From: Candidatus Magasanikbacteria bacterium GW2011_GWC2_37_14 | Lineage (GTDB): Bacteria > Patescibacteriota > Patescibacteriia > Magasanikbacterales > UBA922 | Length of the DNA: 63,794 bases | NCBI GenBank assembly: GCA_000990355.1 | Contig: LBSX01000011.1 | Coordinates: 1-63,794, forward strand | Reading direction: 5' to 3' | Shown: positions 1 to 63,794 of the stretch, piece after piece | Numbering within the stretch: position 1 is the first letter of the stretch | Layout of the letters: every line of letters starts with the position of its first letter | Notes under the pieces: generated by a model | Seen by the model: the letters and a program-made list of their open reading frames with translations, nothing else | What the model was told of the DNA's origin: nothing | Database searches by the model: none | Position numbers and translations under genes: made by a program

Positions 1-46
1 AAAGAGTTTTTGCTTTCTAATAAGTTTGTGGAGTAGAACCGCCCGA

Positions 47-81
47 GCAATACATCACTTAACACCTCGATAAGCGGCTCC
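47..81 (+). repeat. Boundary motif copy a (GCAATACATCACTTAACACCTCGATAAGCGGCTCC)
   Basis: Direct near-repeat of 522-554. Related copies at 1920-1948, 2907-2930, 3841-3865 and 5098-5126 share an ACATC-(A/C)-GATAACA core followed by a short dyad. Confidence 0.5.
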
Positions 82-108
82 AGAAAATTTCCTTAATTAT
101 AGTAATAT

Positions 109-137
109 GGAGTAAAATTTTCTTCCGACCCAAATTT
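109..137 (+). promoter_or_regulatory. Conserved AT-rich leader motif GGAGTAAAATTTTCTTCCGACCCAAATTT (copy 1)
   Basis: Near-identical to 1976-2004 (GGAGTAAAAAATTTTCTCGACCCAAATTT). Both copies are followed by a variable hairpin (136-185 here) and then AAACTTC...ACGTT. A -10-like TAGTAAT lies just upstream. Confidence 0.4.
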
Positions 138-270
138 CAATTCTTTCTTTTCTTTATTAACTGTAATAATGAAGAAAGAATTGAAACTTCGCTTCATCGG
201 GAAACGTTATCGGAAATATTGCTTTTTGACAAAATACTTTTAAGGGACTGTCAACCAAAAAAGGTGCAAT

Positions 271-444
271 ATGCACAGCCGAGCCGCGATGGACCAGCTA
301 CGCGCGTACGAGGAAGCCGTACAGTCGCCCTGCAGATGTCGAATCTGCGGACGAGAGTACTATCCTCAAAGGGGGGACGAACCGTGCCATCACGAGGAAG
401 AGACGGCTGGTGAACAGCCGATCGTCGAGGAGGAACACACATGA
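271..444 (+). CDS. 57-aa Cys/His/Glu-rich micro-ORF in G+C-rich insert (MHSRAAMDQLRAYEEAVQSPCRCRICGREYYPQRGDEPCHHEEETAGEQPIVEEEHT)
   Basis: ATG at 271 is preceded by AAGGTG (4-nt spacer). TGA lies at 442-444 and a 12-bp G+C hairpin follows at 454-483. The ORF is below the 60-aa cut-off of the supplied track. Coding status is unproven. Confidence 0.3.
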   Translation: MHSRAAMDQLRAYEEAVQSPCRCRICGREYYPQRGDEPCHHEEETAGEQPIVEEEHT

Positions 445-453
445 CGTCCCACG

Positions 454-483
454 GGCGAGGCCGACACCACGTCGGCGCTCGCC
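454..483 (+). terminator. G+C hairpin closing the insert (GGCGAGGCCGAC-ACCAC-GTCGGC(G)CTCGCC)
   Basis: 12-bp stem with one bulge, read directly. There is no U-tract, because the right arm of the 21-bp inverted repeat follows immediately. Confidence 0.4.
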
Positions 484-521
484 CAGTCCCTTAAAAGTAT
501 TTTGTAAGAAAAAAAGAAAAA

Positions 522-554
522 GCAATACATCCGATAACAGCCGATATGCGGTTC
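522..554 (+). repeat. Boundary motif copy b (GCAATACATCCGATAACAGCCGATATGCGGTTC)
   Basis: Direct near-repeat of 47-81. Its first half is also part of the right arm of the long inverted repeat. Confidence 0.5.
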
Positions 555-558
555 AAAA

Positions 559-597
559 ATAGTGCCCACTGAATTTTAATGGTGGCACTATTTTTTT
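559..597 (+). terminator. Rho-independent terminator
   Basis: ATAGTGCCCAC...GGTGGCACTAT stem followed by TTTTTTT (591-597). Confidence 0.6.
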
Positions 598-651
598 CAC
601 CCAAATTTTGGCCTTTTCTTTTGGGTGATAAAATGGTAAAATATATGTGCT

Positions 652-1077
652 ATGCAAGTATATAAAACTAAAATAAAGAAATTTCCTGGCACACAGTTTC
701 ACGAAGTACACGGACCGGCTTTCGGCCTTTATACCGAAATCAAAAAGAAAACAAAACGCCGAGTATATGTTAGGTCGGCGTATTTTAATAAAGATAAGAT
801 ATTCCTTGATTTGTTCTGGCATCATCTATTTGAAAAGTCTAACTGGCGGGATAGAGTCAGACGCATGAAGTATTTCGCTTGTGCTATTGAACTCATCCAA
901 AAATCACACTTTGAACCAAAAACAAAGGAAAACCCAAACAAACAAGGCGAAATACTTCATCGCTTTTATGGCACTACTGCAGAGAATGAGTTATTTTATG
1001 TACAAATCAAGGAAGACAAGAAAAAAGATCAAAAGTTTTTGATTTCAGTATTTCCATCAGATGGTGGTATGGAATAA
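652..1077 (+). CDS. Hypothetical protein, 141 aa, basic
   Basis: Clean ORF with host-like AT-rich codon usage. No motif I can assign. An extended -10-like TGGTAAAAT lies just upstream. Confidence 0.6.
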   Translation: MQVYKTKIKKFPGTQFHEVHGPAFGLYTEIKKKTKRRVYVRSAYFNKDKIFLDLFWHHLFEKSNWRDRVRRMKYFACAIELIQKSHFEPKTKENPNKQGEILHRFYGTTAENELFYVQIKEDKKKDQKFLISVFPSDGGME

Positions 1078-1144
1078 AATAAAAAAAGACCCTCCGCTAA
1101 GTGTGGTGTATAAACCACGGCCGAAAGCCTTTTTCTAAATATAT

Positions 1145-1152
1145 TGTATAAT
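1145..1152 (+). promoter_or_regulatory. Extended -10 element TGTATAAT
   Basis: Consensus extended -10, about 70 nt upstream of G+C-rich element copy 1 and 275 nt upstream of the GNAT start. Confidence 0.45.
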
Positions 1153-1220
1153 ATCTTTAAAACAATGTCAAGATGTGTCTGTGGACGAAAAGAAAAGGCC
1201 AAAACTTCGCATATCGGCGT

Positions 1221-1393
1221 ACGTTGTGACGGAATCACTCGCGCGAGCTCGTGTATTTCCGTCACAATGGGGCGCGCTTCCAGCGTTGTTGCGCTCCATC
1301 ACTCGCTCCGCTCGTGACTGGTCGCTACATCCCGCCATCCCATAAGCCTGTGGGCTTCTGGTCTGACGGGACGTCGCATAAGCGCGCCCCATT
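1221..1393 (+). ncRNA. G+C-rich structured element, copy 1 (candidate novel leader RNA or cassette-associated repeat)
   Basis: Identical to 2115-2290 except for a 3-nt indel. Contains a TTGTGACGGAA/TTCCGTCACAA hairpin, a 12-bp long-range helix (1266-1277 with 1382-1393) and a CCATAAGCC-TGTG-GGCTTCTGG hairpin. Strand assignment is tentative. Confidence 0.5.
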
Positions 1394-1426
1394 ATCTGAA
1401 ATTTTTTGTCCCTTAGCGCAACTAAC

Positions 1427-1903
1427 ATGGAAAATATAAAACTGCGACAATTTGAGGAAAAAGACAAAGAGGCTACCTACAATCTCCATATTGAGGGCTT
1501 GAAACAATCCGAAAGTTTTATCGATGATCCAAAAGCCAGAGAACAGCTTGACCAAGACCTGAAAAAGATTCGGGAAGAATATATTGATAGTGACGGAGAA
1601 TTTTTTGTAGCCATAATTGATGATAAAGTAGTAGGCATGGGCGCCTTGAGAAAAGTAGATGACATCACTGCCGAAATAAAAAGAATGAGAGTTAAGCCTG
1701 AGCTTCAGGGCAAGGGAATCGGCGCCTTAATTTTGGATAAGCTAATCGAAAAAGCAAAAGAGTTAGGCTACAAAAAATTGCTTTTGGATACATCGATAAA
1801 ACAAATTGTCGCACAAAGATTATATGAGTCGCGTGGTTTTAAGGAAAGTAGGCGAGGAGAAATATATGGCCAAGAAACTTTATACTACCAACGCGATATT
1901 TAA
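1427..1903 (+). CDS. GNAT family N-acetyltransferase
   Basis: Acetyl-CoA-binding motif region RMRVKPELQGKGIGALILDKLIEKAKELGYKKLLLDT...LYESRGF. The ATG at 1427 is preferred over the non-ATG ORF start at 1406. Confidence 0.85.
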   Translation: MENIKLRQFEEKDKEATYNLHIEGLKQSESFIDDPKAREQLDQDLKKIREEYIDSDGEFFVAIIDDKVVGMGALRKVDDITAEIKRMRVKPELQGKGIGALILDKLIEKAKELGYKKLLLDTSIKQIVAQRLYESRGFKESRRGEIYGQETLYYQRDI

Positions 1904-1919
1904 CACGAAGGGACAAAAA

Positions 1920-1948
1920 ACATCAGATAACAACGCATATCTGGCTCC
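1920..1948 (+). repeat. Boundary motif copy c (ACATCAGATAACAACGCATATCTGGCTCC)
   Basis: Contains the 6-bp dyad CAGATA-N8-TATCTG. Homologous to 47-81, 522-554 and 5098-5126. Confidence 0.5.
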
Positions 1949-1975
1949 AAAATTTTTCATTATTAGAATTAATAG

Positions 1976-2004
1976 GGAGTAAAAAATTTTCTCGACCCAA
2001 ATTT
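1976..2004 (+). promoter_or_regulatory. Conserved AT-rich leader motif (copy 2)
   Basis: GGAGTAAAAAATTTTCTCGACCCAAATTT. Followed by a TTTTCATCCC...GGGATGAAAA stem enclosing about 75 nt, then AACTTCAGATGATGCGTAAACGTT leading into copy 2 of the G+C element. Confidence 0.4.
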
Positions 2005-2114
2005 TCATCCCTTAGTTTTGATGAAAGTTTAGGCGGAGATAATAATACAAAGCATTGTCTGAAAGCAAAAGTTTATACTGCTAAGTCGGGATGAAAACTT
2101 CAGATGATGCGTAA

Positions 2115-2290
2115 ACGTTGTGACGGAATCACTCGCGCGAGCTCGTGTATTTCCGTCACAATGGGGCGCGCTTCCAGCGTTGTTGCGCTCCATCACTCGC
2201 TCCGCTCGTGACTGTGGGTCGCTACATCCCGCCATCCCATAAGCCTGTGGGCTTCTGGTCTGACGGGACGTCGCATAAGCGCGCCCCATT
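2115..2290 (+). ncRNA. G+C-rich structured element, copy 2
   Basis: Same sequence as 1221-1393 plus TGG inserted after ...CGTGACTG. Ends 33 nt before the ATG at 2324, the same spacing as copy 1 to the ATG at 1427. Confidence 0.5.
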
Positions 2291-2323
2291 GGACGAAATT
2301 ATTAAATCAAATTTTTTAATTAT

Positions 2324-2878
2324 ATGAATAACAAAGCTCTGAGAGCCCTTTTCCTGTACAATGGAATATTTGTAGGTGCCGCTGCCATGCTCGGTCCATT
2401 GTATGCTATTTATGTTGTGAAGTTTGTCGACGGTGTGACGGCCGTGAGTATTTCATGGGCAGCGTTTCTTGTTTCAACTTCAATATTCACATACATAGTT
2501 TCCAGGAAAGGTGACGGAATAAAAGAAAAAGAATATTTACTGCTTACTGGATATATTGTTAGAATATTGAGTTGGATTTTGTTGATTTTTGTCCACAATT
2601 TGACGTCATTAGTGTTGGTTCAAATTTTATTAGGTTTTGGTGAATCGCTCGGCACACCTTCTTTCAACGCATTGTTTGCTGATCATCTGGACAAAAATAA
2701 ACACATCAAAGAATATTCCAACTGGTCACTAATCGCAAATTTGACTTCCGCGGCAGGGATACTTGCCGGAGGATCAATTGTTAATAATTTTGGCTTTAAG
2801 GCATTATTCTTGTTTATGTCTGCTCTTTCGCTTGTTGCTTTCTTTGGTATATTATTGAAACCAAGAAAATTATTATAG
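2324..2878 (+). CDS. MFS-like polytopic membrane protein, half-size (184 aa)
   Basis: About six hydrophobic segments and MFS-like loop motifs (VSRKGDGIKEK, GESLGTPSFNALFADH). The length suggests a fragment or a half-transporter. Confidence 0.5.
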   Translation: MNNKALRALFLYNGIFVGAAAMLGPLYAIYVVKFVDGVTAVSISWAAFLVSTSIFTYIVSRKGDGIKEKEYLLLTGYIVRILSWILLIFVHNLTSLVLVQILLGFGESLGTPSFNALFADHLDKNKHIKEYSNWSLIANLTSAAGILAGGSIVNNFGFKALFLFMSALSLVAFFGILLKPRKLL

Positions 2879-2906
2879 CAAAAGGAACAAAAAATTTGAT
2901 TTAATA

Positions 2907-2930
2907 ACATCGCCCAACACTCGATATCCG
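2907..2930 (+). repeat. Boundary motif copy d (ACATCGCCCAACACTCGATATCCG)
   Basis: Aligns with 51-76. CTCGATATC (2919-2927) pairs with GATATCGAG (2980-2988). A partner ACATCAGATATCGAG lies at 2974-2988. Confidence 0.4.
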
Positions 2931-3045
2931 CAAGGGCTAAAGCCACATTTCGATTCCGTTTCACTTCATTGAAACATCAGATATCGAGAAACAATGTACA
3001 ATATTACTCAAGTTTGATAAACGATAAATAATTTAAAGATAAAAT

Positions 3046-3294
3046 ATGAAAGAAATATACACAAGGAGAGATTATTTAGCCCAAGACAGAACCCATCTTG
3101 CGAATGAAAGAACGCTTTTAGCATACTGGAGAACCGCACTTGCATTTTTAGGTTTAGGAGCATTTCTAATCAAATTTGTTCCTTCAGCATATTCTATGAC
3201 GTTAGCTTTAGTTTCAATACTTTTTGGGGTTGTATTATTTATTTATGGTATTGTAAGGTATCTCAAATATAAAGCAAAAATAAATGACAAATAA
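3046..3294 (+). CDS. DUF202 (YidH-like) small membrane protein
   Basis: Signature DRTHLANERTLLAYWRTALAFLGLG followed by two transmembrane helices. Confidence 0.8.
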   Translation: MKEIYTRRDYLAQDRTHLANERTLLAYWRTALAFLGLGAFLIKFVPSAYSMTLALVSILFGVVLFIYGIVRYLKYKAKINDK

Positions 3295-3721
3295 TCAAAC
3301 CCTGCTTCATACTGTCGATTGCTTCGCTCCCTCGTTCGCCTTGCAGTCTCACCACATAACACGGATTTTGAAGTTCGGATTTGCAGTCTTCACCCAAATT
3401 GCTACGCAACTTTTCAAAATCCAATATGTTATTTTACAATATTTAAGTGATAACGTTTCTTCATTTGAAAAAGAAACTCTATACCGAGAAGCTATTAAAT
3501 ATCAATACTGGGTAGCATTTTAGAAAATCTTAACATTTGATAGTTTTATTTTCATAAGTACAGCACTTATTTTACTGGTTGTACCTAAAAAAGAAAAACA
3601 GAAGTGAGTAGCTCCAGGGGACATTCACCCCTTTAATTCCCCTCTGTCCCCTGTCGCGTGATTGAAAAAATTTTGTTTTGTTTGATATAATTCAAAATAT
3701 AGTGAGATAACGAAAGAGAAA

Positions 3722-3870
3722 AGTGTACGTTCCCCCGCTGCGCTCTCATGCACTCCGCTACGCTCCGTGTCATTCGGGTCGGGCAGCAGCGTGTATCTGG
3801 TTCGCTCCCGCTGTCGCTCACCCATATCCGCCCAGGGCGGACATCAGATACACGCGTACGTTGTACGAAA
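3722..3870 (+). repeat. Divergent G+C-rich element related to the 1221/2115 family
   Basis: Shares GTACGTT(G) at both ends and CAGCGTGTATCTGGTTCGCTCC (compare 5110-5130). Contains an embedded ACATCAGATA at 3841 and ends ...ACGAAAT like the other copies. A -10-like GATATAAT lies at about 3682. Confidence 0.4.
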
Positions 3871-4024
3871 TAAATTTTTTATCCTTTTTTATATTTTCCC
3901 GTGATGATTAACGATTGATTGACGATCAAAGGAAGCGAAACAAAATTTTTCCATACGATTTTACAGGGGGTTTAGGTGTTTTTCGCCTGTGCGAACAGGC
4001 AAAAAACCGATTTTTATCTAAAAC

Positions 4025-4079
4025 TTGACCATAATTCCTTAATATGGTATACTGTAAATACTTAACTAAACCATATTAA
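4025..4079 (+). promoter_or_regulatory. Sigma70-type promoter with overlapping 10-bp inverted repeat (putative operator) for the Fic gene
   Basis: TTGACC (4025-4030), a 17-nt spacer, then TATACT (4048-4053). The inverted repeat is TTAATATGGT (4039-4048) and ACCATATTAA (4070-4079). Confidence 0.6.
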
Positions 4080-4089
4080 ACATTTTCTT

Positions 4090-5043
4090 ATGACTTATCT
4101 ATCACCAATTGTAAAAGCTCGTTTGGAAGAGAAACTAAAAAAACTCAACAAACTTCGTCCCCTGCCAAAATCTGCGGTGCAGAAACTTCGAGAAAAATTT
4201 CAAATTGAAATGACTTACAATTCAAACGCAATTGAAGGGAACTCTTTAACTTTAAAAGAGACATTTTTGGTTATTAACGAAGGCTTAACAGTGAAAGGAA
4301 AGCCATTAAAGGATCACTTAGAAGCAAAAGACCACCATGCTGCGTTGGAATATTTATATGACTTAATAGACAAAGACAAAAAACACACTGTTTCTGAAAT
4401 GCTTATAAAAAATTTACATCAAATTATTCTACAGGAAACCGATAAGGAGTGGGCTGGTCGGTACAGAAACGCGAATGTAATTATTGGCGGTGCTGACCAT
4501 ACCCCGCCAGATGCGCTACAAGTACCAAATTTAATGCGAGATTTAATTACTTTACTAAATTCACAAAAAAACAAGCTGAATATTGTTGAACTTTCTGCTT
4601 TACTACATCATAAATTAGTTTACATTCATCCATTTTTTGACGGTAATGGCAGAACAGCACGCTTGACGATGAACTTGTTTTTGATGCAAGCTGGGTATCC
4701 ACTCGTGGTAATTATGAAAACCGACCGGAAAAAATATTATGATGTGCTGGATAAAGCGGATAAAGGCAAATATGAACCGCTGATCAAATTTGTCGCTCAA
4801 TCTATAGAACGCTCGCTTGATATTTATCTCAAAACTTTAACACCTGCCACCACAAAACAAGAAAAATTTGTATCGCTGACTGAAATATCTAAAACCACGC
4901 CTTTTTCCGCCAAATACCTAAACCTGCTTGCAAGACAAGGAAAATTAGAAGCATACAAAGAGGGTCGTGATTGGTTAACTTCCAAAGGAGCAATCGAACG
5001 ATATTTGAAAAACAGAACCAGACAACGAAAAATTTCAAAATAA
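4090..5043 (+). CDS. Fic family protein (AMPylase/adenylyltransferase-type) with C-terminal HTH
   Basis: Canonical Fic motif HPFFDGNGRTARL. The C-terminal segment LTEISKTTPFSAKYLNLLARQGKLEAYKEGRDWLT resembles an excisionase/MerR-like DNA-binding domain. Confidence 0.9.
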   Translation: MTYLSPIVKARLEEKLKKLNKLRPLPKSAVQKLREKFQIEMTYNSNAIEGNSLTLKETFLVINEGLTVKGKPLKDHLEAKDHHAALEYLYDLIDKDKKHTVSEMLIKNLHQIILQETDKEWAGRYRNANVIIGGADHTPPDALQVPNLMRDLITLLNSQKNKLNIVELSALLHHKLVYIHPFFDGNGRTARLTMNLFLMQAGYPLVVIMKTDRKKYYDVLDKADKGKYEPLIKFVAQSIERSLDIYLKTLTPATTKQEKFVSLTEISKTTPFSAKYLNLLARQGKLEAYKEGRDWLTSKGAIERYLKNRTRQRKISK

Positions 5044-5097
5044 AAATGCCCCGATTACATTTTCCTCGCTGTGGCTCGGAATTAAGAATATATTATT

Positions 5098-5175
5098 ACA
5101 TCATATAACAGCGTGTATGCTGTTCCTCTTCGCTACACCCATATACTGACGCACATCGCATAAGCGCGCCCCATT
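5098..5175 (+). repeat. Truncated element: boundary motif fused to the 3' end of the G+C-rich element
   Basis: ACATCATATAACAGCGTGTATGCTGTTCC followed by ...TCGCATAAGCGCGCCCCATT. The last 22 nt are shared with copies 1 and 2. It lacks the 5' partner of the long-range helix and ends 29 nt before the ATG at 5205. Confidence 0.5.
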
Positions 5176-5204
5176 ATACGAAATATACTTAAAAAATAAT
5201 TAAT

Positions 5205-5795
5205 ATGAAAAAAATATTCTTCTTGCTGGCCGCAACAGTAATAATTATCTTGCCGGGATGTGGAATTGTTAGTAAACCAATTGTACAAATTCCCCTTCCC
5301 GCACCAGAATCCGAAAACACTTCAACTATTACACAACCTACACTATCCAACACTTCTGACACCGAATTCCAAAATAATTTAAAAAATAAAACTACCCAAG
5401 AACAAGCGGAATTAACATTAGTTCATTATTTTGATTTATTAAATCAAAAAGAATATGTCAAAACCACCATTTACAACGGCCATGGTTATGAAACTTTACA
5501 AAATTGGAATCCAGATACAAACCCCACCAACTATGCCGAACTAATTAAATATGGTTGTGAAAACAATGGTTGGCAATGTTTAAAAATAAAAAAAATAATT
5601 AGTAAAGAAGAAATCAACCCTAATGAATTTAAATTTGTAGTACAATTTTTAAATAATGACGGCACACTTTTTGAAAGAGGGCCTTGTTGTGGTTCTACGG
5701 AAGCCGAAATGCCTACCAAAAATAAATTTGAATTTATTGTAAAAAAAATAGATAATATTTTTAAAGTTATTACTAGTCCAGTGTATATACCATAA
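5205..5795 (+). CDS. Lipoprotein, function unknown
   Basis: Signal peptide with lipobox-like ILPGC. The mature part has four Cys residues and no recognisable domain. Confidence 0.65.
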   Translation: MKKIFFLLAATVIIILPGCGIVSKPIVQIPLPAPESENTSTITQPTLSNTSDTEFQNNLKNKTTQEQAELTLVHYFDLLNQKEYVKTTIYNGHGYETLQNWNPDTNPTNYAELIKYGCENNGWQCLKIKKIISKEEINPNEFKFVVQFLNNDGTLFERGPCCGSTEAEMPTKNKFEFIVKKIDNIFKVITSPVYIP

Positions 5796-5864
5796 AATCA
5801 CTTGTGGACAAATAAATTTGACCAAAATTTTTTAAACTGTTATTATAACTGTACAATTTATAAA

Positions 5865-6047
5865 TTATCTGTGGAACTGGGGTTTGATTCCCCGACTGTG
5901 CCGCAACGGTAAACCCTTTCAAGGGTAGTCCGATCTTCAGATAAACCCGCCTTGGCTCTTAAAGCTTCGGCGTGTCAAAGCCCGAGCAGGATTCTGTTGA
6001 TTTATAATCAACAAACTAAATTTCTGCCCGTTAGAGGCAGTTTTTTT
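5865..6047 (+). promoter_or_regulatory. Cobalamin (B12) riboswitch with SD-sequestering/terminator hairpin
   Basis: Core GGAACTGGGGTTTGATTCCCCGACTGTGCCGCAACGGTAAA matches the conserved GGGAA..GGTG.AA.TCC....CCGC.AC.GTAA pattern. B12-box-like AGTCCGATCTTCAGATAAACCCGCC is present. Closing helix TTATCTG (5865-5871) pairs with CAGATAA (5938-5944). Hairpin CTGCC-N7-GGCAG plus T7 (6024-6047) covers GAGG. Confidence 0.65.
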
Positions 6048-6587
6048 ATGAAAAATTTTTTAAAAAAATACAAATTCACGCTAATTCTAATATCAATAGC
6101 TTTGATACTATATTTGGGAATTGTTTTGATAATTTCAAACCTGCCTGCCCTGCCTACCGGACAGGTAGGCGGCAGGCAGGTTTCAAATCCTAAAAATCAA
6201 AGGATTGCCACACCTCGCTCGGGCGAGGTTCGCAATGACAGTGTAACCAATAGTCCAACCATCCCCCACCCTGAACCAGAATTTAAAAATCCAATTACTT
6301 TAAAAGTAAATGATGAGGAATACAAAATTGAATTGCAAGACAAGATGACAGTTTATGGTTTAATGCAGGCGCTGTCGGCTAGTTCAATAAAACCATTTAT
6401 CTTTACTACTATAGAATACCCTGGACTAGGACAATTTGTAGACAGTATCAACGACCTAAAAAACGATCGGCAAAATGGAAAATATTGGATTTATTATTTA
6501 AATGGCCAGCCCGCTCAAATCGGCATTTCTAATTACCTTTTAAAATCTAATGATTTAATTGAATGGAAATATGGCACATCATTTTAA
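6048..6587 (+). CDS. DUF4430 (transcobalamin-beta-like) domain protein, membrane-anchored
   Basis: N-terminal transmembrane helix. C-terminus GLGQFVDSINDLKNDRQNGKYWIYYLNGQPAQIGISNYLLKSNDLIEWKY fits the DUF4430 pattern. Start moved to M33 (ATG 6048) after the riboswitch. Residues LPALPTGQVGGRQV...IATPRSGEVRNDS are encoded by palindromic repeats. Confidence 0.7.
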   Translation: MKNFLKKYKFTLILISIALILYLGIVLIISNLPALPTGQVGGRQVSNPKNQRIATPRSGEVRNDSVTNSPTIPHPEPEFKNPITLKVNDEEYKIELQDKMTVYGLMQALSASSIKPFIFTTIEYPGLGQFVDSINDLKNDRQNGKYWIYYLNGQPAQIGISNYLLKSNDLIEWKYGTSF

Positions 6588-6588
6588 C

Positions 6589-8139
6589 ATGAACTCAAAT
6601 AGCCTGCCTACCGGTCAGGCAGGCAAATACCAGATAACATTTTTGATTATTTTAATTTTCTCTTTATTTTTTGTTTTGCCAGTAAAAACGAATGACACAC
6701 CACCAGAAGAAATACCAGTTATACCACCAGTCGAAGAACCAATTATTCCACCTGTAGAAGAACCAGTGGTACCTGCCGAAGAAACAACTTCCACCCCCAC
6801 AATTGAACCAGAGATAATTGAGCAAGATGTTTTAAACAGTGATGCTAGAAAAATCTTAAATTATTTTAAAACAGAACAAGATGAAACTGGGAAAATTATT
6901 AATGCCAATATTTCTGATTGGGCGATGATTTCTTTTGCAGCCAATGAACAATATGGACATGAAATTAAAAAACGTGGTGGAAAATCTTTATTTGAATATA
7001 TTTTAAATTATGATTTTACTGATGCCAGTGATTTGAATGTTTGTGCTACTTATCCACGTCATATTTTGGCACTCCTGGCCGCTGGAGTAGACAAAAATTC
7101 TACTCGCCCCCAAGAATTAAAAGAAAAACTAATTACCACTTGTTATAAAGACAATAATTTTGGCGATAATGGAATTAATGATGATGTTTTCGCTTTATTT
7201 ACTTTGTTGACCATGGACGAAACAAACGACAGTTCAGTAATTACAGACTTAATTAATACTATTCAATCTTGGCAATTAGAAAACGGGGCTTTTGCTTGGC
7301 CAGACTGGATGGACCCAAATATTAAAGTGGCTGGTGACGATATTACTGGAGTAACATTAAACGCTTTAATTTATGCTAAAAACAAAGGAATCAATGTTGA
7401 CCAAAATATAATTAATAATGTTAAAAATTATTTAAAAACTTCACAATTGCCTGATGGTGGCTGGGGTTATTATGGTGCACCAGACGTTTTGACTACCAGT
7501 TGGGTAATGATGGGGCTTAATGCTCTAAGTGAAAGCCAGGCAGAATGGACTGTGGAAGCTACAGGTAAAAACCCTTGGAGTTACTTACACCAAAACCTTA
7601 AAAACGACGGTTTTTACGAACCTTCTTGGTCCCCGGGATCAACTGATTGGTTTGCTACTAAACACGCTGTACCGGCCATTTTGGGGCTTTCCTGGCCAAT
7701 TGTAATGGAACCACGCGAGGAAGAAACTAACATTAGTAATGGACCAAATTATAACTTACCAATTATTGTTAAAAGCGATTTTCCCGAACTTTTTGCTAGT
7801 TCTACCACCACTACTTTAGAAACAACGACTACCACCCTAGAAATAGCTACTTCTACTTTAGAAATAGTTTCTACTACAATTGAAATTGTTACTACCACAC
7901 CAGAAATTACAACTATTGCACTTGATTTAAATAGTTCCACTCTGTCTGTGGTAACTTCTACTTTAGAAAACACAATTAGTACTACTACCAAAAAACAATT
8001 ACCAAAAAATAATTCAAAAACAAATAAAAAAATAATTCAAAAACCACAAAATAGTTTGCAATTAGCCTTGGCTTACTCGTGGTTTGGAAACTATCCTAAA
8101 TACTGGTATAATATTAACCAATTTAAATATAAATTTTAA
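6589..8139 (+). CDS. Secreted/anchored prenyltransferase- or terpene-cyclase-like repeat protein with Thr-rich C-terminal tandem repeats
   Basis: Motifs QLENGAFAWPDW and QLPDGGWGYYG are typical of the alpha/alpha-toroid repeat. The Pro/Glu-rich linker is PPVEEPIIPPVEEPVVP. The C-terminal TTLE/STLE repeats are encoded at about 7790-7990. The start choice (6589 versus 6559) is uncertain. Confidence 0.6.
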   Translation: MNSNSLPTGQAGKYQITFLIILIFSLFFVLPVKTNDTPPEEIPVIPPVEEPIIPPVEEPVVPAEETTSTPTIEPEIIEQDVLNSDARKILNYFKTEQDETGKIINANISDWAMISFAANEQYGHEIKKRGGKSLFEYILNYDFTDASDLNVCATYPRHILALLAAGVDKNSTRPQELKEKLITTCYKDNNFGDNGINDDVFALFTLLTMDETNDSSVITDLINTIQSWQLENGAFAWPDWMDPNIKVAGDDITGVTLNALIYAKNKGINVDQNIINNVKNYLKTSQLPDGGWGYYGAPDVLTTSWVMMGLNALSESQAEWTVEATGKNPWSYLHQNLKNDGFYEPSWSPGSTDWFATKHAVPAILGLSWPIVMEPREEETNISNGPNYNLPIIVKSDFPELFASSTTTTLETTTTTLEIATSTLEIVSTTIEIVTTTPEITTIALDLNSSTLSVVTSTLENTISTTTKKQLPKNNSKTNKKIIQKPQNSLQLALAYSWFGNYPKYWYNINQFKYKF

Positions 8140-8140
8140 T

Positions 8141-8662
8141 ATGAAAAAATACTTAATTCCTGTTTTATTAATCGTTTTGGGTTTTTCTGCTCGACTACTT
8201 CCTCATCCAGCAAATTTTGCCCCAATTGGCGCCATTGCTTTATTTGGCGCTCTTTATTTGCCAAAAAAATATGCTTTGATTGTACCAATTATCGCCATGT
8301 TCATTTCGGATATTTTTATTGGCTTTTATTCTTGGCAAATAATGCTAGCAGTTTACACTAGTTTTGTTTTAATGGGTGTAATTGGTTTGCTAGTAAGAAA
8401 CAAAAAATCATTTTCAACAATACTTGGTGGAACTTTACTTGGTTCTGTTTTATTTTTCTTAATAACTAACTTTGCAGTTTGGGCTTTTGGTACAATGTAT
8501 GCTCATAATTTTTCTGGTTTAATCCAAAGTTATACCATGGCCATTCCTTTTTTTAAAAACAGTTTATTAGGTGATATTTTTTATGTCACAATTTTGGTTG
8601 GCAGTTATGAACTCCTTAATTTGACAAGCAAATTTAAAAATAGTATTCTTCAAAAGGTATAA
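8141..8662 (+). CDS. Small polytopic membrane protein, candidate substrate-capture (ECF S-component-like) transporter
   Basis: About six transmembrane segments and the motif LLPHPANFAPIGAIALFGALYL. Third gene behind the B12 riboswitch. The family call is inferred from context. Confidence 0.45.
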   Translation: MKKYLIPVLLIVLGFSARLLPHPANFAPIGAIALFGALYLPKKYALIVPIIAMFISDIFIGFYSWQIMLAVYTSFVLMGVIGLLVRNKKSFSTILGGTLLGSVLFFLITNFAVWAFGTMYAHNFSGLIQSYTMAIPFFKNSLLGDIFYVTILVGSYELLNLTSKFKNSILQKV

Positions 8663-8685
8663 CATCTTCCCTTTGGGAGGTTTCC

Positions 8686-9024
8686 ATGGAGTTCGTAGCA
8701 ACTCTCAGATGGGGCACGGATAGGCTGACCGTCGAGGTTGACCACACCGACGACCTTGGTGGTCTGACGAAGGAGCAACTCTGCCAGGCGATCGAAAAGG
8801 CGGCGGCCAATTTTTTCACCGCGAATGACCAGTACCCGCTGTTCATCAAGCGCCAGAAGGATGGCACGCTCAAGTACCCGGCAATCTATACGCCGGTACT
8901 GTTCGTCGAAGCTCTCGAAGCGCTCTTCTCGCGCAGCCTCTCGGAGCAAATCCCGCTCAAGCCCCAAGCCGACCCTGACAGCCCGCGTGCGCATGATTGC
9001 TTCCTCGCCGAAGCCAGCGGCTAA
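8686..9024 (+). CDS. Orphan 112-aa protein encoded in a G+C-rich island
   Basis: GGGAGG lies 6 nt before the ATG. 36/60 G+C at 8701-8760 versus about 32% in the host. A hairpin follows at 9041-9064. No recognisable domain. Confidence 0.55.
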   Translation: MEFVATLRWGTDRLTVEVDHTDDLGGLTKEQLCQAIEKAAANFFTANDQYPLFIKRQKDGTLKYPAIYTPVLFVEALEALFSRSLSEQIPLKPQADPDSPRAHDCFLAEASG

Positions 9025-9040
9025 CTCCGCCCTGTCGACC

Positions 9041-9064
9041 CCTCCCGACCAGTTTGTCGGGAGG
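9041..9064 (+). terminator. G+C hairpin after the island ORF (CCTCCCGAC-CAGTTT-GTCGGGAGG)
   Basis: Perfect 9-bp stem with no strong U-tract. The host AAAAACACCCC...GGGGTGTTTTT hairpin (9086-9153) follows. Confidence 0.45.
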
Positions 9065-9163
9065 CTGTGTGACTAAAGTTATACCAAAAACACCCCGTCC
9101 CTCGTTTACTTCTCAATAGCTGGGAATTAAACCAAGGAGTTTGGGGTGTTTTTTATTTTTATA

Positions 9164-10810
9164 TTATTTAGCCGCCGCCTTGATAAACTCTCTAAACAAT
9201 GGGTGTGGACGCATGGGTCGAGATTTAAATTCGGGATGAAATTGAGTACCGACAAAAAATGGATGGTTTTTTAATTCCACAATTTCTACCAAACCTGATT
9301 CAGGATTAATACCCACGACTTGCAAACCAGCTTTTTCCATTGCATCTTGATAATCATTATTAAATTCATAACGATGACGATGACGTTCGGAAACCTGCCT
9401 GCCGGCAGGCAGGTCCTTTTCAATATTATAAGCATTAAACACTTTTGTTCCTGGCTTTAAAACACAATCATAAGCCCCCAAACGCATAGTGCCACCATAA
9501 CGATTCTGACGCACATTTTCTGCCTGTTTTGGATTAATATGAATCACCGGGTTTTTGGTTTCGGGATTAACTTCTACAGTATGGGCATCTTTTTTATTTA
9601 AAACATCACGCACAAATTCAATCGTAGCCAATTGCATACCATAGCACAAACCCAAATAAGGAATTTTATTTTCACGAGCAAATTGAATAGCTTTAATAAT
9701 TCCTTCTACCCCACGAGTACCAAATCCACCTGGCACCAAAATACCATTATATTTTTTAAGTTCTTTAATTTTGTTTTTATTTTTCTCAAATTCTTCACTA
9801 TCTACCCAATCCATTTCCACTTTTACATTATTGGCCCAAGCACCGTGTTTTACTGCTTCAATTACCGAGATATAAGAATCAGACAAAGTATAACTTCCTG
9901 TACTAAAATATTTACCCACCACGGCAATTTTTATAATTTTTTTGCCATTTTGAATTTTTTTGTACAAATTATTCCAAGCCAATAAATTAGTTTTTCTTGA
10001 TTTTATATTTAAAATTTTAAGTAATTTGTTACCAACTTCTTGTTCTTCCAAAACCAAAGGAATTTGGTAAATAGATTTTACATCTGGTGCCGAAATACAG
10101 TTATCTTTACTAATGTTACAAAACACGGCTAATTTTTCTCGGCGTGGCTTATCCAAAACAAACGGACCACGAGCCACAATAATATCGGCATTTAAACCCA
10201 CAGAGTTAAGTTCGCGCACTGCATGTTGGGTGGGTTTAGTTTTCATTTCACCCAAGTGCCCCGGCACTGGCATATAACTAACCAAAATAATGGCTACATC
10301 ATCTGGCTTTTCTAATTTCATTTTACGAGCTGCTTCCAAAAATAAAATATTTTCATATTCACCCACTGTACCACCAATTTCTATAGTAGAAATATCTGCT
10401 TTATGTAATTCGGCAGCAGTTTTGATGCGACGAATTATTTCTTCGGGGATATGAGGAACCACTTGAACACAACGGCCTTTGTACTTCATGGCTCGCTCAT
10501 TTTCTATTACCGAAGTGTAAACGCGTCCAGTGGTCATATAATTTTCCGAATTCAAATCTTCATCCAAAAATCTTTCGTAATTCCCCATGTCTTGGTCAGT
10601 TTCATCACCATCGTCGGTTACAAACACTTCACCGTGCTCCACAGGATTCATGGTTCCCGCATCTACATTTATATAAGGGTCAGCTTTCAAAGCCGTAACC
10701 GAAAAACCCTTGGCTTTAAAAATAGCTCCAAGTGATGCCGAAGTTACACCCTTGCCTACTCCAGAAAGAACACCCCCTACCACGAAAATATATTTACGAA
10801 TTTTTTTCAT
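9164..10810 (-). CDS. pyrG: CTP synthase
   Basis: N-terminus KYIFVVGGVLSGVGKGVTSASLG. Glutamine amidotransferase region GLCYGMQ and RHRHRYEFN. Full length, 548 aa. Confidence 0.95.
   Translation of the reverse strand: MKKIRKYIFVVGGVLSGVGKGVTSASLGAIFKAKGFSVTALKADPYINVDAGTMNPVEHGEVFVTDDGDETDQDMGNYERFLDEDLNSENYMTTGRVYTSVIENERAMKYKGRCVQVVPHIPEEIIRRIKTAAELHKADISTIEIGGTVGEYENILFLEAARKMKLEKPDDVAIILVSYMPVPGHLGEMKTKPTQHAVRELNSVGLNADIIVARGPFVLDKPRREKLAVFCNISKDNCISAPDVKSIYQIPLVLEEQEVGNKLLKILNIKSRKTNLLAWNNLYKKIQNGKKIIKIAVVGKYFSTGSYTLSDSYISVIEAVKHGAWANNVKVEMDWVDSEEFEKNKNKIKELKKYNGILVPGGFGTRGVEGIIKAIQFARENKIPYLGLCYGMQLATIEFVRDVLNKKDAHTVEVNPETKNPVIHINPKQAENVRQNRYGGTMRLGAYDCVLKPGTKVFNAYNIEKDLPAGRQVSERHRHRYEFNNDYQDAMEKAGLQVVGINPESGLVEIVELKNHPFFVGTQFHPEFKSRPMRPHPLFREFIKAAAK
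9393..9414. repeat. 22-bp perfect palindrome ACCTGCCTGCCGGCAGGCAGGT inside pyrG
   Basis: Translated in frame as LPAGRQV just before the conserved ERHRHRYE. The same palindrome family occurs at about 6135-6185, 6600-6625, 26322-26345 and 51165-51195. Confidence 0.8.
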
Positions 10811-10860
10811 AAGATTTAATTTATAAAAACGAGAATATTATAACACAAATTATTTAAGTA

Positions 10861-11500
10861 AACAACCACCGGCCTTAGGGCCGGTGGCTTTGTTTTTGCC
10901 GGCTTAATCGCCGGCAGGGTGGCGTTTGCTTTAGTTAAGGATTTTGTCGAAGAGAGAGGGTTGTTCTACTTCGTTGTGATGTTCTTGGTGAGTGACGTAA
11001 CGACGGATGACATACTCATCAATGCCAATTGTTGAAACAAAGTAACCTCTAGCCCATAATGATTCTTTCTCGTACAACCCATGTTTACGTTTAATCTTTT
11101 TCTTAAGCCAGGCTGAGGATTTACCTTTGATAATTTGCATGGTATACGAGATTGAATCGCGTGGTGTGGTTAAGAGACACATGTGTATATGGTCTTCTTG
11201 AATATTAAGCTCAATTATCTCCCAATGTTTCCATTTGCAAATTGACTCAAATATTCTTCGTAGTTCTTGTTTGATCTTCTCTGCCCCCAATACTTTACCA
11301 CGGTATTTAGGTGTCCACACTAGATGGTACTTTAAATCGTAAAAACAATGTGATAATGTACGGATAGTACGTTTGTGTTGTTTCATAGACGTATGAATTG
11401 TTAGTTACTAAAGCCACCCTGCCGGGTGGCTTTAGTATACGACGTTGTCTTCAAACGTACACCCCAGCTACGCTGGGGGTTTTTAGGATAATAAAAAACC
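10861..11500 (-). mobile_element. IS200/IS605-family element carrying tnpA only
   Basis: The Y1 transposase ORF is flanked by subterminal hairpins: CCACCGGCC..GGCCGGTGG and GCCGGC..GCCGGC at 10866-10915, and AAAGCCACCC..GGGTGGCTTT and CCCCAGC..GCTGGGG at 11410-11480. Exact ends are not determined. Confidence 0.7.
10931..11386 (-). CDS. tnpA: IS200/IS605 family Y1 (HUH) transposase TnpA
   Basis: Motifs YHLVWTPKYR, the HUH motif HIHM in EDHIHMCLL, and a catalytic Tyr region YVIRRYVTHQE. Typical size of 151 aa. Confidence 0.9.
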   Translation of the reverse strand: MKQHKRTIRTLSHCFYDLKYHLVWTPKYRGKVLGAEKIKQELRRIFESICKWKHWEIIELNIQEDHIHMCLLTTPRDSISYTMQIIKGKSSAWLKKKIKRKHGLYEKESLWARGYFVSTIGIDEYVIRRYVTHQEHHNEVEQPSLFDKILN

Positions 11501-11520
11501 CTCTGGAGACAGAGGGATGA

Positions 11521-11967
11521 TTAGACACTAATGACTACAACGTTGACTTCAACTTCCAGCCCATGCCCAAATTTTATTTTTACTTTTCTTTCACCTAACT
11601 CTTTTAAAGGATTGGCAATAACAACTTGGGTTGTTTTTAAACGTGCCCCCAATTGTTTCTTTATTTCATCACAAATTTTTTCTGCACCAATTGCTGAATA
11701 TAGAGTACCACTAGACGAAGCTTTGGCTTTTATTTCTATTTCTTCACCATCTATTTTACCAGCCGCTTCTTGATTTTCCGCTAATTCTTTTTCCATTTGC
11801 CGACGTAATTTTTCTTCTTGGGCTTTTGTTTCGGCAATTGAACCTTCGCTGGCAATTTTAACAAAATTATTTTTTAACAAAAAATTGCGACCATAACCAT
11901 CGGCCACTTCTTTTATTTCGCCCTTTTTACCAGAGCCTTTTACATCTTGTAAAAAGATTACTTTCAT
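11521..11967 (-). CDS. rplI: 50S ribosomal protein L9
   Basis: N-terminus [30 protein letters not shown]; length 148 aa. Confidence 0.9.
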
Positions 11968-12023
11968 ATATAGTTATTTTAACCTATACTTGATTTTTTT
12001 GCAAGTCTATGATAAAGTGGCTT

Positions 12024-12081
12024 TGTCATCCTGAACCTGTTTCAGGATCCCCTGGGATGCTGAAATAAATTCAGCATGACA
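12024..12081. repeat. Palindromic element, TGTCATCCTGAA...TTCAGCATGACA family
   Basis: Two adjacent hairpins (CCTGAA..TTCAGG and GCTGAA..TTCAGC) bounded by TGTCAT/ATGACA. Relatives at 26891-27005 and 51156-51271. Confidence 0.75.
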
Positions 12082-12092
12082 ATAACAAATCT

Positions 12093-12944
12093 ATGAAATC
12101 AGGTTTTGTAACCCTTGTTGGACGATCCAATGTAGGAAAATCAACCCTTTTAAACACCCTAGTTGGCACCAAAATCTCGGCCACTTCTTTTCGTGCCCAA
12201 ATGACTAGAAACGAAATACACGGAGTAATGACTACCCCCGAAGGCCAAGCTGTTTTTGTGGATACCCCGGGAATTTTTAAAGATCACCGGAACTTACTTT
12301 CGGCCAAACTTACCAACCGCGTAAAAGACATTTTAGGTAATCAACCGGATTTAATTATTTATGTAGTAGACCCTAGTCGCGAAATTGGTGATGAAGAACG
12401 CACCGCTTTTGGTTTAATTCGTCACTTAAGCATGCCAAAAATTTTAGTTATTAATAAATCTGATTTATCACCTCGTGAAAGAAAATATCAAGAAAGCTAC
12501 GAAAAAATGAATAGTGAATTTGATGCGGTTTTTTGTTTATCTGCTTTACGCGCCTCACACATTCAACCTCTAAAACAAAAAGTAATTGAACTTTTACCAG
12601 AAGGAGAATTAATGTACCCACAAGAACAATGGACCAACATTGATAACTATTTTTGGATTGCCGAACTTATTCGCGAAAAAATCTTTTCGGTTTTTGATAA
12701 AGAAGTACCTTATTCCACAGCAGTAACGGTAGATAATGTAGAAGAAAAAGAAGATATTATGGTAATCTCGGCCAGAATTTTAACCAATGCCGACCGTTAC
12801 AAAAAATTATTAATCGGCTCGAGAGGTAGAAAAATAAAAGAAGTTGGCATTTTGGCTCGTCGCGAATTAGAAGCGGCTCAAAATAAAAAAATATTTTTGG
12901 AACTAGAGGTAGAAGTAGACACTCACTGGGTAGAAAGAATTTAA
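12093..12944 (+). CDS. era: GTPase Era
   Basis: G1 motif GRSNVGKST, G3 motif DTPG, G4 motif NKSD, and a C-terminal KH domain (IGSRGRKIKEVG). Confidence 0.9.
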   Translation: MKSGFVTLVGRSNVGKSTLLNTLVGTKISATSFRAQMTRNEIHGVMTTPEGQAVFVDTPGIFKDHRNLLSAKLTNRVKDILGNQPDLIIYVVDPSREIGDEERTAFGLIRHLSMPKILVINKSDLSPRERKYQESYEKMNSEFDAVFCLSALRASHIQPLKQKVIELLPEGELMYPQEQWTNIDNYFWIAELIREKIFSVFDKEVPYSTAVTVDNVEEKEDIMVISARILTNADRYKKLLIGSRGRKIKEVGILARRELEAAQNKKIFLELEVEVDTHWVERI

Positions 12945-12971
12945 AAAAAATCCCGACTTAGTCGGGATTTT

Positions 12972-13316
12972 TTATTTAATAATGGCTCTAACTTTTTCTA
13001 CATCTAAAGTAATTTTTTCTATCAACTCTTCGGTATTTGGATACTTTTCTTGTTCCCCAACTTTTTGCACTGGTTCTACTTCCAAATATACTCCATAAAA
13101 ATCTGGGCCTTGATAATCTAAAAGATAAACTTCTACTTTATAGGGCTCTATTTGTATTGCCAAAGCACCAGCAAAAATTTTGTGATCCCAAATAACTTTT
13201 ACAGCATAAACTCCAGGCTGTAAGTTTAAATCTTTTTTAAATATCTCTAAATTAGCTGTAGGAAAACCCAGTTTTTTGCCAATCCCCTCACCTTTTATTA
13301 CTTTACCACCAAACAT
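12972..13316 (-). CDS. Riboflavin kinase domain protein (stand-alone RibF C-terminal domain)
   Basis: Motifs GKVIKGEGIGKKLGFPTANL and PGVYAV...VEVYLLD..GDFYG-like. 114 aa with no FAD synthetase domain. Confidence 0.75.
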   Translation of the reverse strand: MFGGKVIKGEGIGKKLGFPTANLEIFKKDLNLQPGVYAVKVIWDHKIFAGALAIQIEPYKVEVYLLDYQGPDFYGVYLEVEPVQKVGEQEKYPNTEELIEKITLDVEKVRAIIK

Positions 13317-13317
13317 A

Positions 13318-14574
13318 TTATTTTAGTAATTCCAAAGCTTTAGCTAAACCCAAATCTTTGTAAGTAATAATACCCTGACTATCTTTAATTTCTTCAAACA
13401 TTTTTTCTACAACTACGTCTGGCATAATGCCATTTTTATTTATTTGTCTTTCTTTTGGAGTATACCAATTGGCAATAGTAATTTTTACGGCCGAACCATC
13501 GGGTAAAAATTGCAAATCTTGCACCGACCCCTTGCCATAAGTTTTTTCACCAACTATTTTTGCCAAATTATAATCTTGCAAAGCTCCTGCGACAATTTCT
13601 GCTCCCGAAGCAGTACCACCATCTACCAACACAATAGTTTTTAATCCTAAAAATTTATGATCACCTAAAGTTTGATATTCTGTGCCTTGATTTTTATTAT
13701 CTTTTTCACTAACAACTATTCCCTGTTTTATCCATTCACTGGCGACACTTACGGCCGACTCCAAATAACCACCAGGATTATTTCGCATGTCCAAAATTAA
13801 GCTTTTGGGGTTGGCCAAAACAATTTCTTTGACAATCTTATCAAATTCACTGGTAGTATTTTCATTAAAATAACTAATCTGCAAATAAGCAACTTTATTA
13901 TCCAACATTTTCCAAACCACCGAAGGAATATTTATAATATCACGAACAATCACTATTTCTTCTATTTTTTCTTGGTTTAAATGATTAACAAGTAATCTAA
14001 CTTCTGAACCTTGGGGCCCACGTATTTTTTTAATTGCTTCGTCCAAGGACAATCCAAAACTATCTTCATTATTTATTTTAAAAATTTTGTCTCCGGCTTT
14101 TAAACCAGCTTTTTCGGCTGGTGAACCAGGTAATGGAGCAATTACTGTAAGTTGATTATCTTTTAAACCTACCTCGGCACCAATACCAGCAAACTTACCC
14201 GACAAATCTTGCATAAAATCTTTGGCTTCTTCTGGAGGAAAATAAATTGAATAAGGATCATTTAATCCAGCTACCAAACCTTTCATGGCCCCATAAAACA
14301 AATCAACATCATTTACTGGCTGAGTTACATGTTTTTCTTTAAGCATTTTCCAAACATCCCAAAACTCAGCAAAATCAACTTCAGTAGATTTATTTAAATT
14401 ATACAAATTTAAAACCTTGCTAATTTGTACCTGGCCATCATCATTGGTAATTTGTTTTTGTATGGTAAAATAATTTCCACAAAGCACACCCAAAGCAAAA
14501 GTGATTACAAATAAAATACCAGCGAAAAACCAGAGACTTTTATAAGTTTTATTATTTTGAGTATTTAATATCAT
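13318..14574 (-). CDS. S41 family C-terminal processing peptidase
   Basis: N-terminal transmembrane helix, PDZ region (GSPAEKAGLKAGDKI) and catalytic region DGGTASGAEIVAGALQD...GKGSVQ. Confidence 0.9.
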   Translation of the reverse strand: MILNTQNNKTYKSLWFFAGILFVITFALGVLCGNYFTIQKQITNDDGQVQISKVLNLYNLNKSTEVDFAEFWDVWKMLKEKHVTQPVNDVDLFYGAMKGLVAGLNDPYSIYFPPEEAKDFMQDLSGKFAGIGAEVGLKDNQLTVIAPLPGSPAEKAGLKAGDKIFKINNEDSFGLSLDEAIKKIRGPQGSEVRLLVNHLNQEKIEEIVIVRDIINIPSVVWKMLDNKVAYLQISYFNENTTSEFDKIVKEIVLANPKSLILDMRNNPGGYLESAVSVASEWIKQGIVVSEKDNKNQGTEYQTLGDHKFLGLKTIVLVDGGTASGAEIVAGALQDYNLAKIVGEKTYGKGSVQDLQFLPDGSAVKITIANWYTPKERQINKNGIMPDVVVEKMFEEIKDSQGIITYKDLGLAKALELLK

Positions 14575-14630
14575 AATTTTAAAAAAAGACAGGCGTATTA
14601 TAGCCTGTCTTTGTGCTTAAAGCAAGCTAT

Positions 14631-15623
14631 TTATTTTTTTAAGGTGGTTATTGGCCGAGATTGAGTAATATAAAATTTTCCACCCTCATAGGCCCACTCA
14701 ATATCACAAGGAAAACCATAATGTTTTTCAATATTTTTACAAATTCCTGCCAATTCCATAATTTGTCGGCCAGTTAATTTTTGTTTATTAGCTTCACTTT
14801 CACTTATTTCTATCCATTCGTTGGCAGTGTCTTCTTCTTTAAGATAATCTTTGGCATTAACAATTTTTTTAATTTTTGATTTATCCAGCTTGCGATTTTG
14901 TGTCCCAATATTAATATCCAAAATACTCATTTCATTTTTGGAAATTACATAACTATCTGGGGTAACTTGTCCCGAAACAATCGCTTCACCCAAGCCATAG
15001 CCCGCTTCGATAATCATTTGGTCTGGATCTTCGGTAACCGGGTGTACTGTAAAAGCAATTCCCGAAATTTCTGACTGTACCATTTTTTGCACTACCACTG
15101 CCACCGAAACATAATGATCGATTAAATTTTTCTCATGGCGATAAAAAATTGCGCGCGGGGTAAACAGTGATGACCAGCAAGTTTTTACTCGTTCTATTAC
15201 ATTTTCTTCGGTAGTATTTAAATATGTTTCTAATTCTCCAGCCCAACTAGCTATTAAAGAATCTTCGGCAGTAGCACTAGAACGCACAGCTACAAACTCT
15301 GTATCTAATTCGGCAAAAGCCTTTAAAATTTCTACTGCCAAATCTTTTGGCATTTCGTGGTCGTGAATAACATCACGAATAACATTACTAGCTTTGTCTA
15401 CACTATTGGTATCTTCGGGATTAACTTTTTTGAGCTGAGCAAGAATTTCTGAATTCAAATCTGTTTCTTCTAAAAACCGATCAAAAGCATTGGCCAAAAC
15501 TACAAAACCAGGTGGTACAGGGATTTTTGCATTGGTCATTTCGCCAAGTGAGGCGCCTTTGCCACCTGCCTGGTCAACACTTTTTTTACTAAGATCTTTA
15601 AAAAAACTAATATGTTGTGGCAT
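14631..15623 (-). CDS. Stand-alone PEP/pyruvate-binding (PPDK_N, ATP-grasp) domain protein
   Basis: Motif GGKGASLGEM..GIPVPPGFV, typical of the PEP synthase/PPDK N-terminus. At 330 aa it lacks the swivel-His and PEP-utilising domains. Confidence 0.8.
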   Translation of the reverse strand: MPQHISFFKDLSKKSVDQAGGKGASLGEMTNAKIPVPPGFVVLANAFDRFLEETDLNSEILAQLKKVNPEDTNSVDKASNVIRDVIHDHEMPKDLAVEILKAFAELDTEFVAVRSSATAEDSLIASWAGELETYLNTTEENVIERVKTCWSSLFTPRAIFYRHEKNLIDHYVSVAVVVQKMVQSEISGIAFTVHPVTEDPDQMIIEAGYGLGEAIVSGQVTPDSYVISKNEMSILDINIGTQNRKLDKSKIKKIVNAKDYLKEEDTANEWIEISESEANKQKLTGRQIMELAGICKNIEKHYGFPCDIEWAYEGGKFYITQSRPITTLKK

Positions 15624-15632
15624 AGAAAAAAA

Positions 15633-16676
15633 TTAGTGATGTTTTTTGGCTGCTGGTTCTACTGGTTTTACAACCGGAGTAGGTGCTTCTTCTTTTTTTG
15701 GTTCAGCTTTTGGAGCTGGTTTTAAATCTTCTTCATAAGCTCTTGCCAAGGCTTCAACTTCAGCCCAATCAATGGTTAATTCTACACCTTCACCCATTAA
15801 TTTTTGACGTTCGGGACTTAAAAATTTACAAACTATTTTACCTTCTTTTTCAAAAGAAACTTTAAAACCTTCAAGCGGACTAAACATTCCACCAATGTCA
15901 TGAATAGAATTTAATTTCTGACCACCACGACGCAATACTTTTACCAACCATGCTTCATTAAGACCACCATGATTTACAAACGGTACAGCAATTCTACCCG
16001 TTAAACCACCAGTTAATCTTCCTTCTGCCTGTTGTCTCAACATCAACATATTAGCCGACATCATTTTGGCAATTGAATCAATCACTTTGGGATTTTCCAA
16101 CATTTTATTAAAAGCAATTTTTTCTGCAGCCTCACCCAATTCACCTCTTTTTTTCTTATCCAACAAACCATAATTTGGCGCTAATTTTGCTAATTCAACT
16201 TTATTTTGAGCCATAGCGATTTGAAGAGCTTTTTTAACTTCTGGATCTTTAATATTTTTCATCCATTCACCATAAGTAGAAGATCTTAAAGTTTCTGTTT
16301 TGTTTTCTTCTCCAGTTATTCCTTTGGCTAATTTTTTCTCTGTAACAGCAGTACGATTTTCAGAAGTATTATAACCAATTACTTCATCATAATTATCTTG
16401 TTCTAAAATCCTGCCAAAATCTACAGCTCTAAGTTCGCCCTCTGGGCGTAATTCTTTATCATCATTTACTGGTTTTTTATTGTCTGGCAAACCAGTCAAC
16501 ATTGGATCATCCCACTCCTGAGGACCAGCAAAACGGTTGCTATGACGAAACAAAAAAACATCTACTGCTGGGGTTTCTTTTTGTTCGCGTTTTTCACGGC
16601 TTTGGGGACCAAAATATTCACGTTGCTCTCTACCACCCACATTCCTTCTTGTGGCTGTATCGGTATTTAAGACCAT
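15633..16676 (-). CDS. Histidine-phosphatase-superfamily-like protein with Lys/Pro/Ala-rich tail
   Basis: FLFRHSNR resembles the RHG motif and VNHGGLNEAW resembles the second catalytic His region. Weak call. The C-terminus is KPAPKAEPKKEEAPTPVVKPVEPAAKKHH. Confidence 0.4.
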   Translation of the reverse strand: MVLNTDTATRRNVGGREQREYFGPQSREKREQKETPAVDVFLFRHSNRFAGPQEWDDPMLTGLPDNKKPVNDDKELRPEGELRAVDFGRILEQDNYDEVIGYNTSENRTAVTEKKLAKGITGEENKTETLRSSTYGEWMKNIKDPEVKKALQIAMAQNKVELAKLAPNYGLLDKKKRGELGEAAEKIAFNKMLENPKVIDSIAKMMSANMLMLRQQAEGRLTGGLTGRIAVPFVNHGGLNEAWLVKVLRRGGQKLNSIHDIGGMFSPLEGFKVSFEKEGKIVCKFLSPERQKLMGEGVELTIDWAEVEALARAYEEDLKPAPKAEPKKEEAPTPVVKPVEPAAKKHH

Positions 16677-16722
16677 ATAATTTTAGATTAAATATTATAA
16701 TTAAATTCTAACACACTTATGA

Positions 16723-17811
16723 TTACATTTCAATAACAGTTTTATCTCCCAAAACCATACGGTGTGCCTCTGCTTCCCCGTTCTCACGTTTTATTAATTT
16801 GATGCCTTTGCCCAACAAACTGTCAGTAATATTAATACTTACTTTTATTAAGCTATTTTCTAAAAGAATTGAATCTTTAATATTGGCTCCATAGACTTCG
16901 GTACCAGCACCAATAGTCACATTAGGGCCAATAGTACAATCTTCCAAAACACAATTCTCACCAATCATTACGGGCCCTTGTATTTTTACTTGCTTACCAA
17001 TTCTTGAACCAACCCCAATCTGGACTTTGCCTTTTATTTCTGCACTTTTATCTACAGCACCATGGTTGGGAAAACTTCCTTCAGTCATTTGTTCCAAAAG
17101 TAAACGATTGGCGGTAAGTAAATCTTCTGCTTGCCCAGTGTCTTTCCAATAACCAGTTATTTCTTTGTGGCCAACTTTATAATTATTTTTCAAAAAATAC
17201 GAATGAATACTAGAAATTTCATATTCACCACGAGCACTTTTTTCTATTTTGTCATACGCTTTAAAAAATACTTTTGGCCCATACAAATAAATTCCTGTAA
17301 CCGCAAAATTATTTGGTGGGTTGGTTGGTTTTTCTATTACATCTATTAACTTATTATTTTCAAAAACTGGCACTCCAAAATGTCTGGCATCGGGCACTTG
17401 CGACAAAACCAACGTACAATCGTCATTACTTTTGCAAAATTCATCCACAATTTCTTTTAAATTACCGATCATTATATTATCGGACAAAAAAAACAAAAAA
17501 GGGTCATCGCCAATAAACTTTTCTGCCTGCTTTACCACATGAGCAATGCCTTGTGGCCCACCTGTTTGCTCAAAAAATTTAATGGTAATTCCCCAATGCC
17601 CACCATCACCAATGTATTTTTGTAATTCTGTTTCACCAGGATTAGTATTAATAAAAATTTCCTCTACCCCAGCTTCTACTGCTCTTTCAATTGCATGAAA
17701 AATCATTGGCTTGTTGGCTAGTGGCAATAGATGCTTATTAATTGTCGTAGTAATTGGAAAAAGCCGTGTCGCCCTTCCCCCTCCGGTCAAGATCGCTTTT
17801 TTTATTTTCAT
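16723..17811 (-). CDS. Sugar-1-phosphate nucleotidylyltransferase (RmlA/GlmU-like, with left-handed beta-helix C-terminus)
   Basis: Motif KAILTGGGRATRLFPITTTINKHLLPLANKPMI and C-terminal hexapeptide repeats. Confidence 0.85.
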   Translation of the reverse strand: MKIKKAILTGGGRATRLFPITTTINKHLLPLANKPMIFHAIERAVEAGVEEIFINTNPGETELQKYIGDGGHWGITIKFFEQTGGPQGIAHVVKQAEKFIGDDPFLFFLSDNIMIGNLKEIVDEFCKSNDDCTLVLSQVPDARHFGVPVFENNKLIDVIEKPTNPPNNFAVTGIYLYGPKVFFKAYDKIEKSARGEYEISSIHSYFLKNNYKVGHKEITGYWKDTGQAEDLLTANRLLLEQMTEGSFPNHGAVDKSAEIKGKVQIGVGSRIGKQVKIQGPVMIGENCVLEDCTIGPNVTIGAGTEVYGANIKDSILLENSLIKVSINITDSLLGKGIKLIKRENGEAEAHRMVLGDKTVIEM

Positions 17812-17817
17812 ATTATT

Positions 17818-18915
17818 TTACCACCAAATTAAGCCCTTAACCACTACCCAATAATACAAAGTCATTAAAGGATTACCCAGGTACTTTAGTAAAGGATTTT
17901 CCATAGACTTTTCTTGAAAATATATACCAGAAACTGCTGTTTTTAGCAAATCTCGATCGCTTACTTTGCGTAAACTTTGAATATTCTTTCTTTTGCCTAA
18001 CCATAACTGCCAACTACTTGTCTTTAACCAATACTGATAAACTTTTACCCGTTCTTTCCACCAACCACCCTTAAAAGCAAACAGCCATAAACCAAATTCC
18101 AAAATTATTGCCATTGGCAAAAGCAAAAGCAAGGTTGGCCAGCGGAAAAACATTAACATGGTGCCATAACGATTACGTTCCATCCAATAAAATTTTTCTA
18201 TACTCCGGCTAAATTGATATTTATGATAAAAAACAGAATCTTTTACTAATACTGATTTAAAACCAAGAATTTTTAAACGAAAACTATATTCCAAATCTTC
18301 ATGATATAAAAAGAAATCATGGTCCCACAAGCCATACTGTTTTAATAAATTCACTCGCATTAATAAGGCTGCACCAGAGGCATAACCAATTTCTACAACA
18401 CTTGGTAAAATTAATTCTTTGGCCTTGGCTTTGTAATCACCACAAAAACCAAAACCTAAATATTGAAAAGAATTGCCTGTGGAATTTACTAATTCTGTTT
18501 CTGGATGAAGAAGCATTAACGATTGTGCTACCCCAATAGTCTGATCCTGTTCCATTGCTTCTACCAATGGTTCCAAACAAGTGGCTGCCATAAAACCATC
18601 GTTGTTATGAAAATAGACATAATCAAAACCATTATTCAAGGCCCAGGTTATGCCTTCATTATTGCCCCCAGCAAAACCCAAGTTTTCTTTTTGAGCCAAG
18701 AGTGTTACATGGGGAATCTCTGTACCCGACATTGGCAAAACATTTTCTTCTAAATAGCGCACCGAGGGGCCATAGGTAGGATGAGGATTATCTACAACAA
18801 TAAATTCTACTTTGTCCCGCGGATAAGTTAGTTTTTTTAAAGACGAAACTACATCATCTATGTAGGGTTCGCAGTGGAATGATAAATAAACAATAGCTAT
18901 TTTTGGATAATTCAT
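17818..18915 (-). CDS. Family 2 glycosyltransferase with C-terminal membrane segments
   Basis: N-terminal Rossmann region IAIVYLSFH...FIVVDN, followed by NEG..DYVYFHNND and HEDLEYSFR. Confidence 0.8.
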   Translation of the reverse strand: MNYPKIAIVYLSFHCEPYIDDVVSSLKKLTYPRDKVEFIVVDNPHPTYGPSVRYLEENVLPMSGTEIPHVTLLAQKENLGFAGGNNEGITWALNNGFDYVYFHNNDGFMAATCLEPLVEAMEQDQTIGVAQSLMLLHPETELVNSTGNSFQYLGFGFCGDYKAKAKELILPSVVEIGYASGAALLMRVNLLKQYGLWDHDFFLYHEDLEYSFRLKILGFKSVLVKDSVFYHKYQFSRSIEKFYWMERNRYGTMLMFFRWPTLLLLLPMAIILEFGLWLFAFKGGWWKERVKVYQYWLKTSSWQLWLGKRKNIQSLRKVSDRDLLKTAVSGIYFQEKSMENPLLKYLGNPLMTLYYWVVVKGLIWW

Positions 18916-18916
18916 A

Positions 18917-19744
18917 TTAGATTTGTTTACCTCGCCATTTTAATAAATATTTAAACCAACTTTGTAAATGTATACGAGCTAGTTTATTTTTAAATAAAGC
19001 TTTGATAATACCTGGCACTTTGGCCGACTCCCGAGCGTGCACATGTTTAATAACAATATCATGCACATAATAAACTGGCCAGTGTGCTTCCCACATTCGG
19101 CGACACCAATCACAATCTTCCAAATACATAAAATATCGATCATCAAACCAACCAATTTCGTCCACCACTTCTTGGCGCACCACCATAGCGGCTCCCAAAA
19201 CCCAATCTACTGGCCGAGTTTCATTGTGATCAAAATCTTTCATAAGTAATTTGTCTGAATGTTTTCTTACCCACTTATATTTTTGATCAAAATTAATTTG
19301 TTTTAAGGGTTTAATTAAAAGTGAAGCAAAATCAAAGCGATAACAAGAATATTGTAAACTGCCATCCATATTTAAAAGCTTGGGGCCAATACAACCAATC
19401 TTAGGGTGGTCATCCATAAACTTAATAATACGCTCAATTACTTTTGAATTTTCAGGGACAATAGTATCACGATTTAAAGCAAAATAATACCGCGCTGGCA
19501 TGGACTTAAAACCAATAGAGTTGCCTTTGCCAAAACCCACATTACCACCACAATTAATATATTTAACTTGGCCAAATTTTGCAGCTAAATCATCTTTGAT
19601 GCCATCACGATTTTCCGAATTATCGGCCACGGTGACTTGTACACTATACGGACAATTTTTAATATCTGCCAAAACCGAATCTACAGCGCGCAAAATATCG
19701 TCCTTCATTAAATAATTTAAAAATACAATGTTAATGTCTTTCAT
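18917..19744 (-). CDS. Family 2 glycosyltransferase
   Basis: Motifs INIVFLNY...VTVADNSEN and YLEDCDWCRR. Start moved to M10 (19744) to avoid overlap with the upstream gene. Confidence 0.8.
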   Translation of the reverse strand: MKDINIVFLNYLMKDDILRAVDSVLADIKNCPYSVQVTVADNSENRDGIKDDLAAKFGQVKYINCGGNVGFGKGNSIGFKSMPARYYFALNRDTIVPENSKVIERIIKFMDDHPKIGCIGPKLLNMDGSLQYSCYRFDFASLLIKPLKQINFDQKYKWVRKHSDKLLMKDFDHNETRPVDWVLGAAMVVRQEVVDEIGWFDDRYFMYLEDCDWCRRMWEAHWPVYYVHDIVIKHVHARESAKVPGIIKALFKNKLARIHLQSWFKYLLKWRGKQI

Positions 19745-19748
19745 AAAA

Positions 19749-21410
19749 TTAATCACCAAGTTCTTTAACATGCCCTTTTTTAGCTTCTTGTTTTAAGTAA
19801 TCTAATTTTTTTAAATCTTCAGCAACTTTATCCCTTTGTTCTGGATTAAAATTTTCTTCCAACTCAGAAATAAGTCCCGGTAATGTTTGTGCATAACGTT
19901 TACTGTGTAAAATGCTAGCAAAATTTCTTAATTTTATTTGTCTTGTATAATCAAATATTGAACCATTATTATGAACTAAATCTATTGCACGATCGACTAA
20001 AACCAATTTCTCGGAAAAATGACTATTTTCGTCTTTTTCTCCATTGATATCCCACATTTGTTTAACAATTTCAATTATTTTTTCCCAAAGTTCCGTTTCT
20101 GAACCAACATAATCAGAAGTTGTTCTAATTAAAAATAGTTTTATTTCTTCCAAACTAACTTTTGGTGGCAATGAATGTTGATAACGATACATGTATTTAC
20201 TCAAACTTCTTTGTAAAACTACATTTAACAAACCTTTCTTCAACCATTCAAAAATTTTGGCTGTAATTTCTTTTTCATGATCCCTAAAATTTGCTCTGCG
20301 AATTCTAGTCTCTATTGCAGAAAATTCTTTTCCATTAACAAAAACGTTTTTGCCACTTACATAATCTGTAAATTTTTTTCTATCCAAATATTCTGTCTCT
20401 ACTTCGTCCAAGGCTTGATTAGCACGCGTTGCAATATAAAACTCAGCAACTTGTTCCGAAGCATTCACTCCAATAAAATCTTTAACATCAATTTTTAACT
20501 CAGGTACTTCTGTTTCTTTTTCAACTAAGTCTACATTTTTTTCATCTGTTTTGTAGCCTAATTTATTTCCCAATTCAATAAGTTTTTTAGCACTACCATA
20601 AAGTCGATTGTTAATTGTTTGGTTTAGTATTTCATTATAATCTTCTTGAGTAAAAAAATTTTGTGGCTTATCTGCTAAAATAAATAGATTACTCAAAGCT
20701 TCAAAATCAAAATAATATAAATACCTTTTCACTAGTTCGGTCATTTTGTCTTTATCGGGGAGATCTTCTTTGTTTTCTAAAACAAACCTTTCTAACGCTT
20801 CCTCTGAAAAAGAACCTAAACTCAAAAAAACTTGTTCTAAATAAAATTCATTCTTCAACTTTGTTAATACTTCCCAGCCAAGATTACGAAAATTTGTAAG
20901 TTCATATGCCAAAATTATAGCATTCTCTTTTTCTAAAATTTTAATTGCAATTTCATTATGTTCCAAGCCTTCAAAATTCCCCAAATTGTGAACTAAACCA
21001 GAACAACAACTTCCCTCGTCTATAATAAAATCTGCAATTTCTGTATGGTTTAAACCCTTAAAATTAGAAAGATATTCTGCAAGATAGTTACCATTACCTT
21101 CAGCAATCAATTTTAAGGCAACTTCTTTATGATCCAAACCTTCAAAAAATGGTAAAAATTCTGCTACATAATGCAAGGCTTTTCTAGCAATCATTTTGTC
21201 GCAAATTTCTTTATGATACCCCTTATTATTCTCTAAATACGTTAACAAATAATTAGGCTGTTCTGCGTACGAACAGGCTAACATATTTTGTAATAAAACA
21301 TCAACACTGTTTTCATCGAACGGAACAACAACCTCTACCACTTCATTAGCAGGTAGTGTGGTTTCGTCCACAAAATTTTCAAAGCTTAAATCTCTTGCAG
21401 TTTCTGACAT
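19749..21410 (-). CDS. Hypothetical 553-aa protein with internal about 35-aa repeats
   Basis: Repeats FFEGLDHKEVALKLIAEGNGNYLAEYL, NFKGLNHTEIADFIIDEG and NFEGLEHNEIAIKILEKEN. No signal peptide or transmembrane segment. Embedded in the glycan cluster. Confidence 0.6.
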   Translation of the reverse strand: MSETARDLSFENFVDETTLPANEVVEVVVPFDENSVDVLLQNMLACSYAEQPNYLLTYLENNKGYHKEICDKMIARKALHYVAEFLPFFEGLDHKEVALKLIAEGNGNYLAEYLSNFKGLNHTEIADFIIDEGSCCSGLVHNLGNFEGLEHNEIAIKILEKENAIILAYELTNFRNLGWEVLTKLKNEFYLEQVFLSLGSFSEEALERFVLENKEDLPDKDKMTELVKRYLYYFDFEALSNLFILADKPQNFFTQEDYNEILNQTINNRLYGSAKKLIELGNKLGYKTDEKNVDLVEKETEVPELKIDVKDFIGVNASEQVAEFYIATRANQALDEVETEYLDRKKFTDYVSGKNVFVNGKEFSAIETRIRRANFRDHEKEITAKIFEWLKKGLLNVVLQRSLSKYMYRYQHSLPPKVSLEEIKLFLIRTTSDYVGSETELWEKIIEIVKQMWDINGEKDENSHFSEKLVLVDRAIDLVHNNGSIFDYTRQIKLRNFASILHSKRYAQTLPGLISELEENFNPEQRDKVAEDLKKLDYLKQEAKKGHVKELGD

Positions 21411-21453
21411 AATTTATTTAAAGTTCTTGTATTAGTGTTAATTTATGTGATAA

Positions 21454-22668
21454 TTAATGTTTCCACCACTTCCTCATTTCTCGCCAACTTACTCTTCTTA
21501 TTTCTTTTATCTTTTTCCTTTTTATTTTTAACTGGTCAAAATTTTTATAAAGTTCTCCTAAACCTTTTAAAACTTGTCTATCAAACAATAAAAAATATAC
21601 AAACTTCTTTAATTCATACCATTTTATAAACGGCAAGTCAAGTAGATAATTTTGCCAATACTCATTTTTTATTAAAGTCATTAAATGATTTTTGTAACTG
21701 TGATATTTTACCCAGGATGACTGTTGTTTTTTATTGGCAATAGCGATTGAATCACCAAGATTTTCTGGACCAGCTGCCGAACGATCGTGATATGCAACGG
21801 CATTTAACAATACATACGCTTTGTGCCCGGCCAAACGTAAACGATAAGCCAAATCCACATCTTCTTTATAAGAACCATAAGTTTCATCAAACAAACCAAT
21901 CTCGTCAATTACCGATTTTCTAAACATTGGCAGAGCGCCAGAAACTCCGAAAACTTCTGCACTGTCATTGCGAGTCACGCCCGAGCGTGACGTGGCAATC
22001 CCCTGCTTCATCGGGATTGCTTCGTCAGCCTTTTTGTCGGCTTCCTCGCAATGACACGATGACCAATCTTCGCCTGCGTTTAATTCAACCACTCGTCTAT
22101 TCCTTAAAACCTTTAAGCCAAGGGTGTCAATTTGGTTGGTAAAACTTTTTTCAATGTCCCCCTCTTTCCAAGAGGGGGTAGGCCTGCCCGACATGCCGTC
22201 AAGGCAGGCGGAGGGAGTTGCCGAGGTTTGCCCAAACTCCGGCAAACTCTCCCGGCCTGTGGGCCACCCTCTCTTGGTAAGAGAGGGACAACTAAAATCC
22301 CATTTCATTAATCTTGGACTTACCACTGCTACTTCACTACTACTATTCATAAATTCAACCAACTTTTCCAAACAATCTGGCATTAAAAACATGTCTTGAT
22401 TAAGTAACAATACATATTCTGTTTTACAATCCACAATCAACTGATTATGACCACCAGCAAAACCTTTATTTTCTTTATTGATAATTAATTCATATTCAAC
22501 AGGAAAATTTTGTAATTCAATTTTTATTTTTTCTACCGTATCATCTGTAGAAGCATTATCTAAAATAATTAATTTATAATTATTAAAAGTCTGTTTTCTT
22601 AGAGAATCAAAAAGATACGGAATATATTTGTTACCGTTCCAAGTGAGTAAGTGTATTGCTAGTTTCAT
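21454..22668 (-). CDS. Family 2 glycosyltransferase carrying about 220 nt of in-frame palindromic-element insertions
   Basis: GT2 motifs are LTWNG...LIILDNASTDDT and YKEDVDLAYR. The middle (GWPTGRESLPEFGQTSATPSACLDGMSGRPTPSWKEG... CHCEEADKKADEAIPMKQGIATSRSGVTRNDS) is encoded by repeats at about 22159-22290 and 21964-22055. Confidence 0.8.
   Translation of the reverse strand: MKLAIHLLTWNGNKYIPYLFDSLRKQTFNNYKLIILDNASTDDTVEKIKIELQNFPVEYELIINKENKGFAGGHNQLIVDCKTEYVLLLNQDMFLMPDCLEKLVEFMNSSSEVAVVSPRLMKWDFSCPSLTKRGWPTGRESLPEFGQTSATPSACLDGMSGRPTPSWKEGDIEKSFTNQIDTLGLKVLRNRRVVELNAGEDWSSCHCEEADKKADEAIPMKQGIATSRSGVTRNDSAEVFGVSGALPMFRKSVIDEIGLFDETYGSYKEDVDLAYRLRLAGHKAYVLLNAVAYHDRSAAGPENLGDSIAIANKKQQSSWVKYHSYKNHLMTLIKNEYWQNYLLDLPFIKWYELKKFVYFLLFDRQVLKGLGELYKNFDQLKIKRKKIKEIRRVSWREMRKWWKH
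21964..22055. repeat. GTCATTGCGAG...CTCGCAATGAC palindromic element (about 90 bp family)
   Basis: Same family as 37535-37611, 47167-47250 and 50631-50724, with a partial copy at about 6195-6245. Shared core GGCAATCC...GGATTGCTTCG. Confidence 0.8.
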
Positions 22669-23507
22669 AATTTATCATTTAACCAGGCCAATACTAAACC
22701 AAAAGGTCTTGTTAGCCAAATCCATATCCATTTATGCATCGGTTCCCATTTTTGAAAATACTGCAACATACTCTTGGTAAAATTTTTCTGTTTCCAATAA
22801 GTAGCGCGTTTTTTAAAACTTTGTCCAACAAAATCAATACACGAAATAATTGGCGTGTACATTACTTTGTAACCTGCTTGCCAAACTTCCCTACAAGTAT
22901 CTACATCTTCAAACCAAATAAAATAACGCGGGTCAAAGGCCCAACCTAATTTTTCATAAACATCACGGCGCACAATCATAAACGAACCACGAACTGACGG
23001 GACCTCTTGTTCTTTTTCTGGATCAAAATCTTTCATATAATAATTATCCAGAATTTGTGGCATTAAATGTGGAATTTTAAAGATAAGTGCCACCATTTCC
23101 CAAACTTTAGGGAACCGACGTGGCTTGGCATCCTCATTAAATTTTCCAAATTGATCTAATAATTTGCAACTGGCAAGTCCTACTTTTGGATTATTCCTCA
23201 TCCACTCTACCATTTTATCCAAACTACCCTCTGCAACTTGATTGTCAGCATTTAAAAATAATAAAAATTCACCATTAGAAATCTTGGCACCCTGGTTATT
23301 GCCGGCACCAAAACCAAGATTTTCTAAACTTTTTATTAAAACTACCGAAGGATATTTTTCCACAAATTCTGTAGTTTTATCTTTGGAAGCATTATCTACC
23401 ACAATTTGTTCAAACTCAATATTTTTACAACCCAAAACTACAGATTTAATTTGTTTTTCAATAAAATCTTCTGAATTCCAAGTAACGGTAATAACAGACA
23501 AATCCAT
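22665..23507 (-). CDS. Family 2 glycosyltransferase
   Basis: Motifs LSVITVTWNS...VVDNASKDKT and FEDVDTCRE. Confidence 0.85.
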   Translation of the reverse strand: MDLSVITVTWNSEDFIEKQIKSVVLGCKNIEFEQIVVDNASKDKTTEFVEKYPSVVLIKSLENLGFGAGNNQGAKISNGEFLLFLNADNQVAEGSLDKMVEWMRNNPKVGLASCKLLDQFGKFNEDAKPRRFPKVWEMVALIFKIPHLMPQILDNYYMKDFDPEKEQEVPSVRGSFMIVRRDVYEKLGWAFDPRYFIWFEDVDTCREVWQAGYKVMYTPIISCIDFVGQSFKKRATYWKQKNFTKSMLQYFQKWEPMHKWIWIWLTRPFGLVLAWLNDKL

Positions 23508-23510
23508 AAA

Positions 23511-23861
23511 TTAAACTCTATTATAATCATCTTCTAAACGAATAATATCATCCTCACCAAAATATTTACCAGTCTGAATTTCTATAAAAATTAAATCATC
23601 TTTCAACTTATTGGCAACTCGATGCTTACTTTGTACAGGAATATCAACAGACTCCCCTTTTTTAACAAGCAAATCCTGATCATTTAATGTTACCAAAGCC
23701 TCACCAGCTACCACATACCAATGTTCACTGCGTTGATAATGCAATTGATAACTTAATCTTTGTCCAGAGCTAACCAAAATTTCTTTTACTTTATAATTTG
23801 GATTATCAACTAAAACTTTGTAAAAACCCCAAGGCCGTTCTTCTGTTTCCATAATTAACAA
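23511..23861 (-). CDS. Cupin domain protein (type II mannose-6-phosphate isomerase C-terminal-like)
   Basis: Motif ERPWGFYKVL...SYQLHYQRSEHWYVVAGEA...VDIPVQSKHRV. Confidence 0.7.
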   Translation of the reverse strand: MLIMETEERPWGFYKVLVDNPNYKVKEILVSSGQRLSYQLHYQRSEHWYVVAGEALVTLNDQDLLVKKGESVDIPVQSKHRVANKLKDDLIFIEIQTGKYFGEDDIIRLEDDYNRV

Positions 23862-23876
23862 AATAAAATTTGCTTG

Positions 23877-24743
23877 CTATTTTAAATATTCTTGCAAAGC
23901 TTCTTGCCAACTTCTCTGCTTCGGCATTTTGGTATTTAATAATTCAGAAAAATTAGGCCGTTTGGCTGGACGCGGAAATTTGTCGGCCGACACTGGATTA
24001 CACTTAACTTGCAAATTTTTTAATTTAAAAATTTCTTCGGCAAATTGATACCAAGTACAAGCTCCGCTATTGGCTCCATGATAAATTCCATGTGGTTTTT
24101 TTTGTTCTAACAACTCCCTGGTAAATTTTGCCAAATCTTTTACATAAGTCGGACATGTTTTTTCATCATCTACCAAATCTAATTCTTGTTTACCCTGAAC
24201 GCCAGCTGAAGGGTTTCCTTTTACCAAATCCAACATAATATCTACAAAACTTTTTTTGGCCATTTCACTAGCGCCTGCCGGGCCAAACAAACGCGACAAA
24301 CGAATTAAATAATATTTGACTGTTCCCATTTTTAATAATTGTTCGCCCAAAACTTTGCTTTGACCATATTTATTTATTGGGTCATTGTAAGCCTCTTCGG
24401 TATAACCGCTCTTCCTATCTCCTTTAAATACATAGTCACTGGAATAGTGAACCAAAATAATATCTAAATTTTTACAACTTTCCGCTAAATAACCTACAGC
24501 TTGCCCATTTACTAATTCAGCAATTTTAAAATCAGCAGAATTTTCTTCAATCTTGTCTACAGCATTATAAGCCGTGGCATTAATTAAAACATCTGGTTTA
24601 ATTTCTGTTAATTTTATTTTTATTTTATTTTTATCAGTAATATCTAGTTCTTCTTTATCATACGCAAAAACTTCACAGTCTTTAAATTCTGTTTGCAAGG
24701 CTTGACCCAACATTCCCTTTGCACCAGTAATTACTATTCTCAT
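23877..24743 (-). CDS. rfbD: dTDP-4-dehydrorhamnose reductase
   Basis: Motifs MRIVITGAKGMLG, YSSDYVF and YGQSK (the SDR YxxxK). Typical length of 288 aa. Confidence 0.85.
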   Translation of the reverse strand: MRIVITGAKGMLGQALQTEFKDCEVFAYDKEELDITDKNKIKIKLTEIKPDVLINATAYNAVDKIEENSADFKIAELVNGQAVGYLAESCKNLDIILVHYSSDYVFKGDRKSGYTEEAYNDPINKYGQSKVLGEQLLKMGTVKYYLIRLSRLFGPAGASEMAKKSFVDIMLDLVKGNPSAGVQGKQELDLVDDEKTCPTYVKDLAKFTRELLEQKKPHGIYHGANSGACTWYQFAEEIFKLKNLQVKCNPVSADKFPRPAKRPNFSELLNTKMPKQRSWQEALQEYLK

Positions 24744-24744
24744 A

Positions 24745-25161
24745 TTATTTATCAGCCACTATTTTTTTAAATTCTTCGTAATCTTCTATATAGTCAGAAC
24801 GATCGGGATTGTAATTTGTTGAACTTAGAGCCAATAACACCGCATCTGGTGAAAAATCTTTAAAATGATGCCAAACATAGGCTGGTACATACAAGGCAGA
24901 AGTTGGCGCAGTCATTTTAATTTCCTCCAAGCCATTTCCCCTATCAATTACGGCTGTACAAGTTCCACATTGTAAAATAAAAAATTCTTCTTCTACTTTG
25001 TGACAATGCGCCCCAGTAATATCCTTTGGTTCGGTAATAAAATACACACGCTTAACCTCAAAATCAATGTAGTCCTTTAATTCTATGGGACTCATGACAA
25101 ATTTTGACGTGTTGATTTTTTTAAGTTCAAATTTTTGGAATGTTTTCATAGGGTTTGTCAT
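24745..25161 (-). CDS. WxcM/FdtA-like cupin (dTDP-4-keto-6-deoxyhexose 3,4-ketoisomerase-like)
   Basis: KRVYFI..GAHCHKVEEEFFILQCGTC...YVPAYVWHHFKDFSPDAVLLALSS..Y...DYI.DYEEF matches the FdtA pattern. The first codons overlap a repeat, and M5 (25149) is an alternative start. Confidence 0.7.
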   Translation of the reverse strand: MTNPMKTFQKFELKKINTSKFVMSPIELKDYIDFEVKRVYFITEPKDITGAHCHKVEEEFFILQCGTCTAVIDRGNGLEEIKMTAPTSALYVPAYVWHHFKDFSPDAVLLALSSTNYNPDRSDYIEDYEEFKKIVADK

Positions 25162-25242
25162 TCCCGCGAAAGCGGGAATCTAAAAAATAATTACTGGATT
25201 CCTGCTGGAGTTTACACTCGTGTAAACGGGTGCAGGAATGAC
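25157..25242. repeat. Palindromic element (GTCATTCCCGCGAAAGCGGGAATC ... GGATTCCTGC..GCAGGAATGAC)
   Basis: Intergenic copy between the fdtA-like and rfbB genes. The first hairpin belongs to the CGTCAT(C/T)CCCGCG family. Confidence 0.7.
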
Positions 25243-25248
25243 AGTTGT

Positions 25249-26304
25249 TTAAGTAGCACTTTTCATTTTCTCATCAGAGCGAACCAAATTTTCTTGAAAT
25301 TTATTCATCTCATCTTTTTTCTTAGTACGTAATTTTTCTACCCACTCAGTATTGTTTTGATACCATTCTACAGTTTCTCGTAAACCTTGCTCAAATTTTT
25401 CTTGTGTGTAATCCGGAGTCCAACCTAAAGATTTTATTTTTGCAGCATCAATGGCATAACGACGATCATGGCCCGGACGATCCGTCACATATTCAATTCT
25501 GTCTTCTCCTAAACCCAAAATATTTAAAATCATCTTGGTTAATTCCAAATTACTGCGTTCATTGTCGGCGCCCACATTGTACACTTCGCCCGGCACACCT
25601 ACATGCAACATCAAATCCAAAGCTTTGGCATGGTCCATTACATGAATCCAATCGCGAACATTTAAACCATCACCATATACTGGTACTTTTTCTCCTTTTA
25701 ACAACTTAAAAATAAAAAAAGGAATTACTTTTTCAGGGAATTGAAATGAACCATAGTTATTGGAACAATGAGTCACCACCACTGGCACTTTGTGAGTAAC
25801 AAAATAAGCATTACACATTAAATCCCCTCCGGCTTTGGCCGCCGCATAAGGCATATTGGGCCAAATTGGCGTGCTCTCGGTAAATTCTCGGTCTTCATCC
25901 AATTCCAAGGCTCCATAAACTTCGTCGGTAGAAACATTAACAAATTTTTGTACGTTGTTAAATTTTACAGCATCTAAAATCATTTGTACTCCCAAAGTAT
26001 TAGTCAACACAAAATCTTTACAACCACCATGAATGGAACGATCCACATGAGTTTCGGCTGCAAAATTTATTACATGATCAGTCTTATTTTCTTGTATCAC
26101 TTCGTTTAATTTATCCAAATCGGTAATATCACCTTGAACAAATTTATAATTAGGATTATTCTCCACTTCTTTTAAATTATCCAAATTACCAGCATAAGTA
26201 AGCTTGTCAAAATTAACAATTTTGTAATCGCTGTATTTTTTTAACATGTAGCGAATAAAATTGCTACCAATAAATCCCGCCCCCCCACAAACTAGTAAAT
26301 TCAT
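25249..26304 (-). CDS. rfbB: dTDP-glucose 4,6-dehydratase
   Basis: Motifs MNLLVCGGAGFIGSNF, STDEVYG and YAAAKAG. Confidence 0.9.
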   Translation of the reverse strand: MNLLVCGGAGFIGSNFIRYMLKKYSDYKIVNFDKLTYAGNLDNLKEVENNPNYKFVQGDITDLDKLNEVIQENKTDHVINFAAETHVDRSIHGGCKDFVLTNTLGVQMILDAVKFNNVQKFVNVSTDEVYGALELDEDREFTESTPIWPNMPYAAAKAGGDLMCNAYFVTHKVPVVVTHCSNNYGSFQFPEKVIPFFIFKLLKGEKVPVYGDGLNVRDWIHVMDHAKALDLMLHVGVPGEVYNVGADNERSNLELTKMILNILGLGEDRIEYVTDRPGHDRRYAIDAAKIKSLGWTPDYTQEKFEQGLRETVEWYQNNTEWVEKLRTKKKDEMNKFQENLVRSDEKMKSAT

Positions 26305-26343
26305 AATGTTATAAAGTTTAATACCTGCCTGCCGGCAGGCAGG

Positions 26344-26883
26344 TTATTTATGTAAAAATTCATGATGCACCATGGCCCATGCTGCCATAGTCTGTCCGTC
26401 CCAAATCTCATTTTTATGCACCATTTCATCTACTTCATCTGGTCGGCGCAGTAAAATTTCAATTTGTTCAGTGTCATCTAATTCTTGATGACGCATTTCA
26501 TCTACTTCGGCTAAAAAAATATGTACTTGATCTTTTACAAATCCTGGCGAGGGTTGGAACATGCCTATTTTAACAAACTCATGAGCCAGACAACCGGTTT
26601 CTTCCAATAATTCTGCCTTGGCAGTATCCAAAGGAGTTTGATTTGATTTTATGCCACCTCCAGGAAAACCAATACATTCTTTGTCTTCTAAATAACGATA
26701 TTGACGAATTAAAACCAAACGTCCATCTTCCAAAACTGGCACAACCATAGAAAAGCCTGGAGTTTCACCATAAAAAAAATCACCTGGTTCACCATTGGGT
26801 TTCTCATAAACATCACGTTTATATTTCCACCAAGGATTTTCACCCAAAATTTCTTCGGAGATTTTTTTTAAATGTTTGTTCAT
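26344..26883 (-). CDS. NUDIX hydrolase
   Basis: Nudix box GGGIKSNQTPLDTAKAELLEETG. Confidence 0.85.
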   Translation of the reverse strand: MNKHLKKISEEILGENPWWKYKRDVYEKPNGEPGDFFYGETPGFSMVVPVLEDGRLVLIRQYRYLEDKECIGFPGGGIKSNQTPLDTAKAELLEETGCLAHEFVKIGMFQPSPGFVKDQVHIFLAEVDEMRHQELDDTEQIEILLRRPDEVDEMVHKNEIWDGQTMAAWAMVHHEFLHK

Positions 26884-26996
26884 AATCGACTGTCATGCTG
26901 AATCCTGAAATTAATTCAGGACAAGTACCATTTCAGCATCTTTCCATTGTATAATTTGCTAATAAAAATTAATTTATGAGAGATCCTGAAACGAGT

Positions 26997-27410
26997 TCAG
27001 GATGACTTTCCAAACAACTTCCACACTTCTTCAACCTTCAATTCTCCCGGATTTTTAATAATTGAATGTACACTACCACCACCATCCTTTTCCCAGCGTG
27101 GAAAAATATGCCAGTGTACATGGGGCACTACCTGACCGCCGGCTGGTTGGTCATTAATCCCTATATTAAAACCCGCTGGTTGTAAAACTGTTTGTAATTT
27201 CTCTTCCACCCTTTTTAACGCAACCGCCATTTTTTGCCATTCTTCTTCTGTCATTGCCGACAAATCCACAAAATGTTTTTTGGGAATAATTACTGTATGA
27301 CCTTTGCTATGAGGAAAAATATCCAAAAAAGCCAAAACAAAGTCATCTTCGTAGACCGTATAATTTGGCACTTCTTTATTAACAATTTTACAAAAAATAC
27401 AATTTTCCAT
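26997..27410 (-). CDS. HIT family hydrolase
   Basis: Histidine triad HVHWHIFPR and N-terminus CIFCKIV. Confidence 0.9.
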   Translation of the reverse strand: MENCIFCKIVNKEVPNYTVYEDDFVLAFLDIFPHSKGHTVIIPKKHFVDLSAMTEEEWQKMAVALKRVEEKLQTVLQPAGFNIGINDQPAGGQVVPHVHWHIFPRWEKDGGGSVHSIIKNPGELKVEEVWKLFGKSS

Positions 27411-27426
27411 ATAACAAAATATTACC

Positions 27427-29727
27427 TTATTTCGTATTCTTTTTCAAGTCTTCTTGCCAGACGAACAAATTACCAATTTCCACAGGCTGACTGCCAAACA
27501 ATTCACCATTCTTATGTCTTAAGTCTTCTGTCATCTGTCCGGATACAAACCAACAATTCTCTGACCTAGTTTTTTCATGTGCTAATTTTAAAATGCTTTC
27601 CCGAGGATTATTTAGCATTTCATTATACATAATAGTTAATTCTGGTTGTCCAAACTGAGCATCAATTGGAAATCCTCCACCCACAATTTGCTTGGCACTT
27701 ACGGCTTCTAGTGGCAACAAAACCCAGGTGTCGGCAAGGATACAATGCTCCATGTTTCCCTCCCCTACAAGGGGAGGGTTAGGTCTACCTGCCGACGAGG
27801 CAGGGTGGGTTTTCGTTTCATCATTCCAAAGATAATTCGCCACAGCCAATTCATCTTTACTTACCACTCTTGAATCTGGGCCACTAGCATAAGTAAAAGT
27901 TACAAACCAACTAAATATTATTACAAAAATAATCAAAATTATTTTTTTAAAATATTTAATATTTAATATTGAATATTTTGATATTTTTTCTATTAAAAAT
28001 ATTATTCCTTGAATAACAAAAATAATTAATAACAAAGATAGAACCATGTCCAATCTTCTGGTAAACAAGCGGTCACCATCTAAAACAAACCAACCAATTA
28101 AATAACCACCAAACACGGTAGAAAATAACAAACCAATAGTTTGAATTTTAGATTCTACATTTTTAAATATTTTATAAATACCTCCACCTACAAATAACCA
28201 CAAAATTATCATCGCCGGAATTAACCACCAACGCCAAACATTAAAAATATTACCCACAAAAGCGTAATCTGGTGTGTGATTAAAAATTAAATTACCACTT
28301 AAAATATCGTGAGGTCGTACAGCACTAGCCGTAAACCAACCACTAAATTGACCAAGCAGTTGTTTAAAATTTTGCCATAAATTAAAATTTTCTGGAGTAA
28401 AACTAATTTTACTTACAAGTTCAATAATGGGAATAATAAAAATACTAGCAAAAATCAGCACGGTCCAACTAATTTTATTTTTTAAACTATTTTCTTGATT
28501 ATGTTTTAAATAATTAACAATAAATCCAAATAAAACAAAAATCCAAGTTAAAATAAAATACAAAGAATAATTAAAAATCATCAAAACACTTAGGAACATT
28601 GCCAAACGTTTTTGCGAACGATAATGATCACGCCAATATTGTAGCCACAAAATTAACACAAAAAGAAAACCTAGAAAACCCAAACTTACTGGCAGAGTAA
28701 AACTTGCCATAGCTTGTAAAGGAAAGGGTAAAAATGACAACCAGACTAACCACAAACCTTTGCGCCGGGAATTAAAAATTAAAGAACCCAAACGATAAAA
28801 TAAAAACGGTGTAAACAAAGACCACAAAATTGGCATTAGCCACAGATTAATATTCAAAACACTTATACTCAATGTTTCACTAAGTAAAACTGTTGTCCCC
28901 CACAAATAACCATAACTATACTTATGCGGAATTAAAAAAGCCTCGGGCAAATCCACCCCCACTACCTCGCGCCATTTGGCTGATTCCCCTACCAACACTG
29001 GCAATTCCAATCCACCATTGATAATTTTATTTTCTACCGCCACGTGACGCCAAACATCCCCGCCCCAGGGGTTAAGATGCGACATTGGTAAATAAACATG
29101 CAATAAAAATGACTGAAAAACCAAAATCCAAAGTATTGTCCGCAAACTAAATTTTGAAAAAAGAAAAATCCCCGACAAAATTAAACTAACAAAAAATAAT
29201 GGTAAAAAATAAACGCTTATTTCTTGCCAAGGCGAAAGCAACACCCCGCTAGCTTGTTTAGAATGCAACACAAACAAAGCACCAATAAAAACTACCAAAT
29301 ACAAAATCAAAAACCAAAAAGGTTTACCAAATAAAATTATTTCTTCATTTTCACTTTCAAAACTATTTTCAGGTTCTTTAATTTTTTTCTTATTCAAATT
29401 ATAAAACAACAGACTTACAATTGCCGTTAAAATAAAGCACAGCCAAATTAAAAATGACGTCAGTGTATAATAAATTATAAAAATAGCGCTAAAAATTGCC
29501 AACAAATTAAAAACGGTAAACAAACTAAAAACTTTGTTTAGGATTTGCGTGTTGTTAATGGCCAATACTCGCCGCCAAATTGTTTGCCAATAAGGGACAA
29601 CAATAAACAAATAACAGATAACAGATAACAGGCCAACAAATAAGTTGTGCCAAAACAAAAGTTGGAAATACAACAAAAACAAAGTTACCAATAAACCCAA
29701 TAAACGCCAATATTTGCTTTGGAGCAT
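27427..29727 (-). CDS. Large polytopic membrane protein (766 aa), putative GT-C-type glycosyltransferase or polymerase
   Basis: More than 15 hydrophobic segments plus a C-terminal soluble domain. The function call is from context only. An in-frame repeat insertion (THPASSAGRPNPPLVGEGNMEH) is encoded at about 27757-27812. Confidence 0.45.
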   Translation of the reverse strand: MLQSKYWRLLGLLVTLFLLYFQLLFWHNLFVGLLSVICYLFIVVPYWQTIWRRVLAINNTQILNKVFSLFTVFNLLAIFSAIFIIYYTLTSFLIWLCFILTAIVSLLFYNLNKKKIKEPENSFESENEEIILFGKPFWFLILYLVVFIGALFVLHSKQASGVLLSPWQEISVYFLPLFFVSLILSGIFLFSKFSLRTILWILVFQSFLLHVYLPMSHLNPWGGDVWRHVAVENKIINGGLELPVLVGESAKWREVVGVDLPEAFLIPHKYSYGYLWGTTVLLSETLSISVLNINLWLMPILWSLFTPFLFYRLGSLIFNSRRKGLWLVWLSFLPFPLQAMASFTLPVSLGFLGFLFVLILWLQYWRDHYRSQKRLAMFLSVLMIFNYSLYFILTWIFVLFGFIVNYLKHNQENSLKNKISWTVLIFASIFIIPIIELVSKISFTPENFNLWQNFKQLLGQFSGWFTASAVRPHDILSGNLIFNHTPDYAFVGNIFNVWRWWLIPAMIILWLFVGGGIYKIFKNVESKIQTIGLLFSTVFGGYLIGWFVLDGDRLFTRRLDMVLSLLLIIFVIQGIIFLIEKISKYSILNIKYFKKIILIIFVIIFSWFVTFTYASGPDSRVVSKDELAVANYLWNDETKTHPASSAGRPNPPLVGEGNMEHCILADTWVLLPLEAVSAKQIVGGGFPIDAQFGQPELTIMYNEMLNNPRESILKLAHEKTRSENCWFVSGQMTEDLRHKNGELFGSQPVEIGNLFVWQEDLKKNTK

Positions 29728-29750
29728 AATTTAAGCTAAAATAGCCTTAT

Positions 29751-31877
29751 ATGAATAGACTAATACTCAATGGCAAGTATATCATTTTATCTTTGCTAAT
29801 TACAACCCACACTATTTGGGCTATTCACAACCCACAAAGCGTGTATTGGGGCGTTACTGCCCTTTGTTTGTATTACTTGTTTTTTGGTTTTTATGCTGGA
29901 ATTTTTTTATTGCCGAAAGAAAACCGCTTTTGGAAAATGATTTTTGGCGCTTTAAGTACAATGTTTGTTCAAATAATTTTCTTAACCATTATTTATTGGT
30001 TTTACCAATTCAATGCCAATATTTTAATTGTCATCACAGTATTAATTCCAATTTTAATTGGCCTGCAAAAACAACAACCCGATGATATTTTTGCCAATGT
30101 TGAAAAAATCTTGGATTATGATTCTTATGTACAGGTAAAATCATATCTGGGTACAAAGTTCTTTTCTTTTTTGTTTATTTTATTTGATTTAGCTTTATTT
30201 TTTACGCTTTGGCAAAGACAATCCACGGACACAATTATTTCTCCTTGGAAATTAGTTGGTCCGCGCTTTTTTATTTTATTTTTTATAAGCACTTTGCTCT
30301 TGCTGTGGATCTTACAAAAATCCAAAGAAAAAGCCTGGAATGTCTTTTTAATTATTATTCATTCCTTATTAATTTTAAATGTTTGCCAAATTGTTTACGC
30401 TCTAGGCTTTGGTTTTGACCCAATTATCCATGAGTCTGCAGAAAAGTGGATCGCTCAAAATGGAGTAATTGCCCCCAAAGAGCCCTATTACTTGGGCCAA
30501 TATATGCTCGTTTTGACTTGGAATTTTATAAGTCATTTAAAAATTACTGCTTTGGACCAATATTTAGTTCCAATGATGTCGGGAATTATTTTGCCTTTAG
30601 TTTCGTATTTTTCTTTAAGTCGAACAAAATATGCCGACAAGCTTTTCCCGGCTTTGGCCTTAATTCCTTTATTACCTCTTTCTTTTTTAATCATGACTAC
30701 ACCCAATAACCTGGCCTTATTGTTATTTTTTATGGTAATTTTTTGGCTGTGGTACGAAGAAAGTCAAACAAATTCTCGCATTTGGATATTTTCTGTTTTA
30801 TTAATTATTGCCATTACTTTAATTCATCCGTTTATTGGCCTGCCGGCTGGTTTAATTTATTTACTTTATAAATTGTGGCAAAGAAATTCCTTAATAAGCT
30901 ACTTTGTGGGTGTTCCAAGTTTAATTGTAATTATTCCCTTAACACTCTATGCCAATGCCCTACGCTTGGGAGAAAGAATGATTTTAGGCAATCCGTTAAA
31001 TAATTTGAATAATTTTTTAAGTATTTTTAATTTTCCGCACTGGATTTGGCTGGATAAAGGAAATTTGGCTTGGCAAGCTTTGTATATTTATCGTCAAGCG
31101 ATTGTTGGCTTGTTTGTAATTGTCGCTGGCTATGGAATGTATTTAGCAATTAAAAAATATCAAGAAAAAATTACCTGGTTTTTAATAATGTTAATTCCTG
31201 GTTTATTTATTGGCGCCTTTGTACTAGCCACAGCAGTAAATTTTCCTGTCGTAATTTCTTATGAACAAAAAAGTTATGCCACTCGCCTCTTGCAAATGAT
31301 TTTAATTATTCTTTTGCCTTTTTTTATTATTGCTTTGCGAGAATTATTTATTATTATTAGAAAGAAAACTTTTTGGCAATTTTTTGTAGCTACATTTTTT
31401 GCCTTATTACTTTTAATTTCTTGGTATTTTACTTACCCTACTCGCGATCCAATTTCTTTTTATACTGGTTACAACATCCGCGCCGTTGATATTCAAACAA
31501 TACACTTTATAGATAATCGAAATAAGGGTGTAAAAGATTACATTGTGTTGAGCAATCAATATATTGCTGCGGCAGCTTTACGTGAATTTAGTTTTGCTAA
31601 ATATTTTGATACGGCCATTGGCCAAGAATATTTTTATTCCATTCCTACTGGTGGGCCACTCTACCAATATTTTCGCAAAATGGTTTACGAACAACCCAAA
31701 CGACAATGGATGGAAGAGGCTATGCGTTTTGCTGGAGTTAAAAAAGCTTATTTTGTGCACACCAATTACTGGGCGCCAGCTGGAGAAATCCGCGATGCCG
31801 CCAAATTGGAGGCCGATAAGTGGTGGGAGCTGGGCGAAGGTAGAACTTGGGTTTATGAATACGTTTTAGATAAGTAG
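29751..31877 (+). CDS. Large polytopic membrane protein (708 aa), putative GT-C-type glycosyltransferase or polymerase
   Basis: Divergent from 27427-29727 with a 23-nt spacer. Many transmembrane segments plus a C-terminal soluble domain. Confidence 0.45.
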   Translation: MNRLILNGKYIILSLLITTHTIWAIHNPQSVYWGVTALCLYYLFFGFYAGIFLLPKENRFWKMIFGALSTMFVQIIFLTIIYWFYQFNANILIVITVLIPILIGLQKQQPDDIFANVEKILDYDSYVQVKSYLGTKFFSFLFILFDLALFFTLWQRQSTDTIISPWKLVGPRFFILFFISTLLLLWILQKSKEKAWNVFLIIIHSLLILNVCQIVYALGFGFDPIIHESAEKWIAQNGVIAPKEPYYLGQYMLVLTWNFISHLKITALDQYLVPMMSGIILPLVSYFSLSRTKYADKLFPALALIPLLPLSFLIMTTPNNLALLLFFMVIFWLWYEESQTNSRIWIFSVLLIIAITLIHPFIGLPAGLIYLLYKLWQRNSLISYFVGVPSLIVIIPLTLYANALRLGERMILGNPLNNLNNFLSIFNFPHWIWLDKGNLAWQALYIYRQAIVGLFVIVAGYGMYLAIKKYQEKITWFLIMLIPGLFIGAFVLATAVNFPVVISYEQKSYATRLLQMILIILLPFFIIALRELFIIIRKKTFWQFFVATFFALLLLISWYFTYPTRDPISFYTGYNIRAVDIQTIHFIDNRNKGVKDYIVLSNQYIAAAALREFSFAKYFDTAIGQEYFYSIPTGGPLYQYFRKMVYEQPKRQWMEEAMRFAGVKKAYFVHTNYWAPAGEIRDAAKLEADKWWELGEGRTWVYEYVLDK

Positions 31878-31979
31878 AAGTATGTCCTGCCACAGCGGGA
31901 TCCCGCCTCATGGCGGGAGGTGTATGAGTACACATTGAGATAATTTTTAATTTATAATTTTAAATTTTTAAACAACTGT

Positions 31980-32495
31980 ATGCACGAAATTGATAAATTA
32001 AATGTTTGTATTCCAATAATTTCAGCAATTATTGAAAGACAACATGACGGCGAAACAGAAATTTTAGTACAAACCAGATGGAAACCAGAAAACGACCCAA
32101 AATATTCTGGGACTTTGGAAATCCCCGCGGGTTGGATTGATAGGTATGAAAATGTATATGATGCAGTAAAAAGAGAAGTTTTGGAAGAAACTGGTTTAAA
32201 TGTTGTAGAAATATTTCCAAATATAAAAACCAAAACACACTCCCCCAGCGGTGATGGCTCTTTTGCTTTTCAACCTTTTTGTTGCCAGCAACAAATTAAA
32301 GCTGGTAAACCGTGGATTGGTTTTGCTTTTATTTGTAAAGTAGAAGACAAAGAACCAAAAGCTAGAAAAGAAGAATGCAAAGATATTAAATGGCTTAAAA
32401 AATCTGAATTGAAAGAAATTTTTGAAAAAACTCCAGAAAAAATTTTTACTTTGCAACTTGGGGTTTTGGATTACTATTTTAATTATAAAAAATAA
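31980..32495 (+). CDS. NUDIX hydrolase
   Basis: Nudix box AGWIDRYENVYDAVKREVLEETGL. Confidence 0.8.
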   Translation: MHEIDKLNVCIPIISAIIERQHDGETEILVQTRWKPENDPKYSGTLEIPAGWIDRYENVYDAVKREVLEETGLNVVEIFPNIKTKTHSPSGDGSFAFQPFCCQQQIKAGKPWIGFAFICKVEDKEPKARKEECKDIKWLKKSELKEIFEKTPEKIFTLQLGVLDYYFNYKK

Positions 32496-32496
32496 T

Positions 32497-32880
32497 ATGG
32501 GTAGTCAAATAATCATCAACGACACTTTACAAATTACTACAGAACAAGGATTTCCTGTAGAAGTTTTAAATTTAGAAAAACATCAAAATTCACCAATTAC
32601 TTTGGCAGAGGTAGAAAATAAAATTTTTACTTTCCATAAATCTAGCGCCCGAATTTACCACACTCCCCCAACCCGCTGTTTTTTGGTGCAAAATATCAAT
32701 GGTAAATGGTTGTATTGGGGAAAGATTCTAATGCTGGAACAAACAATAACGAGTGACGATAATTATTCACAAACTACCACGGGAAAATATAAAATAATTG
32801 AAATTTATAATCCCGAATATCAAAAACAAATCACGCTTCACGAAACTCCAGAGGGGTTGAGTTATTTTTTAAAAGACTAA
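32497..32880 (+). CDS. Hypothetical protein (127 aa)
   Basis: ATG at 32497 lies 1 nt after the NUDIX stop, suggesting translational coupling. No motif recognised. Confidence 0.55.
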   Translation: MGSQIIINDTLQITTEQGFPVEVLNLEKHQNSPITLAEVENKIFTFHKSSARIYHTPPTRCFLVQNINGKWLYWGKILMLEQTITSDDNYSQTTTGKYKIIEIYNPEYQKQITLHETPEGLSYFLKD

Positions 32881-32890
32881 ATACACAAAC

Positions 32891-33016
32891 GTAAACCCTC
32901 CCCTCGTAGGGAGGTGTCCCGATTCGCATCGGGACGGTGGGGTTCGTTGTACTAACATGAACCCCCACCCTCCGACTGCGACGTCGGAGGACTCCCCCTA
33001 CGAGGGGGAGGTTTAC
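32891..33016. repeat. 126-nt G+C-rich cluster of palindromes that can fold as a four-way junction
   Basis: Outer about 20-bp helix GTAAACCCTCCCCTCGTAGGG with CCCTACGAGGGGGAGGTTTAC. Three abutting hairpins at 32916-32935, 32936-32969 and 32970-32989. The outer arms can alternatively form local hairpins. Confidence 0.6.
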
Positions 33017-33023
33017 CAAACAA

Positions 33024-33122
33024 AAAACCCCAGCTCCACTACGTTGCGCCGGGCAGGCTAGTAAACTTTGTTAAAAAGATAGTCTAGCTTGCCAGGCGCA
33101 GTGAAACGGAGACTGGGGTTTT
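33024..33122 (+). terminator. Extended imperfect hairpin with U-rich tail
   Basis: AAAACCCCAGCTCC pairs with GGAGACTGGGGTTTT, and GCGCCGGGCAGGCTAG pairs with CTAGCTTGCCAGGCGC. Followed by TTTTGTGTTTT. Confidence 0.4.
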
Positions 33123-33285
33123 GTGTTTTCAACTATTTATAATAATTTTATAAACACTTGAGTCACCCTTGGTCCTCCAAGGCCAAGGTGCTCCTAAGTT
33201 AATAGGAAAAGAACGAGAAAGAAAGAACGTGGATTATTTTGCCCCGGAGCTGGGGCACAAGGTGGGATGGGGAAAGGCCTTGTCG

Positions 33286-34197
33286 TCAGGGCTGTTGATC
33301 GCGTTCGACGCTGATCAAGGTCGGAGCGGCATCTTTGAGTTTGCCATCCCCGTATGCCTCGACAACCGTAGCCATAGGGAATCGATCTTGGTCTATCGGT
33401 AAGCGGTAATGAACGAGCACATAGTTGAACCCGACTATGTGAACTTGTTCCACGCTCGTCCGAAGCAAGATCTCGTCGGGGTTGTTTTTCCACAAGGTCA
33501 GCTGCCAATCGTGGTGACTGATGTTGTAAAATATTACCCCGTAGAAAAGCGTGGAGTTGTTGAGCACGATGACCGGTTGGCCGAGCAGGTTCTGGTCCAG
33601 GTCCACCCAGTCCAGGTCTCCGGGTTCGTTTTCGGGATTGCGCCGCGGAAGCTCGAGCACCATCTGCATTTCTTCTTTTTCGAACTTCCATAGGTAGTGC
33701 GAGGTCAAGGCGTAGACCTTGCCCTCGACCTCGTACCAAACGAGTACCCGCTCGTTCACGGGCAAGTTTTTCTCGTTGCCCGGGAATACACCTTTACACA
33801 TGGACCCAAACGACGACAAGGTGTAAAGTCGTTCAGCTTTGGGCAGCTCGATCCATTCGTTGTTGATCTCGAAATGGTCTTCGAACTTGTAGGTCATTTC
33901 TTGCGACACCTCGATCTTTTGGCCACTCTGCGTCGTGTAGGTCAAGATGCGGTAGAACCTGTCTGGAATTTGGCTGGCTCTGAGAACCACCGGTTCTCTG
34001 TTCCAATCCAGGTAAGTCATCACCGGCTTCAAGCGCCGGGGCACGACCCAGTTCGAGTTGTCCTTCGGGCCGTGCAAGGGCACGACCCAGGACTCGTTCT
34101 GGCCGGTCAGCTCGAAGCCGCGATTGACCATGGTCGAACCGCAGCCACCACACACCAGCGCCAAGCCCAGGATCACGAGCGCGACGAACGTCTTCAT
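33286..34197 (-). CDS. Orphan secreted/lipoprotein-like protein (303 aa) in a G+C-rich island
   Basis: GGAGG lies 5 nt before the ATG. Signal peptide MKTFVALVILGLALVCGGCG. 39/60 G+C at 33601-33660. Hairpin GCCCCAGCTCCGGGGC after the stop. No recognisable domain. Confidence 0.7.
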   Translation of the reverse strand: MKTFVALVILGLALVCGGCGSTMVNRGFELTGQNESWVVPLHGPKDNSNWVVPRRLKPVMTYLDWNREPVVLRASQIPDRFYRILTYTTQSGQKIEVSQEMTYKFEDHFEINNEWIELPKAERLYTLSSFGSMCKGVFPGNEKNLPVNERVLVWYEVEGKVYALTSHYLWKFEKEEMQMVLELPRRNPENEPGDLDWVDLDQNLLGQPVIVLNNSTLFYGVIFYNISHHDWQLTLWKNNPDEILLRTSVEQVHIVGFNYVLVHYRLPIDQDRFPMATVVEAYGDGKLKDAAPTLISVERDQQP

Positions 34198-34453
34198 GAC
34201 GTCCTCCGTTTGCTGTACCCCACACGCCAGTGCAGGACAGCATAGCGAACATTAAGAAACAAAGCAAAGGCTGTTTCGAAGCCTGTTCCTCTTTGTAAAA
34301 GAGCGAAAAAAGTGCTCAACAAAACAATTTTTTCGCTTTTTTACAGCTTAATTTTAAACAGTTCATTATAGCACAAAAAAGACCTTTTGTCAAGGCCTTT
34401 GTGCACAGTTGATAATAAATTTTGGCTTAAATTAGCTGTTTCTGGATTAACAG

Positions 34454-34826
34454 CAACCCCGGCAACTCCCCCTACCCCCTCTTGGTAAGAGGGGGATGAC
34501 AACAACGTTCACTCGTTCGTTCACGCGCGCACAAACACAAGGTAAAAATTTAGTGGCGAGTATGAGTGATCCTTCGGAGCTCTTTAGCGAAGAAGGATTT
34601 GCTCGTTTAGAGCCGAGCTTTCTCGGCTCGCACGAGCAAAAACGAATGACGAGGCGAAGTTTTTACTCCACTTTTTTGAAAAAGTGGAAGTAAGAGTAAT
34701 TGGACGATTTCTGGATTCCTGTCTGCACAGGAATGACAAACTACTACCCCTCCTTAATCCTCCCCTTATAAAGGGGAGGAAAACCAACCCCAGCAAACTC
34801 CCCCTACCCCCTCTTGGTAAGAGGGG
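34454..34826. repeat. Repeat-dense segment bounded by about 41-bp direct repeats
   Basis: CAACCCC(G/A)GCA(A)ACTCCCCCTACCCCCTCTTGGTAAGAGGGG at 34454-34494 and 34785-34826. The interior is a chain of short hairpins (GAGCCGAG..CTCGGCTC, CTCCACTTTTT..AAAAAGTGGAG, GGATTCCTGT..ACAGGAATGAC, CCTCCCC..GGGGAGG). Confidence 0.75.
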
Positions 34827-34832
34827 AAAAAA

Positions 34833-35900
34833 TTAAGTAAACCGCTTCATTCTCTTTACCAACTCTTCCAAATCCCCTGGCTTAAAGAGCCAAGCATTTT
34901 CATTAACCGTTAAAAGCTCTCGCACTCCCCCAGTATCCGAGGCAATAATATAAAAACCATTTTGCAAAGCCTCCAAAATTACTTTGGGGCGATTTTCCAA
35001 ACAAGTGGAAGTAAATAATAATACTTGGCATTTTTCATACACGCGTGCCAAATCTTCTCTTTCTAATCTTCCATAAATATTTACATTATTAAATTCTTGC
35101 GACCACAATTCTACCAAGGGCAAAAGTTCGCCATCACCCACAATGTGTAAATTGGCGCGACCACTAATGCTTTCCCAAGCTTGTAACAGTAATTCCACAC
35201 CTTTGTGTTTGACCAAAGAACCAACAAACAAAAAATCAGTTACTTCGGGCAATTCTTTAGGTAAACGTAAAACCATTTTTTCATTTTTGGTTTCCCAACG
35301 ACTGCCTGGAAAAAACTTTTTAAACCAATAAAATTCTTCTAAAAATTTTGATAAAGCAATTACTACTTCGGGTCGGCCAAATTTCTTTTTCATTAAAAAA
35401 CCATAAAACTTTTGGCTAAATTTTAGTTTTTCACCCGGCCAAGCAATTACGCCACTCGGTTCAATTAATTGCACGTCGTGTAAATAATGAACCTGCTTTA
35501 TCCCTATTTTCTGAATTATTTTTGGAATACCAAAACCAATACCAGTTAAATTGTGTGTCCAAACTTCGTCGGGACGTTCTTTTTTTAAAATATCTTTTAC
35601 TTCTTTGTTTAACCAAAAATTAAAAATATCAAAAAAATGCCAAATTAATTTGGTAAGCAAACCATGCTTGGCCAAATCTTTATACCAAAAAATATTTGGC
35701 TGCCAAAGTCGATAAATAGTTACTTTGCCATCTTTGCCAGCCACAGGGTGAATGTAAGACCAACCTTGATAAGGCCGAGCAGTAATAATCATTACTTGCT
35801 GGCCTTGACTAACGAGTTCAACGGCTTGTTCTTCCACAAAGCGTTCCGTGCCACCCACTGCATAAGGCGGATAAAGATTGTTGATTAAACAAATTTTCAT
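34833..35900 (-). CDS. Family 4 (group 1) glycosyltransferase
   Basis: N-terminus KICLINNLYPPYAVGGTERFV. C-terminal E..P.V.LEA...G..IIAS..GG..E motif (ENRPKVILEALQNGFYIIASDTGGVRE). Confidence 0.85.
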   Translation of the reverse strand: MKICLINNLYPPYAVGGTERFVEEQAVELVSQGQQVMIITARPYQGWSYIHPVAGKDGKVTIYRLWQPNIFWYKDLAKHGLLTKLIWHFFDIFNFWLNKEVKDILKKERPDEVWTHNLTGIGFGIPKIIQKIGIKQVHYLHDVQLIEPSGVIAWPGEKLKFSQKFYGFLMKKKFGRPEVVIALSKFLEEFYWFKKFFPGSRWETKNEKMVLRLPKELPEVTDFLFVGSLVKHKGVELLLQAWESISGRANLHIVGDGELLPLVELWSQEFNNVNIYGRLEREDLARVYEKCQVLLFTSTCLENRPKVILEALQNGFYIIASDTGGVRELLTVNENAWLFKPGDLEELVKRMKRFT

Positions 35901-36095
35901 GTTAAGGTATAAGGTGTAAGCTATAAGGTATAATGAGGAAATTATACCTTAAATTTGAATTATTTTAAACATATCAACATCTAATGCACAATAACAACCA
36001 TCCTCATACTTGAAATATTTTGCTAATTTAGCTACTATACACGGGCTACTGACAGATCAATCATAAGTCTTATACCTTAAGTCCTTACACCTGTT

Positions 36096-37529
36096 ATGGA
36101 TATTACCCAAATAGAAAAAATTCCTCCACAAAACCTAGAAGCCGAAATGTCACTCTTGGGCTCTATTTTGATTGACAAAGATGCCATGTACAAAATTGCC
36201 GACATTGTGGAAACAGAAGATTTTTACAAAAATGCCCATGCCACTATTTATGAAGCAATAATTGAATTGTACACTAAAAATGAACCAATTGATGTTTTGA
36301 CTCTTGGTAACCGTTTGGAAGAATTAAAAGCTTTGGAAAAAATCGGTGGTCGCAGTTATTTAATTAATCTTTCCAATACTGTTCCAACTTCTTCTCATAT
36401 TGTAGAATATGCCAAAATTGTTCATCGCAAATCCACTCTGCGCAAGCTTTTGGGTGCGGCTAGTGAGATTACTAAATTGGGTTATAAAGAAGACACCGAA
36501 ACAGTAGAAGAAGTATTAGACGAAGCTCAACAACAATTATTTAGTGTTACCCAAAAACATTTAAAAAAAACTTTTGTCCCCATTAGAAATGTTTTGAGTG
36601 ATGCTTTTGAACGCATTGATGAACTGCATCGTGAAAAAGGTAAATTACGTGGCTTGCCCACTGGTTTTAAAACTTTGGATAATTTATTGGCCGGTTTTCA
36701 AAAATCCGATTTAATTATTTTAGCTGCTCGCCCTAGTGTAGGAAAAAGTTCTTTGGCTATGGACTTTGCCCGAAATGTAGCTATCCGCGCCAAAACACCA
36801 GTGGGAATATTTTCTTTGGAAATGAGTAAAGAACAGCTAGTAGATCGTTTGCTTTGTGCCGAAGCTGGAGTAGATTTGTGGAAAATGCGTACTGGTAACT
36901 TGTCCGATCGGCCAGACAGCAATGATTTTCCCCGGATTGGCCATGCTATGGGTGTATTATCCGAAGCGCCAATTTATTTGGATGACGCGCCAAACAACAA
37001 TGTCATGCAGATTCGTACCAAGGCTCGCCGTTTACAAGCCGAACATGGTTTGGGTTTAATTATAATTGACTATTTACAATTAATGGAATCACACCACAGT
37101 CGTGGTGGCGACAATCGCGTGCAAGAAGTAGCCGAAATTACCAGAGGTTTAAAAGGTATTGCTCGTGAATTAAATATTCCGGTTTTGGCACTTTCACAGC
37201 TGTCACGTAGTGTGGAACAAAGCAAACCCGCTATTCCAAAATTATCCCATTTACGTGAGTCAGGTTCTATTGAACAAGATGCCGACGTAGTAATGTTTAT
37301 TTATCGTAAATCCGCTGATCGTAATTATAATTTAGAAGAAATTCCCCCTGATGAACGTAATATTGCCGAAATTCATATTGCCAAACACAGAAATGGTCCA
37401 ACTGGTTTGGTGCGTTGCTATTTTGATGACACTCGCGCCAGCTTTAGAAATTTGGATACAGAATTTAGTGGTTTTAATACTACACCTACACCAATCACCC
37501 CAGTTAAACCCGCCATCCCTGCTTTTTAA
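36096..37529 (+). CDS. dnaB: Replicative DNA helicase
   Basis: N-terminus PPQNLEAEMSLLGSILID, Walker A ARPSVGKSSLAM, and the IIIDYLQLM and SQLSR motifs. Confidence 0.95.
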   Translation: MDITQIEKIPPQNLEAEMSLLGSILIDKDAMYKIADIVETEDFYKNAHATIYEAIIELYTKNEPIDVLTLGNRLEELKALEKIGGRSYLINLSNTVPTSSHIVEYAKIVHRKSTLRKLLGAASEITKLGYKEDTETVEEVLDEAQQQLFSVTQKHLKKTFVPIRNVLSDAFERIDELHREKGKLRGLPTGFKTLDNLLAGFQKSDLIILAARPSVGKSSLAMDFARNVAIRAKTPVGIFSLEMSKEQLVDRLLCAEAGVDLWKMRTGNLSDRPDSNDFPRIGHAMGVLSEAPIYLDDAPNNNVMQIRTKARRLQAEHGLGLIIIDYLQLMESHHSRGGDNRVQEVAEITRGLKGIARELNIPVLALSQLSRSVEQSKPAIPKLSHLRESGSIEQDADVVMFIYRKSADRNYNLEEIPPDERNIAEIHIAKHRNGPTGLVRCYFDDTRASFRNLDTEFSGFNTTPTPITPVKPAIPAF

Positions 37530-37534
37530 TCAAT

Positions 37535-37611
37535 GTCATCGTGAGCCCCTCCAAAGGGGCGTGGCGATCCCCCGGGATTGCTTCGCCCGCTCGAGCGGGA
37601 CTCGCAATGAC
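37535..37611. repeat. GTCATCGTGAG...CTCGCAATGAC palindromic element (intergenic copy)
   Basis: Same family as 47167-47250 and 50631-50724. Confidence 0.75.
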
Positions 37612-37625
37612 AATATAATACTAAT

Positions 37626-37928
37626 ATGTTCACCAAACTAAAACAATTTAAAGATTTGCGCACCCAAGCAAAACAATGGCAAAATACTATGGGCGAAGAA
37701 TCGGCAACTGGCGAAGCAGCTTTTGGTAAAGTAAAAGTTACTTTAAATGGTAATTTGGAAGTTAGTAATGTGGAAATTGCTGACGAATTATTAGCAACCG
37801 ATAAAAAAGATAAATTACAAACAGCTGTAAAAGAAGCCCACAACGAAGCTTTGAAAAAAATTCAAAAAATCATGGCTGTAAAGATGAAAGAAATGGGTGG
37901 CTTGCCACAAATTCCTGGTTTATCATAG
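37626..37928 (+). CDS. ybaB: YbaB/EbfC nucleoid-associated protein
   Basis: Pattern ...GEAAFGKVKVTLNGNLEVSNVEIADELL...DKLQTAVKEAHNEALKK. About 100 aa and adjacent to recR. Confidence 0.85.
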   Translation: MFTKLKQFKDLRTQAKQWQNTMGEESATGEAAFGKVKVTLNGNLEVSNVEIADELLATDKKDKLQTAVKEAHNEALKKIQKIMAVKMKEMGGLPQIPGLS

Positions 37929-37995
37929 CGTCATTCCCGCGAAGGCGGGAATCTTAAAAAAAGAAAACAAGATCCCCGCCTTCGCGGGGATGACG
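37929..37995. repeat. CGTCATTCCCGCG...CGCGGGGATGACG palindromic element (about 65 bp family)
   Basis: Two hairpins (CCCGCGAAGGCGGG and CCCCGCCTTCGCGGGG) bounded by CGTCAT/ATGACG. Relatives at 47953-48016, 49463-49527 and 57946-58010. Confidence 0.8.
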
Positions 37996-38000
37996 AAAGT

Positions 38001-38591
38001 ATGTACTCCTCACCAATAAAAAACTTAATCTCTGCTTTTACCAAACTCCCTAGTGTTGGCGAAAGAACGGCCGAGCGCTTTGTTTTTTATTTACTCAAAT
38101 CTGGCAAAAAAGAAGTAGCCGAATTAACATTAGCCTTAAAACAATTATTTATTGAAGTAACTAGCTGTAAAAATTGTTGGGATTTTGCCGATACAACTCC
38201 CTGTGCTATTTGCGCGGATAAAAAAAGAGACAATAACATTATTTGTGTCGTTGCCGAACCGCAAGATTTGCAAGTATTGGAAAAAACCAATGCTTTCAAT
38301 GGTGTTTACCATGTTTTACGGGGAGTAATTAAAAGCTCAGAAAATAATTTGGGAGAATTAAAAATAAAAGAACTTTTGGAAAGAGCAAAAAACAAAGATC
38401 TAAGAGAAATTATTTTAGCGCTTAATCCAAATTTGGAAGGCGAAACTACAGCCATGGCATTGGAAAAATTAATTAAAGAAAAAAATCCCCAAATTAAAAT
38501 TAGCCGACTTGCTCGTGGGCTGCCAATGGGGGGAGATCTGCAATACGCCGATGAAATTACTTTGAGTAATGCTTTGAAACATCGGAATTAA
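38001..38591 (+). CDS. recR: Recombination protein RecR
   Basis: Motif LPSVGERTAERFVFYLL, a C4 zinc finger (CKNC...CAIC) and a Toprim domain. Confidence 0.95.
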   Translation: MYSSPIKNLISAFTKLPSVGERTAERFVFYLLKSGKKEVAELTLALKQLFIEVTSCKNCWDFADTTPCAICADKKRDNNIICVVAEPQDLQVLEKTNAFNGVYHVLRGVIKSSENNLGELKIKELLERAKNKDLREIILALNPNLEGETTAMALEKLIKEKNPQIKISRLARGLPMGGDLQYADEITLSNALKHRN

Positions 38592-38634
38592 AACTGTTGA
38601 GAATAAAAAAGTCCCGATTAAATCGGGACTTTTT

Positions 38635-38946
38635 TTATTTTGTAGAAACTTTAACTTTGGTAAAATGTTGACGATGACCAGTGGATTTTTTATAACGTAT
38701 TTTTCTTTTATACTTAACCACCAAGATTTTTTTGGTTCTACCTTGAAGTACACATTCGGCTTTAAGCACTACTCCTTCTAAATAGGGAGCGCCAATTTTT
38801 ACATTGGTACCATCATCATTGGCAGTTAATAATACTTTGTCAAAAACAACTTCCTGGCCTGCTTCGACAAGCAATTTTTCTACTTGCAAAGCTTCGCCAT
38901 TTTTTACCAAATATTGTTTACCACCAGTAGCAATTACGTAATACAT
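38635..38946 (-). CDS. rplU: 50S ribosomal protein L21
   Basis: Motifs MYYVIATGGKQYLV and KRKIRYKKSTGHRQHFTKV. Confidence 0.9.
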   Translation of the reverse strand: MYYVIATGGKQYLVKNGEALQVEKLLVEAGQEVVFDKVLLTANDDGTNVKIGAPYLEGVVLKAECVLQGRTKKILVVKYKRKIRYKKSTGHRQHFTKVKVSTK

Positions 38947-39026
38947 ATAAAATAATTTAATTAAGGAAAACAGTGTCCTAATTCTACTTCAATTTGGAAT
39001 ATTTGTCAACCCCACATTCCACAGGC

Positions 39027-39491
39027 TTAGTTTTTGCCAGGCAAACCAAGTTTATCCCCTATTTTTAAGCCAAATTTATTGGCCCACCCTGCTGGTAATT
39101 CCAAAACAATATCTGCTTCGACCCGAGGGTAATATTTGGTAAGTTGTGCTTCTGCAGCCTTTTCTGGTTGTAAATTTGGCGCAATATCTACGATCTTGCC
39201 ATCGGCAAACCACACAATATCTAGTGGAAAAAGCATATCACGCATTACCATGGTTGGTTTAAATTTTTGGTTATAAACAAACAACATACCACTATACTCA
39301 CCTAAATTTTTACGATCACTTAGGCCTTTAAAATAATGATAATTATTATTGGCTACCAAAACCTTTAAGGTTTGCCCGGCCAAAGTAACTTCGGCATTAG
39401 GCCAACGTAATTGCCACAATTTTAAACCAGTGTAGCTTAAAAGCAAAACCACAATAAAAATTAAATGCCACTTTTTAAATTTATTTTCCAT
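39027..39491 (-). CDS. DUF192 domain protein
   Basis: Motif GLSDRKNL..GMLFVY......MVMRDMLFPLDIVWF, with an N-terminal transmembrane helix. Confidence 0.75.
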   Translation of the reverse strand: MENKFKKWHLIFIVVLLLSYTGLKLWQLRWPNAEVTLAGQTLKVLVANNNYHYFKGLSDRKNLGEYSGMLFVYNQKFKPTMVMRDMLFPLDIVWFADGKIVDIAPNLQPEKAAEAQLTKYYPRVEADIVLELPAGWANKFGLKIGDKLGLPGKN

Positions 39492-39499
39492 AGAAAAAA

Positions 39500-40570
39500 C
39501 TAAACTTTTTCTTCTTTATGAGTAAACCAAATTGCCAAAGCCAACATCAAAATAAAAATTAAAATCAAAGCCATTAATTTTTGCTGGCTTTGTAAAAATA
39601 AAGTCGTAATGCCAAACAAAAATGAAACTAAATATAAAAGTAAAACAGCTTGCTGGTGATTTAATCCAGATTGTAAAAGCAAAAAATGTAAATGTTCAGA
39701 ATCACCCTGAAAAATTGGTCTTTTCTTTTGCCATCTCCGAAAAATCACCCGCATAATATCGAGCATTGGCACAGCCATTACCAAGAGTGTAGTAGCAATT
39801 TTTCCACCAGAAATAATTGCCAAACAACCTAAAATAAAACCTAAAAACAAACTTCCACCTTGACCCAAAAATATTCTAGCTGGATAAAAATTCCAAACTA
39901 AAAAACCCAAACAAGCTCCAGCAAAAATCAAAGCCAACATGGCCAAATCTGGTTGTAGCCATTTGGTTTGTAAACTTAGAGCGGCGATTAAAACCGCACC
40001 AATAATAATAATGCCTGTGACCAAACCATCCAAACCATCTAAAATTTTGGTAGTAAGCATCATGCCCATTAACCAAACAAAAACCACAATATTAGAAAAA
40101 AGAAAAAAATTACCCCATTCGGTATTGGACCAAGAAAACAAATTTAAATTTATTACTCCACCAAAAGGATTAGTAATGATTTCGGGGCCAATGCCAAAAG
40201 CAATAACAATTCCTGCGGCCAAAAAAGCAAAGAAAAGTTGTTTAATAGGTGATAAATTATATTTATCATCCAACAAGCCACCAATCATTAAAACCAAACT
40301 ACCCAAAAACAAAGCTAACAAATAACTGGATTTGATATGCGGGGCGCTGTAACCAGTAAATTTAAAAACCAATAACACTACTAAAAAGAAAGCCAAAAAA
40401 ATTGCCCAGCCACCGCCTAAAGCAATTTTATGTTTGTGGATTTTTCTGGCCAAGGCCTTTGGTTTATCTACAATTCCCAGGCGCAACATTAATAAACGTA
40501 CCACAGGGGTAAGAAACAAAGCCAATAAAAATGCTAATAAAGAATAAAAAAAATAATTCATAATCACCAC
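39500..40570 (-). CDS. Glycosyltransferase family 4 (MraY/WecA-type polyprenyl-phosphate sugar-1-phosphate transferase)
   Basis: About ten transmembrane segments. Motifs DDKYNLSP and NFYPARIFLGQGGSLFLGF. Confidence 0.8.
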   Translation of the reverse strand: MVIMNYFFYSLLAFLLALFLTPVVRLLMLRLGIVDKPKALARKIHKHKIALGGGWAIFLAFFLVVLLVFKFTGYSAPHIKSSYLLALFLGSLVLMIGGLLDDKYNLSPIKQLFFAFLAAGIVIAFGIGPEIITNPFGGVINLNLFSWSNTEWGNFFLFSNIVVFVWLMGMMLTTKILDGLDGLVTGIIIIGAVLIAALSLQTKWLQPDLAMLALIFAGACLGFLVWNFYPARIFLGQGGSLFLGFILGCLAIISGGKIATTLLVMAVPMLDIMRVIFRRWQKKRPIFQGDSEHLHFLLLQSGLNHQQAVLLLYLVSFLFGITTLFLQSQQKLMALILIFILMLALAIWFTHKEEKV

Positions 40571-40579
40571 AAAATCTTG

Positions 40580-43339
40580 TTATTTTGCTTTTTCTACTAA
40601 TACTTTTAAATCCCCACCAATAGTCACCACATCACGACGGGCTAATTTATTTTCCAAAATTAATTCTGCCAAACTATTTTCTACAGTGTCCTGAATTGCC
40701 CGGCGCATTGGACGAGCGCCAAACTCAGGGTCGTATCCAACATTAGCCAAAGCTTCTAAAGCAGAATCCGCAATTTTAAGCTCCACACCGCGTTTTTCCA
40801 AATCTTTGCCAACTTGTAACAACATTATTTTGGCCACCTGCATAATTTCGTAACGAGTAAGAGTTTTAAATAAAATAATTCCATCAAAACGATTTAAAAA
40901 TTCTGGACGATAATATTGTTTTAATTCATGTTTAACAAGTTGTTGACGAATACTTTCTAGTGAAACACCTTGAGAAAATTGTTCTTGTACAAAACCAGTA
41001 CCAGCGTTGGAAGTAGCAATAATAATTGTATTGGTAAAATCGATTACTCGACCTGTAGAATCAGTAAGCCGCCCATCATCAAACACTTGTAAAAATAAAT
41101 TTAAAACGTCAGGATCGGCTTTTTCCATTTCGTCTAATAATACCAATGAAAAGGGATGTTGACGCACGGCTTCGGTAAGTAGACCGCTACCTTGTTGTCC
41201 AGGCTGACCAAGTAAACGATAGATACTTGATTTATCTTGAAATTCACTCATATCTATGCGAACCATTTTGTCTTCTCCTCCAAAATATACTTCGGCAATG
41301 GTTTTGGCTAATTCGGTTTTTCCTACACCTGTTGGTCCCAAAAATAAAAAGTTGGCAATTGGTCGTTTTTGTGAACGAATGTCTACTCGAGCCCGACGCA
41401 AAGCATTGGCAATTAATTTTACGGCTTCATCTTGACCAATCACCCGCTCGTGCATTTTTTGTTCTAAACGTAATAATTTTTCTGATTCATTTTCGGTTAA
41501 ACTAGTAATGGGTACCCCGGTTTTTTTACTAATCACTTCGGCTACAGCTTCGCCATCTACCAATTGATTTTCTCCTCTTTCACTGCGCACCAAACTAGCC
41601 GCCTCACTCATAATCAATAAGGCACTTTCGGGTAAATTTTGTTCGTGCAAATAAGTTTTGGCCATTTTTACACAACTAGCCAAAGCTTCATAGGAAAAGA
41701 AAACATTGTTTTTGTATTCCACATGTCCAACTTTTGATTCCAAAACTTGCACTGACTGGTTATCATTCATTTCTTTGATATCTACTCTGGATAATACCGT
41801 ACCTAGTTCTGTATTTAAAACTCTTTTATTGTAATTAGCTGTTGTAGCAGTAGAAAAAGTTAAAAATTTTCCTGGCCCCAAATATTCTGCCAAAGTTTGC
41901 GAAACATCTACCCCACCATCGACACTGTCACTTACCCCAACCAAATCATCAATATTTTTAATAAACAAAATAATATTTTTGGCTCGGCCTACCTCGTGCA
42001 TAATTCTAATTAAACGTTCTTCGGCCCCACTCGCCGTAGTGCCAGCCAATAAATTAGCAGTAGATAGTTGTACCAAACGCTTATCTTTTAGTCTATCTGG
42101 CACATCATCTTCAATCATTTTTTGAGCAATACCTTCTATAATACTCATTTTGCCAACTCCTCGTTCGCCAACCAAAGCCACACTTTGTCGTCCGCCTTCA
42201 ATAATCCGAAAAATTTCTTTAATTTCTTCGTCACGACCAACACAAGGAGCCAAATAACCATACTTGGCAGCCATAGTTAAATCCTGGCTAAAACTATTTA
42301 AATATGGCGTAGCTACTGCCGTCATGGCCCGATCTAACCCGTGTTTACTTCTATGGGCGGCGGCTTTTTGAAATTTATAGTATTGTCTTCTTAAACGTTC
42401 ATGAATTCGAAGCCATTCTGTAACGTTGGCTAATTTATCTTTATCAATTTTAAAATCATAGAGCATTTCTTGAATAACTTGTGAATCCAACACCACTGCC
42501 AAAAGCAATTCTGTAACATGAACATACTCTTGTCGAGCATTTCTGGCTAGTTGGTATGCTCTAAATAAAATTTGCTCTAAATCATTACCTACCTTTGGTA
42601 ATTGTTTGTCTGTGCTTTTTACAAAATAATTGGCAAGCTGTGCTTGTAGTAATTTTATTGGGACACCCAAACGTAAAAATACAGTACTAACACGTGACGA
42701 AGACAATAAACTATAAAAAATATGAAAGGAAGTAATTTCTGCCGCCCCGCTTTTTTTTGCCAAAAAATATGCTTCTTCTAAAACTGATAAATTTTCTTCG
42801 GTAAAAGTAGCACTAATATCTTTACGTTTATAACGTGGCATTTTGGTGGCAGATGTCCAATTTTGTAACAAATTATTTTCTTCTGTTTCTAAGGTGTTTT
42901 TATTTGCGTCTTTATATGAAACAATATCTACGATTTCTGGAGCTTTGCCCAAAACTATTAAACGATAAAATAAATAACAAAAACCTATTAAAGCTAACCA
43001 AAATAGAGTTGCTAAAACTGGACCATTGAACCAAAAATCAAAAGTATACAAAAGATCCCACCATTTTAATAAATAGATATTGTAAAAAAATAAAATTAAC
43101 AAACCAAAAGAAAAAATAAACGACCCCAAAATTCGCAAATACTCTAAACGACGACGAGCACGACGCAGACTAATATGGTAAAGATTTATTGGTTTACCCC
43201 AATATAAAAATTTGTGATATAAAAAAACACCCATGCTCATACCAGCACATTCTGGACACCTTAAAATACCATGCACACCAGTATTCTTACAAACGTTACA
43301 AGATAAAATATTTATGGGTTTGGCTTTATCAAAAAGCAT
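40580..43339 (-). CDS. ClpC/ClpB-like double AAA+ ATPase with N-terminal zinc ribbon and two transmembrane helices
   Basis: The zinc ribbon is CNVCKNTG...CPECAG. Two hydrophobic helices follow, then Clp_N-like repeats. D1 has GERGVGKMS and D2 has GPTGVGKTELAK. Sensor region GARPMRR. Confidence 0.8.
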   Translation of the reverse strand: MLFDKAKPINILSCNVCKNTGVHGILRCPECAGMSMGVFLYHKFLYWGKPINLYHISLRRARRRLEYLRILGSFIFSFGLLILFFYNIYLLKWWDLLYTFDFWFNGPVLATLFWLALIGFCYLFYRLIVLGKAPEIVDIVSYKDANKNTLETEENNLLQNWTSATKMPRYKRKDISATFTEENLSVLEEAYFLAKKSGAAEITSFHIFYSLLSSSRVSTVFLRLGVPIKLLQAQLANYFVKSTDKQLPKVGNDLEQILFRAYQLARNARQEYVHVTELLLAVVLDSQVIQEMLYDFKIDKDKLANVTEWLRIHERLRRQYYKFQKAAAHRSKHGLDRAMTAVATPYLNSFSQDLTMAAKYGYLAPCVGRDEEIKEIFRIIEGGRQSVALVGERGVGKMSIIEGIAQKMIEDDVPDRLKDKRLVQLSTANLLAGTTASGAEERLIRIMHEVGRAKNIILFIKNIDDLVGVSDSVDGGVDVSQTLAEYLGPGKFLTFSTATTANYNKRVLNTELGTVLSRVDIKEMNDNQSVQVLESKVGHVEYKNNVFFSYEALASCVKMAKTYLHEQNLPESALLIMSEAASLVRSERGENQLVDGEAVAEVISKKTGVPITSLTENESEKLLRLEQKMHERVIGQDEAVKLIANALRRARVDIRSQKRPIANFLFLGPTGVGKTELAKTIAEVYFGGEDKMVRIDMSEFQDKSSIYRLLGQPGQQGSGLLTEAVRQHPFSLVLLDEMEKADPDVLNLFLQVFDDGRLTDSTGRVIDFTNTIIIATSNAGTGFVQEQFSQGVSLESIRQQLVKHELKQYYRPEFLNRFDGIILFKTLTRYEIMQVAKIMLLQVGKDLEKRGVELKIADSALEALANVGYDPEFGARPMRRAIQDTVENSLAELILENKLARRDVVTIGGDLKVLVEKAK

Positions 43340-43343
43340 AAAA

Positions 43344-43703
43344 TTAATTTAAAGCCTGATAAAACATGAAAACCAAAAAAATTGGTATGTTAATCCACAA
43401 CAAAAATATAACAAAAACTACTAATAACCAAATAAACAAAGCAATGCTCCGAAAAATAACATTAAAAAAACGCATCATTACACTAACCAGCCGACCCTGA
43501 AAATCACTTTGCCCAAACATTGGTACAAACAAATTTTTTAACCACAAACCAGGAGCCAATAAAATATTTCCATCCAAAAATAAATTCCAACAAAATTTGG
43601 TGGAATGCAAAATACCACTGGTAAACCACCAAATGGGAAAATACAGAAAATCAAGAAAAAATTCCAAAGTCAAGCGTTGCAAAACTAAAATCCACATACA
43701 CAA
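43344..43703 (-). CDS. Small membrane protein
   Basis: Three or four hydrophobic segments and no motif. Lies 4 nt upstream of the Clp ATPase gene. Confidence 0.5.
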   Translation of the reverse strand: MCMWILVLQRLTLEFFLDFLYFPIWWFTSGILHSTKFCWNLFLDGNILLAPGLWLKNLFVPMFGQSDFQGRLVSVMMRFFNVIFRSIALFIWLLVVFVIFLLWINIPIFLVFMFYQALN

Positions 43704-43793
43704 AAGACTTTATAACATTATAACTTTCAACTTTATAACTGTTATTATTATAGCATAAAAAATAAAAAACTCCCATAAAGGGAGTTTTGACTT

Positions 43794-44138
43794 TTAGCGT
43801 CGGGCTACAGCTGTACCCAGAATTGTTACATATTTTACATTATCTGCCGCCACCAAGCCCAATTCCGAAACCCTATTTTCTATATTTTTAAGCGATCTTT
43901 GTTCGGCAATTTCCAAATCTAATTTTTGACTTTCTTTTTCCAAATCACTAATCTTTTTTTGCAAATCATTTATGGCAAAGCCTTTGGTAGAAGCCGAACT
44001 TGTTTGCCAAATAAAAAGCATCCCTAAAACAACAATTAGACAAAACAAAAATCCTCGACAACCAGTATTTATTAACCAAGATTTGTTTTGTAATTTATGA
44101 TCGCGTAAGGTTTTTTGTTGGCAAAGATATGGACTCAT
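43794..44138 (-). CDS. FtsL-like cell division protein
   Basis: Single transmembrane helix followed by a coiled coil (DLQKKISDLEKESQKLDLEIAEQRSLKNIENRV). Sits immediately after rsmH. Confidence 0.6.
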   Translation of the reverse strand: MSPYLCQQKTLRDHKLQNKSWLINTGCRGFLFCLIVVLGMLFIWQTSSASTKGFAINDLQKKISDLEKESQKLDLEIAEQRSLKNIENRVSELGLVAADNVKYVTILGTAVARR

Positions 44139-45070
44139 ATTTTTTCAATTACTCTAAGTTTGGCTGATCGAGCGCGAGGATTACTTTGGTATTCTTCCTC
44201 GGCACACTCAATAGGCTTTTTGTTAATAATTAAAATATTTTTTTCTTTGTTCTTCTTAAAAAAATGCTTTACAATCCTATCTTCCAATGAATGAAAACTG
44301 ATTACTGCCAAACGCCCACCTGGTGACAATACTTTTACAGCTTGTGGTAAAACATCTTGCAAAGCCACCAATTCATTGTTTACTTCAATACGCAAAGCTT
44401 GAAATATTTTGGTGGCTGGGTGTAACCCGCCAATCCAAGGTACTTTTTCTAGTACAGACGCATGATTATGCGTCTCTACCACACCTAATTTTTTTCGATA
44501 AACTTGTAAAATTATTTCTACCAAATCACCTACGGTTTTAATTTGTTTAATTTTTCTAGTATTTACAACAGCTTCGGCAATTTTCTTACTTAATTTTTCT
44601 TCACCATAATCCGCAAAAATCGTCGCTAATTCTTTTTCAGTACGAGTGTTTAAAATATCAGTTGCCGAACCAATATTCTCTCCAGAATAGCGCATATCCA
44701 ATGGTTCTTCGGGGTGTTGAAAACTAAATCCCCGGCCTCGTTCTTCAAATTGTGGACTAGACCAACCCAAATCAATTAAAATCGCATCAACTCCAGCAAA
44801 ATTATTTTCTTGAACAATTTTATTTAAATTACGAAAATTATCACGAACAAAGATTACTTGACCCTCAAAATTGTAAAGATATTGTTTGGCTTGTAAAACT
44901 GCTTCTGGATCAGCATCTATTCCCATTAACCTGCCACTAGTGGCTACTTTTTCCAAAATTTTCTCGGCATGACCACCATCACCCAAAGTGCAGTCAACAA
45001 CTCTCATACCAGGACTTAGTTTCAGAGCAGTTAATAGTTCGGTTAACAGTACTGGTACGTGCCTAGTCAT
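44135..45070 (-). CDS. rsmH: 16S rRNA (cytosine1402-N4)-methyltransferase
   Basis: Motifs HVPVLL, DCTLGDGGHAE, DLGWSSPQ and SFHSLEDR. Start moved to M11 (45070) because the first 10 codons of the ORF lie in an AT-rich repeat. Confidence 0.9.
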   Translation of the reverse strand: MTRHVPVLLTELLTALKLSPGMRVVDCTLGDGGHAEKILEKVATSGRLMGIDADPEAVLQAKQYLYNFEGQVIFVRDNFRNLNKIVQENNFAGVDAILIDLGWSSPQFEERGRGFSFQHPEEPLDMRYSGENIGSATDILNTRTEKELATIFADYGEEKLSKKIAEAVVNTRKIKQIKTVGDLVEIILQVYRKKLGVVETHNHASVLEKVPWIGGLHPATKIFQALRIEVNNELVALQDVLPQAVKVLSPGGRLAVISFHSLEDRIVKHFFKKNKEKNILIINKKPIECAEEEYQSNPRARSAKLRVIEKI

Positions 45071-45071
45071 A

Positions 45072-45190
45072 ATTTTCAATTCACAATTTACAATTTTCAA
45101 ACAATTACCAATTTACAATTTTCAAACACATATTGGAAATTATGTCATTGAAAATTCATTGTAAATTGACAACTGGTAATTGAAAATTTA
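45072..45190. repeat. About 120-bp AT-rich repeat with internal inverted symmetry (copy 1)
   Basis: CAATTTACAATTTTCAAACAATTACCAATTTACAATT...ATTGAAAAT.CATTGTAAATTGACAACTGGTAATTGAAAAT. About 80% identical by eye to 48186-48305. Confidence 0.7.
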
Positions 45191-45622
45191 TTATACTCCT
45201 AATTCTGCCATCTGTTCGGCAATTTTATTGCTTTCTGTTTCTGTTTTCTTTTTATAAACATTCCACTTGCCACTATCCCAAAGTTCTAACCGAGAATATA
45301 GACCAGCGACAATAACTTCTTTTTTAAATCCAGCAAAAATACGCAAATATTCTGGCAACATTACCCGGCCCTGTTTATCTATTTCTACATCCATGGCTCC
45401 AGCCAACATTAATCTAGCAAAAGCCCGAGTGTTGGCTTGGGCAAAAGGCAAATTGGCTAATTTTTCGGCTAATTTTTGCCATTCACTTTTGGTATACAAG
45501 AAAAGACAGTTATCCAAGCCCTTGGTTACTATTGCACCTTTGGCAAGGTCCAAGCGAAACTTTTTTGGTACTGCCAAACGTCCTTTTTCATCTAAATTGT
45601 GTGAATATTCTCCAATAAACAT
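45191..45622 (-). CDS. mraZ: Transcriptional regulator MraZ
   Basis: Motif MFIGEYSHNLDEKGRLAVPKKFR and a second SpoVT-AbrB repeat DKQGRVMLP. Confidence 0.9.
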   Translation of the reverse strand: MFIGEYSHNLDEKGRLAVPKKFRLDLAKGAIVTKGLDNCLFLYTKSEWQKLAEKLANLPFAQANTRAFARLMLAGAMDVEIDKQGRVMLPEYLRIFAGFKKEVIVAGLYSRLELWDSGKWNVYKKKTETESNKIAEQMAELGV

Positions 45623-45640
45623 AATTTCACTAATTTCTTA

Positions 45641-45723
45641 ACACAGATAGCACAGATAAATAAATAGACAAGCATTTTATTTATTTGATAATCTGTGTGA
45701 TCTGTGTCAAAAAATCTGTGTTT
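45641..45723 (-). promoter_or_regulatory. Array of five ACACAGAT-type repeats upstream of mraZ (candidate MraZ operator)
   Basis: On the + strand, CACAGAT occurs twice (45642-45657) and its complement ATCTGTG three times (45691-45720), giving dyad symmetry around an AT-rich spacer. TTGACA overlaps on the minus strand. Confidence 0.4.
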
Positions 45724-46041
45724 ACTTTTCCCCATTTTTCCCCACGTACTACCATTATAATCCACTTGGCTAGATAAAGCAAGGGTTTTATCCCACTTTA
45801 TCCACAGCGTAAAAGGCCTACGGCCTTACGCTACAGGCACCCTTCCTCCCCCTGCCCGAGATGGAGGTTAGGAGGGCGTGGGAGAAACCTCTTAAGTCTT
45901 TATCAATTGCCTATCCGGGCAAAATGAATATTAATAGTTTAGCGTAAAAAAATTATAAGGCGTTGACAAACCGAACAAAACAGCGTAGTGTATTTAGCAG
46001 TAGTCGACCGCCACCAAAAACAACGCAAGCCGGGGGATTCC

Positions 46042-46383
46042 ATGACAAAGCTGATGCTGGACCTGATTGCCCTGTTCGTACTGCTCCTGAAGGGCGAGGC
46101 CGACCGCGACGCGTTCGACGACAAGCTCAACGAGTACTTCCTGGCCAAGGCCGAGGCCGATGGCGCCACCGCGGGCCACACCGAGACACTGGAAGTGCCC
46201 GCCGCGCCGACCCCGGCCAACCTGACCGCCGACGGCATGGACGCGCCGGTCGAAGCCACCGACGCGCCCGAGGCCGAAGCCGCCGAAGCCGAAGTGCCCG
46301 TCGTGCTCGACGAAGCGCCCGCCGAGGTCGCCGCCGAAGAAGCGCCCGTCGCCGAGGCCACCGAGGCCACCGTCGTCGCGTAG
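46042..46383 (+). CDS. Orphan 113-aa protein with N-terminal hydrophobic helix and Ala/Glu/Pro-rich low-complexity tail, in a G+C-rich island
   Basis: TTGACA-17 nt-TAGTGT at 45965-45993 and GGGGGA 6 nt before the ATG at 46042. 44/60 G+C at 46141-46200. Hairpin GCCC-TTCC-GGGC directly after the stop. The track ORF starts earlier (45988). Confidence 0.5.
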   Translation: MTKLMLDLIALFVLLLKGEADRDAFDDKLNEYFLAKAEADGATAGHTETLEVPAAPTPANLTADGMDAPVEATDAPEAEAAEAEVPVVLDEAPAEVAAEEAPVAEATEATVVA

Positions 46384-46644
46384 GCCCTTCCGGGCTGAAG
46401 GATCACCAACCCTCAGCTGAGTGGCGATCCAACGCGACATGTTCTGACTACACTCGTAAATGAAGGATACTTGGCGGTTGACTGAATTTACGAGCCCAAA
46501 TGGGGGGATGGAGGGAGACGATGAACCGGAGGGTTCAACGTCATGTTCGAGGCAGATGTTCGTCGTCTGTCTCCGTTCCAGTGAATATTTTTAAAAAGTA
46601 TTTAGTGGAAAACAAAAAATCTACCAACTAGGTAGATTTTTTGT

Positions 46645-48147
46645 TTATATAATAATTTTCCTTAGACTTCTTTGATACTTAATCGCAAAGCGATGAGCTT
46701 CATCACGTACACGAATTAATAGATCTTTATTACTATTTATCCATTTAACAATTTCTCTATTTCGTAATTTCGAAATTTTCGGATTTCGTACATATATAAA
46801 ATCGTTCTTTTTTCTTTCTGGTCCTTTAGCTATGCCAACAACTGGTATTGTTTGTCCCCTCCTGCCCGAGGAGGGGTGACCCAACGTCGCAGTTGGGTCG
46901 GGGTGGTGGGAGAGAATTTTACAAACTCGATTTACTTGTGGCACTCCCCCATCAACCAAAATTACTTGGGGTATTCCCCACTCGTTGTGCTTAAGACGCC
47001 TCTCAATAACTTCGGCAAGACAATCCACATCACTTTGTCCCACAACAGTTTTAATTTTAAATTTTCGATATTCTTTCTTATTTGGTTCACTATTTTCAAA
47101 CACTACCATACTACCAACTTTTCCAGAGCTTCCTAAATTTGAAATGTCATACCCTTCAATACGCATGTCATTGCGAGCCTCGCTCGAGCGAGGCGTGGCA
47201 ATCCCTTGCTTAGGTGGGATTGCTTCGTCGCTAAGGCTCCTCGCAATGACAGGTGACTCGACAAAACTTTTATTTAGAAGCGCAATATCTTGAATTTTTT
47301 GTAAATTTTTAATTTGATCACGCAATCTTCCTGCTTCTTCAAACTCGTGATTTTTAGAAGCCCGCTTCATGTCGTACTCTAAATTTTTTAATAAACTTTT
47401 TTTCTTACCATTCAAAAATTGCACTAACGGCTTAATTACTTTCTTTTTGTATTCGGCCGAACTTATTTCTCCAGTGCATACACCCAAACACTGACCTAGT
47501 TGATAATAAAAACAAGGTTTTTTTGGTAGAGACGCAAAATTTTGCGTCTCTACGCGAGGTATACATGTAGAAATATAAAATAATTTACGAAGCAAGTTTA
47601 TCATTTCTTTGGTTTTAAGACCTGGATATGGACCAAATAATAACCCCCCTCGCCCCCCTTTACCAAGGGGGGTAAGTGAACGTACTTTTTTCCCCCCCTT
47701 ATTAAAGGGGGGTTGGGGGGTTGTTGGCAATTTCAATTCATGCTCACGAACAGTTAAAACTTTAGGAAATTTATCATCAGTAATAACAATATAATTCCAA
47801 CTTTTATCATCTTTCAAATCAACATTGTATTTTGGCTGAATTTTTTTAATGGTGTTTGCTTCCAAAATTATTGCTTCTAGTACAGAATCTGTTTGAATAG
47901 TTTTAATATCTACTACTTCATGAATCATTTGTTCAATCGGACGTCTAACAAGCGTCATCCCCGCGTAGGCGGAGATCTTATTTGGCTGCAAGATTCCCGC
48001 TTTCGCGGGAATGACGCCACGAAAATAACTTCTCACTCTATTTCTCAAACTCGTCGCCTTGCCCACATAAATCAATTTTTTTTTGATATTATAAAAAAGA
48101 TAAATACCGGAACGATCTGATAAATTTTTTAGTTTATTTTCTAACAT
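46645..48147 (-). CDS. uvrC: Excinuclease ABC subunit C, interrupted in frame by at least five palindromic elements
   Basis: GIY-YIG motif SGIYLFYN...IYVGKATSLRNRVRSYF, UvrBC motif and Endo V-like region. Repeat-encoded stretches are [83 protein letters not shown] and HPDPTATLGHPSSGRRGQ. Confidence 0.9.
   Translation of the reverse strand: MLENKLKNLSDRSGIYLFYNIKKKLIYVGKATSLRNRVRSYFRGVIPAKAGILQPNKISAYAGMTLVRRPIEQMIHEVVDIKTIQTDSVLEAIILEANTIKKIQPKYNVDLKDDKSWNYIVITDDKFPKVLTVREHELKLPTTPQPPFNKGGKKVRSLTPLGKGGRGGLLFGPYPGLKTKEMINLLRKLFYISTCIPRVETQNFASLPKKPCFYYQLGQCLGVCTGEISSAEYKKKVIKPLVQFLNGKKKSLLKNLEYDMKRASKNHEFEEAGRLRDQIKNLQKIQDIALLNKSFVESPVIARSLSDEAIPPKQGIATPRSSEARNDMRIEGYDISNLGSSGKVGSMVVFENSEPNKKEYRKFKIKTVVGQSDVDCLAEVIERRLKHNEWGIPQVILVDGGVPQVNRVCKILSHHPDPTATLGHPSSGRRGQTIPVVGIAKGPERKKNDFIYVRNPKISKLRNREIVKWINSNKDLLIRVRDEAHRFAIKYQRSLRKIII
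47167..47250. repeat. GTCATTGCGAG...CTCGCAATGAC element inside uvrC
   Basis: 84 bp, read through in frame. Nearly identical over its first 50 nt to 50631-50680 in uvrA. Confidence 0.85.
47953..48016. repeat. CGTCATCCCCGCG...CGCGGGAATGACG element inside uvrC
   Basis: 64 bp, in frame. Same family as 49463-49527 (uvrA), 37929-37995 and 57946-58010 (intergenic). Confidence 0.85.
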
Positions 48148-48185
48148 ACTTATACCATCTTGCTGAAAAGCGGGATGTTTTTAAA

Positions 48186-48305
48186 AATTCTCAATGATCA
48201 ATTTACAATTTCCAATCAATTACCAATTTACAATTATCAATCACCCAATGAAAATTATTTAATTGAAAATTTATTGTAAATTGAAAATTGATAATTGCAA
48301 ATTAC
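48186..48305. repeat. About 120-bp AT-rich repeat (copy 2)
   Basis: Between the uvrC start and the uvrA stop. Homologous to 45072-45190. Confidence 0.7.
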
Positions 48306-48359
48306 AACACTCTCTTTAAATACTGCCCCCGTCTTCGCTAAAGCTACGTCGGGCAAGCT

Positions 48360-51149
48360 CTATAAAACACGCTTTAGGTATTCACCAGTGTAACTACCTT
48401 TTTTACAAGAAACTTCTTCTGGTGTGCCAGTTGCTACCAATTCTCCGCCCTTATCGCCACCTTCAGGTCCAAGATCAATAATCCAATCAGCACATTTAAT
48501 TACATCCAAATTGTGTTCAATTACCATGACAGTATTACCTTGATTAACTAAACGCTCTAACACGACTAATAATTTTTTTACATCTTCATAATGCAAACCA
48601 GTAGTAGGTTCATCCAATAAATACAATGTTTTGGTGGTACCGTGTTTAGCCAATTCACGCGAGAGTTTGATGCGTTGAGCTTCGCCACCCGACAAAGTTG
48701 TAGCCGATTGTCCCAAAGTTAAATAATCCAAACCAACTTCATTTAGAATTTTCAATTTATCATAAATCATCGGAATGTCTTTAAAAAATTCCTCAGCATC
48801 TTCAATAGTCATGGCCAACACTTCGGCAATATTTTTTTCTTTAAAATATATGTCCAGAGTTTCTTGATTAAATCTTTTGCCTTTACAAATATCACAAACA
48901 ATTTCTACACTTGGTAAAAAATGCATTTCTATTTCCAAAGTACCACGACCACTACAATTCTCGCACCTACCACCACTAACATTAAAGCTAAAACGCCCAG
49001 ATTTAAAGCCTTTCATTCTGGCTTCGGGAGTTTCGGCAAACAATTCACGAATATGATCATAAGCTTTGGTATAAGTAGCCGGGTTGGAACGCGGAGTACG
49101 ACCAATTGAACTTTGGTCAATGGTAATCATGCGATCCAAATATTCTGTACCGGTTAAACTTTTATGCTCTCCCACTGGTTTATGCATTCGAAATAAACGA
49201 TTATTTATTTCTTTGTACAAAATATCGTGCATTAGGGTAGATTTGCCCGATCCTGAAACACCAGTTAAACAAACAAAACGTCGCAAAGGTATTTCCACAC
49301 TAATATTTTTTAAGTTATGTTCAGTTGCTCCTTTAATTTTTAATTTTGGAGTAGCCGCATCAACTTTTCGTCTCTTTTCGGGAATGGGAATTTTTATTTC
49401 TCTACGCAAATATTTTCCTGTAAGGGATTTTGCCGGGTCACCAAAAATTTTACAATCAATGGCGTCATCCCCGCGTAGGCGGGGATCTTTTTTTGTTTGT
49501 AAGATTCCCGCTTTGGCGGGAATGACGCTAATAAGATTTTCTTTAGTTCCTGAATATACAATCTCTCCCCCATGTTTACCTGCTCCTGGACCAAAATCCA
49601 CTACCCAATCACTAGCCAAAATTGTGTCTTCATCATGTTCTACCACAATTATAGTATTACCCACATCACACAAATTTCGTAATGTTTTTACCAAACGATC
49701 ATTATCTTTTTGATGGAGTCCAATAGTTGGTTCGTCTAATACATATAAGGCGCCAACTAATTTAGTCCCCACTTGTGAAGCCAAACGGATGCGCTGGGCC
49801 TCTCCACCACTCAAAGTTCCGGCACGTCGATTTAAAGTTAAATAATGTAAACCTACGTCATACATAAATTGCAAACGATTGGCAATTTCTTTTAAAACTG
49901 CTCCAGCAATTTCTTGTTCTCGGGGTGGCAAATTAATTTCTGTTTCCGCAAAAAATTCTCTGGCTTCGGCAATTGGCAAACTAGTAACTTCAAAAATATT
50001 TTTTTCATTAACTTTTACACTTAAAGCATTTTCGTTTAGACGTTTACCCAAACATTTAGGACAAACTTCTTCGGAAAATAATTCTTTGGTGCCCAAACCT
50101 GTACAATGTTCACAATAACCATAGGGGCTGTTAAAACTAAACAAACGTGGTTCAATTTCGGGAAAACTAAAACCATCATTAGGACAAGAATATTCTGTAC
50201 TAAAAATTTGTTCTTTTGGCTTACCCTGAGCAGAGTCGAAGGGATAAATAATTGTGCAAAGACCTTTTGATAATCCCACTGCTGTTTCCACTGCCTCGGC
50301 AAGACGCCCAATAATCTCGAGCGACGAAGCGAGAGATCCCTTTTCTTTGGGTTTTAAATCATCTTTACTACTATCTTTCTTTAATGCAATTGCAGTTGCT
50401 TTGGAAAGGGATTCCTCGTCGCCTGTGGGCTCACTCGGAATTACCAGACGATCAACAACCACTTCAATAGTATGTTTTTTATCTTTTACCAAAACAATTC
50501 TTTCCTTTAAACTTTTCATTTTTCCGTCTACTCTTACTTCAAGAAAACCTGAATTATACAAATCATAAAGCATTTGATAATACTCCCCTTTTCTTCCTCG
50601 TACCACTGGAGCAAGTATTATCAATTCACTGTCATTGCGAGCCTCGCTCGAGCGAGGCGTGGCAATCCCTTTCTTAGTCTGGGATTGCTTCGTCAGCACC
50701 TCCCCGGCGCTTCCTCGCAATGACGCACTAATTCGCTCCACCATTTCGTCGGTTGTCATTTTTTCTATTTTTGTACCACAAAGTGGACAATGAGGTTCAC
50801 CAATTCTGGCATATAAAACACGAAGATAGTCATAAATCTCGGTAATAGTCGCCACTGTAGAGCGCGGATTGGCACTATGAGCTTTTTGATCAATGGAAAT
50901 TGCCGGCGATAAACCAGTTATTTCATCAACATCGGGTTTTTGCATACCACCCAAAAATTGCCGAGCATAGGCAGACAATGATTCTATATATCGACGTTGA
51001 CCTTCGGCAAAAATTGTATCAAAAGCTAGAGAAGATTTTCCCGAACCAGAAAGCCCTGTAAACACAATCATTTTGTTACGTGGCAACTCTAAATCAACAT
51101 TTTTTAAATTATGTTCTCGTGCGCCTTTAATAATAATTTTATTTTGCAT
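48360..51149 (-). CDS. uvrA: Excinuclease ABC subunit A, with two in-frame palindromic-element insertions
   Basis: Two ABC modules ([14 protein letters not shown] and [10 protein letters not shown]; LSGGEAQR twice) and zinc fingers. Start moved to MQNKIII (51149) because upstream codons lie in a repeat. Confidence 0.95.
49463..49527. repeat. CGTCATCCCCGCG...GGCGGGAATGACG element inside uvrA
   Basis: Encodes [22 protein letters not shown] in frame. Confidence 0.85.
50631..50724. repeat. GTCATTGCGAG...CTCGCAATGAC element inside uvrA
   Basis: Encodes [33 protein letters not shown] in frame. Confidence 0.85.
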
Positions 51150-51424
51150 AACAACTGTCATCTTGAATTTACCTGCCTATCGGCAGACAGGTTTCAGGAT
51201 CTTTCCTAAAATTATACTTATTTAGACGTTTTTTAACTGTCAAAAGATGCTGAAACAAGTTCAGCATGACAAACAAAAAACCAAAAACACCTCTTTCCGA
51301 GGTTTAACTAAAAATATATAAAAAGAACATAGCCTAAATCAATGCTATTATTATACCAAACTAGTATGTTTTGTCAATTATTGATTTTGTATTATAATAT
51401 AAATAATCTTAAATATCATTCATT

Positions 51425-52129
51425 ATGAAAGTCACTTCTAAAGTATCCTTGATCGTTAACATTTTTGTAGTTTTTTTTGGTCTGGCAATTTTTATATTAG
51501 GAATTTTATTAATTAAACATTCAATTTTCGTAGAAGAAACCTTTCAAACTGCCACGGGCACAATTTATAATATTAAAACAGAACCACTTGGTGTAGATCT
51601 GCCCGGTTCTTATCTGGATTACCTGCAAATTGAATTTTCTTTACCAAGTGGAGAAAAAATTAGATTTACTAATGACTATAATCAAGAAAATGTTAAATAT
51701 AAAATTGGTGATACTTTACCTATTTATTATAACCCAGAAAAACCTGAAAATGCCTACATAGCTGACTATCGTTTTTTATTTATAACAGGAGGAGTTTGTC
51801 TTTTAATGGGTGTTGCGTTCATGATTTTTGCGGGACAATATGTGATTAAAAAATCTTCTCGTAAAAAAATTATTGCCAACATAAAACGAACAGGAACAAA
51901 AATTCAAGTTCCGCTTTTAGAGGTTAAAGAAGATTTGGAAACTACTATAATGGAAAAACACCCATTTATAATTAGTGTAAAAAAAGAAGATGGAAATATT
52001 TTATACAGCGACGAAATTTGGAATTACAACCCACAAAAACTCCAACCCGGGCAAATGATTGACGTTTATTTTGACGTGCAAAAACCAGCTGACTATTATA
52101 TAGATGTAGAATTTTTAAACGAAGAGTAA
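51425..52129 (+). CDS. DUF3592-like membrane protein
   Basis: Transmembrane helix, beta-rich domain, transmembrane helix, then a C-terminal domain. The family call is tentative. Confidence 0.45.
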   Translation: MKVTSKVSLIVNIFVVFFGLAIFILGILLIKHSIFVEETFQTATGTIYNIKTEPLGVDLPGSYLDYLQIEFSLPSGEKIRFTNDYNQENVKYKIGDTLPIYYNPEKPENAYIADYRFLFITGGVCLLMGVAFMIFAGQYVIKKSSRKKIIANIKRTGTKIQVPLLEVKEDLETTIMEKHPFIISVKKEDGNILYSDEIWNYNPQKLQPGQMIDVYFDVQKPADYYIDVEFLNEE

Positions 52130-54151
52130 TTATTTATTTCTTTTTTTCAATTCTCTCACTTCATCCCGTAAAATCACCGCCAACTCAAATTCCAAATTTT
52201 TGGCCGCTGCTTTCATTTGTTTTTCTTTATCTTTAATAATTTCTTCCAGCGGTCGATTGTCACCCAACAAATCTAATTCCAAAATATTATTTTTGGTATT
52301 TCGGACTTTCGCACCTTTTGTATTTCGTACATTAGTAATTCCCAGTTCTCCCAAAATATCTTTAATACTTTTCTGAATTGTTTTTGGTGTAATATTATGT
52401 TTTTTATTATAAGCAAGCTGAATTTCACGACGACGTTGGGTCTCGTCTACAGCTTTTTTGATTGAACCAGTAATATTATCGGCATACAAAATTACTTGGC
52501 CATTTACATTACGCGCCGCCCGACCAATAGTTTGAATTAAACTGGTACTACTACGCAAAAAACCTTCTTTATCCGCATCCAAAATTGCCACTAGGGACAC
52601 TTCGGGCATATCCAAGCCTTCCCGCAACAAATTAACTCCCACCAAAACATCAATTACTCCTTTGCGTAAATTGGTAATTGTTTCAATGCGTTCCAAAGTT
52701 TGAATATCACTATGGATATAACCAACTTTATACTTTTTGTTTAATAAATAATCATTCAAATCTTCGGCCATTTTTTTAGTAAGGGTGGTTACGAGAACTC
52801 GCTCATTACTTTTTACTCTTTCATCAATTCTAACTATCAAATCTTCTATTTGTGATTTTGTTTTTCCACCTGTTATGGGCTTAATAATAATCTCGGGGTC
52901 AATAAGTCCAGTCGGCCTCACAATTTGTTCTACCACTTGTTCGCTCTCTCTTATTTCATAATCGCTAGGTGTAGCCGAAATATATAGTACTTTATTTATT
53001 CGTTCTTCAAATTCCGTATAATTTAAAGGACGATTATCGCGAGCACTGGGCAATCTAAACCCGTGTTCCACCAAAGTATCTTTACGAGATTTATCCCCAG
53101 CAAACATCCCACCAATTTGGGGTACTGTTACATGCGATTCATCAATCACGGTAAGAAAATCCTTATCACTTCTAAAAAAATAATCTAGCAAAGAAAATGG
53201 CGGTTCGCCCAGACTACGGCCATCAAAATGTCGTGAATAATTTTCTATGCCATTGCAATAACCAATATTTTTAATCATTTCCAAATCATAATTGACTCGA
53301 CGTTTTAATCTTTCATATTCTAATACTTTTCCTTTTTTTTCAAAAAAAGCTAATTGCTGTTTTAATTCTTGTTTGATAGTTTTGAAAGCCCTGGTGCGCA
53401 TTTCGGGACTCGCTACATAATGTTTGGCTGGAAACAACCACATGTCACTTACATTGTGTTTTACTTTTCTGGTGACAGCATCTACCATTTCAATCAAATT
53501 TATTTTATCCGATATTTCTAAACGATAAATTATTTCTTCATTCACTGGCATTACTTCAAACACTTGCCCACGCAAGCGAAATGTTCCGCGTTTTAAATCC
53601 GAATTAGTTCTTTCAAATTGCATTTCCACCAATTGTGCCAACATTTCTTGTCGATTTAATTTTTGCCCCATTTCTAAATGTAAAACAATTTTTTCATATT
53701 CTTCGGGCGAACCCAAGCCATAAATACATGAGACCGAGGCCACAATAATTACATCTTTGCGCGTTAAGAGCGCTTGGGTACAAGCATGACGCAAGCGATC
53801 AATTTCTTCATTTATTTGTGCTTCTTTTTCTATATAAGTGTCACTGCCAGGCATATAGGCCTCGGGCTGATAGTAATCATAATAAGAAACAAAATATTCA
53901 ACCGCATTATTAGGAAAAAATTCACGAAATTCATTGCAAAGCTGGGCTGCCAAAGTTTTGTTGTGAGCAATTACCAAAGTTGGCATTTGTGTTTTTTCTA
54001 TTACGTTCGCTATTGTAAAAGTCTTGCCACTCCCAGTAACACCCAGCAAAGTTTGTTTTTTCATCCCCTTTTCTAAACCAAAAACCAAAGACTTTATTGC
54101 CTCTGGTTGACTCCCTGCTGGTTTGTAAGGTGAATGGATTTTGAATTTCAT
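52130..54151 (-). CDS. uvrB: Excinuclease ABC subunit B
   Basis: Motifs GVTGSGKTFT, DESH and the helicase motifs, with a C-terminal UVR domain (LEFELAVILRDEVRELK). Confidence 0.95.
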   Translation of the reverse strand: MKFKIHSPYKPAGSQPEAIKSLVFGLEKGMKKQTLLGVTGSGKTFTIANVIEKTQMPTLVIAHNKTLAAQLCNEFREFFPNNAVEYFVSYYDYYQPEAYMPGSDTYIEKEAQINEEIDRLRHACTQALLTRKDVIIVASVSCIYGLGSPEEYEKIVLHLEMGQKLNRQEMLAQLVEMQFERTNSDLKRGTFRLRGQVFEVMPVNEEIIYRLEISDKINLIEMVDAVTRKVKHNVSDMWLFPAKHYVASPEMRTRAFKTIKQELKQQLAFFEKKGKVLEYERLKRRVNYDLEMIKNIGYCNGIENYSRHFDGRSLGEPPFSLLDYFFRSDKDFLTVIDESHVTVPQIGGMFAGDKSRKDTLVEHGFRLPSARDNRPLNYTEFEERINKVLYISATPSDYEIRESEQVVEQIVRPTGLIDPEIIIKPITGGKTKSQIEDLIVRIDERVKSNERVLVTTLTKKMAEDLNDYLLNKKYKVGYIHSDIQTLERIETITNLRKGVIDVLVGVNLLREGLDMPEVSLVAILDADKEGFLRSSTSLIQTIGRAARNVNGQVILYADNITGSIKKAVDETQRRREIQLAYNKKHNITPKTIQKSIKDILGELGITNVRNTKGAKVRNTKNNILELDLLGDNRPLEEIIKDKEKQMKAAAKNLEFELAVILRDEVRELKKRNK

Positions 54152-55500
54152 ATCTCTACCGTCTCCCCCATCTCGGGCACAAAAGTTTTAATATTAAAAT
54201 TATCACGCAAACGATGTGCAAGTTCGGTAGCCGCATGCGGTTCGCCATGTACACAAAAAATTTGTTCGGGTTTTTTAACAGCTTTTTCTACCCAAAATAA
54301 TAATTTTTTCTGATCACCGTGAGCTGACAAACCACCAACAGCTTTAATTGCACATTTAACTTTTACTTCTTCATTAAAAATTTTTACTTTGCTCGCTCCT
54401 TCATAAAGTTTACGACCGAGAGTATTTTGTGCTTGATAGCCAATCAAAAGCAGTGTAGAAGCAGGGTCGGATAAATAACGTAAAGCGTGATGTAAAATTC
54501 TACCACCATTCATCATCCCTGCTCCAGCAATTATTATTTTTGCGCCCCGAACTTGGTTAATTCTTTTTGATTCTTCGCGAGTATAAGTTAATTGCAAACG
54601 TGGAAAAGCTAAGAAATCATCACCACTTTGTCTTAACTTTGCTGCTTCAACGTCATAATACTCTGGATATTTTTCATAAACCTTCATGGCGTCAATAGCC
54701 AAGGGACTATCCAAAAAAACTGGCACTTCAGGTAGGGTTTTGTCGTATTCCACCAACATATTTAATTCATACAACAATTCTTGAGTTCTTTCCAAAGAAA
54801 ATGAAGGAATCATAATGGTGCCACCGCGTTTTACTCCATCTTTAATTAAATCTAAAATCATTCCCTTTCTAGTTTTGATACCTTCGTGTAAACGATCACC
54901 ATAAGTAGATTCTAAAACCAAAGTTTGAGCTATACCTAACTGTTCAGTATCTTTAACAATTGGTTCATTAATATTGCCAATATCACCCGAAAAAATAATT
55001 TGTTTATTTTCGGCAGTTATGGTAATAAAAGCCGAACCAAAAATATGACCAGCATCACGCCAAACTGCTTTTACCCCAGGTAAAATTTCTATCAGGTCGT
55101 GATAATCTAAACCTTGGCAAAGAGCCACTGTATTGGCAATATCTACGTTATCAAACAAAATTGGCATGCCATATTTTTCATTTTCATCTTGCATAATATG
55201 ATAAGCATCACGCCAAACCAATTCTGCCAATTCCACAGTGGCTTTCGTCATAAAAACACTCCCCTTAAAACCTTCACGCACCAACTTTGGTAAACGGCCT
55301 ACATGATCCAAATGAGCATGAGTAATTAAAACGGCATTAATTTCTGAAGGTTTGAATGGAAAAGCATCGTGATTTTTACCTTCATTAAAATTTGAGCCCT
55401 GGAACATACCACAATCTACCAAAATCTTGTGTTTATTAACTTCTAATAAATGACAAGAACCAGTGACTTCGTGGGCTGCCCCGCAAAATGTAAGTTTCAT
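54148..55500 (-). CDS. Beta-CASP family metallo-beta-lactamase (RNA-metabolising, CPSF/RNase J-like)
   Basis: Motif LITHAHLDHVGRLP, a beta-CASP region and C-terminus HGEP. Its start overlaps the uvrB stop by 4 nt. Confidence 0.85.
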   Translation of the reverse strand: MKLTFCGAAHEVTGSCHLLEVNKHKILVDCGMFQGSNFNEGKNHDAFPFKPSEINAVLITHAHLDHVGRLPKLVREGFKGSVFMTKATVELAELVWRDAYHIMQDENEKYGMPILFDNVDIANTVALCQGLDYHDLIEILPGVKAVWRDAGHIFGSAFITITAENKQIIFSGDIGNINEPIVKDTEQLGIAQTLVLESTYGDRLHEGIKTRKGMILDLIKDGVKRGGTIMIPSFSLERTQELLYELNMLVEYDKTLPEVPVFLDSPLAIDAMKVYEKYPEYYDVEAAKLRQSGDDFLAFPRLQLTYTREESKRINQVRGAKIIIAGAGMMNGGRILHHALRYLSDPASTLLLIGYQAQNTLGRKLYEGASKVKIFNEEVKVKCAIKAVGGLSAHGDQKKLLFWVEKAVKKPEQIFCVHGEPHAATELAHRLRDNFNIKTFVPEMGETVEI

Positions 55501-55628
55501 AGTAAAAGTCTTAAGTTATAAGTTATAAGTTGTAAGTAAATCCTATGACTTACAACTTCATTTAAATTATAGCATCAAATTCCAGACTATACAAAGGCTC
55601 TTTTTTTTGTTATAATAATTCATATTCT

Positions 55629-56297
55629 ATGCGTCGACACCGAGAATCAATTGAAATTCAAGAACCACCAATCAAAGAACTTGGCAAAAAACGTTCTTGT
55701 TTAAAAAGCACTTGCACCACTGGCTGTGGTTGTATTGTTATTTTTATAATTGCTTCACTACTTTTGGTAAAATTTATTGCCGCCCCACGTGCCAAAGAAT
55801 TAAAACAAATACCAGCTAATTTTCCAACTGGAATTCCTATTTACGATAAAGACAATATTGATAAAATTACTTATCTTTCTGGTGCCCAAAAAAATCGTGG
55901 TTTGGAAATCGCCGGCTATTTACCCAAATTTGTACTTTCTCCAATTATGTTGCTTGTAGAGAAAAAAACCCTTGAACCTAGCCAAAACATTCAAGCCGAA
56001 TATGATTGGAAAAATATTAATGAACTAATTAAAAAACCCATTGCTGATCATCGCAGTATTTTACAAATAGAATGGTCGGGATTGCCGGCCGAGCCAGAGT
56101 TTATTAAATCTTTTTTAATTGAAGAGCTTAAAAAAAATTATTATTACGAAATCACTGCTAACAGCGAAAATATTGATCAATTTATCTTTAACAGCCCCAA
56201 CAAAAATATTGAAGGTTCGGTTTATATTCAAAAAAATGATCCAAGCAAAAAAGGCACAGATTACATGTCTTTAATTGTTAATTACCCAGAAGAATAG
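55629..56297 (+). CDS. Hypothetical membrane-anchored protein
   Basis: One transmembrane helix (GCGCIVIFIIASLLLVKFI) and no motif. Confidence 0.5.
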   Translation: MRRHRESIEIQEPPIKELGKKRSCLKSTCTTGCGCIVIFIIASLLLVKFIAAPRAKELKQIPANFPTGIPIYDKDNIDKITYLSGAQKNRGLEIAGYLPKFVLSPIMLLVEKKTLEPSQNIQAEYDWKNINELIKKPIADHRSILQIEWSGLPAEPEFIKSFLIEELKKNYYYEITANSENIDQFIFNSPNKNIEGSVYIQKNDPSKKGTDYMSLIVNYPEE

Positions 56298-56298
56298 G

Positions 56299-57918
56299 AT
56301 GTTTAAAAAATTTCGCTCCGAGACCAATTCTTTTACTGCCGCTGCCCTTATACTTGGGGCAGCGTCTTTTACTTCACGTTTTGTAGGTATTATTCGCGAC
56401 CGTATTTTTGCTCATCAATTTGGCGCTAGCGACATTTTGGATGCTTATTTTTCGGCTTTCAAAATTCCCGACTTACTTTATATACTTTTAATCAGTGGGG
56501 CTTTAAGTGTAGGTCTAATTCCGGTATTTACCAAACTTTTATTAAAAGATAAAAAAGAAGCTTGGGTGTTAATTAGTAATATTACCAACATTGCAGGAAT
56601 TTTTTTATCATTAGCTTCGTTTATTTTAATTATTTTTACTCCCCAACTTGTACCTTTGGTTGCTCCTGGTTTTGATGCTGAAAAAACCAAACTAACCATT
56701 AACATGACCAGAATAATGTTTTTGAGTCCACTTTTTTTGGGTCTATCGGCAATAGTGGGAGGTGTATTACAATCATTAAAAAACTTTTTAATTTATTCTC
56801 TTTCTCCTATTTTTTATAATTTGGGTATTATTCTTGCAGCTTGGTTCTTGGTGCCAATGATTGGGCCAATTGGTTTGGCTTGGGGTGTAGTTTTTGGAGC
56901 TATATTGCACTTGGCAGTACAGTTACCAACTTTTTTTAAAACTGGTTATGTTTATAAAGCTATAATAAATTTTAAAGATACGAATCTTCGCTTAATTGGC
57001 AGATTAATGGTTCCTAGAATATTGGCCCTTTCGGCTTTGCAAATAAATTTAATTGTCACCACAGCTATTGCTTCCACATTGTCAACTGGTAGTATTACAG
57101 TTTTTAATTATGCAAATAATTTACAATCATTCCCTTTGGGCCTGGTGGGGGTATCGTTTGCAATAGCCATTTTTCCGACTTTGTCGGCACTAGCAGCACA
57201 AAACAAAACAGCTGATTATATTAAAAATCTTTCTTCGGCTGTACGACAAATATTGTTCTTTATAACTCCGCTAACGGTAATTTTTTTACTTTTACGAGCC
57301 CAGATTGTTCGTTTGCTCTTGGGCACCGGACAATTTGATTGGAGTGCCACTATTAATACAGCCGATACTTTGGCATTTTTTTCTTTGGGATTTTTTGCCC
57401 AAGCACTTTTACCACTTTTGATCCGCGCTTATTATGCTTTGGAAGATACCAAAACTCCTTTTTTAATTTCTCTTGTTTCTGTAACAGTCAACATTGGTTT
57501 AAGCTTTTTGTTTACTCACGGTAGTTACAATCTAGGTACAGCTGGTTTGGCCTTGGCCTATTCTTTGGCTGGTACTTTAAACGCGGCGCTACTTTGGGTA
57601 TTTTTACATTTAAAAACTGGTGGGCTTGATGAAAATAGAATCATAACCTCTATTTTTAAAATTTCTACTGCTGGTTTATTTATGGGCATTGTTATTCAAG
57701 CTGGTAAATATTTAATTGCTCCTTTGGTAGATATGCAAACTTTTTTGGGAATCTTTATACAGGGTAGTGCTACGGGAATTATTGGCCTCTTAATCTATAT
57801 AATTATTGGCTTACTTCTAAAATCTCATGAAATGATTGTTTTTGTAAACACACTAAAAAATAAATTTATAAAAACTAAAAATCTCCCACCAGATATTTCG
57901 GGAATTAGTGAAATATAA
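56299..57918 (+). CDS. murJ: Lipid II flippase MurJ
   Basis: Motif SRFVGIIRDRIFAHQFGASDILDAYFSAFKIPD and about 14 transmembrane segments. Start at the ATG at 56299, directly after the upstream stop. Confidence 0.9.
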   Translation: MFKKFRSETNSFTAAALILGAASFTSRFVGIIRDRIFAHQFGASDILDAYFSAFKIPDLLYILLISGALSVGLIPVFTKLLLKDKKEAWVLISNITNIAGIFLSLASFILIIFTPQLVPLVAPGFDAEKTKLTINMTRIMFLSPLFLGLSAIVGGVLQSLKNFLIYSLSPIFYNLGIILAAWFLVPMIGPIGLAWGVVFGAILHLAVQLPTFFKTGYVYKAIINFKDTNLRLIGRLMVPRILALSALQINLIVTTAIASTLSTGSITVFNYANNLQSFPLGLVGVSFAIAIFPTLSALAAQNKTADYIKNLSSAVRQILFFITPLTVIFLLLRAQIVRLLLGTGQFDWSATINTADTLAFFSLGFFAQALLPLLIRAYYALEDTKTPFLISLVSVTVNIGLSFLFTHGSYNLGTAGLALAYSLAGTLNAALLWVFLHLKTGGLDENRIITSIFKISTAGLFMGIVIQAGKYLIAPLVDMQTFLGIFIQGSATGIIGLLIYIIIGLLLKSHEMIVFVNTLKNKFIKTKNLPPDISGISEI

Positions 57919-57920
57919 AA

Positions 57921-57945
57921 TCCGCCTCTTCGGCGGATTTTTTTT
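57921..57945 (+). terminator. Rho-independent terminator of murJ
   Basis: TCCGCC-TCTT-CGGCGGA followed by TTTTTTTT. Confidence 0.75.
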
Positions 57946-58010
57946 CGTCATCCCCGCGCAGGCGGGAATCTTTACTTGAGCGATAGATTCCCGCCTGCGC
58001 GGGAATGACG
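57946..58010. repeat. CGTCATCCCCGCG...CGCGGGAATGACG element (intergenic copy)
   Basis: Same about 65-bp family as the copies inside uvrA and uvrC. Confidence 0.8.
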
Positions 58011-58018
58011 CTAAGTTA

Positions 58019-59167
58019 TTACAAACTTATAGCACTTTTCAGCTCTTCCACTTTATCTACTTTTTCCCAACTAAATTCTGGCCGACCAAAATGGCCATAA
58101 GCAGCACTATTTAGATAAACTGGTTTGAGTAAATCCAAATGTTCAATAATTTTTCCCGGACGAAAATCAAATACTTTTTTTACTGCTTCAACTAATTTTT
58201 CTTCATCTACTTTTCCTGTACCAAAAGTATCTACATGAATACTAGTTGGTTCTGCTCGGCCAATTACATAAGCCACCTGAACTTCCACTCTATCTGCCAA
58301 ACCAGCGGCGACAATGTTTTTGGCCACATAACGAGCCATATAGGCACCGGAACGATCTACTTTGCTTGGATCTTTACCGGAAAAACAACCACCACCATGA
58401 CGGCCCATGCCACCATAGGTATCCACAATAATTTTGCGTCCTGTAAGGCCAGTGTCACCTTGAGGTCCACCAATTACAAACTTACCAGTCATGTTAATAA
58501 AAAATTCTGTCTCGGCATTTAAATATTCCGCACAAACTGGTTTAATAACTTTCTCAATAATATCTTTGCGTAAATCTTCCAGAGACACGGTTTCGTGATG
58601 TTGCGCAGCCACCACCACATTTTTTAATTTTACTGGTTTGCCATTTTCGTATTCTACCGCAACTTGCGTTTTACCATCTGGTCGCAAATAATTAATTTCA
58701 CCACTCTTACGCACTTCGGCCAAACGTTTGGCTAATTTATGCGACAAAAGAATTGGCAAAGGCATTAATTCTGGAGTTTCATTGCTGGCATAACCAAACA
58801 TAAGACCTTGATCCCCTGCTCCTTGTTCTTCGACTGATTGTTTATTAACCCCTTGGGCAATATCTGGAGATTGTTCGTGAATAGAAACCAAAACTCCGGC
58901 ATGCTCGGCATCAATACCAAAGGCAGGGTCGGTATAGCCAATATTTTCCAAAACTCCGCGCACAATTTTTTGCACGTCGATATCGGCATGTGTGGTAACT
59001 TCACCGCCAACAATTACCAAACCTGTGGTAGTAAAACATTCTACTGCCACATGGGAATTTTTGTCTTGAGTTAAAAGCGCGTCCAACACGGCGTCGGAAA
59101 TTTGATCGCAAATCTTGTCTGGGTGTCCTTCGGTAACTGATTCCGAAGTAAAAATGTATTTTGACAT
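58019..59167 (-). CDS. metK: S-adenosylmethionine synthetase
   Basis: Motifs [28 protein letters not shown]-like (GGGCFSGKD) and DRSGAY. Confidence 0.95.
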
Positions 59168-59269
59168 ATGTTTTGTTTGGCCATTACCCCCCTTGGTAAA
59201 GGGGGGGGGCTAGGGGGGATATTGGCCAATAACCCCCTTAATCCCCCTTTATTAAGGGGGAAATTAAGT

Positions 59270-59408
59270 ATTAAAAAAACGACTTTAGTCGTTCAAGAAG
59301 ATAGACTCGTCCGCCGTAGCCTTAGCGTAGGCGAAAGAATTTTGCTAGCAAGTAATCCCGACCTAGTCGGCATAAAACTTTCTAGCAAAAAGCACCATTT
59401 TCTTGAAC
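59270..59408 (-). promoter_or_regulatory. Structured metK leader with terminator (candidate riboswitch, class unassigned)
   Basis: On the minus strand, a P1-like helix GUUCAAGAA...UUCUUGAAC (59408-59291) encloses UUUUGCUAG...CUAGCAAAA and CCGAC-UAG-GUCGG hairpins. Its 3' arm overlaps the terminator AACGAC-UAAA-GUCGUU plus U7 (59293-59270). Confidence 0.35.
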
Positions 59409-59449
59409 ATAAAAATTATAACAAAATTATAAAAAACAATCAAGAGCAA

Positions 59450-59977
59450 TTAAGCATCGGATCTTAAACCATAATGCTTAAAGACTTGCCCAGCATTCAG
59501 ATTAGTTGTATTTTTGATATCAATTTTAAGTTTTTTTAAGATTGACAAGATATCCTTTTCTGGCCCTTCTAACTCCAAGTAAGTAGGTATTTCTGGATAT
59601 TTATCAATTTCAAACCTTACTTTATGCAAACGATAGGAAATTCTAGTCTTTTTTCGTTTCGTTACACAAAAAAGACCCAAACCATTTAAAATCTTTTCCA
59701 TTAAAGCAAAATCTGATACTTCTACTTGGGTTTCTTCCGAAACTTTGAAGAAAGTTTGATAATTTATTCCTTTGAATTTAAAATTCAAAAAAGTATTGTT
59801 TCCTTCTTTTCTTAAACGACAAAGATTATGAGCTTTTTTTATACTTCTATTTTTAAAATCAAAAATTCGTTCATCAAACAAAGTTTTTTTCATTATCCGT
59901 TTAGCACCAAGAGCCAAAATCTTTTTAATAATTTCTTTTTCATTAATTTCCAAAACTTTTAATTCAATTTCTTTCAT
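59450..59977 (-). CDS. CYTH domain protein (class IV adenylate cyclase / triphosphate tunnel metalloenzyme)
   Basis: N-terminal EIELK (ExExK) motif. 175 aa with a beta-rich pattern. Confidence 0.7.
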   Translation of the reverse strand: MKEIELKVLEINEKEIIKKILALGAKRIMKKTLFDERIFDFKNRSIKKAHNLCRLRKEGNNTFLNFKFKGINYQTFFKVSEETQVEVSDFALMEKILNGLGLFCVTKRKKTRISYRLHKVRFEIDKYPEIPTYLELEGPEKDILSILKKLKIDIKNTTNLNAGQVFKHYGLRSDA

Positions 59978-60003
59978 AGTTCAATAAACTCACTACAAAT
60001 AAA

Positions 60004-60609
60004 TTATTTTCCAACTTTAAACATTGCTTCATGCCCAGGAATAATATAATCGGCAATTGCCAAAATTTTCTCTCGGCTTTTGTTGTATTCTTCTAGACTA
60101 TACAAAAAATCTGGATCGGCTTGTATATTCATATCTGCCATAGCCACACCGTTTATAGCATCGCCAGCTATCACAATTTTGCCTAATTCCGTTTCTACTA
60201 CTACCGAAACATGATCAATAGTATGGCCAATTGTTTCAATTACTTTTACATTATCGGCAATTGGTTCATTTACAATATCAAATCTCTCTATACATCCTTC
60301 AACAATTTTATGAGTCTGGCCGAGATAATTACTATGAATAAATCTATTATAAATTATTGCCTGGGGAAACAAAAAAATATTAGTTGTGTGATCAATATGT
60401 GTATGAGTTAAAATAACTGCTTGTATATCAGTTGTTTTTAAACCTTCATCTTTTAGAGCTTTAAGTAATTTATCTTTATTAACAAAAGCTCCTGGATCGA
60501 CGATGATGTTTATGTTACTTTTAATTAAAGTGGTAGTTGCACCTAAATCCATTTTCCCGTCAGCATTCATTTCGTGTACACCTTCCACTAAAACTTTTAC
60601 TTCTGTCAT
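60004..60609 (-). CDS. MBL-fold metallo-hydrolase
   Basis: Motif THTHIDH, with a later GH and D..H. Start at MTEVKV (60609), 1 nt after the permease stop. Confidence 0.8.
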   Translation of the reverse strand: MTEVKVLVEGVHEMNADGKMDLGATTTLIKSNINIIVDPGAFVNKDKLLKALKDEGLKTTDIQAVILTHTHIDHTTNIFLFPQAIIYNRFIHSNYLGQTHKIVEGCIERFDIVNEPIADNVKVIETIGHTIDHVSVVVETELGKIVIAGDAINGVAMADMNIQADPDFLYSLEEYNKSREKILAIADYIIPGHEAMFKVGK

Positions 60610-60610
60610 A

Positions 60611-61756
60611 TTAAAATAATTTAACCACACTATAAACCCCACCAACCAAGAGTGCTAAGACCAAGAGACCACTTAATAATACTACATGATGTAGTTTGTA
60701 TTTGCCAGTGGGTAAATCTCCGACTTGTTTGGCTTTCCAATAAATTAAAAGTAATAATAATGATTCAGTAGTTAAAAATACCCCGCCCACAATATCGATC
60801 ATGACGATAAACTTTCTAAAACCAGCCACAAATAAAATTAACGGCACGCCACAAGCCACCAAAGTTGCCAAGGGTTTAGAAAATTTATAATCCCAAGATA
60901 AAGAATGACGAAACATTAAGGCGTGCGCCAAAAAACCCATACCCATGGCCAAAGCCGCAAAAATATTACCAAACCAAAATAAATAACTACCAATTTTTTG
61001 TCCCAAACCGATGGTAGCAATTTCGGTAGTAGCTTTGCCAGTAACTCCCAATACTGTGAGTGTAAAAAGTATATAAACAACTATACAAATTAAACTGGAA
61101 ATTAAAATTGCCAATTTAAACTTTTTCTTATCATTTTTTAATAAACTATGAGATTCTAAAACTGCGCCACTACCAGAATAAGCAAATAAAATTACCCCAA
61201 AAGGCAATAAAAATGAAGTAAAATTATGATAAGTAAAATTGATCGTTTCTACATGTGGTACACTAACTAAACTAATAAAAATAATTACGGCCAAAATTAT
61301 TAAACTTAAAAAGAAATCAATTACTTTTAAAACTCGCATGCCCGTATAAACCAAAAATGTAGCAACACCCCAAAAAATTATTCCCCAGGTATTGGGGTCA
61401 CCGCCAAATAATTGTGACAATGATTGTCCTTCACCAATTATATAAACATTTAAAATACCAAACATTACAAAGTACACCAGCAGGGTCATAGTTACTTCGC
61501 CCCAAGTGCCTAAATATTTTTTGGCCAAACCAACCATTTGAAATTCGCCTTTGGTGCGTACGGCAATCTCACCAATAAGCAAATTAAAACCAAGCATGAT
61601 CACACCTAAAAAAAGCAAATAAAAAAGCCCAATAAAACTACCTACCTGGGCTACAGCATACGGCACTCCCAACACTCCCGCGCCAATGGTGCCCGCGACA
61701 ATCAAAGCAATGCCTTCGAATAAACCAATTTCTCTATGGAAGACTCCTTGATGCAT
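60611..61756 (-). CDS. Amino acid permease (APC superfamily, aromatic-amino-acid-permease-like)
   Basis: About 11 transmembrane segments and N-terminus GLFEGIALIVAGTIGAGVLGVPYAV. Start chosen at MHQGV (61756), which follows AGAAGAG. The ORF extends to 61861. Confidence 0.7.
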   Translation of the reverse strand: MHQGVFHREIGLFEGIALIVAGTIGAGVLGVPYAVAQVGSFIGLFYLLFLGVIMLGFNLLIGEIAVRTKGEFQMVGLAKKYLGTWGEVTMTLLVYFVMFGILNVYIIGEGQSLSQLFGGDPNTWGIIFWGVATFLVYTGMRVLKVIDFFLSLIILAVIIFISLVSVPHVETINFTYHNFTSFLLPFGVILFAYSGSGAVLESHSLLKNDKKKFKLAILISSLICIVVYILFTLTVLGVTGKATTEIATIGLGQKIGSYLFWFGNIFAALAMGMGFLAHALMFRHSLSWDYKFSKPLATLVACGVPLILFVAGFRKFIVMIDIVGGVFLTTESLLLLLIYWKAKQVGDLPTGKYKLHHVVLLSGLLVLALLVGGVYSVVKLF

Positions 61757-61870
61757 TACTATCTCTTCTTTTTGTATTCTTTTGTAATTAAAACCAAACA
61801 TAGTAGTGATATTATAACATATCTTGACACACAAATAAATATATTGTATAATTTTAAACAATCAATATCT

Positions 61871-61944
61871 GCACGCCTAGCTCAGTTGGTTAGAGCATCT
61901 CGTTTACACCGAGAGGGTCGAGGGTTCGAATCCCCCGGCGTGTA
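61871..61944 (+). tRNA. tRNA-Val (anticodon TAC)
   Basis: Hand-folded cloverleaf. Acceptor GCACGCC with GGCGTGT (one G-U pair), D stem GCTC/GAGC, anticodon stem TCTCG/CGAGA with loop TTTACAC, and T loop TTCGAAT. No encoded CCA. Confidence 0.85.
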
Positions 61945-63400
61945 CAATTGAAGAAATATCAAATGGTCGGCCGCTCTCGGCGGCCAAATTATACGGGGGC
62001 TGCCACGAAAAAACCAATTGGCGGTTTTGTAAAAGGTGGTGTGAGCCAATATTTTTAAGAAATGGTGTCATTTCCGTTTGGTTGTTGGTTTCCAGTAATT
62101 TGTTGGCTTTGTTAAGCGATAAAACAAAATCCTTAGCGAGTCCGAGCCAATTCATTCCTTTCTCTTCAATGTCTTTAATTTTCTCTTTTAATTCTAACTT
62201 TCTAGTTAGGATTTTTTGTTTTCGCTCGGTATATTCGCCTGTGGATAACACACCCGCAAGAAAGACGTCTAACAACTTTTCCAGTGTTGTTTCTATTTTT
62301 GCTAATTCGTTTTTAAGGTTTTGAATATTTGCTGTATGTGTTGAAGTATCTTTGGTATATTCTGCTTCCAAATCAAAAAATACCTTTTCTAACTCCACAT
62401 CTGACAAAGAAATTTTTTGTAAATATTCTTTTATTTGCGTAAACAAAATATTATCACGCAAAAATAATTCTTCGCAAGGTCCTTTCTTGCGAGTGCAACG
62501 GTAATAAACATATTCTTTTCCGCTTTTCTTGCGTTTGTATTCCGCGGTTATGGCCGCACCACAAGAACATTTCATTAACCCAAGAAAAGTAAAATGATGT
62601 TTTTTGTATTTATGCGGTTTACCTTTTTCCAATAAAATTTCTTGCACACGGTCAAATAGTTTTTTAGAAATAATTGGTTCTTGCTTGCCCTCGTGGATTT
62701 CTCCGCTATATTTCATTAAACCAATGTAAAAAACATTGCGTAGGGTTTTGGATATTTGGCTTAGCTGGATTTGCGCCTCTGAACGACTTAAAAGATTATT
62801 TTGTATTGACCACTGACGAAGTGAGAATAAAGTATGCTGACCAGTCGCATACTGTTCAAAAAATTCGCGCAACTTTGGCGCCTTGTCCTGGTCAACATCT
62901 ATTCCTCGGGTTTTCGGATTATTCAAATATCCCATGGGTGCCTTACTTGGCCAAATACCATTACGAATTTTTTGTCTTAGCCCTCGTTTTACATTTTCCC
63001 GCAAATTATCTACAAAGTATTTACTTTGCCCAAAAGCGATTTGAAGCATAAATAATCCTTGAGGTGTCGGTTCAAACCAGAAGCAAGGAAATTTCATAGA
63101 TTTAATAACGCCACGGTCAACCAGATGAATTATCTTGCCACCATCCACACTGTTTCTCGCCAATCTGTCTGGGTGCCAACAAATTATCCCGTCAGCTTTA
63201 CCTTTTTCGAGAAATGACACCATTTCGCCGAAAACAATTCGGCCGGGCTCTTTGGCAGTTTTGGCCTCGTCTAACGAGGCGACAATTTCCAGTTTTTCTT
63301 TGGCGGCAAATTCTTTTAATTCGGTAAGTTGGGCTTCAATGCTTAATACCTGTCGGTCGTCTTCTTCGGTACTCTTGCGAGCGTAAATTACATAACGCAT
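61904..63400 (-). CDS. Large serine recombinase (resolvase domain + recombinase domain + zinc ribbon + coiled coil)
   Basis: N-terminus MRYVIYARKSTEEDDRQVLSIEAQ contains the catalytic Ser region, followed by DRLARN and a zinc ribbon CSCG...YYRC. The last about 14 codons are the complement of the tRNA-Val 3' part. Confidence 0.9.
   Translation of the reverse strand: MRYVIYARKSTEEDDRQVLSIEAQLTELKEFAAKEKLEIVASLDEAKTAKEPGRIVFGEMVSFLEKGKADGIICWHPDRLARNSVDGGKIIHLVDRGVIKSMKFPCFWFEPTPQGLFMLQIAFGQSKYFVDNLRENVKRGLRQKIRNGIWPSKAPMGYLNNPKTRGIDVDQDKAPKLREFFEQYATGQHTLFSLRQWSIQNNLLSRSEAQIQLSQISKTLRNVFYIGLMKYSGEIHEGKQEPIISKKLFDRVQEILLEKGKPHKYKKHHFTFLGLMKCSCGAAITAEYKRKKSGKEYVYYRCTRKKGPCEELFLRDNILFTQIKEYLQKISLSDVELEKVFFDLEAEYTKDTSTHTANIQNLKNELAKIETTLEKLLDVFLAGVLSTGEYTERKQKILTRKLELKEKIKDIEEKGMNWLGLAKDFVLSLNKANKLLETNNQTEMTPFLKNIGSHHLLQNRQLVFSWQPPYNLAAESGRPFDISSIVHAGGFEPSTLSV
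61994..62030. repeat. 37-bp inverted repeat, left copy (CGGGGGCTGCCACGAAAAAACCAATTGGCGGTTTTGT)
   Basis: Perfect reverse complement of 63468-63504. Lies inside the 3' end of the recombinase ORF and contains the central palindrome CCAATTGG. Confidence 0.95.
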
Positions 63401-63467
63401 AAAACAAAAAAGTTAAAAACAATTTGGATAAAAATTTTCTTTTCCCGTCCCGTTATTACATCGGGAC

Positions 63468-63504
63468 ACAAAACCGCCAATTGGTTTTTTCGTGGCAGCC
63501 CCCG
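63468..63504. repeat. 37-bp inverted repeat, right copy
   Basis: ACAAAACCGCCAATTGGTTTTTTCGTGGCAGCCCCCG, 68 nt upstream of the recombinase start codon. Confidence 0.95.
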
Positions 63505-63794
63505 CAATTGTACTGTATTATAAAAAGTGTTCGGACCCGCCTTCGTAAAAACTTTGGCGAGGCAGGCGAATTTTATCAGCCCCCATTTTTACAAAAACGG
63601 TGTCGCGGTCTTTCAAAACTGCCAAAGAGCCCGTTAAAAATATTGGCTCGCACCACCTTTTGGGAAAAGAAAATTTTTAGACATATTTGGACAGAAATTT
63701 AACTATTTCTGTCTTTTTATTATACTTAAATTAGTGTATTTGGCTTAATTTAGCGAAAATTGTGGCCATACTATTGACAAAACCCTATTTTTAT

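What the first reader, a model, noticed from the sequence alone, without database searches (positions are those of the whole stretch)
8656..9085. G+C-rich orphan gene module inserted between the stop codon of the B12-operon transporter and its terminator
- **Boundary.** The sequence switches abruptly from about 30% to about 60% G+C (36/60 at 8701-8760). The switch begins one base after the TAA of the upstream gene (8660-8662) and composition reverts at about 9077.
- **Content.** The module has its own GGGAGG Shine-Dalgarno, a 112-codon ORF (8686-9024) with high-G+C codon usage and no recognisable domain, and a perfect 9-bp G+C hairpin (9041-9064).
- **Flanks.** It is bracketed by an 8-bp inverted repeat, GGTATAAC (8656-8663) and GTTATACC (9078-9085). 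The host's own long hairpin (9086-9153) follows intact.
- **Recurring design.** SD, orphan ORF, hairpin and sharp compositional edges recur at 251-483, 33165-34262 and 45965-46590.
- **Possible explanations.** Very recent horizontal acquisition, for example from a high-G+C host or neighbour of an epibiotic bacterium. Alternatively a family of tiny gene-carrying mobile elements, or chimeric assembly.
Basis: partly seen in the sequence, partly recalled or inferred. Interest (0 to 1): 0.65.

Follow-up and report, generated by a model that had tools for sequence, protein, structure and literature searches.

The report
Hypervariable GC-rich small-gene cassette
The G+C-rich island is real DNA, not an assembly error or a one-off recent import: it is a small protein-coding module that sits at the same spot in several related AT-rich Magasanikbacteria-like genomes, where strains carry very different versions of the gene between almost identical ends.

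Summary
Bases 8664-9077 are 59% G+C in a 36% G+C window. The island has a GGGAGG ribosome-binding site, a 112-codon ORF, a perfect 9-bp G+C hairpin and the 8-bp flanking inverted repeat.

- **Not a chimera.** Four independent assemblies are identical across both junctions. Related strains from other studies share the junction sequences.
- **Not a unique recent acquisition.** The same module lies between the DUF6580 gene and convergent pyrG in at least five other loci.
- **The coding part is hypervariable.** Alleles are 51% and 22% identical in protein, while the 5' and 3' ends are 87-94% identical in DNA.
- **Gene and flanks have different histories.** This is seen in both directions, so recombination has exchanged the module.
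- **It codes for protein.** The + frame shows purifying selection (pN/pS 0.36-0.47), and every allele keeps GC3 of 0.64-0.76 against 0.22-0.28 in host genes.
- **No wider relatives or machinery.** No homologue exists outside this locus among 1.84 billion representative proteins. No integrase or reverse transcriptase was found, and the 3' end does not fold like attC.

Best reading: a replaceable accessory gene at a recombination hot spot, in the style of a minimal mobile element. Its function is unknown, and its persistent G+C richness is unexplained.

The parts
8621..8649 (+). Promoter-like site TTGACA-17 nt-TATTCT inside the last codons of the DUF6580 gene. It is a possible own promoter of the module. 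If it is not used, the ORF would be read through from the upstream operon.
   Evidence: Consensus scan gives 10/12 matches. The stretch is identical in the window and L005, and its 3' part including TATTCT is also identical in L014, whose contig starts inside the site. L019 has TTGACA in the equivalent place. Function is not shown.
8656..8663 (.). Left arm GGTATAAC of the 8-bp flanking inverted repeat. It contains the TAA stop (8660-8662) of the DUF6580 gene (8141-8662).
8664..8685 (+). Conserved 5' end of the module. A small stem CTTCCC (8666-8671) / GGGAGG (8675-8680) would sequester the Shine-Dalgarno sequence.
   Evidence: The 5' segments compared (48 nt upstream of the ATG plus the ATG) are 90-94% identical in three strains whose coding parts are 35-59% identical. 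The stem is kept with different loops (TTT, TTTA, TGTT). RNA folding predicts the stem in the window (-7.0 kcal/mol) and L014 (-10.2 kcal/mol for the whole 40-nt fold, which includes a second small stem), but gives a different fold for L005. Not significant as DNA structure.
8686..9024 (+). 112-codon ORF (stop at 9022-9024) for a small, probably cytoplasmic, alpha/beta protein. This is the hypervariable part of the module.
   Evidence: GC1/2/3 is 0.63/0.41/0.74. It is open in the same frame in all five alleles, and that frame has the lowest pN/pS of six (0.47 and 0.36). Alleles: P0121/L014 51% identical (E 2e-27), L005 22%, L019/L095 weakly alignable. AlphaFold2 gives pLDDT 70 and pTM 0.61 with order b-b-a-b-b-a-b-a. 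No fold or family match. The coding RNA has no excess structure (z = +0.24).
9007..9040 (+). Conserved last five codons plus stop (GCCGAAGCCAGCGGCTAA) and the start of the 3' UTR. This is the right-hand limit of the hypervariable segment.
9041..9064 (+). Perfect 9-bp G+C stem with a 6-nt loop (CCTCCCGAC CAGTTT GTCGGGAGG) and no T-run. It is probably an RNA 3' stem-loop.
   Evidence: (I19). The window loop CAGTTT is the exact reverse complement of the L005 loop AAACTG. L014 has AAATTG.
9078..9085 (.). Right arm GTTATACC of the flanking inverted repeat.
   Evidence: It reads GTAATACC in L005 and L014.
9086..9153 (.). 68-nt extended hairpin, A-run/T-run flanked (AAAAACACCCC...GGGGTGTTTTT). It is a bidirectional terminator shared with convergent pyrG (9164-10810, minus strand) and probably belongs to the module.
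   Evidence: Fold of -58 kcal/mol for 9010-9160, z = -5.7. Conserved in all five loci aligned (the window, L005, L014, L019, L095), with no compensatory changes. Island-free relatives have a short simple terminator instead. No Rfam match.

Best explanation
**What it is.** The island is genuine chromosomal DNA of a Magasanikbacteria-like Patescibacterium. It is a compact accessory gene module made of these parts:
- a possible promoter embedded in the last codons of the DUF6580 gene;
- a Shine-Dalgarno sequence that can pair into a short stem;
- a 112-codon ORF for a small alpha/beta protein;
- a 9-bp G+C stem-loop;
- a 68-nt extended bidirectional terminator shared with convergent pyrG.

**How it behaves.** The module is a long-standing, polymorphic occupant of the DUF6580-pyrG junction in one clade. 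Different strains carry extremely divergent alleles of the ORF between nearly identical ends. The allele genealogy disagrees with the flanks. This fits a replaceable cassette at a recombination hot spot, in the style of a Neisseria minimal mobile element. Whole alleles would be swapped among related strains by homologous recombination in the conserved ends or flanking genes. That would probably follow DNA uptake, and no dedicated recombinase is needed.

**Inferred steps.** The extreme divergence confined to the coding part suggests diversifying or frequency-dependent selection on a specificity-type protein, for example an immunity, anti-toxin or anti-phage factor. That functional guess is weak, about 0.2.

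**What the G+C richness means.** It is a stable property of the whole gene family. It therefore marks a foreign or otherwise unusual origin, or active maintenance. It does not mark a very recent event in this genome.
For: **Real DNA.** Four independent assemblies are identical over 8601-9160. A Logan contig spans 7800-9389 with 0 differences, and a contig from a second sample spans 8480-8690.

**Same site, same ends, different gene.**
- L005/L006: DUF6580 89% identical in protein, flanks about 86-88% in DNA. They carry a 118-codon G+C-rich ORF that cannot be aligned at DNA level. BLASTP gives 22% identity over 50 residues.
- L014 carries a 111-codon allele 51% identical in protein.
- L019 and L095 carry an 86-codon G+C-rich allele plus a G+C hairpin before the same long terminator next to pyrG.
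- Contigs from freshwater metagenomes of other studies match only the module ends.

**Numbers.**
- Identity is 90-94% at the 5' end, 87-92% at the 3' end and 35-59% in the coding interior.
- Window versus L005: island dN 1.04 and dS about 1.5, against dN 0.066 and dS 0.59 in the adjacent DUF6580 gene.

**Decoupled history.**
- L014 and L005 are closest in the 3' flank, but the window and L014 are closest in the coding part.
- In L019 versus L095 the module is much more conserved (dS 0.45) than the adjoining DUF6580 3' part (dS 1.44).

**Hot spot.** Relatives have the site empty (L009, L010), occupied by a Cys-rich ORF (L008), or occupied by an AT-rich minus-strand gene (L017, L018). By pyrG identity, the empty L009 (81%) is closer to the window than the island-bearing L019 (77%).

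**Coding.** The sense frame has the lowest pN/pS of six frames in two allele pairs and is open in all alleles.

**No machinery.** Pfam annotation of the window from about 2 to 53 kb shows housekeeping genes only. There is no integrase and no reverse transcriptase, only an IS200-like Y1 transposase 1.8 kb away.

**Plausible route.** Patescibacteria are reported to keep homologous recombination genes and comEC/pilus DNA uptake (PMC12455944). The minimal-mobile-element concept is cited from PMC1797815.
Against: - **G+C richness is not explained.** Synonymous sites between alleles are saturated (dS 1.4 or more among the three alleles of the window's clade), yet GC3 stays at 0.64-0.76 in genomes with GC3 of 0.22-0.28. 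Long residence in these genomes should have erased it. A G+C-rich donor pool was not found.
- **Breakpoints are very tight.** The divergent segment starts within 3 nt of the ATG and ends about 15 nt before the stop. That is tighter than simple flank-mediated replacement requires.
- **Few alleles.** Only five were read in full.
- **No direct expression evidence.** The only RNA runs from the site are tiny and hold none of the island.
- **No support for the functional guess.** No partner toxin or defence gene is adjacent, and PADLOC gives nothing.
Confidence: 0.55

Rival explanations
1. The module is a site-specific or hairpin-targeting mobile cassette. A family of small G+C-rich gene cassettes (ORF plus 3' hairpin) would be inserted repeatedly by an unidentified recombinase. 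This could be integron-like, Xer-like or HUH-like. The target would be the centre of palindromes or terminators, and the different alleles would be independent insertions from a G+C-rich pool.
For: - The island lies exactly between GGTATAAC and GTTATACC, the two halves of a 16-bp palindrome.
- The sister island at 251-483 lies exactly at the centre of a long palindrome, with arms of 28 nt (93% complementary) and 22 nt (91%).
- Contigs of a relative show the joined form 246->488, an uninterrupted CTTTTAAGGG|CCCTTAAAAG.
- All islands share the design of ORF plus G+C hairpin without a T-run and a similar non-host codon usage.
- The 9-6-9 palindrome resembles a recombinase core site, and its spacer is inverted between strains.
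- There is a weak Pfam hit to 'Integron cassette protein' PF21648 (E 0.062).
Against: - The attC architecture is absent. The R''-like and R'-like boxes do not pair, there are no L boxes, and GTT reads GTA in two of three strains.
- No integrase gene lies within about 2-53 kb.
- No second copy of either end exists in the window.
- The 3' end was found only at this locus in JGI metagenome contigs and not in viral contigs.
- The ends diverge at the same rate as the host flanks.
- The PF21648 hit is not reproduced by the L005 allele.
- The hairpins at the ends of the nearby IS200-like element are unrelated in sequence.
Confidence: 0.17
2. A localized hypermutation process acts in place. A targeted and G+C-biased mutagenic or gene-conversion mechanism would operate between the 5' and 3' hairpins. 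It would diversify the ORF and hold its G+C high.
For: - The limits of divergence are sharp and lie next to two conserved hairpins.
- dS in the island far exceeds that of the flanking gene.
- G+C richness persists despite saturated synonymous change.
- Diversity-generating retroelements are known to be common in these phyla (own knowledge).
Against: - There is no template repeat or second copy.
- No reverse transcriptase lies in about 2-53 kb.
- Differences are not confined to adenines, and the coding strand is not depleted in A.
- In the L019/L095 pair the gene evolves slowly and under purifying selection.
- The flank-versus-gene incongruence requires recombination in any case.
Confidence: 0.07
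3. The island is a very recent horizontal acquisition by this one genome from a high-G+C neighbour or host.
For: Non-host composition, codon usage and amino-acid usage.
Against: - Homologous alleles occupy the same site in at least five other related loci.
- No homologue exists in any other organism among 1.84 billion representative proteins or 5.8 billion protein clusters.
- Nothing was found in plasmids or phages.
Confidence: 0.03
4. The ORF is spurious. The island would be a non-coding G+C-rich element, either a structured RNA or a repeat, or the real gene would be the 114-codon ORF on the minus strand (8650-8994) that two gene callers chose.
For: - G+C-rich DNA gives long open frames on both strands.
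- Gene callers called nothing in two assemblies and the minus-strand ORF in the other two.
Against: - Only the + frame is open in all five alleles, and it has the lowest pN/pS.
- GC3 > GC1 > GC2 periodicity holds in every allele.
- The Shine-Dalgarno sequence, start and stop are conserved.
- The minus-strand frame has stops in other alleles.
- The coding RNA shows no excess folding (z = +0.24), and there is no Rfam hit.
- NCBI annotates the L019 allele on the + strand.
Confidence: 0.04
5. The island is a chimeric assembly.
For: None beyond the compositional jump.
Against: as described above.
Confidence: 0.01

Closest known systems
Minimal mobile elements of Neisseria (Saunders & Snyder 2002, as cited in PMC1797815)
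   Same: - It occupies a fixed site between two conserved genes.
- That site holds alternative small gene contents, or nothing, in different strains.
- The element has no mobility gene of its own.
- Exchange is inferred to go through homologous recombination in conserved flanks in a naturally DNA-importing organism.
   Different: - Most alternatives here are highly diverged alleles of one orphan family rather than unrelated genes.
- The homology arms reach to within a few bases of the start and stop codons.
- The cargo keeps a composition about 23 points richer in G+C than the host.
- The organism is a Patescibacterium, and transformation was not shown.
Integron gene cassettes (ORF plus attC)
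   Same: - A small orphan ORF with its own ribosome-binding site.
- An imperfect or perfect palindrome directly after it, without a T-run, with the stop codon close to that palindrome.
- Conserved 3' end and variable gene.
- Placed where an upstream promoter can read into it.
   Different: - No attC fold, that is, no R''/R' and L''/L' pairing.
- The GTT crossover triplet is not conserved.
- No intI, no attI and no array.
- The 5' end is conserved as well.
- A single fixed site.
Hypervariable allelic loci under balancing selection, such as immunity or orphan-immunity genes of polymorphic toxin systems and pherotype loci
   Same: - A small protein with no signal peptide apparent from the sequence (not tested with a predictor).
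- Extreme allelic divergence confined to the coding region between conserved flanks.
- Alleles shuffled among strains.
   Different: - No toxin, bacteriocin or signalling partner gene is adjacent.
- No family or fold match.
- Such loci usually have host-like or lower G+C.
G+C-rich mobile palindromic clusters in AT-rich genomes, such as the GC clusters of yeast mitochondrial DNA (own knowledge)
   Same: - Sharp G+C-rich inserts in AT-rich intergenic DNA that contain hairpins.
- Presence/absence polymorphism between relatives, seen for the island at 251-483 and for a roughly 45-nt insert in L014.
   Different: - Those elements are 30-60 bp and non-coding.
- This one carries a selected protein-coding gene and is single-copy.

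Membership tests
Integron gene cassette | An attC site: R'' (RYYYAAC) and R' (GTTRRRY) boxes that pair, L''/L' boxes with extrahelical bases, folding of the bottom strand | tested here: not met
   The candidate boxes GGCTAAC (9019-9025) and GTTATAC (9078-9084) each carry one mismatch to consensus. They do not pair in DNA folds of either strand. Only the internal 9-bp stem forms. R' reads GTAATAC in L005 and L014.
Integron gene cassette | An integron integrase (intI) and attI nearby, or an array of attC sites | tested here: not met
   Pfam annotation of called genes over about 2-53 kb of the window lists no integrase. There is no second copy of the 3' end in the window.
Minimal mobile element (Neisseria concept) | Alternative gene content at one site between the same conserved flanking genes in different strains | tested here: met
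   The DUF6580-pyrG junction holds family alleles in the window, L005, L014, L019 and L095. It is empty in L009 and L010, holds a Cys-rich ORF in L008, and holds an AT-rich minus-strand gene in L017 and L018.
Minimal mobile element (Neisseria concept) | No mobility gene inside the element | tested here: met
   The module holds one 112-codon orphan ORF with no Pfam, NCBIfam, PHROG or PADLOC match.
Minimal mobile element (Neisseria concept) | Horizontal exchange by homologous recombination in the flanks | tested here: met
   Gene and flank genealogies conflict. In L019 versus L095 the module has dS 0.45 against dS 1.44 in the flanking gene. In the window versus L005 the module has dS about 1.5 against 0.59 in the flank. 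This is indirect: recombination is inferred, not observed.
Minimal mobile element (Neisseria concept) | Transfer by natural transformation | not testable with these tools
   There is only a literature statement that Patescibacteria carry comEC and pilus genes (PMC12455944).
Diversity-generating retroelement target | A reverse transcriptase plus a template repeat, with variable-repeat differences confined to template adenines | tested here: not met
   No second copy of the island exists in the window. No reverse transcriptase lies in about 2-53 kb. Differences occur at all bases and codon positions.
IS200/IS605-type non-autonomous element (PATE) | Subterminal hairpins at both ends recognised by a Y1 transposase, with multiple copies | tested here: inconclusive
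   For: both ends have stems containing GGGAGG (8666-8680 and 9041-9064), and a Y1_Tnp gene lies at 10931-11386 (E 2e-33). Against: the hairpins at that element's own ends are unrelated in sequence, the module is single-copy, and the same site is occupied in all strains.
Intrinsic (bidirectional) terminator, for 9086-9153 | A G+C-containing stem flanked by an A-run upstream and a T-run downstream, between convergent genes | tested here: met
   AAAAACACCCC...GGGGTGTTTTTT with an extended imperfect stem. The simple scanner misses it because the loop exceeds 8 nt. Termination itself was not assayed.
Toxin-immunity or defence-system component | An adjacent cognate toxin or effector gene, or a match to a known defence family | tested here: not met
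   The neighbours are DUF6580 and pyrG. There is no PADLOC hit for any allele and no structural match in PDB or BFVD.

The most novel reading that the evidence does not exclude
AT-rich Patescibacteria may carry a previously undescribed class of small G+C-rich gene cassettes (ORF plus 3' hairpin). These would enter at the centres of palindromes or terminator hairpins, or be diversified there by a G+C-biased local process. Their foreign composition would be actively maintained rather than decaying. The islands at 251-483, 8664-9153, about 33.2-34.3 kb and about 45.9-46.6 kb would all be members.
Probability: 0.15. Interest if true: 0.8.

Novelty: new variant of a known kind. Interest (0 to 1): 0.55.

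Why it matters
- **Composition alone misleads.** A sharp G+C jump with non-host codon usage would normally be called a very recent transfer. Comparison shows instead a long-lived, strain-variable locus.
- **Strain-level variation in Patescibacteria.** It shows that these organisms have small replaceable-gene hot spots at convergent terminators, exchanged within a clade. This bears on how reduced, DNA-scavenging epibionts generate strain-level differences.
- **A usable marker.** The conserved ends around a hypervariable gene would allow strain typing and allele-frequency tracking in groundwater and freshwater time series.
- **A concrete puzzle.** GC3 persists at 0.64-0.76 across alleles whose synonymous sites are saturated, inside genomes with GC3 near 0.25. 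This challenges the usual expectation that acquired genes drift toward host composition.
- **Missing from protein catalogues.** Gene callers trained on the AT-rich host miss or mis-strand these genes, so this class is under-represented.

Tried and rejected
- **Homology searches.**
  - A word-indexed search of the ORF against 5.8 billion protein clusters found nothing.
  - A full HMMER scan of 1.84 billion representatives found one true homologue, P0121. The three other hits are low-complexity repeat proteins and were discarded.
  - A profile search with four alleles added only the L019 and L095 alleles.
- **Family libraries.** Pfam, NCBIfam, PHROGs and PADLOC gave nothing significant. The PF21648 'Integron cassette protein' hit (E 0.062) was not reproduced by the L005 allele.
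- **Structure.** The AlphaFold2 model is of moderate confidence. Foldseek against PDB and BFVD, and a PDB sequence-profile search, gave no significant match.
- **Plasmids and phages.** tblastn found no match.
- **DNA pattern of the 3' end.** JGI metagenome contigs returned only the L006 contig, and viral contigs returned none.
- **RNA evidence.** Only three tiny SOLiD metatranscriptomes exist from the site, and they hold 0% of the island's words.
- **Rfam.** No match at permissive threshold on 8600-9200.
- **attC and recombination-site reading.** Rejected by folding.
- **Diversity-generating retroelement reading.** Rejected.
- **12-nt direct repeat AAAGTTATACCA (8526 and 9075).** Judged to be chance. 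BLAST E is 1.5-3.8, and it is not conserved in L005.
- **Empty GGTATAAC|GTTATACC site.** Sought in contigs of seven runs, and none was found.
- **Minus-strand 114-codon ORF.** Rejected as a shadow ORF.
Full report

Yes. In 100-nt windows G+C is 0.24-0.36 up to about 8650. It rises to 0.52-0.68 between 8650 and 9099 and then falls back to 0.36-0.46.

Bases 8664-9077 are 59.2% G+C against 36.3% for the whole window. Only 0.5% of 414-nt windows reach this value, and all of them lie in this island or in the one near 46 kb.

Direct reading and the ORF and repeat tools confirm each named feature:
- the upstream TAA at 8660-8662;
- GGGAGG at 8675-8680, 5 nt before the ATG at 8686;
- the 112-codon ORF at 8686-9024;
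- the perfect 9-bp stem at 9041-9049 / 9056-9064;
- the arms GGTATAAC (8656-8663) and GTTATACC (9078-9085);
- the long hairpin at 9086-9153.

GC1/GC2/GC3 of the ORF is 0.63/0.41/0.74, while four host genes have GC3 of 0.22-0.28. Its synonymous codon usage is anti-correlated with host genes (r about -0.4). It is positively correlated with the ORFs of the other three islands.

The 8-bp inverted repeat alone is weak evidence. 3.5% of random placements in loose geometry show one, and 0.1% in tight geometry.

**2. It is not a chimera.**

The upstream protein (8141-8662; Pfam DUF6580, E 1e-51) is encoded on contigs of four independent assemblies: two from ENA, one from JGI and one from Logan. All four contain 8601-9160 without a single difference.

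A 4.3-kb Logan contig of the source sample covers 7800-9389 with 0 differences. A contig from a second sample covers 8480-9690's left junction region, namely 8480-8690. Diverged relatives from other studies also carry the same junction sequences, as described next.

**3. Relatives have the same module with a different gene.**

Homologues of the DUF6580 protein are named Candidatus Magasanikbacteria by their sources.

*L005/L006.* This is the closest relative with usable DNA. It comes from a groundwater metagenome of another study. Its DUF6580 is 89% identical in protein, and its flanks are about 86-88% identical in DNA.
- Directly after the same GGTATAAC it has the same 5' leader (GTCTTCCCTTTAGGGAGGTTTCC ATG).
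- Directly before the same long hairpin it has the same 3' end (GCCGAGGCCCGCGGCTAAC..CCCTGTCGACCCCTCCTGAC AAACTG GTCGGGAGGCTGT...GTAATACC).
- Between these ends lies a 118-codon G+C-rich ORF (GC3 0.76) that cannot be aligned to the window's ORF at DNA level.
- At protein level it gives only 22% identity over 50 residues.

*L014.* An exhaustive HMMER scan of 1.84 billion representative proteins found exactly one true homologue, P0121. It is 111 aa, 51% identical, E 2e-27. The other three hits are low-complexity repeat proteins. P0121 lies on a 613-nt contig, L014, which is the same locus in a third strain with the same ends and the same terminator.

*L019 and L095.* L019 is a GTDB species-representative genome, Magasanikbacteria UBA11710, with DUF6580 71% identical. 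L095 is a short metagenome contig. Both carry an 86-codon G+C-rich ORF (54% G+C, GC3 0.64) with its own promoter-like TTGACA and a G+C hairpin. The ORF sits directly before the same type of long hairpin next to pyrG. It aligns weakly with the other alleles.

*Other runs.* Contigs of freshwater metagenomes from further studies match only the ends of the module. One matches 9007-9155 and one 8924-9118.

*The site in other lineages.* It is empty in L009 and L010: stop codon, about 50 nt, a short terminator, then pyrG. L008 holds a Cys-rich ORF of ordinary composition. L017 and L018 hold an AT-rich minus-strand gene. By pyrG identity, the empty L009 (81%) is nearer to the window than the island-bearing L019 (77%).

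**4. The ORF is a real gene on the + strand.**

Automatic gene callers called nothing here in two assemblies. In the other two they called the 114-codon minus-strand ORF. That explains why the + product was absent from the exact-match index. Four results show that the + frame is the real one:
- It is the only frame open in all five alleles.
- It has the lowest pN/pS of the six frames: 0.47 for the window versus L014 and 0.36 for L019 versus L095. The minus-strand frames acquire stops in other alleles.
- GC3 > GC1 > GC2 periodicity holds in every allele.
- The coding RNA folds no better than shuffles (z = +0.24), and Rfam finds nothing. A structured-RNA reading is therefore unsupported.

**5. 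How it evolves.**

Pairwise identity among the window, L014 and L005:

| Segment | Identity |
|---|---|
| 5' end | 90-94% |
| 3' end | 87-92% |
| Coding interior | 35-59% |

- For the window versus L005, the island has dN 1.04 and dS about 1.5, which is saturated. The adjacent DUF6580 gene has dN 0.066 and dS 0.59.
- The two parts disagree on relationships. L014 and L005 are closest in the 3' flank (92%) and share the loop orientation and GTAATACC. The window and L014 are closest in the gene.
- In the other sub-clade the contrast is reversed. Between L019 and L095 the module has dS 0.45 and dN 0.13, and its promoter and terminator region is nearly identical. The adjoining DUF6580 3' part has dS 1.44.

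The history of the module is therefore decoupled from its flanks in both directions. That requires recombinational exchange among related lineages.

No machinery for targeted insertion or mutagenesis was seen:
- There is no second copy of the island in the window.
- There is no integrase or reverse transcriptase among the genes annotated from about 2 to 53 kb.
- The only mobility gene is an IS200-like Y1 transposase at 10931-11386. The hairpins at its own ends are unrelated in sequence.

**6. Anatomy and likely expression.**

- **Promoter.** A promoter-like TTGACA-17-TATTCT (8621-8649, 10/12 matches) lies in the last codons of DUF6580. It is identical in L005, and L014 shares the part its short contig covers. 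Otherwise the ORF would be read through from the upstream operon, because no terminator lies in between.
- **Ribosome-binding site.** The Shine-Dalgarno sequence can pair with CTTCCC 4-9 nt upstream. This stem is kept with three different loops.
- **3' stem-loop.** The 9-bp G+C stem has no T-run.
- **Terminator.** The 68-nt A-run/T-run hairpin is the probable bidirectional terminator for the module and for pyrG. It occurs in every island-bearing locus and in no island-free relative. L019 and L095 keep what looks like a remnant of the simple ancestral terminator (AAAAACCACCC) after it. I infer that it belongs to the module rather than being 'the host's own'.
- **Protein.** It is predicted at moderate confidence (pLDDT 70, pTM 0.61) as a b-b-a-b-b-a-b-a fold. 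It has no match in PDB or BFVD and no family match.

**7. Interpretation.**

The best-supported reading is a replaceable accessory gene at a recombination hot spot.
- The site is fixed between conserved genes.
- Its contents differ between strains.
- The module has no mobility gene.
- Exchange goes through conserved ends or flanks.

This is how Neisseria minimal mobile elements are described (PMC1797815). It is plausible in organisms reported to keep homologous recombination and DNA-uptake genes (PMC12455944).

Divergence is confined to the coding part and sharply bounded. That pattern suggests diversifying or frequency-dependent selection on a specificity-type protein. This step is inference only, and no partner gene is present.

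The G+C content remains unexplained. Synonymous sites between alleles are saturated, yet all alleles keep GC3 of 0.64-0.76 and G+C-type amino-acid usage. Three accounts are possible, and the data do not decide between them:
- The alleles diversified in an unsampled G+C-rich pool and were imported repeatedly. No such pool was found.
- G+C is maintained by selection.
- G+C is maintained by a biased local process.

**8. The integron and mobile-cassette idea.**

The design of ORF plus hairpin, the stop codon next to a TAAC box, and a weak PF21648 hit made an integron cassette worth testing.
- The attC test fails.
- GTT is not conserved.
- There is no intI.
- The Pfam hit is not reproduced by another allele.

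A hairpin-centre insertion mechanism still cannot be excluded.
- This island lies between the two halves of a 16-bp palindrome.
- The island at 251-483 lies exactly at the centre of a much longer palindrome.
- Contigs of a relative show the uninterrupted palindrome with the 241-nt island missing.

**9. Verdict.**

The chimera reading and the 'unique recent acquisition' reading are rejected, and the 'mobile cassette' idea is partly supported.

The feature is a new variant of a known kind, namely a site-bound, recombinationally exchanged accessory gene. Its unusual trait is a persistent foreign composition combined with extreme allelic divergence in an AT-rich Patescibacterium.

Noticed in passing
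window 206-538 (island 247-487): The G+C-rich island with a 57-codon Cys-rich ORF (271-443) and an imperfect G+C hairpin sits exactly at the centre of a long AT-rich palindrome. The arms are 223-250/484-511 (93% complementary) and 206-227/517-538 (91%). Contigs of run X6, which holds a related strain, show the joined form 246->488. That is an uninterrupted CTTTTAAGGG|CCCTTAAAAG without the 241-nt island. The left flank (about 50-222) is a high-copy sequence in the community, with depth of 400-600.
   Followed up: partly
window 1221-1394 and 2115-2291; related 3725-3870: Two virtually identical G+C-rich copies of about 174 nt lie upstream of genes 1406-1903 and 2324-2878. They are 100% identical over 100 nt, then have a 3-nt indel, then stay almost identical to the end of the G+C-rich part. 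They contain nested inverted repeats, for example AATGGGGCGCGC...GCGCGCCCCATT. A third G+C-rich leader-like block lies before 4090. None matches any Rfam family even at E<=1. They are candidate undescribed leader or riboswitch-like RNAs, or a small non-coding mobile element.
   Followed up: partly
window 45963-46590 (ORF 46042-46383): This G+C-rich island (up to 77% G+C) has a sigma-70-like promoter (TTGACA...TAGTGT at about 45964-45992) and a 113-codon Ala/Glu/Pro-rich ORF. Contig L097 from the same population differs from the window only by a 51-nt in-frame repeat insertion at 46351 and two SNPs over 18.6 kb (34654-53288); left of about 34650 it diverges (see the 33141-35677 item). In run X6 the relative's contigs align up to 45789 and from 46654 onward, but not in between.
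   Followed up: partly
window 33141-35677: Assemblies disagree around the island that carries a 303-codon lipoprotein-like ORF (33286-34197, minus strand). L097 leaves the window left of about 34650 and continues into GatB and thymidylate genes that are not in the window. The L098 contig ends at 33141, and L099 diverges at 35677. The island is flanked by clusters of similar G+C hairpins (32880-33130, 34440-34830). This is either strain-level structural variation or a repeat-mediated assembly join.
   Followed up: partly
window 10811-11520: An IS200-like Y1 transposase gene (10931-11386, minus strand; Pfam Y1_Tnp, E 2e-33) lies between pyrG and rplI, with G+C hairpins on both sides (about 10866-10916 and 11409-11477). 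L009 has no gene called between pyrG and rplI (a 200-nt gap against about 710 nt in the window), so it is an insertion in this lineage.
   Followed up: partly
window 9050-9055 versus L005 4928-4933 and L014 409-414: The 6-nt loop of the 9-bp hairpin is CAGTTT in the window and its exact reverse complement AAACTG in L005. L014 has AAATTG. This looks like a hairpin-loop inversion of the kind produced by template switching at a perfect palindrome.
   Followed up: no
L014 516-570 versus window 9154-9170: The third strain has an extra G+C-rich insert of about 45 nt, with a small hairpin CCCTCTAAAGAGAGG, between the long terminator and the pyrG stop. Short G+C-rich hairpin blocks therefore come and go in these genomes.
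   Followed up: no
L008 3560-3765; L017 about 3610-3940; L018 about 3630-3890; L024 3869-4387: Other lineages hold different small genes downstream of DUF6580. L008 has a Cys-rich ORF, and L017 and L018 have an AT-rich minus-strand ORF before pyrG. In L024 a separate G+C-rich island with a minus-strand ORF follows a DUF2164-like gene.
   Followed up: partly
window 8526-8537 and 9075-9086: There is an exact 12-nt direct repeat AAAGTTATACCA, once inside the DUF6580 gene and once at the right edge of the island. It is not conserved in L005, and its BLAST E-value is 1.5-3.8, so it is probably chance.
   Followed up: yes
window 8650-8994 (minus strand): Gene callers of two public assemblies annotated the antisense 114-codon shadow ORF, and two called nothing. 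The true + strand product is therefore missing from the protein collections for this strain and for L005. G+C-rich genes in AT-rich genomes may be systematically mis-called.
   Followed up: yes

Follow-up and report, generated by a model that had tools for sequence, protein, structure and literature searches.

How a gene-sized stretch of G+C-rich DNA came to lie in the genome of an A+T-rich groundwater bacterium of the CPR/Patescibacteria, and what it encodes, is the question raised by contig LBSX01000011.1 of Candidatus Magasanikbacteria bacterium GW2011_GWC2_37_14 (assembly GCA_000990355.1). We analysed positions 1-63,794 of this contig, a stretch of 63,794 nt that is referred to below as the window. 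Members of the CPR/Patescibacteria are believed to rely on contact between their cell surface and that of a host, yet little is known of the variable proteins that they display there. A first-pass annotation had delimited an island at 33165-34262 carrying one gene for a secreted or lipoprotein-like protein, and had read it, speculatively, as a gene acquired very recently from a high-GC host bacterium.

Composition and setting of the island

The GC content of 33165-34262 was 0.542, where the median for the window was 0.356 (sd 0.042). No other 1.1-kb stretch of the 63,794-nt sequence was as GC-rich; our recount of positions 33601-33660 agreed with the reported 39 G+C of 60. The proposed boundaries held as those of the highest-GC stretch, but the unique GC-rich core extends from about 33267 to 34290, and positions 33125-33266 belong to a module shared with other loci. 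The island lies in an expanded, repeat-filled spacer (32881-34832, 1952 nt, versus a median spacer of 96 nt) bordering a cell-envelope glycan cluster, and its neighbours are housekeeping and envelope genes. The content of this slot varies by species, being a spacer of about 190 nt in L019, an acetyltransferase in L090, and a NUDIX gene, orf127 and the island in the window. No recombinase was found within 10 kb on either side of the island, and no integrase or tRNA at its site (the sole tRNA of the window is at 61871). A clear target-site duplication was likewise not found at the island; the direct repeats of about 41 nt bound the adjacent repeat cluster and not the island itself.

The island is a chromosomal locus

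All six public contigs that carry the island place it in the same Magasanikbacteria (CPR) context, and it was never found on a high-GC contig. L004 (38.9 kb) and L006 match the window at 100% over 31000/31776-34653, and L002 (30.6 kb) does so over 33141-37000 except for a 29-nt indel. The two junctions that had been singled out for validation with reads, at about 33165 and about 34262, were both bridged at 100% identity in three assemblies that had been made independently, two different assemblers having been used. Because of this bridging and the uniform context of the carrier contigs, we reject misassembly; the island is a genuine chromosomal locus. An assembly chimera, in which a high-GC fragment was joined to a CPR contig through shared repeats, could appeal to the high-copy repeats on both sides of the island, to its depth below that of the flanks, and to the lack of cover by contigs of run X1 at 34231-34364. 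We nevertheless regard a chimera as extremely improbable, given the independent assemblies and the CPR identity of every carrier contig. In addition, X1 contigs of island-like depth pass from the island into the AT-rich, repeat-containing flank (33095-33176-33883), island contigs end in CPR-type repeats and AT-rich sequence and not in more GC-rich DNA, and an analogous second island (described below) lies inside a single contig.

The depth of the island was 3.4-5.9, about half that of its flanks (9.4-11.8), and for this reason it is probably strain-variable, although causes other than a presence/absence polymorphism could also halve the depth. Strain variability is also suggested by L001, in which the same glycosyltransferase is joined to another region. 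GC-dependent sequencing bias was set aside as such a cause, if not completely, as the second island stays contiguous at 68% GC.

The 303-aa frame is the true coding frame

The main open reading frame, at 33286-34197 on the minus strand (303 aa), had been proposed together with its signal peptide, and both the coding pattern and a shuffle test bore it out. The GC content of the frame is 0.546, and its GC1, GC2 and GC3 values (0.556, 0.336 and 0.747) follow the order GC3 > GC1 > GC2 that is canonical for coding sequence. The GC3 value compares with 0.20-0.37 in neighbouring host genes, confirming that the island is strongly atypical of this genome. When the island was shuffled 2000 times, not one shuffle gave an open frame of at least 303 codons. 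Six shadow ORFs of at least 50 aa were counted, where five had been claimed, and the shadow frames encode 15-17% Arg with a pI above 10. The frame at 33286-34197 is the true coding frame. Public gene callers missed it and called the Arg-rich shadow frames, which is why the protein is missing from protein databases.

That omission and the lack of a homologue, along with a GC-rich stretch in L019 that has no clear ORF, are what could be said for a GC-rich non-coding element (a structured RNA) or a decayed pseudogene with an incidental open frame. The codon-position pattern and the shuffle test argue against such an element, as do the ribosome-binding site, signal peptide and promoter described below, the shadow nature of the frames actually called, and the absence of an Rfam match (at gathering and E-value thresholds, the island gave only chance-level matches to eukaryotic snoRNA and miRNA models), and we consider it very improbable. 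The available RNA runs were tiny SOLiD libraries only, with nil coverage.

The protein begins with the signal peptide MKTFVALVILGLALVCGGCG (codons 1-20, 34138-34197, minus strand), recognised from translation and hydrophobicity, in which Lys2 is followed by the 13-residue hydrophobic core TFVALVILGLALV and then by Cys16 and Cys19; the sole hydrophobic 19-mer of the protein falls within residues 1-25. The description of the product as secreted or lipoprotein-like was therefore upheld for the signal peptide and export, but not for a strict lipobox. The N-terminus is positively charged and the hydrophobic core falls within the 7-22 residues expected of lipoproteins. The lipobox consensus [LVI][ASTVI][GAS]C (PROSITE PS51257) stands at the end of such a core, and neither cysteine conforms to it, as Cys16 follows A-L-V (Val at -1) and Cys19 follows C-G-G (Cys at -3). 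Judged from these residues, a non-canonical lipobox (ALV/C or CGG/C) and cleavage by type-I signal peptidase after G20 appear equally plausible. It is possible that the lipobox is relaxed in CPR bacteria. Genes for Lgt and LspA were not found within the 64-kb window. The mature part of the protein (about 33 kDa) is acidic (pI 5.2) and predicted to be beta-rich, and internal repeats were not found in the 303-aa protein. Two single-sequence AlphaFold2 runs gave pLDDT values of 38.8 and 38.2.

Expression signals upstream of the ORF

The strong GGAGG that had been noted is present as the Shine-Dalgarno sequence GGAGGA (34207 to 34202 on the minus strand), 4 nt before the ATG. Further upstream, at 34365-34393 on the same strand, is a putative extended sigma-70-type promoter (TTGACA-17-TGcTATAAT), a perfect match (12/12), from which a transcription start near 34358, and hence a leader some 160 nt long, would be expected. 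This promoter lies within a repeat module (34356-34416) that recurs in other metagenomes with different flanks. The leader contains a long AT-rich hairpin at 34294-34345, with an 18-bp stem and a 2-bp extension (arms 34294-34314/34325-34345; fold -15.9 kcal/mol, z = -5.4), which is the right-hand hairpin previously placed at about 34308-34345. Closer to the gene, the terminator scan picked out a small terminator-like hairpin (AGGCTTCGAAACAGCCT followed by TTGCTTTGTT; 34268-34284, minus strand), which may, speculatively, act as an attenuator.

The protein is an orphan with a host-like amino acid composition

We searched for a donor or any homologue of the 303-aa protein. Pfam, NCBIfam, PHROGs and PADLOC gave no match, no relative turned up among 5.8 billion protein clusters in a word-indexed search, and an exhaustive phmmer search of 1.84 billion representative proteins returned 0 matches; the best PDB match (4l1n_A, E = 0.27) was not significant. 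Neither species genomes, JGI metagenomes and IMG/VR, searched in translation, nor phages and plasmids, searched with tblastn, yielded a homologue, and none was found in assemblies from the same aquifer. The nearest (sister) species have no orthologue. By these searches the protein is a true orphan, in line with the earlier failure to recognise a domain in it, and the native homologues in related AT-rich genomes that would have spoken against a foreign origin were not found. The amino acid make-up of the protein matches that of the host (Ala 3.0%, Asn 6.3%, GARP 0.198, with a host GARP of 0.209 +/- 0.028), and is unlike what we presume for the proteome of an organism of roughly 60% GC.

These observations bear on the proposal that the gene came very recently from a high-GC host or neighbour, with the donor's codon usage still unameliorated. 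The GC3 of 0.75, compared with 0.20-0.37 in host genes, speaks for such a transfer; the gene is missing from the sister species and known from one aquifer study only, its roughly half depth suggests that it has not gone to fixation, and Patescibacteria have been reported to receive genes from other phyla (PMC12455944). Against it stand the lack of a homologue in any database, the same aquifer's assemblies included, and amino acids that are not of the high-GC type (Ala 3.0%, GC2 0.336). The GC-rich genes that persist across species in this lineage, and the 3' module common to other GC-rich cargo in AT-rich genomes, both described below, also argue against it. With no donor, host-like amino acids, a GC content that does not act as a clock, and a shared 3' module, the proposal did not stand up, and we judge it quite unlikely.

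GC-rich inserts recur in the lineage and can persist

A second, unrelated GC-rich island (island 2) lies at 45988-46383 on the plus strand of the window, with a GC of 0.68 and a GC3 of 0.84-0.89. Its product is an orphan of 113-131 aa, hydrophobic at the N-terminus and rich in Ala, Glu and Pro in its tail, whose only database match was itself. Island 2 is contained in a single uninterrupted 9.3-kb contig that has the depth of the host, and it is also present in independent assemblies. Elsewhere, we found three GC-rich inserts in L019, two in L090, one in L091, and a two-gene island in L098. Membrane-spanning or signal-type hydrophobic segments are present in 7 of 9 cargo proteins, and no similarity was found among these proteins; in comparisons of island with island, as DNA or translated, the sole match was between orthologues of a CDP-alcohol phosphatidyltransferase. 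The island is a member of a recurring class of one- or two-gene GC-rich inserts that encode mostly membrane or exported orphans.

The CDP-alcohol phosphatidyltransferase gene is GC-rich in the same syntenic slot of three species (L019, L090 and L091; 56-69% amino acid identity), where its neighbours have GC3 values of 0.16-0.37. At its four-fold sites saturation has been reached, with 3 of 38 identical, and these sites are nevertheless 57% GC. Because an orthologous set has stayed GC-rich across three species despite saturated synonymous sites, GC-richness does not serve as a clock in this lineage, and it could not be used to date a transfer.

The same orthologues, as a stable GC-rich equilibrium in place, lend some weight to the possibility that the island gene is native and lineage-specific, its synonymous GC being held by codon or mRNA selection, or by GC-biased gene conversion at a recombination hot spot. 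GC1 and GC2 of the gene are host-like, the anomaly lying chiefly in GC3, and most of the GC-rich genes are for proteins that are exported or sit in the membrane. A native origin is nonetheless unlikely in our view, since the nearest species lack an orthologue, the occurrence of the 3' module with different cargo at different loci argues for movement, and there is no established mechanism that would bring GC3 to 0.75 where the genome stands at 0.27.

A conserved module adjoins the 3' end of unrelated cargo

About 20 nt past the stop codon of the 303-aa ORF begins a conserved boundary module of about 140 nt (33125-33266, minus strand) that recurs beside other cargo. It matches L098 (5903-6018) at 88% identity over 120 nt, and there it adjoins the two-gene GC-rich island. 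Additional variants, each with different adjoining sequence, were found in runs X1 (two), X5 (three), X8 and X12. Only two cassettes, those of the window and L098, were seen in full, and their 3' end alone is conserved; the remaining module junctions are read-outs of 26-30 nt. The module folds into two separate small hairpins (z = -2.8), CACCCTTGG..CCAAGGTG and GCCCCGGAGCTGGGGC. The latter (33241-33256) had been taken for a terminator after the stop codon. On the gene strand, this element (GCCCCAGCTCCGGGGC) runs into AAAATAATCC without a U-tract, and the terminator scan did not detect it or any canonical terminator after the ORF; it is better described as part of the recurring repeat module. 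We found no mobilising enzyme linked to the module, which may be no more than a widespread 3' UTR or terminator, or an insertion target.

Because this module is shared with unrelated GC-rich cargo in AT-rich genomes, a pool of cassettes within Patescibacteria is favoured over direct host-to-symbiont transfer.

Repeats and hairpins flanking the island

The left palindrome cluster, extended hairpin, and ~41-bp direct repeats of the earlier description are all present. A 126-nt compound palindrome (32891-33016; arms 32891-32911/32996-33016) has an outer stem around three inner hairpins (fold -43.9 kcal/mol, z = -7.5). It is followed by a 111-nt extended hairpin that ends in a T-run (33018-33128, plus strand; arms 33018-33033/33113-33128; fold -35 kcal/mol, z = -7.4), and that looks like a terminator for the upstream plus-strand genes. 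This hairpin is a high-copy repeat module, with a depth of 100-157 versus about 10 for the genome. On the other side, a cluster of short palindromic repeat modules (34454-34826; depth 50-150) lies within the ~41-nt direct repeats (34457-34494/34789-34826) and contains a 29-nt indel polymorphism at 34653/34654. The picture of a repeat-dense landing zone needed qualification, as the spacer is the densest hairpin cluster of the window but not a unique zone: perfect hairpins with stems of at least 9 bp number 24 window-wide, versus 2.6 in shuffles, and these GC-rich palindromes also sit inside genes, in frame.

The window also encodes an IS200-family Y1 (HUH) transposase (10931-11386, minus strand; PF01797, 2e-33; NF033573, 127 bits versus a cutoff of 55). 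As a REP-associated transposase it reached 35 bits versus a cutoff of 80, and it scores as IS200/IS605. Its ends have no similarity to the island flanks, and mobilisation of the island by this element was rejected.

Discussion

The reading that we favour, with somewhat better than even confidence, is that the island is an accessory gene for an exported envelope protein, equipped with its own promoter and drawn from a cassette-like pool that circulates among AT-rich Patescibacteria or their mobile elements. Transcription would start from the sigma-70 promoter (34393 to 34365), recognised by its match to the consensus, and would cross the hairpin-containing leader of about 160 nt, after which GGAGGA would initiate translation. 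The signal peptide would export the product, to be lipid-anchored at Cys16 or Cys19 or cut after Gly20, yielding an acidic, predicted beta-rich cell-surface protein of about 33 kDa. GC-richness would then be a stable property of the cassette pool and not a sign of recent arrival. As for its role, our guess is surface modification, either for attachment to the host or for exclusion of phages or competitors.

A more far-reaching version, which we hold to be possible but doubtful, is that AT-rich Patescibacteria possess an undescribed cassette system, in which small, promoter-equipped, GC-rich orphan envelope genes with a conserved 3' element of about 140 nt move between loci and genomes by recombination. 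In such a system GC would persist through speciation because it is actively maintained against the AT mutational bias.

If GC-rich cassettes do supply orphan envelope proteins, the boundary element would be a tractable marker of an accessory surface gene pool, and a search for the module would locate such genes in uncultivated bacteria. Some genes hold 55-60% GC over speciation intervals in genomes of 35% GC, which breaks the rule that atypical GC means recent transfer; GC-based screens of CPR genomes for horizontal transfer and contamination thus need rethinking. Shadow-frame gene calls are a systematic blind spot for such GC-rich islands.

Comparison with known systems

The island resembles the cassettes of integrons and CALINs in that both are one- or two-gene units, often orphan and of atypical composition, with a conserved element of about 60-140 nt directly 3' of unrelated cargo at several loci or genomes. 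It differs from them in lacking RYYYAAC/GTTRRRY core sites and, by Pfam annotation, an IntI in the window. It also has a strong promoter of its own and stands singly, not in an array. The module forms two small hairpins, whereas attC forms one long imperfect stem; on both strands, inspection for an attC site revealed only an unpartnered GTTGAAA (6/7) and not the required fold, and this candidate was rejected. So was a target of a diversity-generating retroelement, as the ORF does not include the shared module and there is no reverse transcriptase, and a TIGR array, as there is no Tas or Nop-domain gene nearby.

Phage morons, which often encode surface proteins or lipoproteins that exclude other phages, are similarly self-contained transcription units of deviant GC amid unrelated genes. 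The island has the promoter and the deviant GC of a moron, while a canonical terminator was not found by the scan. In contrast to morons, it lies outside a prophage and has no PHROG or phage relatives, and it carries the conserved 3' module where a moron has a simple terminator.

With acquired genomic islets and orphan genes, the island shares its atypical composition, its absence from relatives, and its position in a variable slot near envelope genes, but it comes without a donor, integrase, tRNA or clear target-site duplication. In the model of Lawrence and Ochman, the composition of acquired genes is said to ameliorate, whereas atypical composition is here stable over speciation, contrary to classical amelioration.

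The flanks are reminiscent of REP/BIME, RPE and MITE-like repeats, being short GC-rich palindromes in high copy that occur in intergenic clusters and in frame within genes, and the genome holds an IS200-family Y1 transposase. This enzyme is of the IS200/IS605 type, however, and not REP-associated, and unlike a non-autonomous IS200/IS605 derivative, the cassettes share their 3' end only and do not resemble IS200 ends.

Finally, the lgr genes of Protochlamydia amoebophila are reported to be large GC-rich genes in an AT-rich genome (PMC2216083). They resemble the island in being clearly more GC-rich than the genome that carries them and differ in being large leucine-rich-repeat paralogues, whereas genes of the island class are small, mutually unrelated orphans.

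A G+C-rich orphan gene in an AT-rich genome

The stretch at 33165–34262 (island 1) has a G+C content of 54.2%, the maximum among all 1.1-kb windows of a sequence that averages 36%, and the count of 39 G+C in 60 nt that the first-pass annotation gave for 33601–33660 was exact. The minus-strand ORF that it placed at 33286–34197 (303 aa; N-terminus MKTFVALVILGLALVCGGCG) is present, with GGAGGA 4 nt ahead of the ATG. This is the true coding frame, because its codon-position G+C has the canonical order of a GC-rich gene (GC1/GC2/GC3 = 0.556/0.336/0.747), the frames overlapping it are Arg-rich (15–17% Arg, pI > 10), and an open frame of at least 303 codons arose in 0 of 2000 shuffles of the island. 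GC3 was 0.16–0.38 in the 45 other genes checked, the sole exception being a second G+C-rich stretch at 45988–46383(+) (island 2), and the description of island 1 as foreign in composition to its host genome stands. Public assemblies called two Arg-rich shadow frames over the island instead, 33194–33691(-) and 33833–34252(-) (165 and 136–139 aa), so that the 303-aa protein is missing from protein databases; genes on GC-rich islands within AT-rich genome bins may quite generally be missed in this way.

The protein belonged to no family from Pfam, NCBIfam, PHROGs or PADLOC, and neither a word-indexed protein search nor an exhaustive phmmer search of 1.84 billion representatives (E ≤ 0.001) returned a match. 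A PDB search gave a single, insignificant match, and translated searches found none in species genomes, JGI metagenomes, viral contigs, phages or plasmids. The gene is real and an orphan without detectable relative, as had been proposed. Two AlphaFold2 runs without alignment gave a pLDDT of 38, with a hint in the models that the C-terminal half is beta-rich. The single hydrophobic segment is N-terminal, from which export appears likely, in agreement with the "secreted" part of the earlier label "secreted/lipoprotein-like"; the lipobox is non-canonical, and lipid anchoring is possible. The mature part would be an acidic protein (~33 kDa, pI 5.2) in which Leu, Val, Glu and Asn are the commonest residues.

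Island 1 belongs to the genome in which it was assembled

The source of the window is a groundwater metagenome and its host a member of Candidatus Magasanikbacteria, the best DnaB matches being 72–79% identical to named Magasanikbacteria genomes. In the source-sample run (X1), word depth was 9.4–11.8 in the flanks and 5.4, 5.9 and 3.4 in the contigs of island 1; positions 34231–34364 were missing from the source-run contigs, which broke inside repeats of depth > 100. As this half depth and these breaks could come from a chimera, we examined independent assemblies. The public contigs L004 (38.9 kb) and L006 matched the window at 100% over 31000/31776–34653, and L002 (30.6 kb) did so over 33141–37000, bar a 29-nt indel at 34653/34654, so that both edges of the island were bridged at 100% identity. 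L004 and L006 have MEGAHIT-style names (k141), and scaffold L002 is the product of another pipeline. A look-up of the two shadow products listed six contigs with island 1, every one with the same Magasanikbacteria neighbours; the first-pass annotation had raised the prospect of the island on a high-G+C contig, and 0 of the 6 was GC-rich. The X1 contigs of the island continue into AT-rich and repeat flank rather than further GC-rich DNA, and island 2 (68% GC) lies within a single continuous 9.3-kb contig at host depth. The bridging assemblies, the shared context of the six carriers, the AT-rich contig ends and the contiguity of island 2 exclude misassembly for practical purposes; the half depth most plausibly reflects carriage of island 1 by only part of the population.

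The 29 nt (ACCTAAATTTTCCGTAGTGTTTGTTTAGC) lie inside a repeat module and are present in L002, L004, L006 and a further matching contig, L001, and absent from the window. In L001, which comes from another sample and whose 7069–7485 corresponds to window 34454–34832, a different copy of a repeat module of ~190 nt links the glycosyltransferase also present in the window (one mismatch over 7.2 kb) to gatB, thymidylate kinase, folA and thyA. Both gatB and thyA are absent from the window, and the join reflects either structural variation or a mis-join at repeats in that assembly.

GC-rich inserts and a shared 3' module

Such GC-rich inserts recur in the lineage. Besides the two islands of the window, we counted three within 21 kb in L019 (the nearest species representative), two in L090 and one in L091, all contigs of sister species, and one in the JGI metagenome contig L098. 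Island 2 (GC 0.68, GC3 0.84–0.89) occupies the spacer between mraZ and uvrC (45623–46644), and its product is an orphan unrelated to the 303-aa protein, with a hydrophobic N-terminus and an acidic Ala/Glu/Pro-rich tail; a variant in public contigs has an extra in-frame tandem unit of 51 nt (17 aa) at 46335–46368. The cargo proteins of the islands showed no relatedness when compared with each other, and Pfam gave no family for any save one CDP-alcohol phosphatidyltransferase; membrane-spanning or signal-like segments were present in 7 of 9. Just upstream of dnaB, L019 has a ~950-nt GC-rich region (8901–9850, 0.64) without a convincing ORF. L090 likewise has GC-rich sequence upstream of dnaB (9600–10250), which contains a basic 106-aa ORF and has 53 nt in common with the L019 region (81%). 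The L019 region had no match in Rfam and could be structured RNA or a decayed cassette.

Just 3' of the 303-aa ORF lies a ~140-nt module (33125–33266), of which 107 nt (33147–33253) matched a contig from another study's metagenome before the sequences diverged. This segment includes the hairpin previously taken for a terminator, a role not borne out: no U-tract follows it on the strand of the gene, and it is missed by the terminator scan. An exact-core scan of JGI metagenomes for the module found L098. This contig is AT-rich (GC about 0.33) and carries tsf and ruvA; its copy of the module is 88% identical over 120 nt (alignment spanning window ~33125–33266) and is likewise positioned 3' of a GC-rich island. 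The cargo there is two minus-strand ORFs unlike those of the window (277 and 111 aa; GC3 0.72 and 0.78). An extended promoter close to consensus (TTGACA-16-TAGAAT) lies ~130 nt upstream of them, and the leader contains a long hairpin rich in AT. Other variants, on two contigs of the source sample (at depths of 10.2 and 7.2) and also in other studies' runs, had different adjoining sequence every time, and words of the module occurred in metagenomes of at least 9 studies. The module had no match in Rfam and was not found on viral contigs; an attC site was rejected, as core sites are lacking and the module does not fold into one long hairpin.

The window also carries an IS200/IS605-family Y1 transposase (10931–11386(-); NF033573, 127 bits), with a perfect hairpin on either side (10866–10887 and 11406–11437). 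This enzyme is a candidate for moving the palindromic modules spread through the genome; the IS200 ends showed no resemblance to the flanks of island 1. A large serine recombinase (61904–63400, 498 aa; Resolvase, Recombinase and Zn_ribbon_recom domains) lies next to tRNA-Val, which its 3' end overlaps (61871–63400 region), and probably lies at one border of an integrated element running past the window. We saw no link between the cassette and either enzyme.

High G+C does not date the arrival

Orthologues of the GC-rich CDP-alcohol phosphatidyltransferase occupy the same syntenic slot in L019 (2621–3325), L090 (3977–4819) and L091 (6001–6696), in each case adjoining an AT-rich paralogue only 26–30% identical to it. 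Their identity is 56–69% in protein and 65–70% in DNA; among their AT-rich neighbours, the paralogue is 75–78% identical and a PMT_2-type membrane protein 29–55%. In the three species together, the third base agreed at only 3 of 38 conserved four-fold-degenerate codons, so synonymous sites are saturated, though still GC-rich (57% G+C), and GC3 is 0.58–0.70 in the orthologues as against 0.16–0.37 in their neighbours. Either a GC-rich equilibrium has been held since before these species split, or the gene has been replaced repeatedly out of a GC-rich pool; on either view, high GC3 is no sign of recent arrival, and the anomaly of composition is stable and gene-specific.

Proteome composition tracks genomic GC, and the amino acids of the 303-aa protein are host-like (GARP 0.198 vs 0.209 ± 0.028; Ala 3.0%, Asn 6.3%, GC2 0.336), which on general grounds is not what would be expected of the product of a ~60% GC donor. 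The suggestion of very recent transfer from a high-GC host is thus not supported, given the lack of a homologue in the searches, the persistence of GC-rich genes across species and the host-like amino acids. A study of horizontal transfer in groundwater Patescibacteria (PMC12455944) reports that the majority of the transfers detected took place inside the phylum and are not recent, a pattern compatible with a cassette pool.

Expression signals, locus context and flanking repeats

On the strand of the 303-aa gene, 34393→34365 matches the extended sigma-70 promoter consensus perfectly (TTGACA-17-TGcTATAAT), and the predicted ~160-nt leader between it and the ORF contains two hairpins, one AT-rich and of 18 bp, the other small and terminator-like. 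This promoter sits within a ~40–60-nt module that other metagenomes carry with AT-rich sequence on both sides, and the module appears to be general rather than island-specific.

Island 1 sits on the margin of a cell-envelope glycan cluster of five GT2 glycosyltransferases, RmlD, a nucleotidyl transferase, epimerases, FdtA and two large membrane proteins without a Pfam family, one of which (708 aa) has a 32%-identical counterpart in L019. The slot bounded by the ~700-aa membrane protein and a GT4/GT1 glycosyltransferase varies in content among species, with about 190 nt in L019, an acetyltransferase in L090, and NUDIX, orf127 and island 1 in the window. Elsewhere, a Fic/DOC-domain protein (4090–5043(+); PF02661, 6.6e-24) lies beside 1.2 kb (2879–4089) in which no ORF of at least 150 aa was listed. 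Island 1 is a real genomic feature, and the best-supported reading is that it would be an accessory gene with its own promoter and an exported surface protein as product, belonging to a cassette-like class of GC-rich inserts with a common 3' module that may circulate in AT-rich Patescibacteria. Literature searches turned up no account of cassettes of this kind.

The flanking palindromes, hairpin and direct repeats lie where the first-pass annotation put them and fold far better than shuffles. Perfect GC-rich hairpins are spread through the whole window (24, against 2.6 expected), some of them within genes. Modules at 9393–9414, 22158–22178, 22267–22287, 27758–27778 and 47526–47553 lie in frame inside genes, and UvrC (46645–48147) and UvrA (48360–51161) contain peptide inserts, such as IPAKAGILQ, from modules of this kind. 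These in-frame palindromic modules are reminiscent of the Rickettsia palindromic elements.
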